Below are positions 1-64,000 of a stretch of DNA of 64,000 bases, piece by piece (within the stretch, counting starts at the first letter, position 1; every line of letters starts with the position of its first letter). The notes under the pieces are model-generated. The model made no database searches, had not been told where the DNA came from, and saw nothing but the letters and a program-made list of their open reading frames with translations. The translations under genes and the position numbers were made by a program. The stretch is from assembly GCA_002245135.1 (NCBI GenBank), contig NGBS01000016.1, forward strand, positions 62,001-126,000, in the 5' to 3' direction. The stretch is from Proteromonas lacertae. Lineage: Eukaryota.

Positions 1-552
1 AGAAAAGAGTTAAAAGAAATTCTACCGCTATTAAAATACAAGGAAGTGCATGATGAAGTGAATAGAATATTGAAAGCCTATCATGTGATGCCATTTTTTA
101 ATTACTGTAAAAAAAATTCCAGTTTAAACAATGAAAGTGATTTTATACAATATGCAAATCAGAATTCTGACTACTGCAATTATTTGAATTTCTTACTATT
201 TAATATATTAAGAATATTGCCTTTGGATAGTGAAATATTGTACGAATTGTTTATAATTCTATTGGATGATGAAGATAATAAGATAATTATTGGAAATAAT
301 TTAGTGGAAAATTATATGAACAATATTGATTATTATTTAAGTGGATATGGAGATATATTGAAACTAAATCAAATAACAACACTTGTTTTTAGTGATAATA
401 ATGTAATTATGAAATTAAATCATCCATTTATTCAATTATTTGAATTAGTAGTTGAGTTTCAAAAGAGATATGACACTATCGAACCAGGAGAAGTGCATGT
501 GCCTTATAAAAGAAGAGATGCTTATCAAACGGTAATCAAACAATATTTCATG

Positions 553-592
<40 letters not shown>

Positions 593-2653
593 ATAGTAAT
601 ATCAATATGTTGATGGATTTACCTGATGTGATAAGTAATTATAATCCTGATGATGTTTTATGCAGAATATTAGATACAATCGATTTATTAATGAAAGATA
701 AAGTTGTTGGCGATAATCATTTAATGGTAAAAAGGGAATTAATCAGTCATATATCAACAGATATTGTGAATTTATCTCAAGGACCATTATTTCGTGTTAA
801 TTTATATACAATAATAACCAGATTATGTATATTAATAAATAAATAAATATATTATAATAAATAGATAAATTATTTCAACCAAATTGTTTATACAATTTTC
901 ATAATTTAGATATGATTATTCAGAGGATAATGTGTGATAATAAACGCTTAATTGTAGAATGTTATAACAATCAAGATATTCATGGTGAAAATGGATATTT
1001 GATGTTTTTATTTGAACATTTATTTGGTTCAATATTATTTACTATGAGTATTAATGAATTGAACAGTTGTTATTCTGATTTATTGAATACTTATGGTGAA
1101 ACTTTGATTTATAATGAAGAAGAGAAAATTATATCCACTAAAAATGATGGTAATAATAATTATATAGTGACAAATTTTACATCAACTGATTTTGATTCTT
1201 TTGGTTTAATAGAAACTGAAGATGTTGATAATCTATTTGATAATATGAATATACCTTTAAGTGAAGTTGATAGAAAGAGAATAATGCCAATAAAAACAGT
1301 ACCAACAACATTATTTGGATGTTTGAGATATTTCGTATATATATATATATATTATTATTATTATTATAAATAGTTAACTATTGTTCAACACAAGTCTAAT
1401 TTGTGGGTTAAAAATGGTTTAATGTTTACAGCTAAACTAAAGTCATGTTCTTCACCATTAAGTTATGAGTTAATGTGTCATTATTTACAGTTTATGATAT
1501 CTTTTACAGATAGTGAAAAAATATTGAAATTATTAGAGGAAATGTTTAATATTTATACAGTAAAACACAATTATTTAAATCAAAAAGATGTGAATTTGAA
1601 TTATTATAACGAATTTTTAACATTTGTTTTGACATTAATAACAAATCCATTACCTTTGAATAATGAAGACAATGATGATATATTTAATGAATATTTGAAA
1701 GTTGATATAATCCATTTATTATTGGAAAGAAAATATACTTTTAATGATATTGTTACAGTAATAAGCGATAAATATTATTATGTACCAGTTGATGAGCTTA
1801 GGGATAGAATAATTTCTCAAATAGATATTGTGTCAAATTATGATAAAATAGAAGGCTTTTATTATTTGAATAAAGAATATAATTATTATTACAATCCATT
1901 CTATTTAAGTTATAATTCCAATCAGAATTTGGTTGATGCTAATTCTATTTTTTCTGATCATACCGACTTTAAACCTTTTCCTCTTTTATATACTAATAAC
2001 AGTTGTCTTATGAATATATTCAATATCATTTATTCAGAAGAATATAATGAAATTATAAAGACTAATTTGATATATTTTCAGAATAACATAAATAATCAAA
2101 GCAATTCAAAAGTATTTACTATATTACAACCTACCTTGTGGATGATTATTATTGAAATAGAAGAAAAAGAAGATTTAGATGTTGATATTACAAATTTGAA
2201 GGGGATTAATAGTGATAATAAAACATTTTCAATATTAGTAAAGTATAGAAATGATACTATATTTGGTAAACAAATTCAATACATTTTAAAAAGATTTAAC
2301 GAATTAGGAATAATAATAGATGAAGATATTAATGATGTGAATAACGATAATAAAATCATAAATGAAACAGAAAAGAAATCAAAAAGAAAGTTACAAGATG
2401 TTTTAAATAGAATGAAACAAAAACAGCGAAAAGTATTATCAAAAATGGAAGAAGATGATATTGAAAATATTTTAGAAGAAACTGTAATAAATAAAAATAA
2501 CAGTTTTCCAGAATGTGTGATTTGTAAAAATAATGAAAATGAAAATCTCAATATTGGTCCTTTAGTTATACCAGTAACAATAATTCCAGTAATATCTTAT
2601 AATACACAAACAGTTCGTATTGATTGGTCAATAAATGTTGATAATCATTCTGC

Positions 2654-2693
<40 letters not shown>

Positions 2694-3082
2694 CAAAGAA
2701 TAAATCCAACTAGTGATGGAATAGTAATAACTGAAGCACAAAGAAGAAAAATAATTAGTTGTAGTCACATGATGCATTTGAAGTGTTTAAATGAATCTGC
2801 AGAGAGATCATTTTTTCAAAAGATATTACAACAAATGGTAAGTTCTGTAGATGCTAAAAGAAGGGAATATACTTGTCCAATATGTAGAGGATTATATAAT
2901 TTGTGTTTAATTATCCCAAATCATTGTGATAAACCATTTTTACCTAAATTAATAGAGAAAGGAGAAATATCAGATTATTCTTATTGGAATAGTAGTAATA
3001 ATGTGATGAATGAACCATATAAAACTACACTTAAGCCATATATAGATAAAGAGAAGAAATTTTATATTGATTTACATTATCC

Positions 3083-3143
<61 letters not shown>

Positions 3144-4445
3144 ACAAATATTCCATTAAGACCACGAGCACTTCGTCCAAGACAAACTCAACCATCTCAG
3201 TTACAAACTCAAGAGCAACAATCAGTATGTTTACCACCTCAACAACAATCAAATGCAATTACAACATCATTAGGTGCAGTTGTATTACTATATGATAATG
3301 AAATAATTCATAACTATACAGAAATATATTCGATCTTAGTAACAACAATTATTGATGCAGCAGATAATTTGAATAGTCATCCAACAAAGAAAATCGATTA
3401 TTTTATGATAAAATGTTTATTGTTTAATTGTCAATATTTTTTAAGCACTCAATTTACACATGCTTATAAACTGAATAAATTTTTAATAGAGTCAAATCCG
3501 AATAGTTATTTAGAGATATTAATGTATCAGATATTTTCATGTAATGATTCTGAATCAGTATTTGTCATATTAGTTGAGTTTTTATATCAATGTTTATGTT
3601 CTCATCATGATAGTTCATGTGATTTAGGTAAGGGTAAAAGAATGACGAAATCAATAAAGAAACATAGAACAGATGTATTAAAACTTATAAGTGAGAATAT
3701 GTTAAAATATGATTCATTAGATGAAGTATGTGAGAATAATAATGAATATAAGAGTTTATTTCATAAAATATTAGAAGGATTAGATTTTGAAATGAGAATT
3801 GCTTTTGTTATTTATCATTCATTCAATAGTAATAGTAAATACAATGAAATGGAAATACCAAAATATGATTTTATGAAATGTTTTATTAATTTTGATTTAC
3901 CTAAAATAATCAATGGTCATGTAAATCCAAAAACAGAATCAAGTATTAAATCTTATCTTCAGTTGCCTCGTTTTAATAAAAAACATTTAATAGAATTACC
4001 TGTAAACGATACTGCAGAATTATTGAAAGTATATTTGAGAGAATGTAATACCTGTAAATGCATGCCCAAAAATCCAGGATTGTGTTTAATTTGTGGTGAA
4101 ATATTATGTCCAAGTAGTCCTTGTTGTGAACGTGATAAGATAGGAGAAGTAACTTTACATTGTATTAATAAACATGGAGGTGTAGGTATGACTTTATCAT
4201 TAATAAATTATCGTGTATATTTAACTCGTTTTCAGTATACTTACGAATATATGCAATTATATATTAAAGATGATCCTAAACGTATAATTTAAATATATAT
4301 ATATTTATTTTTAATAGAAGGTGAAGAAGAATTCAATACTCGATATAATATGTTGGAAGAAATGTTTGAGAATGATAATATTTTTGAAACTGTATTTCAA
4401 AAAGTCGATATTTCTCAATATTATATTATGCATAACGCATTTTAG
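1..4445 (+). CDS. UBR1: UBR1/UBR2-type N-end-rule E3 ubiquitin ligase, 5'-truncated by the window edge, multi-exon
   Basis: RING with long insert (CVIC...CSHMMHLKC...CPIC) and UBR1-type C-terminus (GLCLICGEILCPSSPCC...GEVTLHCINKHGGVGMTLSL). Last intron 4282-4317 leads to a TAG at 4443-4445. Confidence 0.8.
2655..2693 (+). repeat. (AAT)13 microsatellite encoding poly-Asn inside the RING insert
   Basis: Directly visible tandem AAT. Confidence 0.95.
3084..3143 (+). repeat. (CAA)20 microsatellite encoding poly-Gln
   Basis: Directly visible tandem CAA. Confidence 0.95.
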
Positions 4446-4746
4446 ATAATTTTGACGATTAAGATTTTTCCTATTTTTATTGTGTGTTTTTGGTTCATCC
4501 AGACAATCAAATATTACTTTATTTTCTTTCATTACTATTTGTTCTTCTTCATTCAAATCATTTACTGATATATCTATTTATCTATTAATTTTTCTACTAA
4601 AAACCTTAATTTTTTTCACTCCTTCCAATGTATGTTAAAATATGATGATGATATTATCTCTATCCCTTCATTTTTGATTAATACACTGTATTAAGTGTAT
4701 TAAATTGTATTTTGTCAAAAAAAACAAAAGAAGTTATACAATATAA

Positions 4747-5866
4747 TTAAATTACACTTTTTCTTTTCATTCTAGTTGTTTTAGTTGTGGCAGAGAATTT
4801 AAACTGAGTTTGTTTATGTTTTAACAAATCATTTTGTGAACTCCTATTAGCCTGCTTTGTTTGATTAATAAACGATGAATATGTATTTTCTATTGTATTT
4901 CTATATGCATCAATTTTATTCAAAGTGGCATATGCAGATTTCGGTCTAACTTTATTATTTTGCCTTACTGGTGTTGAATACTGTTTAGATAATGGAATGA
5001 TATCCGGTTCAGAGCTTAACGCTGTAGTATACGACTCACTACAAGATGATGAATAAACAGCTATTCAATTAATTAATAAATTTGATATACATGTAGCAAA
5101 TGTAGGTGAAGAATCATTGGATGATGAATTAGAGGGCGTGGATGGAGGAGTTGGTAATTTATCAATATCATCCCAAGCAATTGTTGGAGGAATTGTAATT
5201 TCTATTTTCATTTTTCTTCTATTTAAGAATAATATAAATATATATAATTTACTTTGTTTGTATAGGACTTTGACTGTGAACAGTTGGATTCTTTATTCTT
5301 GATTCTTTCAACATACAATTGTGAGTATAATTAAGTGTTTCAAGAGGAGTTATTTTATTACTGTCAATATATTCATTTAATATTTTATAGGATGTAACTG
5401 AAACATTTAAATTATCTTGATTTGATTTATTGTTTAATATACGGGGATTAATTGATGATATATCAAATGATTTGGAATTTGGATTGTTATATGTGGTGTA
5501 TCTGGGATTAATATCCAGTGAAACTGGAACTGGTTTGAATAACTGATGTTGTGACTCTAAAACTATTATATAATAATTATACTTGGATTAAAATCAGATG
5601 ATGAATATTTCTTCTTCTGACAGGCTTTTAAGCCATAGATTCCTTTAATTCCAACAACTGGTTTATTACTTGAGTCTAATTTACATTCTATACATTAAAA
5701 ATTTGAATATACTAGGTTCTGTTGGTTGAACATACACAGTTCTTCTTCCTGAAGAAGATGGACGTGGACTCTCTCTATTCGGAGAATAAAGAGGTTTTAC
5801 CCATAAAGAGGACGAAAAAGAAGTATTTGGATTCTTTTGTGTAGAGATGTGACCATTAGTTTTCAT
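4747..5866 (-). CDS. Hypothetical Ser/Pro-rich protein, multi-exon
   Basis: ATG at 5866 (MKTNGHISTQ...), short GT-AG introns, coding-like composition; no recognisable domain and exon chain not fully verified. Confidence 0.4.
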
Positions 5867-6062
5867 TATAGCAAATAAAAACAACTATATCCGTTACAAA
5901 ATATTAAAATTCTAAAACTAGCATTAAATATTATTATCATTTACTGTTTATTTTTTTATCATAATAAACTATATTAAGAAAAAATAAATCGATTAATTCA
6001 ACGATAATTAGATTTAAATTAATAATTAAAAAATGTGTTAACTATATACTAAAAATCACTGA

Positions 6063-6583
6063 CTAAGAATCAGATTTCCATTTAGCTTCAAAAATAGTTT
6101 TTAACTGTTTTTCTAATCGCTCAACATTCCCTTTAGCTATATCAAACTTCTTCTTCATTTCTAAACCTTCCGCTCTGGCAACTTCATACTATTAAAGAAA
6201 TAAATGCATATTTTATAATAATAATTATACTTTTTCTTTCAAAATTTGAATTAGAAGTGACTGTTTTTGCATTTGACTTTGATATTTGTCTTCATCTTCA
6301 GGCCTATCAATCGAACGACCATATGTTACTATATTGGATGAGTTTTATAAACTATACACTGATTCCACATACCATCTGGGGAATACAAAAATAAATTGCC
6401 TCCTAAATTCAAAGTAATTATTATTGGCTCATTTGGCTTTGGAGTATCATTAATAGCATCTTCAATGCTTAAATAGTTAAAGAAAGAGAATATATAGTAA
6501 TAAAAAATGAAAGGATATCAACTAAATTGGTCGTCGTTGTTTTATTCCTATAACAGTATAAATGAATTGGTGTTATAATACAT
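6063..6583 (-). CDS. Small coiled-coil protein, weakly Chibby-like; 5' structure unresolved
   Basis: Spliced exons read ...IIITLNLGGNLFLYSPDGMWN...QKQSLLIQILKEKYEVARAEGLEMKKKF...WKSDS*; resemblance judged by eye. Confidence 0.35.
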
Positions 6584-6697
6584 CTAAAAGATATTGAAAT
6601 AACTAACGAATATATTTTGAAACTACTCTATTTTCAAAAATTCAAACAACACATACAATTATAATAAGTGATATTTAATGTATAAAAATAATAAGCA

Positions 6698-7700
6698 CTA
6701 TTGCTTCAATGCATTTAACCTTGCCTCTAAGCTTCCCACTATAACAATTACATAATAATAAAATAATACTATCAAAACCACCTGCATCTGGTGGTGGTGC
6801 AGCAAATCCACCTCCTGGTTGAGGATACTGACCAGGTGGTGGGAATTGTGGATTTGGTTGATATTGTGGGTTTGGATACTGTGGATTAGGTTGAAATTGA
6901 GGATTAGGCTGTGGATCTCCACCAACAGGTATTGGTTGTGGTTGCTGATACACGGGTTGTGGCTGTTGATATACTTGTTGAGGTTGTTGATATGTTTGAG
7001 CTGGTGCAGCTATTGGAGATGGTCCTAGGTCTACACTTACTACTGCCATCATATTGTTCATATATGCATTTAATTCTTCTTCGTGGACTACTGGATCTAC
7101 TTGATCATTTCCTAAAGTCTCATTAACAACACCAACCCTATAAATAATATATATATTATTAATATTATACTGCACATTCAAATCCTCAGATATTTTGTTT
7201 ATATTAGCAATTGCTACAGAAATGTTATTTGCTTTACATGCTTGATTGATAGCTTCTAGGCTTGATACTACGTTTGGTAATTTGGAAGCAATTTGTTGAG
7301 TTGTCATTGCCATTTTTATCTTTCCTGCAATTATATCTAAGTTGACTGCTTGGGAATTAAATATGGATTGTTGTTTCTTTATATCTAAAGCTTGCTATTG
7401 TCATTAAATTACTTTAAATAATACTTTAGCATATAAACGAGCAGAATTATTATCTCCTTTTTTCAAATACTAACGAAGTATATAATCTGTGAATATACTT
7501 GCTGACATTTAGTATCGCATTGTTTTATTTGTTTATCTAATGCTCTGGATTGACACTCTATTTGCTTAGCTGTCATTTTTAGATCCATAAGTTGATCTAA
7601 CGAATATTAAATAGAATAATACTGTACACATCTTTTTCATTATATACTGGCTGTTTTTTACCACCGAACACTAAAATAAATGAGGATATATACAAGGCAT
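6698..7700 (-). CDS. CHMP1: ESCRT-III subunit CHMP1/Did2/Vps46 with Pro/Gln-rich insert
   Basis: Spliced N-terminus NQLMDLKMTAKQIECQSRALDKQ...SARLYAKQAL; MIM1-like C-terminus SLEARLNALKQ*. Confidence 0.75.
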
Positions 7701-7819
7701 ATTTTTAGTTTAAGAATATTTGGGGCTGTTTTCCGTTATTTTGAAACACCTACTGTAAATACACTTTTTGTCAAAAACAAAAAAAGGATAAACATTTAAT
7801 AACAATAAAAAAATGTTTT

Positions 7820-10800
7820 TTAATCTGATAATATCAGACTACTCACTATTCTTTTGGCTAAAAACCTTCTAATGTACTTTTGAATCACAACGGCAGCTTT
7901 TGGAACAAGTATCCCTTCCAACTCATTTAAATACTTAAATCCAGCTTTTTGATATATTGATCTCTTCTTTTCATTACAAAAACTCAACAACAAATTCTCA
8001 ATTTTTATTGCTCTTTTACAGATAGATATTGAAGATGAATATTCCAAGTTTTTAACCTATTTATAATCTATATATTATATATACAGCGTCTAGAAGTTCA
8101 AAAGACTCAAAATCTCCCCATTCTATCAAATTCTCAGTTCCCATATTGATAAACCAAGGTTCACGATGTTTAATATATTCCATTAATGCATTATAAGTGT
8201 TACTCTTAATTTGATGATTTGTTTCAGATAAATACTATATTAAAATGAAAATTAATAAAATACATGATTTGGTGGTGGAATTAATCCTTCATTTATAAAC
8301 TTATACCAATTTTCACATTCTTCTAATGATGAAAATATTAGTGATATTGGCTCATCAGGTTTAGGAAATTGTATAGTTATTTCCAATGAATGTGGATTTT
8401 TTACAACAGTTGAACCAACTAAATCATACTTTCGATGTGCTAGTTTTTGTCTTATTCCATTCTTATCAAAGAATTCATATAAATATCGACCTTTAATAAT
8501 GAAATATCTATTTTTCTTCTTACCAATATCACCTGTTTGCTTTTGTATATTGCCTTCATAATCTCCATTGAAACTATTCACAGATGGTAATAATCCTCTT
8601 TCTAAATGATGATACAATAACTATAAAACAAATAAATAACTATATATATATACATCTAAAGCAAAACAAGCGATAGGTAAATAGGATGAGTGTGAAAGTG
8701 ATATTATATCATTGATCGATAATGAGAAACTAAGCGGATTTGAGAATGTCATATTTTGATGGATTATATTCAGTATTCTTACTGACAAATCTCTTACTGT
8801 TGGTGATTTTGAGTATGTAAACTTGACAATTTCTTTTAATATATTCAATTCTTTATCTATTATATATATATGTAAAATAAATACCTTCAATTAAGTATTG
8901 TAAACATTGATAATTACTAATACCATAATAAATACAATATAAAGATGCAGTTTCTAATAAAGGTATTGAGTTTAATAATGTAGCAACATAAATGATTTGT
9001 GTTTTATGTCTTATTGTTGTATCATTTATATATATTGGATTTGATAGAATAATTGTAAGAATTTTTATTACTTCAACACAAATATTTGGTTTGTCTTTGT
9101 TTAATAAGTCTATGTAAATCAATAATAAATAATAATCAATACATATAATCTTTTCAAAAAAATGAAAACTAACATATATCTTTATAAATTCTTCGTTTTT
9201 GAGTAGTATAAAAAGTGAATGTAAATATTTGATATAAAACATATCTTCATGATGTTCTTCAGCTATTTTCATATACATTGCTAAACCATTTTTATTACAT
9301 GATCCAACAAGACTTTCAAAACCATCAATAAACAATGTTGAAAGTGTCTATAAACAATAAACATAGTAAAAAAAACTATACATCTAACACAAATAAACTA
9401 GTCTCATAGCTGACATGATTATATTTATCTGTTGAATTATTTAAAACATCTAAAAACAATGTAAAACATTCAATATTATTCAAACTATGCTGAACTTTCA
9501 TTTCCGTTATTCCATATATAGTAGCCATTGTATAAGTAAGAATTACTTCACTATCATTTCTATATTTCTTATTCAAAGCATTATGAGCTATCTCTATTAA
9601 AACTGTCAATCCTTTTTCACACAATTCCTTGGTTTTATCTTGATAATATGATAAATTAAATAACCAATATTGAGATGATTTATTTCCATTTGTGAAATAT
9701 GCACATGCTGTTACACATGTCTTTATCAGTTTTATATATCGAAAATTGAATATTTTTAGTATCAAAGCTATTTCTAGGTTTAACAGTCTCTCATATTTTT
9801 CACCATATAAATCCACTATAGCATTAATAATAATAATAATAATAGAAATTAAAAATATACAGAAGAAGTAATTCAAATCAATCATCAAATCATGTTTCTT
9901 TTCATACCATCTTGATATTAAATGATCAATGGTTAAATTCTGTAGTTTTGTATCAAATACTTGTGGATTCAATACGGCATATAAATACAATAATAATCTG
10001 ATTAATTGAATATCACATAAGATATGATGTTTTTCGTTATTGTGTATATATAGAAGATCTTGATATATCTTTTCAGTTATTCCATTTTCAATGAACAATT
10101 TTACATCTTTTATTGATGTTTTATAACTTTTTATTATTCTTCTTATTGCATTCCATGTATATATTTTAAATCTAATATATACATATATATATATATATAT
10201 AACATACATTGAATTTTGAAAATTTGTTATGGTTAATAATCGAGCAACTGTAAAATTCTTCAAAGCTGGAGATGGAGCATTATTGAAATTCTATATAATA
10301 TGAAAAGTAAAAGAAAAAAAATACAGAAATATCTGACAAAATATTCGCCAATATCTGTGATGATAAGACTTGAATCACTTCACAACTTATTTCATATTCA
10401 TTATACTGATTCCTACAATTATTAGCATTAAATACATCAATATCTTTAAATGAAAAAATTGTTGCTCCAAATGATACTGGTGATGGACTTAACATTGTAT
10501 CATCTATCATTTGTGTCTTAGTAAATGTAAATTTAAACCTACTATTTCTATTCACATATATATCTTCTGTTTCTTCTTCATTATCTATATCATTATCATT
10601 TGCTTTGTCTTTGATAGGTAATAAACTATTATCAAATTTTTGAGGTATTTTATTATATTTGTATTTAACTAATACTTTCTTCTTCAGTCTTCTTTTCTTT
10701 TCGTCCACATTTAGTGTTATAGGAATATAATCTGTTTGAGGTACTGATAAATAGGATGGAATTGGACCAATCAATGATGGTTTTCTTTTGTTTTTGGGTG

Positions 10801-13800
10801 TTGAAGGTTTTGACATAGCAAGTGATCTATTTTGATGTAATGGAGATGGAATTTCTTTTACACTAAATGAAGAAGATGATTTATTATCTTCACTATCACT
10901 TAATGATGAAATAGATGATGTTAATACTTGATTAGTGTATGACATGATATCTGTAAGTGATTTTGGTATTGGAAATGATAGTGGAGTATTTGAAATTGAT
11001 GATGATGATGAAGAGGATTGTTGTGGATGTTGTGATGGTTGTGGTGGTGAAGATGGAATAGTAATGGGAGGTAAAGACATAGATTGACGTTTCTGTTTAT
11101 TATTTAAAGATGATGAAGAAGTGGGTGGAGGTGGAAATGAAATATTTTGATCATACATTGAGTTTGACATTTGATTTGAATTATCTGAATATGACAATGT
11201 TATAGGCGATTTGAATAACTCTTCAAATACAGAATTGGCTGTATTATTATTAACATTATTTATTGATTTACAATTCATTTGTTCAACAAATTGATCATCA
11301 AATTCAACATCATTATTCTGTAATTCTTTTCTATTAATTGCATCTAAACAAACAGAATTTCTAAGATTATCAGTCAACATATTCTTAATTTCACTAATAT
11401 CAAATACCATTCCAACTCTCTTTTTGACTCTATCATTCTCTTTGTGAAATATATTCTCATTTTCTACTTCTTGTATTATTACACTGGATGAATGAAGTAT
11501 ATTCTTCACTACTTTCCATATTTTTTCATCTCCTTCAATTCCAATTTGACTGGGTGGTTTGATTGTTTCTTTACATTTACAATAGCAACTACAAAATGAA
11601 CATTTCATTGTAAATGGTGCGTTTAAATTGTAACAAACATTACATAACCATTGATTCATACCATTGCTATTCTCATTTTCATTATTCTCATTATTTATCA
11701 GAGTTTTCTCTGATGCATAAAAGTTATCATGGTTTCTTAAACATCTACTCATAGATTTTGCCAATGGAATAAATGAAACATTACAAACTCCTTCATGGCA
11801 AGATAAGAGATAAATGATCTTTATTATATACAATAATATATGGATATCACGAATATAACTCAATATAATGATCTATATAACAATAATATGAGAAGATAAA
11901 TATACCAAGTCTAGATTATTCAAATATGGTTTGATTTCTTCTGGAACAAGACAATTCTTACTCTTAAATAGATGTGGAATCTTTTGAAAATCATCAATTT
12001 CATCAACATCACATTCAATATCAGTATCAACAAGACTTGCATTACTTCCATTCACTAGAATAACAAAAATATATATATATACTTATTGATTGAAATGTAT
12101 TATACCATCTCTTTGTTGCTCTACCATCTTTACCTTGAAGACATATATTAATCAACTTCTTATTTGAATTAACAATTTCTTTATTAGACAACAGTATATA
12201 GTTAGATTTCTCATCTCTTATTCGAATAATACACAAATCATTCAAATTGTAACTATTTAATGACTGTAAATATGGAGCAATGACATTATTGGTTATATAA
12301 TCATAAATATATAAATGATAATCACTTAAAATACACCACCTTTTAGTCCATTTCAATTGATCATTATCTTCTTTTTCAAACTCATGATTAACATAAATCC
12401 AACCACTTTTTAAAGGACATAAAATCCTTTCACATAATGGAAAACTCACGTTATATAATCTCTCATATAATACTCTCAATATTCTTACAATTAAAGATTG
12501 ATTGTCACATTGTAACAAATAGAATAACGATTCTGTATTCAATTCATTCAATAAACAAGAATTATAATCATTATTATTTCCAATCCAATTCTTAATCATT
12601 TGGTTAGATAGTTCTTTCAGTATATCATATTCACTTTGACTAATTTCCACGATTGAATAAATAAATGTACTGAATTGAGAAAGAAAGTGAAAACCATTAG
12701 TATCTCTAGTTATTTCGATAAAACATAATAATATATTATATGTAAGACTATTGCTATTATTAGTACTTGAATTATTTGAATCTAACAGTCGAATCAAAGG
12801 TTTGACTAGTTCAGGATCTGAGTATGAAAGAATTGAGATATTTTGGGGGATTGTAAATATGATCTGTAATAATTCACATATTATCTTGAGTAATGAATCT
12901 TCTATTTTTATTTTATTCTCATTATTGTAATTGAAGAACAACAATAACATATCGATAATTCCACATTTTCCTAGTAATATATTGTATCTATAATCTTTGG
13001 ATATAGTCAGTAATATATTTATTACGGGTAATACAAATAACATCGGTTGTTGTAATAGAATAGGCTTGACTAAAGTTCGAATCTTTTTATTGTTATATTC
13101 AAGTATAGAAATCCAATTAATATTGACCATATTGAATATCATCGTTATTGAATCAATTGAGTTGGTTATTTGATTGTAAGTTGGTTTAATCTCACATTCT
13201 TTATAGATAATACTATACAATATCTCCACTAAATCAAATGAAAATAATGACATGTAAAATTCATTTGGATAATTTCTAATTACTAGTAACAAAATTTCCA
13301 AAGCAATTTGAAGGATTGGTAGGCTATTATCATCATAACCGTGTAATATAACTTTCTTTAACACATTTACAAATATTAACCAACTATTATTATTATTATT
13401 ATTAATCAAAACTGAATATAAACTATTATCAATACCATTATTTGCCTCTAATTGTGATTTTATAATGTTTAATACACTTAGTGTTGTTTGTTTTGCTTTT
13501 ATATCTAATAAAGTTAAGATCAATATTTCATTGCTTAATAATTTACATAACTCATTAACTGTATTATTAATTTTGTTTATCCCATAAAATAAATCACATG
13601 AATACCTTACAAAATATTTCAAATCTTCATTGTTCTTATATATATCATAATAAATACTGTGCAGATTGGAGTTAATGAATATTGAAGAATCAAATATTGC
13701 AGTAGGATAAGGAGAAGAAGGAGATTTGTTAGTTTGATTAGTATAGTAATAATAGTGTAAAAACATAGATATTTGAGGTATTATTTTAGGAAAATCTTTA

Positions 13801-13927
13801 TAATTGTTATTCATTAACTATAGAAAAAGTATTATGGATAGTAGTAGTATACATTAATTGAATAGACTATTACATCATCAGTGAGAATCTTGTTTATTTG
13901 TTCAGGGAAATATTTCATTATACAACA

Positions 13928-13967
<40 letters not shown>

Positions 13968-15490
13968 TTATAACAATAATATAGTATATATACAAAATAT
14001 AGAGTGATGGAATTGAATAACACAAAACTGAAGACTTATACAAATCAATAAAACAATCAACAGATATGTATTTCAATAATATTTCCACTATTTAATTATA
14101 TTAACACATCAATATTATATACATGACTGTTTAGATTCATTATTCAATGTCTTAATAGTTGAACCACATATTAAACTAATAAATATCAACAATTTATGTT
14201 TAGAAATATCAAAATAATATTGAAAATTTGATAATAATAACAAATATATATCAGAATTAATAATCTTCTTTCTTATTGAATTAACATTCAACATTAATAT
14301 CAACATATCCAAAATATAATCATATAATTCCACATGATCAGATTTAAATATCATTACTATGTTATTCCTCACATTCTGACTCAAAATCATATTAATATCT
14401 AAAATTGGAAAGATTTCGCAGTTTTTTATCACTTGTTGATGTGTATCTTCATTTTTATTATAAATCTTATAATTCTCTGTGTTTTTATTCACCAACTCAA
14501 TTGATTTCACAATTTCTTCGATTATATGTATGTCTTTGTTATAGAATGTGATTATTTCACCATTTGGAATGATCAAATCAAATGAATTGATGTTTGAAAT
14601 CACTCTACATCCATTTAGACGGATTTTTAAAGAAGGAATTGTTGTAAATTCCTTAGACTATAACATATTAATTATATATATATACGTTATATTCATATAA
14701 ATAATTATCATTAATAATAACATAACATAGAAACTTGCTATTATTATTAATATATTGAAATCTATCAACTTTCATATGATATTCATTTTTATTTATATTC
14801 AAAATTGGTGAAGATGAAAGTGTAAATGATTGTAAACTTTCAATAACATACTTTATACATTTATATAATATGGATATATATGGTAGACTTAGAAAACATT
14901 CAATATTTAAATCATTTAATGGTCTATTGTATAATATATATATATAATACATAAATAATATTAAAAAATAGAATTATACATATTAGTTTGAGGAAGAAAT
15001 GTGAAAATATTACTAATACAATTTGTTATGTTATTTTTATCACCTATTTTCAAGTTATCTACTATATCACCTATTAAATTGTTTTCTAGTATGTAATTTA
15101 CTATGTTTAAGCTAGTTAAGATTAGTATAAATACATATACGAAAAAGATAACGAACATAATATGTAGATCAAGTCACTTTTGGTATTGGCATCCTTTCTT
15201 GTAAATTCTAGTAGATAGTTTAATAGATTTGGATATATCAAATTATCCCGAAACTTTGAATTCTGACACAGTGATTTACAACATATAAATAACTAAATAT
15301 TTTAAAAATAATATATAAATACATCATAACCATTTTCGCATGGTAAATTAATAGTCTGCTTTACAGTTTCATCATTACTTGACGGGTTATAAAGATTCTG
15401 GAGGTATTCGTGCAGTTCCACATAGATTGCTATTGTTTTTATATTTTTCAATATACGTTTATCAGTTTTAATAGGCTTTAAAAGATCCAT
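7820..15490 (-). CDS. Large multi-exon ARM-like helical protein with about three PH domains, a RanBP2-type zinc finger and a C-terminal IQ motif
   Basis: PH motifs (KSGWIYV...WTKRWCILSDYHLYIY; YEGNIQKQ...KNRYFIIKGRYLYEF), WLCNVC...CSFC, IQKYIRRFLAKR; consecutive ORFs separated by short GT-AG introns; ATG at 15490. Confidence 0.6.
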
Positions 15491-15634
15491 TTTTTGTTTT
15501 CTGATCAAGCCAAGCTATTCCAAACAGTGTTTGAATACTTTTAAAACGACTATATTGTTTTTTTATAAAAGCTTGAGATATAGTTTGAAAAATCAAATTT
15601 TACATTTTTTATCATATTTCGAGTAATATATGGA

Positions 15635-16975
15635 ATGAATGGTGTTTTAAGAAGAACATTCAAACCGAATTTGATGATTTGCAGAAGATTGAATAGTGTA
15701 TGTAATAAAAGTGTGAAATTAAAGAAAGTGTTTAAAAAGAGAGAAGTATATATGATGATTGGAGGATGTATGACGATAATGTATATGTATGGAGATAAAA
15801 TATTTGCATGTATCCTTTTTTTACTATAAAATTGCTTAGCTGAAAGTAATTTGAGGATATACACTTTTTTGGCATCATTTTCATGTATATATATAGTGAT
15901 TATCATGTAATAGTTATTATCATTTTATTTTGATGTACTTGAACATGCAGATGATGATAAGCAAAGATTAAAATGTTATATAAATATTGGTGAATATTAT
16001 TTAGAGTTAGTATTGTTGTAATGATATCATAAATGAATTAGGAAAAGTATGGTGAATGTATATTATGTTTGAAAGAAGCTTTAAAATTGAATATGACAGA
16101 AGAAGAAAAGTGCAATATATATTCAATGTTAGGAGATGCATATTATATGCTTGTATAGAATAAATATTTATAACAACTATAGGGTTACTACAAAGAAGCA
16201 ATTGTGTATTTGAAAGAGAGTATAAAGAATGATACTTCAAACAAATCGATTAGAAAGAAATATGAATCAATTGGTTTTTGTTGTTGTTTTGGTGTATATA
16301 ATCAAAATATATAATATTATATGTAGGGAAAATGTGAAGAAAGAATAGAATATTGTAAATTAGGATTGAAATATGCAGATAGAGAAAAAGATAAGTATAA
16401 TCTATATCGTCATATCAGTCGTTGTTATGGAAAATTAGTATAACGAAATAATTTATTATTGGTATAGAATGATCATTATAAAGAAGCTCTATATAAGACT
16501 AAAGCAGATTAGATATATAGTTCATATCATAATTCTATATATGATAAAGAGTTAAGAGAGAAATATTTTCAAGAAGTATGAAATCTATTTATTATGTGTT
16601 TTTATATATATAGAAGAAATACAAAGAATTAATACCACTATTAGAATCACAAATAAAACGATGTAAAACTCGAATAGATATATGAATTATCTGTTATGTT
16701 AGGTGATTGTTATTATAACATTGTATATACATTGATAATATTTAATTATATAGAATGAATATTCAAAAGCTAAAAACTGTTATGTAAATGCAGTAAAAAG
16801 ATGTCCATACAGTTATGAAAAACGAGAACTCTATAGAAAACTGTCATTTTATTGTTTAGAAAATGAAGAAGACAATGAAGCAATAGTTTCAATAATGAAA
16901 AGTGGAAGATGCAATATTATTAATTTATTACTGACTTACATAAAATCATCCTTCAAGCTATGGATTAATAATTAG
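15635..16975 (+). CDS. TPR-repeat protein with basic N-terminus (possible organelle presequence), many introns
   Basis: Exons read like TPR helices (KCYINIGEYYL; YIFNVRRCILY; NEYSKAKNCYVNAVKRCP); Arg/Lys-rich acid-poor N-terminus. Confidence 0.55.
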
Positions 16976-17123
16976 TTAGTTTAATAAATTTAAGTATGAA
17001 TTTCCTTGTTTTAGTAATTAAAATATCATATTATGATTATTTTCAATGATACTTTCATTGCTTTCTCATCAAAAAATGAAAAAATAATAATCAAGCCTGA
17101 TTTGTGTTTCATTTGATTTTGAA

Positions 17124-20100
17124 ATGAATATCTTGCTAATTACAATTGTTTTGAGTATGATTATGTTTTTTACATGATAGATTTATGCTTAGCGTTTAAC
17201 TTCCCCCCTATCCAAGATGTAGGGAATGTCCCTTTTGGTATGTTGAATAATTGTTAATAATAGACATCAATGCTGATTGTGCCATTCGAAATTTAGCTTA
17301 CAAATATTCCAAACAACTGTTTAAAGACCGAAATGAGATGAAAGATGTTTTTGATGGTTTAGAACTTCAGAGTCGTTGTAACAACAGTGAGATAAGAGAA
17401 AGTGAATATGTTCGACCGAAACCAGTATTAGAAGGTAAAGAGATCTATATTGATATAAAGAAAGGCGATAATAAGAACAGTGGAAGTATTGATTCTCCTT
17501 TATTAGATATCGAAGCTGGAATCCGAATGTGTCGATCTATTGGTGGTGGTTGTAGTATAATATTACGAGAAGGAATATATTTTATAAATGAAACAATAAA
17601 GTTATATGGTTGTGATTCAAATTTATCAATAATAGGATATGAGAATGAGAAAGTAAAAGTGAATGGTGGTAAAGAGATTCGAGATGTGAAATGGGAATTA
17701 TTTGATAATGAAATAATCATGTATAAAGATATAAGTGTTGGAAGTGATTTAAAAATCGATGCAGGTAAAAACAGTAGTGGAATTGAATATAAAGGAATAA
17801 TGAATGATGTAAATGAATGTTTAAAATCCTGTAAAAATGATAAAAATTGTCTTTCATTTATGTATAAAATAATAATAATATATAAATATTATATAAATAT
17901 AAATAGATATTATGGAAATGAAATATCTGAATATTCTAAAATGTGTTATTTACGAAGTAATATTTATATAAGTCAAAAGAAAAGTAAAGGAATAATATCT
18001 GGTATAAAAAAGAATATTTATCGAACTTATGTGAAAGATATAAATGGTTCTCATTTCAATCAACTATTTATAAATAATAAACGAATGACTCGAGCTCGAT
18101 ATCCAAATGGAAATGCTGAATATATGGGTTATTGGACTAAACCATCTGGTTTATTATCTAAAGGTAAATGGGAAAGTAAAAGTGATGAAGATAGAAGTGT
18201 TGAAATAATAATATCTGAACCTAAAGTAAGTAAATCTGAATATACTGATTATTCAATTGGTTTAAATGGTCCATTAAACGAATTTGATCCTCCTCGTATA
18301 ATATAACAATGATGATAATATTTTAAAATAGAATCTTATTGGGGTTTAAAGAATCCTCATGCTGGTGGTGCTTCTACTTATACAGTTCCTAAAGGTATAA
18401 CAGTAACAGATGAATCATTTAGTATGAATAAATGGAATAATAGTAAAAGTGGAATATTACATGCATTTCACAGTGGATATTGGGGAAACTGGATGTTTGA
18501 GATCGATAGTTATGATTATGAAAGTAAGAATATAAAATTTCGTCGAGGTGGTTTTCAAGAAGCTCGAGGTAGACCATCTGGTGGAGATGTATAAATATAA
18601 ATATATATAATATATTTAATATTATTATTGATATAAAATGAATAGTATTATATTGAAAATATATTTGAAGAATTAGATGTTCCAAATGAATGGTATTATG
18701 ATATAAATGTATAAAATATAATGAATGTTTATTTATATATTAAAATGAAAATAGACGAATTATTTATATTATTATCCAAATGAAACAATAGAAGAAGCTA
18801 ATACGATAATAATATCTCAATTAGACAGTTTAATCTCCATAATAGGAAATAAAGAAAATCCCGTTTATAATATAACCATCGATGGAATAATATTTGAAAA
18901 TACTCGATCTACTTATATGGAGAATTATTTAGTTCCTTCAGGTGGTGATTGGTCAATTCATCCGTATATATATAATATAATAATAATAATAATAATAATA
19001 ATGAATAGTGGTGGAACAATAAATGCTAGAGGAGTAGATGGTTTAGTAATAAGAAACAATATTCTTGAAAATTTAGGTGGAAATGGAATTTATATAAGTG
19101 ATTATTGTCGAAATGTGTTAATATTGAATAATGAGATAAAGAAAATAGGTGATAGTGGAATAATACTATATGGTAAAGCCTATTTGAATGATGGAACTAG
19201 AGGAGAACAACCTCGAAATACCAAAATAATTCATAATATAATTCATGATGTAGGAATGTATGGTAAACAAACATCCGCAATATTCCAAGCAATAAGTTGT
19301 GGAACATTAATTGAAGAAAATATTTTGTTTAATGGTCCAAGATCTGGTATAAATCTGAATGATGGCTTTGGAGGAGATAATATAATTCGTCGAAACTTAT
19401 TATTCAATTGGGTTCGAGAGACATCTGATCATGGTCCAATCAACAGTTGGGATCGAATGTTAATATTGAATGATGTCTACTATAAAAATCACACAGCAAG
19501 TTATAATATTTTAAAAAGTGAAATAAATCGATGTTTTATAATAAATAATTATCACAGTGTTTGGCCTTTAGATCATGATGATGGATCAAGAGAATATTAT
19601 GACAGTTATAATTTCTTAATCTATGGTGGTTTTAAGAATTACTTAGGTCATTCCAAATCAGGTATTGCTATAATAATATTTATATTATCTTAATAGCTTG
19701 TCATAATATCTATGTTTATCCAGATGGTTATGCTTATGATCAAACTAACGATCTAAAGGAATGGTTTTCTGAACCTTACTGTGTATCTACTGGTGGTGCT
19801 AAATTAGACATTTCTGGATATGATGATTTTTGGAATAACAACACTTGTATAATCAATAATCATCATGCTTATAATTTTAACTTTGAAGGAAGTGAAGTAA
19901 ATCCTAAATTAGTATATTATATTATAAATAGTTTTTATAAATAGTATCCTAATGTTGATTATAATACAATATACATTCTACAAAGTAATTTGACCACTAG
20001 TATGAATGGAAGGATGATTTCAAGAGAAGAGCTAGAGAAATATGGTTCAAACAAAGGAACAGTAGTGAAAGATATAAAAGAGATAAGTGTTGATAGGATA

Positions 20101-20136
20101 ATCGAAATGGGAAAAGAAGTGCTTGAGATGAATTAA
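17124..20136 (+). CDS. Secreted right-handed beta-helix protein (GH141-like glycoside hydrolase fold) with a PAN/apple-like insert
   Basis: Hydrophobic N-terminus; motifs LREGIYF, QLFINNKRMTRARYPN, YYIENIFEELDVPNEWYYD, beta-helix repeats, DHGPINSWDR, LDHDDGS. Confidence 0.7.
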
Positions 20137-20300
20137 TTGTTATTCCATTTTTTATAGACACTTTATATATTCATTCTATTTCGATTATTTTGATTTTTGT
20201 AGTGTTGTATTATTAGATACAATCGAGATTGATGAAAAAAAGTATCAAGCAAAGTTTGAATATTAAAAAAGTGATCCGTTTTTCTTCTTGTTATATCTCA

Positions 20301-23042
20301 ATGAATAGCCAATTTACAAATATTTTAGACTTATCACAAAGTATACCAGACCAACAAAATGCAGATGGAGAAGATAGAGAGATAGTACGACATAATTGAC
20401 ATAATCACTTAGATTTTCTTGTGTATTTACTTATTCAAAGAAAAGTATTGTGGTTAATAATGTATGTGATATAATAGGTTGGGTATTTCAACTTACAATT
20501 TATCAAAGAACTCAATATCCTGTTCTTCAATATACATAAGCGACAATGACATAAATATGATCATAGAGCAGAGTATAGAATAATAATATTTGGTTTTGTT
20601 ATAGTGAAACTTCAATTTGATCCAAAAGTGATAATTGTCCAGTACTATAGATATACCTTTTATAATTAGACCATTTTTAGATGAAAATATAATGTATCTC
20701 CTTAAAAAACCAATCGAATCAGATGTTAAAACCAAAGAATATGAAATTAAGATAATGAAGTCAAATAGCTGTATAATATTATACTCTATATAGTTCATAG
20801 TCGATTATTATATGTCAATTAAACTGTTAGAATCAATAGAAATTCCAAATAATGTCATATACAACTTAAATTCAACAATCGATTTATATGAAGATGAAAT
20901 GATAAGATCTATAGGTGGACTATTACACTATTTAATAAAATACAAAGTAATCAATCAATTAGAAGATAAATCTACTCCAATAAAAGTTAATTCAATATCA
21001 ATGTTTTCATTGAATGATTATATGTTTATAGATTATGTATATATATATATATATAATTTTTATATTTTATGAATAGAATACATTACAATCATTACAAATA
21101 TTTTCAACAGAATTACATCCATCATGTGTAAAAAGAATGGGTAAGTCAAAAGAAGGTTTTTCACTCTTCGGAATATTCGATAGAACAAGCTCCATAATAG
21201 GAAGAAAATTATTAAAAGAATGGATGTTAAAACCATTAAAGAATAAAATATTAATCGAAAATCGATTAAAGACAGTTGAATATATATTAAACCACAATGA
21301 GATGAGTAATGAGATAAAACGTTTATTAAAAGGAATTAAAGATATTCCTGGAATATTACTACGTATAAAGTTAGTTAAATGGAACTATAATGATTGGATC
21401 AATTTGTACAATCTATTAAACCAATCAAATCAAATTAAAGAAATAGTTAAACTGTTTTATAATGATAATAATAATAATATTGAGTTATTCAATAGAATAT
21501 TGAACATAATGAATGATGAAATAATCGATTTACAAAACCAATTTGAAGTTATGTTTGATATAGAATCAAGTAAAGATTGTAAACAGTTAATAATAAGTGA
21601 AGGATATAATGCTGATTTGGATAGTTTAAGGGAGAATTATGATAATATTGATGAGTTCTTAGTCTCTATTACGAATGAGGAGAAGTTGAGGTTGAATGAT
21701 GTCAATTTTACAGGTAATTACAAATATTTACCTCAACGTATTTATTTTTAATAATAATTATGTATATATATTCAAATAGTTGGTTTTTTATTAGAAGTTC
21801 CATTAAAAGATAAAGAAAGATATATTAGCAGTAATAATCATTACATATTTGCCTTTGAGAATGATATATTCATATACTTTCAAGATAATAAGACGAACGA
21901 ATTAAACCAATATTTTGGTGATATTTACACACTAATAATAGATAAAGAAAACAGTATAATACGTACTATGGAGGAGTATATAATCAGATATGAAGGATTA
22001 ATCTTATCAATATCGAACTATATCAGTGAATTAGATTGCTATTTGTGTTATTGTGAGATTATTATAGAATATAAAATGGTAAAACCATCGATAGTTGATG
22101 ATAATGTAATCTATATTAAAGTATATATCTTACTCTTTATTTATATAATTCTATTATTTATGTGTGTTTATAGGATGGAAAACATCCTCTTCAGGAACTT
22201 ACTGTTGAAAACAACATTCCAAATGACACTGTTCTATCACCTCATAAAGAAGGAGGTATTAATATAATCAGTGGTCCAAATTACAGTGGTAAATCTGTCT
22301 ATTTGAAACAAGTTGGTATTATAGTCTATTTATCCCATATTGGATGTTATATTCCTGCTAGTAAAGGAGTAATTGGATTGACTGATAAGATATTTAGTAG
22401 AATAAAGTCATATGAAAGTGTTACTATTAATGAAAGCACATTTTCTATTGATTTAATACAGATTTCAAGGATGTTGAAATATTGTAGTAATAGGTCATTA
22501 TTATTAATTGATGAATTTGGTAAAGGTACAAAAATTGAAGATGGAATCTCATTGGTTGGAGGATTAATATATCATTTATTAGAGGAAAATAGAATCAGTA
22601 ATAATATACCGAAATGTATTATAGTTACACATTTCATGTCATTATTAGACAGTATATATATATATATTATTATTATTATTATTGTATAGTTCCTGATTTA
22701 TTAAACAACACAGAAATAATTCTTTTACAAATGAAATTATCAATAAATAATGAAGAAAAAGAGAATATTATAATTCCATTATTCAAATTAATTCCAGGAA
22801 TATCGAAAGATTCTTATGCATTTTACTGTGCAAGACAGAATGGAGTTGGTGAATCAATTATTAATAGAGCAAAGGAAGTAAGTGATTGTATTTTGAACAA
22901 AAGTGAGATCAAAAGAGTAGATGAAGATAAACAACGAACTGAATTGGTAAGATATGAGAAAATATTAAAATATTTCTATGAAAGAAGAGATTGGAGTGAA
23001 AATGAAGTAAATATCTTGTTGAATCTGATAAGAGAGAGTTAA
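20301..23042 (+). CDS. MSH5: MutS homolog 5 (meiotic crossover factor)
   Basis: KEGFSLFGIFDRT, SGPNYSGKSVYLKQVG, ESTFSIDL, SLLLIDEFGKGT. Confidence 0.88.
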
Positions 23043-23110
23043 AAGTTTTATTACTTGATATTATTATTATTTTATTTCTTGCAAATGTGTTTATTCTATG
23101 TTATTACCCT

Positions 23111-23865
23111 AAAACAATACACAAAATATAATCTCTCTTTTACTTTTATTAGAAAAGCATTTTAGAACATTCGGAATTGTTTTCTTACATTACTGATACC
23201 TTTTTGAGTTACACTTTCGTGAGCTACTACATTGAAACGAATGGTTTTACTTAAAGGTCTGCATTGAGCTAAAGTTACTACATCTCCTTCTTTTACACTG
23301 AAACAGGGACTGCAGTGAGCTGGAGTATTACTGTGTCTTTTTTCATATCGACGATATTTTCTTATATATTGTAAATAATCACGACGAACTATCACAGTTC
23401 TCTTCATTTTGGTTGATAATACTAAACCCTTTAAAATACGACCTCTCACATTAATATTTCCTGTGAAAGGACATTTGTTGTCGATGTAACTTCCCTAAAA
23501 CAATATTATAAATATTCATTTATACTTGAGTTGCTGTCTTGGGGGCTTTGAATCCTAAACCTACATCTTGAACCCATCTGGATTTAGCTCCTTTCTTTGA
23601 ATGTAAACCATTTCCTAAGAAAACTGGTCTTTGCTTTTGGAACGCATTTTCGTTCTATATACATATATATCATTTTTATCATACTTGACCAACGATTTCG
23701 TTACTCATTTTATAAAAATGATAAGAGAGATTATGAAAAAAACAAGTGTCAAATTTAATAGAAATAAAGAAAGAGAAATTCCCTTAAAAATTTTACCCCC
23801 TTCTTTTCAAATATGTTTGACTCGTTATGAGAATCAAGCCTAGATGTATTTTTCTTATTTTTATG
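23111..23865. repeat. Left arm of ~755-bp inverted repeat (partner 27836-28590)
   Basis: Reverse complement matches the right arm in every line compared, including introns and flanks; identical ORF translations. Confidence 0.95.
23162..23708 (-). CDS. RPS11: 40S ribosomal protein S11 (uS17), copy 1, two introns
   Basis: [19 protein letters not shown]...RYEKRHSN...[13 protein letters not shown]. Confidence 0.97.
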
Positions 23866-23917
23866 TTCTTCCAAGGTATACTACTATCAAATAATATCAA
23901 ATATATAAAAATCGGAT

Positions 23918-24610
23918 TTAAACATATCTTTTAACCTCAAAGAAACTAGTTAAAGAGTATAATTGTAATCCACTAACACCTAATAACACTATACTTTCAG
24001 CAAAAGTTGCCCAAAATACTCTATTATAGGTACTTTCAACAGCTATAATTTATTAGAAACAAAATAATATATACTTTTTTTATGAACTTTTTCTCTAACT
24101 TTCATATATTCCATTATCTCTTGTAATTCAATGATTTCATGCGAAAAAGCAATAACAGACTTTTCTAATGGATCAATATGTTCTATAAATGATAATGAAA
24201 ACAATAAAATACCTTTCTTAGCAAACTCTTTATGAGAAAAACCTTCACCATGATAAAAAGAAAAAGTAATGGTTTTCTCAGAGTTATCTGAAAGGTTATT
24301 ATCAAAACATAATGTATAATCTGCTGCTTTGACTGTTATTTCAAATCTATCTCCTGTTGCTTGTTGTTTGTTGTATATTTCTTTACCACTTTCGTCTGTA
24401 ACCTAAAGATAATGTACAGGAATTGTATACTTTGACATTTATTTGCATTTGACCACCAGCACCTACCTCAAATGAACCTGAGAGAGTAGTATCAGCATCT
24501 ACTCTTTCTATAATGCATTCTGTAGAATAAGCTGGTACTTTAATTATAAGTGCATCAGAAAAATTGAAAAGCAAAACTAATACTACTGCTAGAACTAAGA
24601 ATTTCTTCAT
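23918..24610 (-). CDS. p24/emp24/gp25L (TMED) cargo receptor
   Basis: Signal peptide, GOLD domain (VPAYSTECIIE...YTLCFDN), coiled coil, C-terminal TM and FFEVKRYV* tail. Confidence 0.9.
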
Positions 24611-24775
24611 TTAAAAATCAAAATTTTCTATACGACTAACATTTGTTTAGGGTAAAACACATCATTCATAGATCTTTTCTTTTTGAAGTATATTGCAATC
24701 TATATATATATTGACCATTATATTTTGTCTTCTTTTATTATAATCTATTTATTAATCGAAATAGGTTCAATAAGG

Positions 24776-25476
24776 ATGTCATTGCCTACATTTAATTATA
24801 AATTAGTACTTCTTGGTGATTCAGGTGTTGGAAAATCATGTTTGGTAGTACGTTTTGTAAAAGATGAATATGCTGGAGGTCTTCCAACCCTAGGAGGTAT
24901 TTTTATTTAAAGTGATTGTTTATGATTTTTCTTATAGCATCATATTTATCACAGTCACTGACATTGGATGATGCAATTATAAAATATGAAATTTGGGATA
25001 CAGCTGGTCAAGGTATTACTAAATCCGTTTTATTTTCTGTTTATAGAAAGATATCGTAGTTTAGCACCAATGTACTATAGAGCAGCAGCAGCAGCAATTG
25101 TAGCATTTGATATAACAAGTGCAGTATATATATGTTTACAATTAATTATAATTAGGAATCATTCAATGGAGCAAAGACCTGGGTGAGAGAATTACAAAGA
25201 AGAGGAGAGCCTGATTGTGTAATAGCATTATCTGGTAATAAATGTGATATGGAAAGTGAACGAAAAGTAGCAAAAGAAGAAGCTGAAGAATATGCTCAAG
25301 AAAATAATTTGTTATATATGGAAACATCAGCAAAAGCAGGTACTAATGTAAGAGAAATATTTGTAGCAATTGCTAATAAACTACCAAGAAAAGCAAAGCC
25401 AGAAGTTAAACCACTTGTTGTTGATAATAATCCAACTACAAATGTAGGTCCAAGAGGTAAAACATGTTGTAATTAA
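24776..25476 (+). CDS. RAB5: Rab5-family small GTPase, three introns
   Basis: [43 protein letters not shown]-terminal CCN. Confidence 0.92.
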
Positions 25477-25630
25477 AAATCTATTTTTTTGTTCTTATTT
25501 CAATTTATTTATTTACAAAATTTAACAATTTTCATAATTCTGATTATTTATATAACATACAACAAAGCAAAAATATATAGTAAATACAATATATATGGAT
25601 TTATAATACAAAAAGTATCAAATTAACTAA

Positions 25631-27011
25631 TTAAAGAAATCCACCTCCCATTCCACCCATACCACCTCCCATTCCACCCATTCCACCTCCCATACCCATT
25701 CCACCCATACCACCACCCATGCCTCCCATTCCACCCATACCACCTCCCATACCTCCCATACCTCCCATACCCTCCCCATACCTGCATCCCCATACCACCT
25801 TGCATTCCTCCCATACCACCCATTCCACCTTGCATTCCACCCATACCAGCCATACCCATACCACCTGCCATACCCATACCTCCAACCATACCCATACCTC
25901 CCATTCCTCCCATCATCATCATTGCAGCTGCATTCATATCACCTCCACTTCCCTTCTTCTTTCCCTTCTTTGCCATACTAGATTGCATTTGTGCCATTGC
26001 TTCCATCATTTGAGCTTGAGCTACAACAGCACCCATCGATTCAATTGGATCATAATTACTTGCCATACCTGTATTCATACCACCATTCATTCCTCCAGGC
26101 ATGCCACCATTCATACCACCAGCATTATTGGTTGGCTTTACATCAAACATTGACATTGGATCTATTGCACTACTGTCATTATTATTATTACCACCAAAAC
26201 CACCCATATCATCATCTCCTCCAAAACCACCTGCATCATTTCCACCGAAACCTCCATCATCAAATCCTAAATCATCATTACCTCCTGCTGTTTCACCTCC
26301 AAATAAATCATCTTCTTCTTCTTGATCTGATGGTGGAGGTGGTGCTTTTTTGCTCTTCTTTCCTTTAGCTGCTGGTGGAGCTTTCTTGCCTGCTGTTTTT
26401 TTGCCTTTAGCTGTTTTCTTCTTTGGCTTTTCTTCTTCTCTATAACAGAAATTATAATAATTTTGTAATTATACTCATCTCCTGATGGTGGAGCCATTCC
26501 TTCATCTTCATTTCCTGATGCTTCAGCTATTACATCTTCATCTTCGTCTTCTTCTTCATGCTTCTTTGGCTTCTTGTAGTATTTCTTTTCTTCATAAGCC
26601 ATTCTGATGAAATCCTTGAATTTATCTAAATTATCTCCCTCTTGAGGCATATCTTTCACACATGACTTTTTTGCTAACCAAATCTTCTTTGCATTGTCAT
26701 TACCACCGCCATTTTCTGGTTTTAATTTATCTACTTCAGCTTGTGTCCAACTTGACATTGTTATACTCTAGTTTAAATAATTATGAAATAAAAATCGATA
26801 CTTTAACAAGGTGTGAGAAGGATTGATGTGCACTTTTGCAATTATGACATACAAATGTCTTGTAAGGAACTATAATATAATCTATAATTTTTATACTAAC
26901 AACATTTGGATGACCAAACTTATTCTCATTACCACAATTTAAGCAAATCTTATTGCATGGCAACTTTCTTAATTTTTGAAGTTGTTGATCAACGGTTAAT
27001 GCTTTTGGCAT
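25631..27011 (-). CDS. ArfGAP-domain protein (AGFG-like) with Gly/Met-rich tail; apparent frameshift near 25780
   Basis: LRKLPCNKICLNC...FVCHNCKSAHQSFSHLVK, MSSWT, GGGNDNAKKIWL, FIRMAYEEKKY; GGM repeats. Confidence 0.8.
25640..25922 (-). repeat. Low-complexity GGTATG/GGAATG repeat encoding (GGM)n
   Basis: Directly visible C-rich tandem degenerate repeat on the + strand. Confidence 0.9.
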
Positions 27012-27835
27012 CTCTTAAAATCAAAAGATTAGATCTTTAAAAAATTATTGGTTATTATAAAATGAATAATAATTCATTACATTGCTGTTTATATCGGATA
27101 TTAAATGATCTAATAAATATAGACAAGTTTTATTGATTGATTTATTAAATCATTTAAATCGAAATTAAAAGTGATCCGTTTATATAAACATTCAAATACT
27201 GTATATTACTGTGATGTATTGATGAGGATGCAATTTATTTAAAATATCAACAATATATAGTAATATATGATTATAATAAAACAATCAGCAAGATTTAGAT
27301 TGTTATTTATTTTTCATTTCATTGGATATGAATATATGTTCAATTAGAGGAAAATATGTTTGAAAAATGTATATTCACACTAGTAAAGTTGTAAATTAAG
27401 AATTTTGCAGAAGTGTAATTACATACATCATAATAATTAAAAGTGATTAATAATCATCTAATATTGAGTTTCATTACTATTGAACATAGGAATATTCTAA
27501 TTTGTAGTATTAATCACTAAATACTTACTCTAGAAACTTTTATTCAAACATAACATGCAAATAAAAATATACCAATTCATATCCTGCATTATTTCTTAGA
27601 TTAAATAACTTTAATACCTATATCTCTTCATGTACAGTTTAATTACAATAATTCCAGTAAATAACTATTAGTCATGTCAACTGCGTTGAGACATTTTGTC
27701 CAAAAACTATAACTATCAACAAATACCAATAACACCATAATCACATCATACTAACTTCTTACGCATATTTTTGGTAGTAATAAAAATATTTCTACACTCA
27801 ATCAAATTATACAACGAAAATATACCTGAGAAGAG

Positions 27836-28590
27836 CATAAAAATAAGAAAAATACATCTAGGCTTGATTCTCATAACGAGTCAAACATATTTGAAAAGAA
27901 GGGGGTAAAATTTTTAAGGGAATTTCTCTTTCTTTATTTCTATTAAATTTGACACTTGTTTTTTTCATAATCTCTCTTATCATTTTTATAAAATGAGTAA
28001 CGAAATCGTTGGTCAAGTATGATAAAAATGATATATATGTATATAGAACGAAAATGCGTTCCAAAAGCAAAGACCAGTTTTCTTAGGAAATGGTTTACAT
28101 TCAAAGAAAGGAGCTAAATCCAGATGGGTTCAAGATGTAGGTTTAGGATTCAAAGCCCCCAAGACAGCAACTCAAGTATAAATGAATATTTATAATATTG
28201 TTTTAGGGAAGTTACATCGACAACAAATGTCCTTTCACAGGAAATATTAATGTGAGAGGTCGTATTTTAAAGGGTTTAGTATTATCAACCAAAATGAAGA
28301 GAACTGTGATAGTTCGTCGTGATTATTTACAATATATAAGAAAATATCGTCGATATGAAAAAAGACACAGTAATACTCCAGCTCACTGCAGTCCCTGTTT
28401 CAGTGTAAAAGAAGGAGATGTAGTAACTTTAGCTCAATGCAGACCTTTAAGTAAAACCATTCGTTTCAATGTAGTAGCTCACGAAAGTGTAACTCAAAAA
28501 GGTATCAGTAATGTAAGAAAACAATTCCGAATGTTCTAAAATGCTTTTCTAATAAAAGTAAAAGAGAGATTATATTTTGTGTATTGTTTT
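27836..28590. repeat. Right arm of ~755-bp inverted repeat (partner 23111-23865)
   Basis: Reverse-complement identity with the left arm; degenerate extension to 27821/23880 with three mismatches. Confidence 0.95.
27993..28539 (+). CDS. RPS11: 40S ribosomal protein S11 (uS17), copy 2
   Basis: Same as copy 1; introns 28017-28046 and 28176-28206. Confidence 0.97.
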
Positions 28591-28708
28591 TATTTTATTT
28601 TATTTATAACAACATAAAGAAAAGTACAAAATAATATATTTTAAAAAAAGTTAAAAACAATACAATAAATGAAGAAGTAGAAAAAAATCAACTATTTTTT
28701 AATAATTT

Positions 28709-30219
28709 CTACTTTCGTTTCTTGTTTTTCTTACTTTTCTTACTCTTTCTTGGTATATTAATGTTATTACTACTGCTAGTACTACTAGATGGTGGAGGAG
28801 GTTCAGTTGTAGTATTAGATTGAGTAATTTGAACTGGATCATTCACACATCCATCAGCTTTTCTTTCTTTAAACTCTTTTAATCTTCCTTCAGACTATAA
28901 ATACAATAAAATTAATAATAATATATACAGATAAATCCCAAATTCCAATCATATCAACACCACCACAACATAACACCATATTATTTCCTACTTCATTAAC
29001 ACTACATGTGAGTATGTCGCCAATTGTCATTGTTTTCGTCATAATATGACTAGGTCTACTACTATTATAAATATCCCAAATCTTAACTGTTTTATCTTCT
29101 GAACAACTAAACATAATTCCATTTATATTTTTACTTAAACTAATACAACTAACACTGTGACTGTTATGGGCATTGATTTCATATAATATTTTATTCATTT
29201 TCATATCATATGAATAAATTGTTCCATTTTCACAAGAAAGTAATAAATTTGTAGAAATAAAAGGATTCCATTCGATATGTTCAATTGAAGTATTAAAATT
29301 GTGTGTAAAAATATTATTTGGATTTCTTATATCTATTCCACTTAATATACCATCAGAACTACCACTTGTGAATATTGATGGTTCAATTGTATTGAATTTT
29401 ATTGTTTGTATTTTGTCTTTGTTATGTTTGAATGTTGCATTACATTTTTCGGTTGTAATATCCCAGATTTTGATTGTAGTATCTGCACTTCCTGATATCA
29501 TCACATTTTTGAATGTTTTATTCCAATTCAGTGTTAATACTGCATCTGTATGACCATCACCTATTGGATTTTGCTGATTGTCAACTTTGCCTAAAATACT
29601 TCGTGGTAGATTCTCATTTCCATCACATGACCATATTTCTATAACTGGAAGGAATGTACCAACCGCTACAAAATCTAAACTTTCTATTTTCATAATATTG
29701 ATAAGAAATATGATTATATATATATATATATACCTGTTTCACTAACTCCTTTTGCTCTATCACACCATTCTACACATAATGGGCATGGTCCCACTGGAAT
29801 ATCATGATGTAAGAATAAATCACCACTTTCTGGATCGTATACATGAAATTCAACTGTGCTAATATCTTCAGTACTACTAACCGCTGCTAATACCATGTCG
29901 TTTGCATGAATTGTATAATCATCTTCATCTTCATCGTCATCAAGCTGATATTATAAATAAATGAAATTATACTGTTCCAGTTATATATTCATCTTCTTCA
30001 TTGGATGCAAATTGAGTATTGGAACTTATTTTTAAGGCAGATTCTGATCCTTCTTCAGGAATTAATCCTTCTCTATTTGATTATATATTAAATTTAATGT
30101 ATTTACGCTTCGAGTGTAGATTTCATTTCTTCATCTTCAATTTCCATCTTATCATTTGTCTTAGCTGGATCAATAAAGTGAACATTTTCTTTTGGAATCC
30201 AACATGTTGATGCATACAT
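28709..30219 (-). CDS. PWP1: Periodic tryptophan protein 1 (WD40 ribosome biogenesis factor)
   Basis: MYASTCWIPK start, acidic region, LFLHHDI...PLCVEW, VAVGTFLPVIEIW, GHTDAVLTLNWN, WD40 repeats, basic tail. Confidence 0.85.
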
Positions 30220-30292
30220 CTTTATTTAAGCCTTAATCGATGAAAATGTGAAAAAAGGCTTGACTTGAATATAAACAAATAATTTCTTCATT

Positions 30293-31540
30293 ATGTCTGA
30301 AACTAGTATTCGTATGTCAATTTAATGTGTAGCTAATGTGCCAAAACTCGCTGAAGAAGCTGTTCTAGTAGAATCAGAAGAAATGCCTCCAGATGCTATA
30401 AAAGTAGAAGGGTATATAATTTAATTGATGTATGATAATAGATATGATTTTAACAAAGGCGTAGATTTTCATAAATTGATGGAAAGCTATAAATCAAGTG
30501 GTTTTCAAGCATCAGCAATTGCAAATGCAATAGATGAGATAAATAGGATGGTATTAATAATATGTACTAATGATTATTAGCTTCATTGGAGATTGAGTGA
30601 TGAGCCAATAACAGAAGATGAAAGTGATGAATATTTAGATCCAGAAGTAAGAAAGAAGACAAAATGTACAATATTTTTCAGTTATACATCCAACATGGTA
30701 TCCTGTGGAATGAGAGATATTATTCGTTATTTAGCTGAACACAAACTAGTGGATTGTATAGTGACAACAGCAGGAGGAATTGAAGAAGATATAATAAAAT
30801 GTTTATCTCCATTTTATATTGGTGAATTTAATTTAAAAGGAAAAGATTTAAGATTAAAAGGAATCAACAGAACAGGTAATTTATTAGTTCCAAATAAGAA
30901 TTATTGTTTATTTGAAGATTGGATAAATCCAATTTTAGATAAAATGTATGAAGATCAAAAGAAAAATGGAATAATCTGGAGTCCTTCTAAGATGATCAGT
31001 TTATTAGGAAAAGAAATAAATAATAAAGAATCGATATACTATTGGTGTTATAAAGTATATAAATATATATAATAATCTATTTCAAAATAGAATAATATTC
31101 CAGTATATTGTCCAGCAATTACTGACGGAAGTATAGGTGATATGTTATTTTTCCATTCATTTAATAAGAAAGGTTTAATAATGGATATAATCGAAGATAT
31201 TAGAGGAATTAATTTATTATCTCTTCACTCTAAAAAGACAGGAATGATAATATTAGGAGGAGGTGTAATAAAACATCATGTTTGTAATGCTAATTTGATG
31301 AGAAATGGAGCTGATTTTAGTGTTTATATAAACACAGCACAAGAATTTGATGGTAGTGATGCTGGAGCTAGACCTGATGAAGCAGTATCTTGGGGTAAAA
31401 TAAAAATAACTGCAAATCCAGTGAAAGTATATTCTGATGCTACAATTGTATTTCCTTTGATTGTTGCTGAAACATTTGTTAGATATTATGAAGAGAATAA
31501 AGAAAAAGAAGATGAAATTCTAGTTAAAACTAATCATTAA
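30293..31540 (+). CDS. DHPS: Deoxyhypusine synthase
   Basis: [68 protein letters not shown]. Confidence 0.97.
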
Positions 31541-31653
31541 TATTAATATATCTAATATTATATTATTAAACTAACATTTTTTTGTTCTTTATTAATATAT
31601 TCATTTCTATAATATCTACCACACACAATTAAGATTTAATAATAATAATATAA

Positions 31654-33328
31654 TCAAAATACTTTTGATGCTTTATACACATAAGGTAATAATGCCTCAA
31701 ATGATACATATATTGTTTTTGCTTTATTCCTTGCTAATTTCATTAAATTTGTCACATTTATGGATTGATCAAGAAGATTAATAAGACATAATGGAAATGT
31801 ACTTACATCTCTATCCTTCTTTGTATTTATACCAACCTTCTTTTTTGAGCTAATAAAGAATAAACCAAAATCATTACATCTATTACCTTTATACTTTTTA
31901 TATAAATTTATAAGAATATCAACCATTTCAGGTGATAATTCATGTCTATTACTTATAGTAAACTGAATGCCCATTGGACCAATCAATGCATCAATATCAG
32001 GAAATCCTCCATCGTAACTTAAATCGAAAATATCAATTTCTTTTTTATTTATTTTTGTAGTTAAATCAGCATCATCTTTAACATTCACTACTTTAACATT
32101 TGTATTTAGTTTGTCCAAATCTCTTTTTATCTTGACTTTTGTCATTTTAGGTTTTATGTCTTTATATATTTTATCTATCATCATTTCTTCGAAAAATTTA
32201 CATACTTTAATCATTTCATTTATTACCATTTCTCTAAATATTTTATTTTCTTTCAATAGAAATAACATTATATTTTCATATACACAACCTTTCATACCTC
32301 CATTTGTAGATTTGAACAATATATTCATCGTATCTTTACACTCTTCTATTGAAGTAATTTTGAATAATATTTTCTTCGCTATTTTTCGAATTGTTTCAGA
32401 TACAAATATCAAATGATTGGATTGAGTAACATCTTCTAATGTTTCATATATTAATATTATACTATATTTTATATTATCATTTTCATCTTTTGAAAGAGAA
32501 GATACATTAATTCCTTTAATTATGTCTTTCAGTTTTCTATTTTCTTTCATTTTAGTAAGTACATATTTTATCATTTCTTCATTACATTCTTTATTTTTTA
32601 TTACACCTCCATAATATTTATAATTCTTTCTATATAGTTTTATTTTTTCTTCATAATCAGATGAATCTGTAGGAAATGCTTTTGAACCTTCTCTTAATTC
32701 AGATTTATTTATAAAATGGTTATTAGGTATAATATATTTTGGATCTTCTAGAATTATTACTTTTTCTACTTCTTCTTTTGTAAATGGAGGGATAAACATC
32801 ACCAATGGACATCTTTTACTCTGAAATGTTTTATACTTTTTGTCAGATGGATCAGCTAATAATATTATCATTTTTGCATCACCATAATCATCTTCTCCAA
32901 TTACAGTCCCATCACAAATTAATATATAATCTCTTTCTTTGTGAGATTCATTATAACCACCTATTCTATTTCCATTTTTATCTATATGTTTTATTCTAAC
33001 TACTCCATTCCTTTTTTCATGAATAAATTCTTTTATAAAATTCGCAAATATTGATTTTCCTATTCCAGCTTGTCCATATATTAAAAAACTCTTTTGATGT
33101 CTAAAGTTTAAATCCATATCTTCAGGATAAACTTCTTTCAAAATTGATTTATAACATTTTCTCCTTAAATAACACCGATTATAAGCAAATACTTTAAAAT
33201 CATCTCCTGATAATTCACATAGTGGAGGCGGATTTTCATTCATAACTTCATTATCTTCTTCTCTTTTTCTTCTTTTCCTTCCTTTTCCACTTCCACTTCC
33301 TATTACTTCATCCTCCTCCTCCTCCTCC

Positions 33329-33362
<34 letters not shown>

Positions 33363-35163
33363 CTCCTCCTTCTTCTTCTACTCTTCTTCTTTTTCTTCCT
33401 ATTATTTCTCTTACTTTTCCTCCTTTTCCACTTCCTCTTCCTTCACTTCCTCTTCCTCTTCCTCCACTTCCTCTTCCTTCACTTCCACTTCCACTTCCTA
33501 TTACTTCATCCTCCTCCTTCTCCTCCTCATCATCATCCCCTCCTCCTTCCTCTTCTTCTTCTACTCTTCTTCTTTTTCTTCCTATTATTTCTCTTACTTT
33601 TCCTCCTTTTCCACTTCCTCTTCCTCCACTTCCTCTTCCTCTTCCTCTTCCTCCACTTCCTCTTCCTCCACTTCCTCCTCTTCCACTTCCTCTTCCTATT
33701 ATTTCTCTTACTTTTCCTCCTTGATTTTCATCTAAACCACAATACTTATATTTGCACTTTTCACTATTATTATATTCCTATTATATTATATTTAAATATA
33801 TTATATATACTTTGATTGATTCTTTTATTTTTGTTTCATCAGTTTCTAATTCATCACCATCTAATAATATCTTTATAAATATTCCATTCATTATTAAATC
33901 AAAATAATTATTTTCATCCAATATAAAATAAACAAAATGTTTTCCACCATCAGGATGATGAACTAAGATTGGCTTTTCATAATTCAATTCAAAACTCTTA
34001 TCTTCTTTCGTATTTAATTTAATCATTTCCATACTCAATTCATATGATATCTTCTGTTTCATTGCAACTCTTTTCATTTCTATATCTTTCTCTATTAAGT
34101 CTTTTCTTTTCTTTTTAATATCTTTCTTAATTTGATTATAATATCCACATAATTTATTATATTCAGTTACATCTTTAGGTGGATAGAATTTATACACTAT
34201 GTATTTTTCAACTTGCTCAGATATGAATTTTAAATGTTCTTTTGGTACTAATACTTTATGACCTAATTTGTTATTCATTTTTTCTTCATAATCATATTTC
34301 AATATTATATTGGATAATGGTTCTTTTGTTAATCTTCCTTGTTTCATATAATTACTAACAAAATTATTATAACCAATTGTGCCTACTACACTATCTATTA
34401 ACTTCACATAATAATCCCAATAATCTCTATTACCATAATTCTCTTTATATAAATGATGGAAGTAAATTTGTCTTGGAATATTTCCATATATTTCACATAT
34501 TTTTTCAAATTCTTCATCCCTGCCAATATCTATACATGTATCAAACCATTTTACTACTTCATCATAACTTAATGTTTCGAAATATAATTCAGTTATATTA
34601 TCTCTACCTTTGTATTCTTCAACATTCTTTTCATCAGGAGAACTAATGGATATAACTATATTATTTTTATCATATTCACCATTAAAAGTATCAACTATAA
34701 TTATTGAATCTGTAACAACATTCAAGTTTGAATTTACCTTAGAAATTTGTTTGGTATTTTGGTTAAGTTCATATACTTGATTACTAAGTGGATTACCATT
34801 TTTCTTTCCTTTTACCACGTAAATGCCTTTTATTACTCTTTCACCTGTATCAATATGTTTGTAATCATCATGGATCTTTAAACGATGTAAAAGGTAATAC
34901 AAAAAACTTGTTTTACCTATACCAGGTTGGCCACTTATAATCATCGTTGGATACTTATTGGATTTCATCAGTTTAATGATATCATCATACATTTGCGAGT
35001 AACACACTCTTTTTAAAATCATTCTTCGAGGAAATTGAAAAACTTTAACAGTATCATCTCTAAAATGTAAAAAATCTTTATCAAAATCTTCTAAGCTGTT
35101 CATTATCTTCACAAAATTATCTGTTTCTTCTCCTTCATTATTATTACCTGCAGGACTACTCAT
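31654..35163 (-). CDS. Tandem Crinkler/RHS-like P-loop NTPase + restriction-endonuclease-like protein (~1158 aa, one intron 33778-33810)
   Basis: Two Walker A motifs (GQPGIGKT; GQAGIGKS) each followed by Walker B, SSP/ADP, Y-F/P-x-x-S/T-x-E-E and G-x-I-P-R-like motifs; terminal FPDIDALI...IQFTISNRH; phase-0 intron joins both ORFs in frame through a 178-codon linker. Confidence 0.7.
33244..33722 (-). repeat. Purine-rich degenerate tandem repeat (period ~180-200 nt) encoding Gly/Arg/Ser, poly-Asp/Glu and RKRRR blocks
   Basis: cctattacttcatc at 33299 and 33497; cctattatttctcttacttttcctcc at ~33398, ~33581 and ~33696. Confidence 0.9.
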
Positions 35164-35581
35164 ATCACTTTCTATAAACAAAATTATATATAAAAACGAG
35201 ATGAAAGTACCTAATAAATGAGCTATGAATAATTCAAATGATTGTGAGAATAGCCAATCAAATCACTCAAAAAGGATCATCAAGCATTGAGCTTGATCAT
35301 AATAAATTTAAAAGTAATTTTTGTTGTGATGTGGAAAGAGATGACCATTTATATCTTATTAAATCTTGAATAAATTAACAACCATTATATTATACACAAT
35401 ACACACATAATAGTATCACATATTATTATTTTACTTTATTTAGTTAGCGTATTCAACATCGAACTACTACACAGAAATGTATTTTCTTATATTGTTTTAT
35501 AAAATCACTCACACTCTGAATTGTACATGGCAGTACAGTTTTTTATATTAATTAAATCACAAACTAATAACATTTTACATA

Positions 35582-36438
35582 TTAAAAGAAAGATATATCA
35601 TTCAATTTCATTCTTGAATCACCAATATAAGTTAATAGTCCATTTACCAAATCAAATAGAAAATACTATATAATATATATATATATATATACATACTGTT
35701 AATAATTTATTTATATATCTATCAAATTGTCTATACTCTTCTTGAGGAACATGTAAATTATTTTGTTTTTGAATTATTGTCTTTATCAATATTGTTAAAT
35801 CACCTAATGGTTCATATATTTTTGAATTTGGACGATTAAAATAACTTGTATATGGACTAGTATAAGGTTTACATGTCTTTAATATTGATAATATATTAGT
35901 TGCTTGGTTATCTATTGATTTTATTGTTGAATGATATGTTTGAGATTGTATTACATTCATTGATATTTTCATTATATCTTCACAAGTATGTTTGTGTATT
36001 GAATCATCGCTAGAATATTTTTGCACTTTATTATTTGGCTCTTCCTCTTTTATATCGATGCTTGATGATTCGTTTGATTCTATTTCCATTTTTTCTAATG
36101 ATCTTTCTAATTAATATATCTAATAACACTATATTCATACTTTCTGATTTACAGTTATAGGAATAACCACTCTCGAGTATATAGATTATCAATTGGTTAT
36201 GTAAAACAACTAGTTAAGTAAATTAACATAATTATAATATACTTTCAGATGGAATTAATATTTCTTGCATTATGTTATCAAATTCTTTTGAACTCAACTT
36301 AGAGTTAATATAATCCGACAAACTAAGCCAATACTATTCTTTTAATAAAAATATTCATACTTTATTCCAAAGAGTTTTTTTCCTAGAAGTTATGCTTTTA
36401 TATAACTCACATTTTGTCTTCATATACTCACTTTTCAT
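35582..36438 (-). CDS. Hypothetical protein, multi-exon
   Basis: ATG at 36438, short introns, includes ORF 35652-36089; no recognisable domain. Confidence 0.4.
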
Positions 36439-36520
36439 TTTTTCAAATTACTAAAATATATTCGTTTCTTAAAGAAATAAGCTTGATAAAAGCTTGATTT
36501 ATAAGAAATTAAAATTATCG

Positions 36521-38057
36521 ATGAATAGAATATCTATAGGAATTGATTTGGGTGCGAAATATTCATGTTGTACATACTTGAAACCTGGACCCTCAGTGGG
36601 CCAATACAATTATGTAGAATTTGAGAATGGTTCTAGATTTCTGGCCTGCTATGTATGTTATAAGCAAGTAGAACCAAAAGTTAGTGTAGGAGAAGAGGTT
36701 AGAAACCTTATTATTCGTAATCTACCTTTCACAGTTTATAATACAAAGAGATTGATAGGTAGAAAGTATGATGAATTAATTATAGAGAATTTGAAACATG
36801 TTCCATTTGAAATAATCAATTCAAACAACATTCCTATAATAAAGATCAGATTGGGAAAGACCCAGTTACAATTAACCGCTGAAGATGTTGTATCAGATAT
36901 ACTGTTAAAAGCAAAAAATGTTGCAGATGAACAATGTTTCAATAAACCAAATTTAAAAACCAAAGCAGTAATATCAATTCCAAACTCATACAAAAACAGA
37001 GAAAGAATGAAAACTATAAAAGCAGGCGAAAAAGCTAATTTAGAAGTAATTCGACTAGTAAATGAACCAACAGCTTCAGTGGTAGGATATGTTTATAAAA
37101 AGTTTAAATTAGGTGTAAAAGAGAAAAAAAGATGTTTAATAATTGACTTTGGTTCTACTTCATTGAGTGTAAGTATTGTAGATACAAATACAGAAGAAAC
37201 GAAAGTGACAGTGATTGCTTCTAGTGGTGATAATCATTTAGGTGGTGAAGACATGGACTATAATATATTAAACTATTTTTCTGACAAATTGATGAAAGAA
37301 AAGAAATTCAATTTGTATGAGAATAAAAAAGAATTGGTTTTAATGAAAAGAGCTTGTGAAGAAGCAAAGCATCAATTAATTAAAACTGATTCAGTAAATG
37401 TAGAATGTGATATATTAAAAATTAAAAAGATTGATAGTATACTAACAAGAGATGTGTTTCAATAATTTAAATCAACAAATTTTTGATCGTTATATTTCTA
37501 TTATTGAGAAATTGTTTGAAAGTTCTAATGTATCAAAGGAGAGTATTGATATTATTGTATTAGAAGGTGGAGGAAACAAAGTTTTACAAATACAAAATCT
37601 CATAAGTGAATCATTTAATAGTGTATATATTTACAAGAAAGTATTTAAAGAAGAAGTGTCTCAAGGAGCTGCTGTTCTTGCTTTACCCCATGAAATTGAT
37701 TATATGAGTGTAAATGATGTAATATCATATGATGTACTTGTGTGTACTAAAAATGGAGAAAAAATTAAAGTAATTTCAAAATTTTCTCCAATTCCTTGTG
37801 AAAAGGTTGTTACTATTACTACAGATAAAGATAATCAGAATTTTATTGATTTTAGTATATATGAATGTGATGATGAGAATAATTTGAAATATGGTTGTGA
37901 GATGACAGATTTTAGGTGTGAAAACGTTCCTCCAACACGTAAAGGTATGGTAAAAGTAGAATTGAAGTTTATTTTCAACATGAGTGGAGTATTTGTAATT
38001 GATGGATTAGCTAAACTTCCAGGAACATCACAAACAATAACTGTCAAAGAAATATAA
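36521..38057 (+). CDS. Divergent intronless Hsp70-family protein with a +1 frameshift near 37458 (pseudogene or assembly error)
   Basis: GIDLG, TKRLIGR, RLVNEPTA, GDNHLGGED, TDKDNQ; two overlapping ORFs join if one T is removed from gtgtttcaataat. Confidence 0.8.
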
Positions 38058-38124
38058 ATATAAAAATAGAAATAATACAATAAAGAGTAAAATAAAAGTA
38101 AAAATGTGTTTTTCTTTCTTTTCT

Positions 38125-40262
38125 TTATCCCATTTGTTTTCTTGGAATTGCACAAGCGAAATATTGCATTACAAATTTCTTCATTTCTTCATACTCCATT
38201 ATTCCTTCATATTCATAATAAGCGCCATCTTGTAATATATCAATCACAAATAAAGCAGGAGTTCTTTCAATATGACATAATCCTCTAATTTGTCTACACA
38301 CTTTATTATCATCAGTATTTGCTAATACAAAGCTAATATTATCTCTCTTTAATTCTTTACCAATCTTATTAAAATTTTCAATTATTTGTGCATCATTACC
38401 ACTAATGCAGAATACACATGGTTCTTCGTTAATCTCTTTTGGATTATCTTCTACATTTAATATTGGATTAGGAATCCAAGGATATTCATTAGGATGATGT
38501 TCTAAAGCATCTCTTCCATCACTTCTTATTTTATTACCATCTTTATTATAAATTACAACTGATGGAATTCCAGTAATGTTTAATATGTTATATAACGGCA
38601 TAATTCTTTTATCTTCAAAGGGTATTCCATATAATCCTAAATGATTGAAATATTCATTATATTCGTTTTGATCACTATCTGTTGAGACCCATATAATTGG
38701 AAAATCAACTCCATCAGCAGATAGTTGTTTATCAATATCAATTACTTGTGGTACAAAATTACGACAGACTGGACACCAACTTGTACTGAATAAAATAGCA
38801 AATATTTTGTTATTAATAACATCTTTAGCTTGTACAATATTATTAACATCACCTCCTTTATATAAATCACCATCTAATAAATCATATATCGTTTGCTTAG
38901 TCCAAGGATACTGTAAATGTCCTTCTAAATCTTCTTCTATCATGGTATAAGCATTATCATTTAAACAATTTCCATTATTATCTAATACAATAACAGTTGG
39001 AATTCCTGTCACTCGATATTTAGCATTTATATCTTTACGTGTCTTTTCACTACTAAATGGAATGCTATACCAAGGCATCTCCTTCATATATTCATTATAT
39101 TCATTTTCAGTTTTATCCCAACTGTTATATATTATTTCAAATTGAACTTGATCTTCTTTCATCTCATTGTACAATTTTGATAATTTTGGAAAAAACACTT
39201 TATCAGGTTCACTCCATGAACTACTACAATAAATCAACGTAATTTTATTCTCCAATATTTCATCCACTAAAACGGTATTCTGCTTGTTATCCAATACATT
39301 TTCTCCAACTATTTCCTTGATTATATCCAATGATGTTTTTTCATTATTATTATTAAGGGATTTCTTCTCATTTCCATCTGCAGCTGCTACACTATGTTCC
39401 ATCTCCGTTATATTTGATAATTTCACTTGCAAACCAGCTAAAGAAACCGACACTTCTGATATTTTTATTCTTTTTTCTTTATCTTTTACTATCGTCTTAT
39501 CTAATAAATCATTAATCAACGGAATGTCAGTTAATGGCTGATAAGCTCCTACCATTACTAAGTTCTTAATGTCAGGGATAGAATGACCTGGAAATATATG
39601 TGTTCCAGTTACTATATAATATAATATACAACCAAAACTCCAAACATCTGTAGTAAAATCAATCTCTTCTTCTTTAAACATTTCTGGACTCATATAATAA
39701 TATGTACTGATTGGAATTGTATCTTTTGGGGTTATTTCGTTTTTCATATAGTCTGATAAACAACACTTGCTCATTTCATCATTTGAGAAATAAACATTAG
39801 ATGGCTTGAGATTTCCATATACACAGCCGTTATCATGTAAGCATTGTAAGCCACTACATATACTGTTTACAATACTCTCTAAAGAGTTGTTTTCTTTGAT
39901 ATCTGGGTATTTTACGTTGGTTAAATTAGATTTATATTTTGGCATTTGTAAATCGACTATATGTTTATCTAATAAATATTTTCCTTCTATTGGTACAAGA
40001 AATTCATTTTTTAATGAGTATAACTTTGCCAGTTTGTCAATATAATTCTTAATCTTATCCTCTGCTATATCTCCTGTTTGAATTGTTTTAAGAATACTTA
40101 TTTCTTTAGTTTTTTTATGCTTAACAATAAACACTTTGCTATCATTTCTGATAGAAATCTCTTCCTCAACCTATATTTTATAATATGCAATACATATACA
40201 TTTAAGGGTAAAGATGGATCTGGCAAAACAGCTCTTGGCGAGTGAGAAGCTGCTCCACCCAT
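38125..40262 (-). CDS. Predicted N-myristoylated pseudokinase fused to nucleoredoxin/tryparedoxin-like thioredoxin domains
   Basis: Exon 1 MGGAASHSPR (intron 40171-40199); kinase fold YGNLKPSN, SDY, YMSPE, DVWSFG; Trx domains SSSWSEPD...GIPTVIVL and STSWCPVC...GIPSVVIY; EYPW linkers. Confidence 0.85.
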
Positions 40263-40411
40263 AAAAATAACGAAATAGCTGTTTCAAAAAAATTACTGTT
40301 TCTTTTTTTCTTCAAAACAAAATAAAATAAAATAAAACATAAAAACATATAAGAGATTATTAAATCATAAAAACGACTTTTATATACAACGCAAAATAAC
40401 ATTTACACAAT

Positions 40412-41314
40412 TTACAAATTAATTTCTTCATCACCAGAACATGAAACATCACTTATTCTGATTGGCACAGGCGAAGGTAAATTAGGATCCACATTTAAAG
40501 CCATTGGAGAGGGAGGACATCCAACAGAACTTGAAAATATGGGAATCTCTGTATTAGATATATGAGTCTGTGGAGGTGATATTATAATTACATTATTAGC
40601 CCCACTCTTATTGTTATTAAATGATTGGATTGGAATTGTGGAAGAGGTGAAGAAATTAGGAGTTGTTTTTCTGAGAGTTTTATTACCTATTTCACTCTTT
40701 TGATCATCTGTAGTAGTTGTATTTGATAACTCGATCTTCTTTTGATTGAATGTTGAAGATTTCGCATATGCGTGATTTGTATATAATTCATTACCATTAT
40801 TACTGTTAGAATTACTATCAGGTAATGATTCTGTCAATAAACTACGATGATGAGTTCTATTCTTCTTAATACTTATACCTTCATTATAATTGCTTGGAGC
40901 AATGACATTAATTGGTATTGTACTTGCTGCTGGAAAGTAAACATGGGAACTTACTCCTATTAAGGATCTAGTATGCTGATGATGATAATATAGCCTATTA
41001 GGTGTAGATGCATTCATTGGTATTGAAAATTTATTACTTATTATTGGTTGATCAACTATTTTTTCCTGGTCACTTAATGTAGTATTACTCTTTTGGTCAT
41101 TAATTATTGGAACTGTACTTAGAGAAGGGTAAGAAGATTGTTCTGAAGATATTGATATATGACTTTTCTTTTTTCTTCTTGGGGGAGGAGATTGAGCTAT
41201 TTGCATTTCTGAATCAACATCTGGGTCGTAATTTGCTATTTTTCGACTGTCATTATTTCTTCTGCATGATATAAAATTACACAAAGCAGTAAATGTACTA
41301 CAACACGATTTCAT
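40412..41314 (-). CDS. Hypothetical disordered Ser/Asn-rich protein with Cys-rich N-terminus
   Basis: Uninterrupted 300-aa ORF; MKSCC...C...C could be palmitoylated. Confidence 0.6.
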   Translation of the reverse strand: MKSCCSTFTALCNFISCRRNNDSRKIANYDPDVDSEMQIAQSPPPRRKKKSHISISSEQSSYPSLSTVPIINDQKSNTTLSDQEKIVDQPIISNKFSIPMNASTPNRLYYHHQHTRSLIGVSSHVYFPAASTIPINVIAPSNYNEGISIKKNRTHHRSLLTESLPDSNSNSNNGNELYTNHAYAKSSTFNQKKIELSNTTTTDDQKSEIGNKTLRKTTPNFFTSSTIPIQSFNNNKSGANNVIIISPPQTHISNTEIPIFSSSVGCPPSPMALNVDPNLPSPVPIRISDVSCSGDEEINL

Positions 41315-41616
41315 TCCAGAATAAATATATCTCTTGAACTGTAACCCTATATAATTGTTTGTATAAGCTAAAAATATTGAATGGTAAGTTTATAAATTAT
41401 TTTAAATAAGATATCTTATTTATAAAAGACTAGAACATAAAATGAAAAAAACTGAAATTCTTCGAAAAAATACCCAAAAATTTTAAAACAATGAATTTAC
41501 AATATTTAAAAGGGATGATAAATCTCATTAACTATTTCTTTTCATAACTACAGAAGGATTGGCTTTATTGTACCCATTCTTAATAAAGATTAACGAACAG
41601 ACTTAGGTCTTTTTGC

Positions 41617-42495
41617 TTAAGCCAAATCAGCTTCTTCTTTAGTTGTAAATACTGTGTTTTTGAATTTATTATCAGAATTTTGTTTTGAATCAATATAATG
41701 TTCAACTATTTTCTCTATTACAGCATCTTTTTGTTCATTATTCATTTCTTCAAAACCTCTAAACCACATCAACATATCTTTGGCTTTGCTAGCATAAGTA
41801 CATGCCAAAAAGGAATTACCACAATTTTGAACTATCAAAGAGACTATTTCTTCATCTACTTTTTCTAATATTCCTTCATTTAGATTGGGATTATTGAATT
41901 CTGCTATTACTTCCTTCTTCAAACTGCCACTTATATTAATTTCATTCTCAGAACCAACAGTTATATATCTTTCAATCATTTTCTTTACTCTCTCAACTAT
42001 TGTGATAGAAGCAGATGGAGATCCAAGTGTATGAGATAAATAGTATAATCTAAAGCATTATAAATTGATTGAATTATACAAACTATCTCCATTATACAGT
42101 AAATCCAACATTTCTTGCAGTTTTGTTGAATTCCAATCATCTTCTGGATGTTCTGCATGTAGATATGCTATTGCATAATCTTCTACATAATCAAAAGAGA
42201 TATTCTTATATCTATCTTCACCACATTCTTGGAACATACTGACAGTGTATTTTTTAACTCTTACAGTAGTATTACTTATCATTTGAGCAACTCTATCAAC
42301 TGCATCTAAATTATTATGCAAAGACTCTTCTAATTGTGTTGTTACATCATTAATATAACCTTCTAATGATTCTAAATCACATGCATATATTCTTAACAAA
42401 AATAAAACATTATATTGATACTCTCCATATAATAAATAACTCTTTCCATAGGAAGATGAAAAATACATTAGTATTACGTAAACCACTATCGTCTA
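41617..42495 (-). CDS. RGS-domain protein with one hydrophobic segment; start unresolved
   Basis: IERYITVGSENEINIS...KKEV RGS motif; a short intron joins the two ORFs in frame. Confidence 0.55.
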
Positions 42496-42668
42496 ATAGA
42501 ATAAGAATGCATCATTCACACAAATTATAAATTTATATAAACACAATTATATCATCACTTATCTTATTTTTAACAATTTTTAAATTTCATTTTATCAAGC
42601 CAAATATTCATTTAGTCGTTTCATTATTATATTCTTATCTTTTTCTCTTTATATACTATTCGTATGAT

Positions 42669-44171
42669 ATGAATAAAACCAAAAATATAATAAAGAAGAC
42701 ATATAATATACGAAAAATTCGTGAGAATGATTTGATGAATTATTGTGAAAAAGTGAAAATAATCGAAAGAATGAGAGTAGCAAACTACTGTCGAATATTA
42801 AGTGTGAATGTAAGGCGTCATGAATTGTATGTGAAACGATATACATACGAGTGTAGTTTAGGAGTGTTGTTATATAATAGTGAGTTAGAAACTGATTTTG
42901 TTGATGAAATAATATGTAAATTATTAAGAAGTGTGATGATGTTGAATGAATTGAATATATGTAATGGTAATTTGAATATGAATAATATGTTATTAGATGA
43001 AAATAATGAAATATATATAAGTGATTATTGTTTAAATGAAATTCGTGATTTGAATGATATAATAATAGAAAACTATAAATATTTAAGTCCAGAGAGTATA
43101 TTATATGGTAAAAGTGTAATTGAAAGTGATATTTGGAGTGTTGGTTTAATAATATATAAGCTATTGAAGAAAGTTGATATGATAAATGGAAAGAATAAAG
43201 AAGAGATTGAAAATATAATATTATCAATAGAAAACAAAAGAATTAAGTTGAAACTAAATGCTGATGATGATGCTGAAGATGAGAATTGTAAAAGATTGGA
43301 AATATATGAAAATATAATCAATGGTTGTTTAAAAGTGAATATATGATGATCGAATGATGATAGATGATATAATGATTGTAATAAATAAAAATGTAGAAAA
43401 TAAAGAAGATAGGAAGAGATATGAAATGCTATATAATAATATATCACTGTTTAAATACTATGAGATTATAAATAAGATAAAACATCAAGAAGTATTGAAT
43501 GTAGAAGAAATCCAATTTATCTGTAATAATGAAGATATAATCTACAAACTGGTAACACATTATAATCGTCACAATTCACTATATGATTTCTGTATATTGA
43601 AATCCATGAAGTGGGATAGCGAATATAGAATCATTTTATCGTGTTGATTGGCCACCAGTAGGTAATAATGCAAGAGAAATAAAAATGATAAGTTCTTTCG
43701 CTTATATTGGATATGATATTATCCTTAAACATTATTACGTATGATATAACACCTACAGATTGTACTTGAATTTATTTCAATACTTTAAATGTTTCCCTAA
43801 TGTTCAATATATCAATTTGAAGAGGTCAAAATATTGGAGATACAGGAGTGATGTTATTAATTGATAGTTTCATCTATTTTGAATGTCTGAAAGATTTAGA
43901 TATATCTGAAACTGGAATTAGTAATGATTCAATAAAATATTTGAGTGAAAAGAAAATAAGAATGTCAAATCTAATCACATTAAGAATTCAGAAGAATAAT
44001 TTCAACAAAATGATTGCAAAATACATCCGATTATCAATTGAATATTTACCTAAAATAGAAAATATTTATATAGAAGGATTTAAAGAAGAAACATCAACAA
44101 TCGTATCATTACAAAAGATGTATCCAAAAATGACATTTAAATCCCACAAATTAGTGATTAATTTTTTATAA
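42669..44171 (+). pseudogene. Pseudokinase-LRR paralog disrupted by several frameshifts
   Basis: CNGNLNMNN, SDY, YLSPE, DIWSVG, then LRRs (LKDLDISETGISND); frame breaks near 43344, 43640 and 43820 not explained by clean introns. Confidence 0.6.
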
Positions 44172-44619
44172 TCTAGACTTTAGTTTGTGTTTTGATTTTA
44201 TTCTTCTCTTATTGAATAGGATGTCTAACCACTGTCATACATAATTCTATTTTACACAAAAAAGAGTTTGAGTATTTATGTTTACATCATTTTTCATATT
44301 TCAATATATTTATATTTCACACAAATTACAAATGTTTTTGGATCTTCATAGAAATGAATACTTTTGTTTTCTATTCAACTGTTGTATTATTATAATTTGT
44401 AAGTTATTATTCTATACTTTATTAACTATATCGCAATGTTGAAGTAAATTCTATGATGTGATAAAAGGTAATAATCAACCATTTGTTTTAACAACCATTG
44501 GGAATTTCAAATTTGAGATTTAATAAACATCAATAAATACAATAGAAATATTCAAACAAAAATTATATTCAAGTATTAATTAAATGTATACAAGTTTTAC
44601 TATCATGTATTATATATTG

Positions 44620-46108
44620 CTAAACTTGAGGCACTTCTACTACAGCAGCTGTAGTCAGAACACCACAAAATATTTGTTTCACAATACAATCTTTAAAAGC
44701 ATCAACAACTCTTGGAGTTACTTGATCTTCGTCAGTTTTATATCCTAATCTACCATCATCACATTTCCCCCATGTATACAACTGTCCAGTATTAGCCAAT
44801 GCAGCAGTATGTGCAGTACCACACGCTATATCTACAATACCTTTATTCTGTAAGATTAGATAAGGAATATATGCACTATCTTTACTACCATGCCCTAATT
44901 GACCTGATTTGCAACTACCCCAACAATATAAATCACCGTACTTCGTTAAAGCTGCAGTATGCCAACAACCACATGATACTTTTGTAACGAATTGACTTTC
45001 GATATCTTTCACTATTTTAGGCTCAAAGCAATGACCTGTTTTACTATGTCCTAATCTACCATCATCATCAAATCCCCAAGTATATAACTTACCCTCTTTA
45101 CTCAATGCAGCAGTATGATGTCCACCACAAGATACTTGCACTATATCAATATCCTTCAATGATTCTACTAATTTCGGATATGATTGTTCAGAACCATCTT
45201 TATGACCCAATCTGCCACCATTTCCATATCCCCAGGTGTATAATTTATGATCATTTTTAGATAAAGCACCACAATGCAATCCACCACAGGATATACTCTC
45301 AATTGGAATATAATCAGCGAAGTATAAGACGAGCATAGGCTTGTCATATGTCAAATTATTACCATGACCTAGTCGACCATCTGAACCTAAGCCCCATGTG
45401 TATAATTTACCTTCATTTGTTAATGCTGCTGAATGTAACTCACCACACTTTATTTCTATTATATTTTCATTGATTAATGTTTGCACTAGTTTGGGATATA
45501 ATACATCAAGTGTATTCCCATGTCCTAGCCTTCCATCTCCTCCATAGCCCCAACTATAGAGTTTACCTTCTTTAGTCAGTGCTAATGTATGAGATGTACC
45601 TAATGATATCTATTTATATCATATTTATAACAAATACTTGTGTAATTGATAATGTATTAAAAGCATCTAGTATAATAGGTATATTTGAGCCACATCTATC
45701 TCCTGTTCCTAATTGTCCATGTTCACCTTTACCCCATATATATGTATAAGTTGTTGTTGGTACTACAATTCCGAAATAATCGATTTCATCCTGCAGTACT
45801 TCCTTTGGTATATTCTTAGGACAATATATATTTCCAGTTCGATAGCTATATATATAAAATTATATTTTCATAACATACAAATGAAGAATAGCTTCAAAAG
45901 CATCAGGATTTCGATCAAAGAATATTTCACCATTCGAATCCTTCTTTAATAAATACGTATTTCTTGCTGAAAACATTGTTCCTAACAAAGATTCAGGATA
46001 TGTAGAAAATGTGGATATTTGAGTTTCAAATCTTCTACCACCTACGTTAATAATGATACGGCTATCAATATCTCTGTATTCTTCTGTATTTTTGGATTGG
46101 AATGACAT
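44620..46108 (-). CDS. KCTD/T1-type BTB domain plus RCC1 repeats
   Basis: IIINVGGRRFET...YPESLLGTMFS...FFDRNPDAFEAIL; about seven repeats of CG..HTAAL..G.LYTWG...GRLGH. Confidence 0.85.
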
Positions 46109-46229
46109 AGCACTCAAGAAAGATTTAGTTTAAAAACAATTTTGATTTTCAAACGCCAAACTCTTAATTTGGGGTACATTTTTGGTAATTTTTTTTTATA
46201 ACGAAAATCGTTATACGTTTTAAAACTAG

Positions 46230-49200
46230 ATGACTGACTTTAAAAACTTAGTAGAAGGATATAAAACAGTATATTGCATTTGATTCTAATGTTTAGCATT
46301 GGATCGATTCGAAATTTAACTCATCAGTATTTTGTTCTACGACTATTTATGTAGGTTCAATCATTAATTGAAAAAACTGGAACTACATGTGTATATTTAT
46401 GTAGTGATGAAAACTCAAAGAAAGCTTCAGTACTAAAATTGATTTTTACTGATGGTATATCTGAAGAAAAGATTAAATTCTATGTATATTAACTTATATT
46501 ATTTATTAGGAAGCATGCATATCAGTGTTAGACGTAGGGCAAGGTTTCATAGCTAAATCCGAATATGCATATATTCCAGACAAGCACCTTATAGCATTAT
46601 CAATGAGACATTATCATAGTTCTGTTGCAATGGAAAATACACTCAATAATTTCGATACAGAAAGAAGATGTGATTTATTAAATGAAGTCTTAGAAACAAT
46701 AGAAGCTCTATTTGCATTAAAAATAACTCATGGTAATATTAAGCCTTCAAACATATTTTTATGTGAAGATGGTCACTTTTACCTCAGTGATGCTTGTAAG
46801 AATATGTTATACATTGACAAAGATGGATGTAAAATTACCAATATCTCCACCTTTGAATACTCAAGTCCAGAACTATTAAAAGGAGAAAGTTATGATATAG
46901 AAAGTGATGTTTGGAGCTTTGGTTGTTTATTATATTATATGTTTAGTGGCATTTCACCATTTACAGATGATTCAATAGATGAAGTAAAGACTCATGTAAT
47001 GAATGTGGAATATGATGATTTAGACTGTGATTCAACAGGTGATTTAACTCAATTATTACATAAAATATTAACAAAAAATCCAAAAGAAAGATTAACTCCA
47101 GAACAACTTAAGAATGAATTTGAAAGTATAAATTAATAAAATTTTATTATTTTCTAAATATATAGTTTTAAGTACAACTTTAGTCTATCTAACACCATCA
47201 GTAACTAGAAAAACCACATCAAAGAAGAAGCAAATTAACCAAATGATGAGTAATATAAAGAAAGTAATAGAAACAGGTAAACCAGTAACTCAATCGGATA
47301 TAATCCAAACCATCTTCTCCAATGAAGAATTATTACCTAAAATCATTACAGCCAATAATATATCAAAGAATCCATTATATTTCTTCTTGTTAATGTATTT
47401 AGCCTTAGAAAAAAATGAAGAAATTATTACAATCAATGAAAAGATCAAGATTGATGGACCATTGAATGAAAAGTTATGGAAAGCCATAAAAGGAACAAGA
47501 TATCTTAGTTTTGAAGGAGATTCAGTAGGTAATAAAGGTATGGAGTATATAGTGAATAATTTCAATGCATATAACAATATTGAACATTTGAATCTTAATA
47601 AAGTTGGTATTGATGATAGTGGTATTAAATATGTGATAGAACATTTAAACCAATTACCTAATCTTAAAGAATTGAATATTTGTGATAATGATGTTACATT
47701 TCAGACTTTGGAATATTTGACAAATGAATTGAAGAAATATCCAAAATTAACATGTGATTTGAAGTGTATATATTTTTATTTAATATTATATATATAGCAT
47801 TATATATGAATTGTGTTCATGGAATGTTGACTGAAAATACGCTTATCACACAACCAGCAATGTTAAAAGGCATTCATGATAATAAAGAATGGTTAGATGA
47901 AATAGTAGCTGAACAAAAGAAGAATAAGAATAAATACTACTTCATATTGCTAATCAATATATGTTTAGAATTCCCTGATATTAAAGATAGACTACATAAA
48001 GAGTTAAGTATACCAGAAACTAGTGTAGATTATGTTATTGTTAATTCCATCATGTATAGAGGATATGATTTTGAAAATGTTGGTTTAGGAGATGATGGGA
48101 TAAAATATATTGTTGAACTCTGTAAATCAACTCCAAATATAGAAACACTTATTTTAAATGGTAATATATTGACTGACAAAGGTATTGAATCTTTAATCCC
48201 TGCATTTAGTTATATTACAAGTTTAAAAGAATTGAGTTTGAATGAGAATTTTATAGCTGATGTTGGTTTAGAGAAACTAGTTAAAGGATTTCCATCTCTA
48301 CCGAATTTAGAAGCTTTAAGGTTGATCAAAACATGTATAAGTGCTGATGGTATGAAAGTATTAGCAAGTGGTTTAAAAGATATGAAGAAATTAAAAGAAA
48401 TTGTTTTATCTTTGAATGATATCTTTGACGATGGTATGAAGATATTATGTCCAGAATTAATTCATTGTCCATTAGAAACAATCAAATTACAATATTGTAA
48501 TATCACAGATACTGGTTTGGTCTTGTTTTGTAATGTTATGAATAAATTGACAAATTTAAAAGTTGTCGCTTTAGGTGGAAATCAAATTAGTGGTGATGGA
48601 ATTAAAAAATTTGCAGAGTGTCTAAAATTCACCCCCAAAATGGATTATTTATCCTTATGGACCAATCATATTGGAGATAATGGAGCTATAGCGTTAAGTG
48701 AATCATTTAAATATATTCCATTGTTAACAAAGTTAGAAATTGGTGATAATCAAATAGGAGATTCAGGAGGTAGAAGTATTGGAAATAACTTATCATTTTT
48801 AAAGAAATTAGAGAAGTTAGAAATCGGTGAAAATCCAATAGCTGATATTGGCTTTGGTTTAATTGGTTCTTCATTAGAAAAGACATTAGAAATAAAGGAA
48901 ATATATTGTAATAATAACTTATTATCAGATTCAGGAGCTATTTCACTCGCTGATGCTATAAAGAAGTATAAAGGTTTAGAAATATTAGATGTAAGTAACA
49001 ATAAAATAACAGATGTGGGAATAGGACAGATCGCGGATGCATTAAATGGTAAAACAACTCTTAGAGAATTATGGTTTGCTGAGAATAGATATAGTGATCA
49101 AGGAGTTGTTGCATTATCAAAACCATTGAGTAAATGTGTAAATATGACGAAGTTTGTTATACATACAAATACTGTAGGTGATGTTGGAATTAATGCATTA

Positions 49201-50076
49201 AGTGATTCAATTAAGAACTTTAAGAATTTAATGAATTTGGATGTGAGTAATAATAAAATTGGGGATGATTCATGCCAAAAGTTTGGGGTTGCTTTACAAT
49301 CATTGGTTAATTTAAGAGAGTTTTATATGAATGATAATCTTGTTACTGATAATGGAATGATGAAATTGACAGTTGGTATTCAGAAGTTGGTGTTATTAGA
49401 AAGATTGGAATTACATAACAACAAAATAAGTGATGTTGGTATTAATTCATTAGCCAAAATATTTAAGAACATTACCAATTTATCTGTATTAGGTTTAGAT
49501 AATAATGAGATTGGTCCAGATGGTGCGAAAAGTTTGGGGGATGGATTTGCATTTCTTCCAAAATTAGAGAAATTAGATATTGGTTTTAACCATGTTACTG
49601 ATATTGGAGTGAGTTATATAGCTGATTCTCTGAAACATATTCAAAAATTAAAGGAATTAGGCTTAGCTAACAATGAAATTGGTGATGATGGTTTGAAATC
49701 ATTAAGTAACAACTTGAAATATATTCCAACTATTGAAACTATATTTTTAAGTAGAAATGTAATTGCTAATGAAGGTATGAAAGCATTTGGTGCTAATTTG
49801 AAGTCAATTCCTGAATTGAAGGAGATGTATTTTGCTATTAATAAAATTGAATCTGATGGATTTAAAGGATTGTGTGATAATCTTAAGTTTGTTCCACAGC
49901 TTGAAGTTCTTGCGATAGATTATAATTCTATATCAGATGTTGGATTTTCATCATTGAGTAGGGCAATGCCATTCTTGAAGAATCTCAGAGAGTTGTGGCT
50001 GAAAGATAATCCTATCAAGTTAGATTTAATGTCAAATCTACAAAATAAATACCAGTATGTAGAAATTAAATATTAA
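46230..50076 (+). CDS. Pseudokinase fused to a long array of 28-residue ribonuclease-inhibitor-like LRRs, multi-exon
   Basis: Spliced N-lobe from ATG 46230; HGNIKPSN, SDA, YSSPE, DVWSFG; more than 20 LxxLxLxxNxIxDxG repeats. Confidence 0.85.
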
Positions 50077-50212
50077 AATAGCAAAATATGTATCTTAGTT
50101 TATAAATAAACCGTAAATATTTTATATTTCTTTTTTTATTTGCAATATGTGATGTTTTTTTGTGATTTGACCAAAATTGTGTAAATTACATGAAATTGAG
50201 TAATTTAATAAA

Positions 50213-53200
50213 ATGGATTTGTCTTCATCGTTTTCTTCTTCAATTTATGAAAAATCTTTACTGCAATTAATCGAAGGTTTTAGTAATACTCAGAATGTAG
50301 CAGAAAATCACTTGATTATCTTCTTGTCGCTTTATCCTTTAAACAATAATGAAAAGTACAACTAATTCAACTTATATTCAGCTTCTACAACTCATATATA
50401 ACATTGGATGAGAGATATTTTATTTTCATGTCAAATATTCCTTCAATGGTGATTTTAACAAATGGAAAGTATATATTATACCTCTTAATCTTTTAATGAA
50501 TAGTTACAATAATTTAATTTTACCATATATTATGAGATTCGTTAGGAATTATTCAAAATTTAGTTATTCTGAATCAAAACAACTTGAAGAGTGTATTATT
50601 AGATTTTATGATGTATGTATATAAATATATAATACAATATATTTTAATAGACTCTATGTGATTGTCTTCCCTTTTTCTCATTTTCTGAAGTCTCCGCTAT
50701 TATTGATTCAATATCATCTCAAATCATTAATTTTCTAGACACAATTGTATATTATATAATATTAATGAATAGGATAATACACAATCTAAAAGATCTTTGA
50801 TTAATTTACTACAAGGATTATCCAAGCAATATAACAAATCATTTCAATTCCCAGTCAAGCAGTTTGAATCATTATTATTCTTAGATAAATTCATAAAAGT
50901 CATATTAAACAAATCACTTCCAAATTTACAGGAATGTTATACATCTCCTAGTAATTCGATTGGTTTAAGTCCTTCAAAGTCAATTACATCACCAGATAGT
51001 ACAAATAACCATAATAAAATGATAATCAGAAATACTTCAATCTCTCATTTAGTTTATATCACTTACTATGGAAGTGAAACAACTCTTTTGATTAATTCGA
51101 TGTTCTTATTTATTAATAGAATAATCATATCTTCTTATAAAGATAATAATAATAATAATATTTCTGATAATTCTATTCATTTATTTAGCATTGTTGAACC
51201 ATTAATAACAAGAGGTCCAAGTTGTTTATTTGATGGAAGCTGTATTTTATTCTTGTCTGTTATATTAACCAATAATTCATTCCAAAGGAAATCATTTAAA
51301 ACGATTTTGAAGAGATTATATAGTTCAATTCATCACAATAACTGTAAAGTATTTATAAATTATTTATATTCTTTAATATTTTGAATAGTCTATAAATCAA
51401 TTGTTATACATCTTATCAGAATTAGTAATTCAATCAAATAATGATTTTATTATTGATTATATGAAGGGATTGTCATCCATATTTAAATATAATAATAATA
51501 ATGAAAACTATGAAAGTATTATTATTATTTAAATGATTATTATTATTATTAATAGATGTATGGAATAATAGTGAAATCTCCAATTTAATCTACGATTATA
51601 TTATCAAAATAATGAATCATGAAATGACAATAATCTTAGCAACAGAGAATAATATAAATTCATATTATCTATCAAACACTCATGAATTTATATTGTCTTT
51701 ATATAATACCTATTATCGAATTGAACAAAATAAAATAGGTTGTTCTTCCTCATTTCTTATCTTTTTAATTAAATTTATAAGTGTAATTGGAATGAAATGT
51801 AATGATATAAAAGTGATAAAAACACTTTTACTCACATTTGGAACTAAAATCACTACAATTTCTATCAATGAAAATAATTATAAATATTTTATGTTGTTAT
51901 TATCAGAAATGATTAAAATTGCGTTTATTTCTATTAAATATAGTGAAACATCAACTGATGGATTTGGAATAATCAAACTGTTGTTTGATTTATTGAAAAA
52001 ATCATATTCTCAACCTTTTTATTGCATTTTACCCAATTTATATGAAAATATATATTATTGCTGTGTAAATATAACAAATATAAACTCAGTTAAAACTCAA
52101 AAAGAGTTTATTAGAATATTTTTAACAAGTGTAAAGAAATTGTCTTTTAATATATACAATAAACATTCAAACCAATCATTTGTGGTGTTAAATGATATTT
52201 TTAATGAATTAATTCCATGTTTTAACTCTTTACCATCTTATTATAATGGTTATCTAACATTAAATGAAGTAAATGTTATAGATAATTCAATAAAATTGCT
52301 TTATAATGATATTTGGTTTGTTTTAGTGTTGATTCATTTGTTGTGCCCAATTGAAAGTATTATTCAAACTACTAAATGGTATGAATATAATGTATTTGCA
52401 TCAAAATCACCACTATTAACAAATATGGTCACCAAAAATTTGGACATAACTACCCAATTAGAATATAATCAAACCATCAGTCAAACTTTTAATGAAAGAA
52501 ATTTGTTTATTTTTAAAGATTTCTTGTTGAAATTACTCCCTGAATATATATTGGATATTGCAACATTATCATATCCATTATTAGTGTATTTAACATCAAT
52601 GTATAATATTTTACATATTAATATTATTATAGTTATTTCCTTGAATCAATGAAATCTACACAAACAAACAATATCAAGTCAATATTTCTCTATTTCTTAG
52701 ATAAAACTAACTATAGTTTATCATTTACACGATGTTTGATAGGAATAAGCAGTATAATATTCAATACATTTATACAATCACAAAAGGTATTATTAAATAT
52801 TGAAATATTGAATGATTTATTACAATTCTATTTATCATTATCAGTTAATAGAAATGAAGTGGTTAGAACTTTAGCTATACAATATACTGTCATTTTAATT
52901 AATGAATTTTCTATAATAAAATATAATATCATCAATATAATAACACTGTTAGAAATAATCAATGTATTATGTGAAGAATATAATGAAATTATTATTTCAC
53001 CATCTATTTCTTATAATAAAATAAAAATCTCAACTCTTCCACAACCTATTGATTTGCCATGTACAAGAGGCTGTATTAAAACAGTAATGCTACAGTTGGA
53101 AGTGATATATAATAAATGGATCAGTGAAAGTATTCAAAGACATTCAGATAAAATGGTGATTCTATTACACTCTATTCTAACATCAATTAATAATAAAACG

Positions 53201-56200
53201 AATATATATTCAAAAAGTAGAAATATATCAGTTGTAATTACAAACATTTTGAATAACCAATCAATTTTTCCATTTTCTACATCTATGATAACTTTGAATT
53301 ATAGAACATTAAACTATAAATTGAATGAATATGAATTGCAAAGTTATTATATGGGTTATATTAACTCTCAGATAGATTTAATAATGAAAGAAACGAATAA
53401 AACTGAATTAGAATCAATTCGATTATTATCTGATCTTATTTGTAAAAAATATGAAATAATTAAGAGTAAATATAACAGTTATCTAATTGAAACTCAACTA
53501 CAAAATCAATATTCGGAAGAGAATAAAGTTTTATCTTTCATTTATGAAGAATATTCCAATATAATTTATTCATCAACAGTTTTATCACTTCTACTATCCA
53601 ATAAATATAACAGTTACAATGATAAACTGTTATACATTCTTGTCTATTTACCAATAATCATATGGTCAGATAAAACAATGAAAATTGCATGTTTCAATTG
53701 GAATTGGTTTATTTATTTATCAAATAGTAATAGTAACAATGCTGTATCAATGAAATTATGGAATTATATCTTTAATTCATTAGCTTATACAAAATACAAT
53801 AAATATGGAATGTTTTATGAAAAGCCAATGAAAGAAAGGTTTAATGAATGGTTTAACAACAAGAATAGTGATAATTTGATATTTTCACCATCTCAAGGTA
53901 ATTATTATATCTATTCACCTGAAAATAACTTCATTAATATGAGTAAAAGAAATGAAATATATAACAATTCTGAACCGCATAAAATAATGTTGAAGTTTAT
54001 AATGATGAATATTCAAACATCAATTTATACTTATCCATTGTTACTACAAAATTATACTGTTTTGCTCAGTGAATTGATAACTGATAATTTGTCAATCAAC
54101 ATGAATGATATCACTTCATTTGAATGTCAAATGTTACTCATTGAATCTGTTCTTCAAATCATATTATCTCAAAAACATGCATATAGTTTGAACTATTTCT
54201 TAATTTCTAAAGCTTTTTTATTAACCATGAATATATTATCATTTCCTATGGTTCAATATCCATCAAACTCAGATTATAAGTGTATGTCACTTATAAATAC
54301 AATGATTCAAACAATAAAATTGTATGAAGAAATAGTATATATAAATATTATATTATATTTTCCTATAGAAATCATGGACTTGTATTGTTCCAATTGATAT
54401 TTCCAGTGTTTATACCATCAGACATCCTCATTTATTCATAATCAGAAATCTATCATTATTGAATGAATTGATCATATTTCTATTGAATAAGAAAGTAGAA
54501 ATATTATATTCTTATTACAACCCAATGAATTACAGTTATAAAGTTATACCCAATATTCTACAGTATATTACATATCCAAAATCTCATGTGAATAATGATA
54601 AAATCTGGAGATTATATACGGATGTATTATATCAAATCAATCCAATATTAGTGTTAAGAATCAACAAATATTTGTTTAATAACAACAACAAGATAATGAA
54701 GAATGAAATAAAGAATATTGTCATTCAAAAACCATTGAATATATGTAATGAAAGTGATTTATCGTTAAGATTTATAATCAATAAAAACACAATAAGAAAC
54801 AATCCATATCTGTTGTATAATTTAATCTATTTTGCCATTCCCTCATTTCCAATTCTTCTTCGTTTATTATCTCGTTGTTCTCCAATATCTTCAAAAGAAA
54901 CACCCTATTTTTCATATAAAATAATCAGTCTGTTTACTGTAAGAAGTTTTAAGTATTTTAGTTCAGATACAATCACATTTTATCTACCACAATTAGTTCA
55001 ATCTTTAAGATTCGATTTTTATAACTTAATGAGAAATTATTTATATAAAATCTCCAAACAATCAATTTTAGCAACACATCAATTAATTTGGAATTTAAAA
55101 AGTGAATCAAAGAATGAAAATAAATCTGATTTTTCGTATGGATATTTAGGATTATTATTAGGTTCAGATCCTTTACCCAAAATTGCACTAGAAATGATCA
55201 ATGATATAGAATCATTATTATCACCTGAAGCAAAATTGTTATATGATGATGAATTTACCTTCTTTGAAATATTATCATCAATAAGTGGTAGATTAATAAA
55301 AGATGAAGCACAAAAGAGATATAAAATGTTACATGAATATTTGAATGATTTAAAACCACAATTATCATTAGATAATAAGATAATCTATTTACCATCTAAT
55401 CCTTACAAGAGAATAGTTTCTATTAATTACAATAGTGCTTGTCCAATGCAAAGTGCAATGAAAGCACCATATCTATTATCATTTGTAGTGGAAGATTATA
55501 ATGGTCCAGATTCATGTGTTGAAATTGGCAAAGAATTATTGGAAATAAGAAGAAGAGGAGTTAATAATAATAGCAATAGTCAACAACAACAACAACAACA
55601 ACAACAACAGCGTCAGTTGATAAGAGCAGTATATTATTATAAATATACTTTTATATATATCTTTTTTTAGAATTCTGTTCAATGCTATTATGAAAAAGCT
55701 GTAGTAACAGTTCAAAAAACACTTCAGAATATCACTTATTCATTTTCTGCATCTTCACCATCTGATATTGAAGAAGATGAACCAATTATCAATTTTGAAG
55801 ATAATATAGCAATAGAAAATGAAAGAGTGTCATTATCAGATTATGAAGACAAAGAACCACATTCAAAACATAAACATATAAAATCAATATTCAAAAGAAT
55901 TCAAAAACATAAATATAGACATCCAAGTCAAAAGAAAAGTAGTGAAATTGAAACAAAAGGATCGAATGAATTAAGTGTTATATTCAAAGTGTATAATTTA
56001 TATTAATTAATTCTTATTTATAATAGAAATGATGATTGTAGACAAGATGCATTAGCTTTGCAATTCACCAACTTGATGAAAGTAATATTTGAAAAAGCTG
56101 GTTTAGATAGTAAAGTATTTCCTTACAGAGTAGTTCCTAGTCGTAGTGGTGCTAATTTAATAGTCGGTGGAATATTGGAGGTAGTTGAAAACACAAAATC

Positions 56201-56801
56201 GAGAGATTCAATTGGCAAAACAGGTGTAAGAAGACTAATCGATTTTTATTTAAATAATTTTGGCAAAAAAGAAAGTGATTCGTTTTTAAAAGCACAAAAG
56301 AATTTTGTGAAGAGTTTAGCTGGCTATGCGATAGTTTGTTTTCTATTGGCTGTAAAAGATCGACATAATGGTAATTTGTTGATAAACAATGAAGGATTTT
56401 TAATACATATTGATTTTGGTTTTTTATTAGGAATTAGTCCAGGTGGTAATTTAGGATTTGAAACTGCTGCATTTAAGCTAAGCAATGAAATGTATGAATT
56501 ATTAGGAAGTAGTTTTGATTCTGATGTATTTGTAGAATTTAGTGAATTATGTATAAGATCATATTTATCAGCTCGATTGTATTATTATCCACTTGTTAAT
56601 CTGATTAAGAGTATGTGTGATAGTGGATTACACTGTTTTGTTCCAAAAACGTTAATCTATTTGAAAGATAGATTTCATCCAGAATTGAATGATCTAGAAG
56701 CAGCTAAATTCATGAAAGATAGTATAAAAGATGCTGTTGATAAATGGACAACGAATGTATACGATGGTATTCAGAAATTCCAGAATGATATTGCTTATTA
56801 A
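50213..56801 (+). CDS. PI4KA: Phosphatidylinositol 4-kinase type III alpha (Stt4-like), multi-exon
   Basis: FYLPQLVQSLRFD, HQLIWNL, PMQSAMKAPYL, DDCRQDALALQ, KDRHNGNLL...HIDFGF, YDGIQKFQNDIAY*. Confidence 0.92.
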
Positions 56802-56872
56802 ACCAGTAATACATCAAAACTATTTCATTTAAAAAAGAGTTAATTACAAAAATTAATATATTATTTTATTCT

Positions 56873-57654
56873 TTATTCACGTAATTTCTGTTCCATTTGC
56901 CTTACAATTTCTGATAATCTTTTCATATCCATTTTGTTTTTCTTAATAAAATCAATAGCTTTTGAAGTTAAATTATCGTTTAAACTATATTCTAAGTCTT
57001 TAGTTATCAAATTCGGTTTGGTTGTGATGTTTATTGCAGTTTTATATATTTTAAGAGGTTCATAACTAGGAACATCTACTTTAGCAGTTGTATTGGGTTG
57101 ACGATATATATATTCTCCATATAATTCAAAATATTCATCCACCATCTTAAATAAACCATTGAAATTACTGTCATCTAGATTATGTGTTTCTATGAATTTA
57201 ACCGCTGACAAAAGTGTATCTTCACCTCTTGATTCATCTACTGATATAACTGTATTTAATGTAACAGGTATTTTTGCTTTTACTGGATTTTTAATTATCC
57301 TATTATGGAATTAACAATTTGTAATAATATACATTCTATTATTCCATTTGTTTATAGTCTCATTCAGTAATAGAGATGTAGCTAATGGTGTGAAATGGTT
57401 TCTTTCTGCAAAATCTTGAATTACATCTTTTACCTACAAATAAATATAATACAAATACATTGTCTCTTTCATAGAACCTTAGAATATATTGCTCACCTTC
57501 ATTATATACAGGAACAACTAAAACAAGCTAATTAACAAATAAAACAACCAAGAATACTGATTTTTCAAGTCCTTCTTTCTCAGTCACTTCATCAGAAAAA
57601 ACACAAGAAATAAGTAGCCAATATACAACAAGCAATAAATAGGTTTTTCAACAT
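56873..57654 (-). CDS. Hypothetical probably secreted protein; apparent frameshift in the signal-peptide exon
   Basis: MLKNLFIACCILA...; spliced exons VPVYNEGEQYILRFYERDNVKDVIQDFAERNH joined to ORF 56873-57211. Confidence 0.45.
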
Positions 57655-57753
57655 TTCATAAAAATAAAACTTGAGATGTTCGAGTTGTGACATGTCAATT
57701 ACTTGTGTAATTTTCAAACTTTCAGCTTGATCAAATTTTTCAAAATAGAAATT

Positions 57754-58209
57754 ATGTCTCAAAGACTCTCCCAATCAAAGGATAGAGCAGCGCTTTTTTC
57801 AAATACATACAAGGTATTGTATTATTACTATAACTTAGACCTCTGGAACAGAGAGAAGACGATTTACACAAGAGAATGATAAGTTGATGAGAGAAGATAC
57901 GGAAATGAAAAATGAAATGCTATATGAGAATTTACAAAAGCTTGAACAAGTATGTAAACTCTATTAAACAATATAGACAACAATAAATATTCATGGCGAA
58001 ATAGTAGAACAGAACAATTTATTAAGAGATTTTGTATAATTGTTGATGTTTATTTATAGCAAATGGATATTGATTCAGTCAAAAATCTATTTAGTAGAAT
58101 AAATATGAATATTAAAAGCATGCTACAAGCAGGAGTCAATTCTCATATGTGTTATTTAATACTTTTTTTCGCATTAGTCATTTTCTTAGTTGCTAAACTC
58201 TTTTATTAA
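57754..58209 (+). CDS. BET1: Qc-SNARE, BET1/Sft1-like, three introns
   Basis: Spliced protein DRAALF...LQKLEQTTINIHGEIVEQNNLLRDF...HMCYLILFFALVIFLVAKLFY* (SNARE motif plus C-terminal TM). Confidence 0.75.
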
Positions 58210-58292
58210 TTAATTATTCTATTTCACTTGTTGTCTGGGGTTAAAAGCATTACAAATACAATATTCAAAAATAATAGGAAATAGTTATTAGT

Positions 58293-58606
58293 TTATGCAG
58301 AAGCTTTATTCTCTTGTTCTCTTAAAAATTGTAAATGTCTCTGATACTTACGTTCTTCAACATATGGGTTAGTTTTACCAATGTCATCACAAATAGCTTC
58401 CATGTCATTCATCATATTTTGTTCAAATTTATGCAGTTTAGTAAAAACATAACCACCTGCTGCCATTGTGATTACATGTTCCCATGGGTCTAAATAGTAG
58501 ATTGTTTAGAAAATATACTTCTCATTAATGGGAGTTTTCTAGCTGCATTTACGTATAGTTGTAATGAAAGACCGATTGCACTTCCAACTAAAAATGGACC
58601 AACCAT
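58293..58606 (-). CDS. NDUFC2: Complex I accessory subunit B14.5b/NDUFC2-like, one intron
   Basis: MVGPFLVGSAIGLSLQLYVNAARKLPLMRRPWEHVITMAAGG matches the N-x-x-RKLP-x-MR-x-PWEHV signature of plant/protist B14.5b. Confidence 0.75.
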
Positions 58607-58736
58607 GCTATTAAAATATAAATAGATATAATGTTAATTAGTATAATAAGATAAGATTATGAAAAGATTTTGAGCAAATCAATAAATACTTTTTTGACTG
58701 TCTTTTGCAAAATAGAATTGAATTCTGATTAATTTC

Positions 58737-59970
58737 ATGTCAGAACAATCATCGGAGTCTGAATTAAATTCACCAGAAGAAGATGAAGATATTGTAATAG
58801 AAAGTTCTGATGATGAGAGCGTGTTAGAAGATGATTCAGAGGTTGATGAGAAGAAACCTATTATTAAAGAGCATTTTACTATTCCATTTGAAGATAAAGA
58901 AGTTGAAGAAGAAGAAATAAACAAATATATAGAATTATACAAAAACAAAGAAAGAAGAATGGAGAAAAGTTCACATGTATATTATTTGAGTTAATTTTAA
59001 ATAGTATTCAATAGCAGAGCATGATCCAGAATATGCTGTGAAGACGCTACAGAACTTGATAAAGAAATATCTAAAAAAACAGATTGAACATTTCAAGAGA
59101 GCTATAGAAAAGTGTACAGAGAAAGGTAAAAGCGAGGAACTTCCAGAATTAGAAGAAAAACTTAACTTGTTACAAAAAGTAAATAAAATCAATTTAATGC
59201 ACAAATTGTTATTATATGTCTATAAACTTGATGAAAATGATGAGAAAGTTCCAGTAGAAAATAAGCCAATAGATGACGAAGAACAAAATAGAATAATCAA
59301 CATTTTTCTAACAGAAACGAAATTGAAGAATGATATCGACAGATCACTCTTTAAACCATCAGAAATGCCAAGAGACAAGAATTTGCAAACAAAATACGAA
59401 TATATATCAAAATTAAAAGAAAAAATGAAAATGAAACAATTACAACAACAACAACAACAACCACAGAGCAGTGGTAATAGTAGGAATAACAGACAGTATA
59501 TTTTAGACGGTATAGGAAGTAGTTCATCAGACGATAGAAGAAGAGCAGCAAAATTATTGAAAGATAAAATGATTAACAAAAAAGAGTATCCAATGAGAAG
59601 GAAGAAGAGTGATTATAATGAAGATGGTTCGTTAAAAGCAAAAGCAATTAAAAGAGAAAGGGAAAGAGTGAAGGATGTAGAAGATGACGATAATGAGAAA
59701 GGATATGATAATAGGAAGAAGAGAAGGATGAATCAGAAAGAAAATGTGTCATTTAATAGGAATAATAACAGTAAGAGCAATGATAAAAGAAGGTTTAATA
59801 ATGACAGTAAAAAATTGGATAAAAAGCAGAATAATCAATCTAAAGCAAAACCTGAAGATACCAGTGAATTACATCCATCCTGGGCTGCAGCAAAAATTGC
59901 AAAACAGAAGCAAAAGCTGAAGATTGACTTAAATGCTGCTCCCCAATCAAAGAAAATAGTGTTTGAGTAA
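58737..59970 (+). CDS. BUD22: BUD22/SRFBP1-family nucleolar protein
   Basis: C-terminal LHPSWAAAKIAKQKQ...KKIVFE*; highly charged; one intron near 58977-59004. Confidence 0.75.
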
Positions 59971-60101
59971 TTATCTATTTTGTTTGTTATTATGATAATG
60001 TATTGTGTATTAAATATTAGGATAATTGAATGTAACAGACATTTTTAAAAAATGTCAAACAGGTTTGAGCATTTATAAAACGAAAGTTGAATTGTATTAG
60101 A

Positions 60102-63100
60102 ATGAAAAATAATATATGGATTATATTTTGTATAATGAATATATATACAGTTGTCGTATATTATTTTCGTTTCCTGTATAGATTAATGGTTATTCCTTCC
60201 AGTTTAAGTATAATGAGCTAGGGGACAGATCTTGTAACCACAACGACATACGGTTGGAAGTCTTAAGTAGTACTAAGAATGAGTTTACTATATTTGGTAT
60301 GAATAAAAATGAAATATTCTATAGAGGTGCCAACTTGGACTGGATACTTGATGTGGAAAAAACAGATCAATGATTTAGGAGGAATATGTATAGGAGGAGA
60401 CTCAACAAGAAATATTTACAATGAATGTACAAGTGGAGTAAGAAAGAAGGTTTGTTTAGTGATGATTGATGTTTTAGATGAAGTATTATTTAATTATTAA
60501 TATATCAATTGATATAGGCAATAAACGAGGCAAAATATCACAGTATTGTCAAAGAGTGGGTAGATGAAATAGCTGAAAGAGATTTAGTTAAAAGACCTCA
60601 CTTTATATTCACTCCCATGGGTGATAATTATAACACTATGCGTATATAAAAACTAATTACTTCAATCAATTATAGTTGCTGATTATATATATCAAAAATA
60701 TGGAGATTTTGGATTTAACACCTTTCTCATAGGCTCTTGTGCACCCTCAAAAGCATTTAAAGAGATATATAAATATATGTTTACACCACTAATGAAAACT
60801 GAAGAAAGTTCAACATCAATGATTGAATTCTTTGAAAAACGGTTAAATTATCACAGATGGGTGATATTAACAGATACTAAGACGATGGATTATTCAATAC
60901 AATCAGTAAATGCATTAGTAAGTAAATACAAATCAGTTATGAAACATCCAATGGAATTGTTATTGAAAAGATGTTCTAGCCAAGTATATATTATCATATT
61001 TTTGTAATAATATTTTTAGGTGGGTAATATTTCCGCTCCAAATTGTGATTCAATCAAAGATTGTAACAGTGGTGAAGATTGTCAATATCCGATGGTAAAT
61101 GTATCATCTCCAATTGCCTACAGGAATTATAACTCTGTGAAAGAATGGTTGGAAAAAGTTAAAGAATTAGATCCAGATGTCTTATTCCTTAATAATGATG
61201 CATATTTTAAATCATTTTTAGAAACTTTGAAATTAATTGGATATGCTCCAAAAGCTATAGTTTCATTGATTAGAGGTTATACATTAGAAGAACCACCAAA
61301 TTATGGTTTAGATAATACTTATGTATATTATGAAGCTGCCTTTACTAAATCTCATGGTTATGGAGATGATAGATTAAACAGTTACTTTGGTTCATCCTCA
61401 AAATTCGTGAAATATGTTGAACAGCATTTTCATGACTTTTTCAATGACACATTATACCCGCAAATGGAAGGTTATGAGTTGAATGGTGATTATGAATATA
61501 TCGCAAGAGGTGCTTTAATAGGAGTAACTGTACAAAGATTAATTGAATTAACTTCTACTGAGAGACAAGTTGATTATGATGATGATGAATCATTCTTTAC
61601 AGTTCAGACTATAACCACAATAAGAGACAGTATATATATTTATATATATATATATTATTATTATTGAATAGTGTTAATTAATCATTTTTCTGTATGTAAA
61701 AATGAGGATGATTATACATACACTCAACCATGTAATGTATTAGAATGTCCAACAGAATGTGTCGCATGGGATTCATTCTTTGGACCTGTTGAGATTGATG
61801 CTGATGGAATGAATGGAAAATTAGAAGGAGCATTAGTGCAAATATTACAAAATAAAACAGAAGTTAATATTGTTGCACCATCAAACTCACCATCTTGTAA
61901 CAAAGACGAACATGTTTGTACAGAAGAAAACGGTTATAAAGATTGTACCTGTCATTATGTATCACCACCACCATGGGTATGGAGACCAATTGAACAGGGA
62001 AAATATTATACAGATACAGGAATGTTGGTGTTATTATATGCAATGAGTGGTTTATTAATAGTTGTTACCATTGCGATGTATGTCTTTTATTTTCAAAATA
62101 AGAGAATGTTTCGATTGAATCATATACCTATTTCTACATCTTTATGGTTTGTTATTCCTTTAATATCAGCTGTTACTCAAATCACAATTGTTGGAACTCC
62201 AAATGAATTTGTTTGTTCTTTAGAAATGTGGTTACATTACATGGAATTAGGCTTTTTCACTTGGGTTCCATATTACATGAATAAAGAAGCTGAAATTGAA
62301 TCTTTGACTGTTATTAAAGCAAGATATGAGTTAGTTGGAATTTTTTTTTATTATTTTATTATTTCATGTAAGTTATTCGTTGATCGAATTCCATCTTTAT
62401 ATGATGAGACAATTGAAGGCAATTCATTTATTTTTTATTATTATTGTAAAGAATATCCAACTACTGAACTAATGGCTTATTGTATTTGGGTTTGCGTTTT
62501 AATACAGATGTATTATATTGTATTTAGTAGTTTAAAAAGAAATTTGTTATTGTTTTGGATTCAAGTTTATTATTTGTATATATATATTATTTGTGATTTA
62601 TAATATAGATTTGTTTCCATCCTTTTTGCTTGTATATTATTGGTTGTTTGGCAGAAGGAACCGCTGAGTAGAAGTAGTATTAATTTGGTTTATTCATTAC
62701 ATTGCATATCAGCAATTTTATTTATTGTACCATTTCCATTTATAATTTTCCATAAACCAACTCAAAAATCAATGAAACCTTATACATTCTCATTCTTTAA
62801 GAAGGAAAAGAAATTAAAACATTTCTTGAAGAATAAACTGGATAGAGCTCATATGATATGTTATGCTGAATTATTACAAATGAAGCAATAGTATATTAAT
62901 TATATATTTATTTATTAAAATTAGTATTGAATTTTATGGTGATATTCTGGAATTTGAAAAAATTAAAGAAAAGACAGAATTAGAGATAAAAGCATATGAA
63001 TTATTACATCAGTACATTGAATCTGAATTAATTGCACTATCAGATGACGAAAAAACTCAACTGACCAATCATTTTGCAGCAATTGTATAGATTTTATTCA

Positions 63101-63549
63101 TATATTTTTGTTTATAGAGCAATAATGTATTTGCTGATGTAAAATCCATCATATTCCAATATTTATTAGACAATTTTTGGGATGAGTTTTATCATTCAAT
63201 TTATTATATTATTTGCGAAGAAGACTGGCATTCCCTTCGCTATTTTGAATCTAGATCTACAGAGATTAGAAGAGGAGTTGAGATTAGTTTAGTTGTGAAT
63301 TTGTTGAATAATAATTTGAATGATAGTGAGAAAGAGTTCCTTACAAATAATATGAGTAGAAGGTTTGAAAGTATCGCAATTTCTAGATCTAGAAATTCAA
63401 GTAAAGTTAACTCTATAGCTAGAAGATCTATGGCTACTGCAAGGAAGTCAATACCTTTGGATCAGGTAGTTTCAACTCCTAAGGCAGATAACGATGATAA
63501 AATAGATACCACTAATTTAACACCAAAAGAAGAAGTGAAGAAAGATTAA
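60102..63549 (+). CDS. Receptor-like protein: large periplasmic-binding-like ectodomain, about seven TM segments, C-terminal RGS domain
   Basis: GYLMWKKQINDLGGI, WDSFFGPVEIDADG; successive hydrophobic helices at 62020-62750; spliced tail IEFYGDILEFEK...KAYELLHQYI...VFADVKSIIFQYLLDNFWDEFYHS. Confidence 0.65.
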
Positions 63550-64000
63550 AAACATTGTAACAATAGTTTAGTTTAATTAATGCTTAATTTTCTTTTTTTC
63601 TTAATAATAAAAATATATTCGTTTTGAATGAAAAATGAACGTTAGTCGTAGAAAAAGCTATACAAACTCTTACGTATTTATATATTTACATTTATATACT
63701 CTATATATTATTATCTTTTAATTCTATACTTCATATTACTTATTTAAACAATATTTATTCTAAAATCTCGTAGATAGCTCCATATAACTCATATTCAAAT
63801 GTATTTCGCTCAAATAAAAAGCATCAACCAGAATACCAAGATTTAAGTGTATAAATTACATTCTAATATTGTAGTTAAAAGATATACACATTTTAAAGAA
63901 ATCATTAGAGGAAGAGTATGATACTTTGCAAAGTGAATATAGAAGACTGCTAATATCTGTATAAATTTAGAAATGTTATAAAAATTCTAGACATTAGAGA

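Follow-up and report, generated by a model that had tools for sequence, protein, structure and literature searches.

A lineage-restricted family of pseudokinases with differing C-terminal tails in Proteromonas lacertae

Three genes in a 64,000-nt stretch of Proteromonas lacertae DNA (GCA_002245135.1, contig NGBS01000016.1, positions 62,001 to 126,000 of the forward strand; hereafter "the window") encode kinase domains that belong to a single clade of at least 36 domains, and 34 of these 36 lack the catalytic aspartate. Of the interpretation proposed in a first-pass annotation of this DNA, the lineage-restricted pseudokinase family with differing tails has held up, while other parts have not; the family is sizeable and apparently undescribed, with no paper on it found in a literature search. 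We favor, at a probability of roughly 0.6, the reading that it is an expansion of scaffold pseudokinases like that of the Giardia Neks plus one receptor-like polymorphic member. The coordinates of the three genes, K1 to K3, are given in Table 1.

Table 1. Location of the three pseudokinase genes and their parts in the window.
Feature	Positions	Strand	Basis
K1 pseudokinase-nucleoredoxin, 702 aa	38125..40262	-	gene model, Pfam, orthologue P0001
K1 pseudokinase domain	39424..40170	-	Pfam Pkinase, alignment
K2 pseudokinase, helical cap, short LRR-like tail; broken frame	42669..44171	+	alignment to P0035
K2 segment matching hypervariable patch (P0035 residues 305-360)	43620..43790	+	alignment to P0035
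K3 pseudokinase + cap/LRR block 1 + cap/LRR block 2, 1230 aa	46230..50076	+	gene model, Pfam
K3 internal duplication, helical cap + first LRRs	47267..48405	+	29% identity over 157 aa

The first-pass annotation quoted six motifs from the catalytic loop and the DFG site along with two N-lobe strings, and all of them are present in the translations of K1, K2, and K3. Pfam Pkinase matches the three domains with E values of 1e-25, 2e-13, and 7e-26, respectively. The notion that these genes "share one degenerate kinase" stands insofar as all three are Pkinase domains of one clade, but their pairwise identity is merely 20% to 28%. They are the sole copies that the family HMM detects in a six-frame translation of the window and are separated by three unrelated genes. 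Both K1 (a single 29-nt intron at 40199-40171) and K3 (five GT-AG introns of 26 to 40 nt at 46269-46296, 46327-46354, 46484-46509, 47126-47165, and 47766-47797) are intact, and one phase-0 intron position is common to the two.

Trees were built from 10 family and 22 other domains and later from 36 and 34, with kinases returned by the searches as outgroups. K1, K2, and K3 fall into the same clade with a support of 87 in another tree, 96/85 at 10 versus 22 domains, and SH-aLRT 97 at 36 versus 34, values that may be inflated by AT-rich composition and long branches and that come with limited outgroup sampling. Together with the shared intron position, this clade supports the common origin suggested previously. 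The family is also set apart by a score gap in the representative search, where 26 new domains reach 149 to 214 bits and the next match 110. At the DFG site, the motif D[YAC]xxN is found in all 10 seed members versus none of 80 other kinases, and across the 36 domains both DFG and the HRD arginine are missing throughout while Asn171 and Asp184 are invariably kept. The catalytic position is occupied by Asn (32 domains), Ser (2), or Asp (2; P0110 and P0129); K1, K2, and K3 all carry Asn in place of the HRD aspartate and are thus pseudokinases by sequence definition. The beta3 lysine is present in 20 of 21 domains that cover it (a few of these calls lie at fragment starts and are uncertain), and an APE-like SPE is strongly conserved. 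A kinase fold is predicted for P0035, which was modelled at pLDDT 70 to 95 and has protein kinases as its Foldseek matches. The xGN loop alone had been tried as a marker in a scan of metagenome contigs, but none of the 80 loci retrieved (23% to 37% identical) joined the clade, and they score at most 111 bits on the family HMM versus 217 to 288 for seed members. Their position outside the clade indicates that the HGNLKPSN loop arose repeatedly and is not diagnostic by itself; the combined signature of xGN loop and DYxxN should retrieve the family from any related genome. Searches of the ESM Atlas returned generic kinase clusters and LRR leads below 0.9.

The usual layout is a pseudokinase followed by a helical cap and then RI-like LRRs: a cap, LRRs, or both make up 13 of the 17 readable tails, with 19 of the 36 domains coming from gene calls that extend fewer than 90 residues past the kinase and leave the tail out of view. 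A first comparison of the caps gave a weak match (hhalign probability 16%). With a cap profile from which window sequences were left out, K2, K3, and P0039 score higher than each of 300 shuffles, and the matches of P0035 (7 of 300 shuffles) and P0110 (8 of 300) are borderline. This predominance of cap and LRR limits the earlier idea of swappable sensors, which is right in that tails differ and in that there is one possible tail swap (P0034, below), while the nucleoredoxin tail is limited to one orthologous pair. No transmembrane family is among the Pfam matches.

K1 carries, behind its kinase, an atypical Trx, a WCPVC-containing Trx, and a b'-like Trx domain. Pfam matches two stretches to PF13905 (E 3.5e-43) and, weakly, one to PF13848, with WCPVC in the second domain, and we take this layout of tandem Thioredoxin_8 and b'-like domains to be that of a nucleoredoxin. 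The K1 kinase lacks the Gly-loop glycines, keeps the beta3 lysine, and reads YGNLKPSN at the catalytic loop and SDY at the DFG site. Its N-terminus MGGAAS is predicted to be N-myristoylated; P0132 and P0154 likewise have the MGxxxS motif at residue 1, P0215 has it at an internal Met, and 1 of 118 non-family proteins contains it. An orthologue, P0001, is 81% identical and belongs to a cluster of 13 sequences. The nucleoredoxin is a one-off fusion, and it offers a direct test case for redox-gated scaffolding.

The LRR_6 matches of K3 sit in its last exon, where the repeat units are mostly 28 residues apart, and the long, RI-like array of block 2 is contained in one 2.3-kb exon. Relatives were found for the kinase exon (P0099, 96% identical) and for the cap/LRR1 exon (P0074, an orthologue with 85% identity). 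P0099 had been missed by a word-index search, whose blanks are therefore uninformative.

Forcing the K1, K2, and K3 subfamilies into one clade was rejected (p-AU 0.002), and this result and the low pairwise identity dispose of a young tandem array; the copies are not each other's closest paralogues. All three are instead anciently diverged members of an old family, each with an orthologue elsewhere. Birth-and-death evolution, which the first-pass annotation had invoked for K1 to K3, is at odds with this ancient divergence and with the small variability among orthologues, namely 0 of 174 columns in the first LRR block of K3 (9 orthologues; the long LRR exon had none for comparison) and 8 scattered columns in K1.

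K2 can be aligned along the entire length of its intact orthologue P0035 (486 aa), relative to which it carries +1 frameshifts near 43338, 43633, and 43820 plus one in-frame stop. Its tail has no Pfam LRR match and is LRR-like on weaker evidence than that of K3. Neither cryptic introns (stops remain with the candidate GT-AG stretches, which also run into residues that P0035 conserves) nor a spliced upstream exon (no GT donor within 42500-42614) account for this structure. The data do not support the view, in its original form, that K2 is a decaying LRR copy: its kinase branch measures 0.29 versus 0.36 for its orthologue in the largest tree (36 plus 34 domains; 0.50 versus 0.30 in the smaller tree of 10 plus 22), and identity to P0035 past the frameshifts is 58% to 69%, as high as before. 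Since the branch is not longer in the largest tree and identity is undiminished, the loss of frame is either very recent or an assembly error. The latter option, in which the organism has an intact gene and the assembly possibly collapsed two haplotypes, comes close to even odds. All three frameshifts are +1 insertions and two of them flank the polymorphic patch described below, the last 107 codons are free of stops, all 8 sequences of the K2 orthologue cluster are intact, and an HSP70-like gene 6 kb from K2 likewise carries a +1 shift. However, the window contains 18 unbroken ORFs of at least 300 aa (26 kb) and the other junctions inspected resemble GT-AG introns, so that assembly errors are not general, and the catalytic-loop Pro retained in P0035 has been lost from K2 as well.

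The 8 K2 orthologues concentrate 34 of their 40 variable columns in a single patch of 56 residues where the LRR region begins, compared to 15 in the best random window. The patch sequences form three mosaic haplotypes with 21 to 29 differences inside and at most 3 across the other 430 residues, and the patch is also the most diverged part of the window K2 (around 30% identical to P0035 versus 52% to 69% elsewhere). No DNA donor repeats for it were detected between positions 36 and 51 kb of the window. The patch may be a fast-evolving binding surface, with an AlphaFold model that stays below pLDDT 50 over most of it and hence does not give its surface placement, and the K2 subfamily behaves, as far as sequences tell, like a polymorphic recognition protein. 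This subfamily is well suited to ask whether balanced polymorphism exists at intracellular recognition proteins of unicellular protists. Diversifying selection on the patch would extend innate-immune-like receptor evolution to a new architecture; without such selection, the family would be a second, independent expansion of the Giardia-Nek type.

It seems likely that the kinase domains of this family, without catalytic Asp and DFG, bind ATP but serve as scaffolds or switches rather than catalysts. Mg-ATP would be held, as in HER3 or JAK2 JH2, by the beta3 Lys, Asn171, and Asp184 that the family retains, with the degenerate or absent Gly-loop making ATP binding uncertain. The LRR tail would bind a partner or target, and the pseudokinase, docked onto an effector such as an active kinase, would relay this. 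Members with MGxxxS would be anchored in the membrane, and the scaffold of K1 could be gated through the redox state of its WCPVC site. For most members, the picture is that of stable adaptors with fixed partners.

An NLR-like cytosolic surveillance system, in which LRR tails sense foreign molecules, the pseudokinase is a shared output, and turnover is driven by pathogens, would fit the haplotypes and divergence of the K2 patch, the presence of no fewer than 32 clusters of the family, at 50% identity, among the 150 matches listed, and the broken K2 of this assembly. A further argument comes from P0034, which matches K1 at 77% identity as far as helix F and at 23% beyond (0 of 1000 permutations; 83% and 70% in the control) and suggests a possible tail swap via recombination inside the kinase, but this is a lone sequence on a 1.6-kb contig that could be chimeric. 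We consider this surveillance role unlikely because the first LRR block of K3 does not vary across its 9 orthologues, the nucleoredoxin domains of K1 are 78% to 93% identical across lineages, and the few differences in the clusters of P0002 (11 of 378 columns; 4 sequences) and P0036 (6 of 181; 4 sequences) are scattered. In addition, the paralogues are deeply diverged rather than recent, and Pfam detects no NB-ARC or NACHT in the ORFs of K1 to K3 or in 33 related proteins. A bolder version is similarly doubtful: this probably gut-dwelling protist would recognize non-self inside the cell through a pseudokinase-LRR system of its own that does without an NLR NTPase. Balancing selection or gene conversion would maintain the mosaic haplotypes of the patch cassette, as happens in plant resistance genes, and recombination inside helix F would re-pair kinase halves with new tails. 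Finally, atypical active kinases using Asn at the catalytic position, or HER3-like low-activity enzymes, could explain the conserved Lys, Asn171, Asp184, and SPE and the Asp of P0110 and P0129, and have a precedent in the trace activity described for HER3 and JAK2 JH2 (PMC4718504), but are improbable given that DFG and the HRD Arg are lost in 36 of 36 domains, that GxGxxG is seen in no member with a visible beta1-beta2 region, and that K2 and P0035 seem to lack those strands.

Several known systems come close to this family. In HER3 and JAK JH2, Asp166 is replaced by Asn yet ATP is still bound, and the one-cation pattern described for them (beta3 Lys, Asn171, and Asp184 kept; PMC4718504) recurs here. 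The present family differs in that its members are not tyrosine-kinase receptors, that DFG is replaced, and that the Gly-loop is more degenerate or absent, and none of the members read pairs the pseudokinase with an active kinase domain on one chain. The Giardia Neks, as described by Manning and colleagues (2011; PMC3218828), expanded in the same pattern but carry TALM-ankyrin repeats and scattered lesions instead of a helical cap with LRRs and one signature (xGN loop, DYxxN), to which our family adds the nucleoredoxin fusion and a focal hypervariable patch that is new here. This likeness is one of pattern and need not reflect descent: the trees included no named Nek, and Nek2 is one of several best PDB sequence matches with similar scores (with MARK, CaMK1, and PDK1, all at 75 to 85 bits). 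Lineage-specific expansion is also shared with Blastocystis ST1 and its cluster of 58 closely related, ST1-restricted STE20/7 kinases (PMC5608401), a comparison by description only in which the main text of the source is without the words "inactive", "LRR", or "leucine-rich". Plant BSK receptor-like cytoplasmic kinases, as portrayed for BSK3 (PMC6336344), carry TPR rather than LRR; MGxxxS is seen in only a few of our family members, and homology is not expected. Stramenopile LRR signalling proteins resemble the family in their diversifying repeat domains, but each of their repeats is a shuffling exon while the K3 array is one exon and P0035 a single ORF, and the family is without ROC-COR or NB-ARC. 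LRR receptor kinases, in turn, place an extracellular LRR N-terminal to the TM helix and kinase, whereas here the kinase comes first and the LRR follows.

The pseudokinase genes K1, K2 and K3 lie among ordinary eukaryotic genes in densely packed DNA of 26.5% GC content and are separated from one another by a Ser/Pro-rich ORF (without a match in a Pfam scan), an RGS-domain gene and an RCC1-repeat gene. The introns of K1 and K3 are of the GT-AG type and 26-40 nt long, and the low GC content and short introns of the window resemble those described for non-human Blastocystis lineages in PMC12129017, whose main text lacks the words "kinase" and "LRR"; the DNA may thus derive from a Blastocystis-like SAR protist. 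Every motif quoted in the first-pass annotation was found in the sequence, and no fourth family copy was found anywhere in the window.

Features in and around the pseudokinase genes (window positions)
Feature	Position	Strand	Observations
PAN-domain ORF, then right-handed beta-helix ORF	17251-19693	+	possibly one secreted or surface protein
MutS-family gene	21077-23042	+	may be meiotic
uS17 (rps11) exon	23162-23494	-	
uS17 (rps11) exon	28207-28539	+	
Gene with two P-loop motifs	31654-35097	-	GQPGIGKT and GQAGIGKS with Gly/Arg/Ser and acidic repeats between them; weak nSTAND3 match (E 2e-4)
HSP70-like gene	36506-38057	+	divergent, directly adjoins K1; Pfam HSP70 matches in both halves; single +1 frameshift near 37450-37460 without intron signal (pseudogene or assembly error)
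K1	40262-38125	-	702-aa pseudokinase-nucleoredoxin; fusion junction within a single open frame
RGS-domain gene	41617-42492	-	E 3e-7; predicted start head-to-head with K2 start, ~220 bases apart
K2	42669-44171	+	broken gene
RCC1-repeat gene	44620-46113	-	between K2 and K3; Pfam E 8e-89
K3	46230-50076	+	intact, 1230 aa: pseudokinase, cap and short LRR block, second cap, long 28-residue LRR array
SPO22/ZIP4-like match	60657-62603	+	weak match (E 0.008); may be meiotic

Relatives were gathered by three word-index searches and a full-scale HMMER search against 1.84 billion representatives; those traced by cluster all come from Logan assemblies, and the matches may derive from several species. In 26 of the 144 new HMMER proteins a domain reaches 149-214 bits against the family HMM (next best 110). 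Together with six earlier hits, this gives at least 32 members among the 150 listed representatives, a minimum since the ranking went by whole-protein score and multi-kinase proteins crowd the list. The common origin proposed for the three window kinase domains is supported: in each of three trees a single branch separates the family from the other sequences (SH-aLRT 87 for 10 family against 80 other rows, 96/85 for 10 against 22, and SH-aLRT 97 for 36 against 34), subject to AT-driven composition, long branches and outgroups without named reference kinomes, and K1 and K3 have in common a phase-0 intron 12 codons ahead of the beta2 valine. The outgroups took in unrelated kinases with an HGNLKPSN-type loop, so this loop alone is not diagnostic, and within this sample D[YAC]xxN in place of DFG is (10/10 family domains versus 0/80 other kinases). 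Loops of the HGN type (metagenome loci L001-L080; ~900 stretches estimated) are widespread among unrelated kinases, both on contigs that are GC-rich and look bacterial and on some AT-rich ones, and the motif therefore arose many times.

Tails could be read in 17 of 36 members (at least 90 residues beyond the kinase), the other 19 being short gene calls, many of which apparently stop at an intron. Thirteen of these tails contain the cap, a helical segment between pseudokinase and LRRs, and/or LRRs. Pfam LRR matches are found in K3, P0110, P0172, P0181 and P0183 and, weakly, in P0070 of the P0037 cluster (P0037 and P0069-P0071, with a Pro-rich linker between pseudokinase and LRR); the remaining cap/LRR tails were assigned by cap match, five of these members being the seed of the cap profile. 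This profile scored K2, K3 and P0039 above all 300 shuffles and was marginal on P0035, the intact K2 orthologue (7/300). Nucleoredoxin tails are confined to the orthologous pair K1/P0001 (2/17), and those of P0177 and P0212 are low-complexity as judged by eye. Given 13/17 readable tails against one pair, pseudokinase-cap-LRR is the default layout and nucleoredoxin a single derived fusion. How tails might change is suggested by the sequence of P0034, a singleton on a 1644-base contig that may be chimeric: it matches K1 at 77% identity up to helix F and 23% beyond (0/1000 permutations), compared to 83% and 70% over the same halves for K1 versus P0001. Furthermore, MGxxxS opens K1, P0132 and P0154, follows an internal Met in P0215 and occurs in 1/118 non-family proteins, recalling plant BSK scaffolds (PMC6336344).

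A recent tandem array is rejected by the pairwise identity of only 20-28% among the window kinase domains and by the rejection of a single clade of K1, K2 and K3 subfamilies (p-AU 0.002). K1 is 77% identical to its orthologues in the kinase and 78%, 93% and 91% identical in the three Trx domains, and the 13 orthologous sequences vary at 8 scattered columns; the cap/LRR1 exon of K3 is 85% identical to P0074, and 0/174 columns vary among nine orthologues. This tempo of old paralogues with stable orthologues is that reported for most Giardia Neks (PMC3218828), and the family resembles a variant of that expansion.

The K2 subfamily differs. Its eight orthologues are all intact (485-486 aa). Of the 40 columns that vary among them, 34 lie within a patch of 56 residues (305-360 of P0035), compared to 15 in the best random window of that size (2000 permutations). 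Three patch haplotypes, carried by 6, 1 and 1 sequences, differ at 21-29 residues inside the patch and at most three outside, and are mosaic in that the left end of the P0035 patch matches P0065 and its right end P0060; from sequence, they may be balanced alleles, recent duplicates or conversion tracts. The patch starts at the cap end and spans the first predicted repeat strand of a low-confidence P0035 model; its fixed positions are barely more hydrophobic than its variable ones (12/22 versus 14/34), a difference too small to indicate surface exposure. The P0037 cluster has a smaller patch within its kinase (9/21 variable columns in residues 70-87), and none was found in the P0002 and P0036 clusters. 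The receptor system proposed in the first-pass annotation is overstated for K1 and K3, while the K2 subfamily remains a candidate; NLR-like surveillance by the whole family appears unlikely. The nearest stramenopile analogy, the immune receptors of PMC3341825, is based on exon-per-repeat shuffling, which is absent here.

Window K2 differs from P0035 by three +1 insertions and one stop, with insertion placement ambiguous within the patch and perhaps two further compensating insertions. The patch is also its most diverged segment (~30% identity to P0035 versus 52-69% elsewhere). The first-pass annotation called this copy decaying; identity is no lower beyond the lesions, and the K2 kinase branch is not consistently longer than that of P0035 (0.34/0.28, 0.50/0.30 and 0.29/0.36 in three trees). 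We lean towards a recent, real loss. Assembly error, a serious alternative at somewhat short of even odds, would agree with the +1 shift in the HSP70-like neighbor, while 18 long ORFs of the window are unbroken.

The family has lost the catalytic Asp and DFG and conserved residues of the nucleotide site. Asp184 and Asn171 are invariant across 36 domains, the beta3 Lys is retained in 20 of the 21 covering it, and intact DFG occurs in 0/36; at the catalytic position 32 domains carry Asn, two Ser and two Asp. GxGxxG is absent from every member with a visible beta1-beta2 region, and K2 and P0035 start just ahead of beta3. HER3 and JAK JH2 similarly have Asn for Asp166 yet bind ATP (PMC4718504), an analogy by which family members would do so too. 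In the predicted P0035 structure confidence is high for the kinase domain (pLDDT 70-95 per block of ten) and low for the tail of beta-alpha repeats, and Foldseek retrieved generic kinases at 14-21% identity. The two domains with Asp, P0110 and P0129, have sisters with Asn (P0151 and P0152) and possibly represent reversion or retained activity within the clade; that the family as such comprises atypical active kinases is improbable. We instead favor scaffold or adaptor proteins (probability about 0.6), whose kinase domains would be Mg-ATP-bound, non-catalytic docking domains, with LRR tails binding partners, some members anchored to the membrane and K1 gated by redox state.

The pseudokinase-LRR family is real and apparently undescribed. 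A full-text literature search, judged by its listings and with most subscription papers outside it, listed no paper dealing with the family, with a fusion of pseudokinase and nucleoredoxin or with Blastocystis proteins that combine a pseudokinase with LRRs. A cluster of 58 STE20/7 kinases specific to ST1, described in PMC5608401, could overlap with the family.

Several neighboring genes merit mention. The first exon of the RCC1-repeat gene may encode a KCTD-type BTB domain, and the gene with two P-loops may resemble Crinkler/RHS-type NTPase proteins. The two uS17 exons, in divergent orientation, are identical at 333/333 bases, which points to duplication in the very recent past, to gene conversion or to a stretch doubled in assembly; their top-scoring PDB chains are 3jbn and 3j7a (Plasmodium), 9ygm and 4bts (Tetrahymena).
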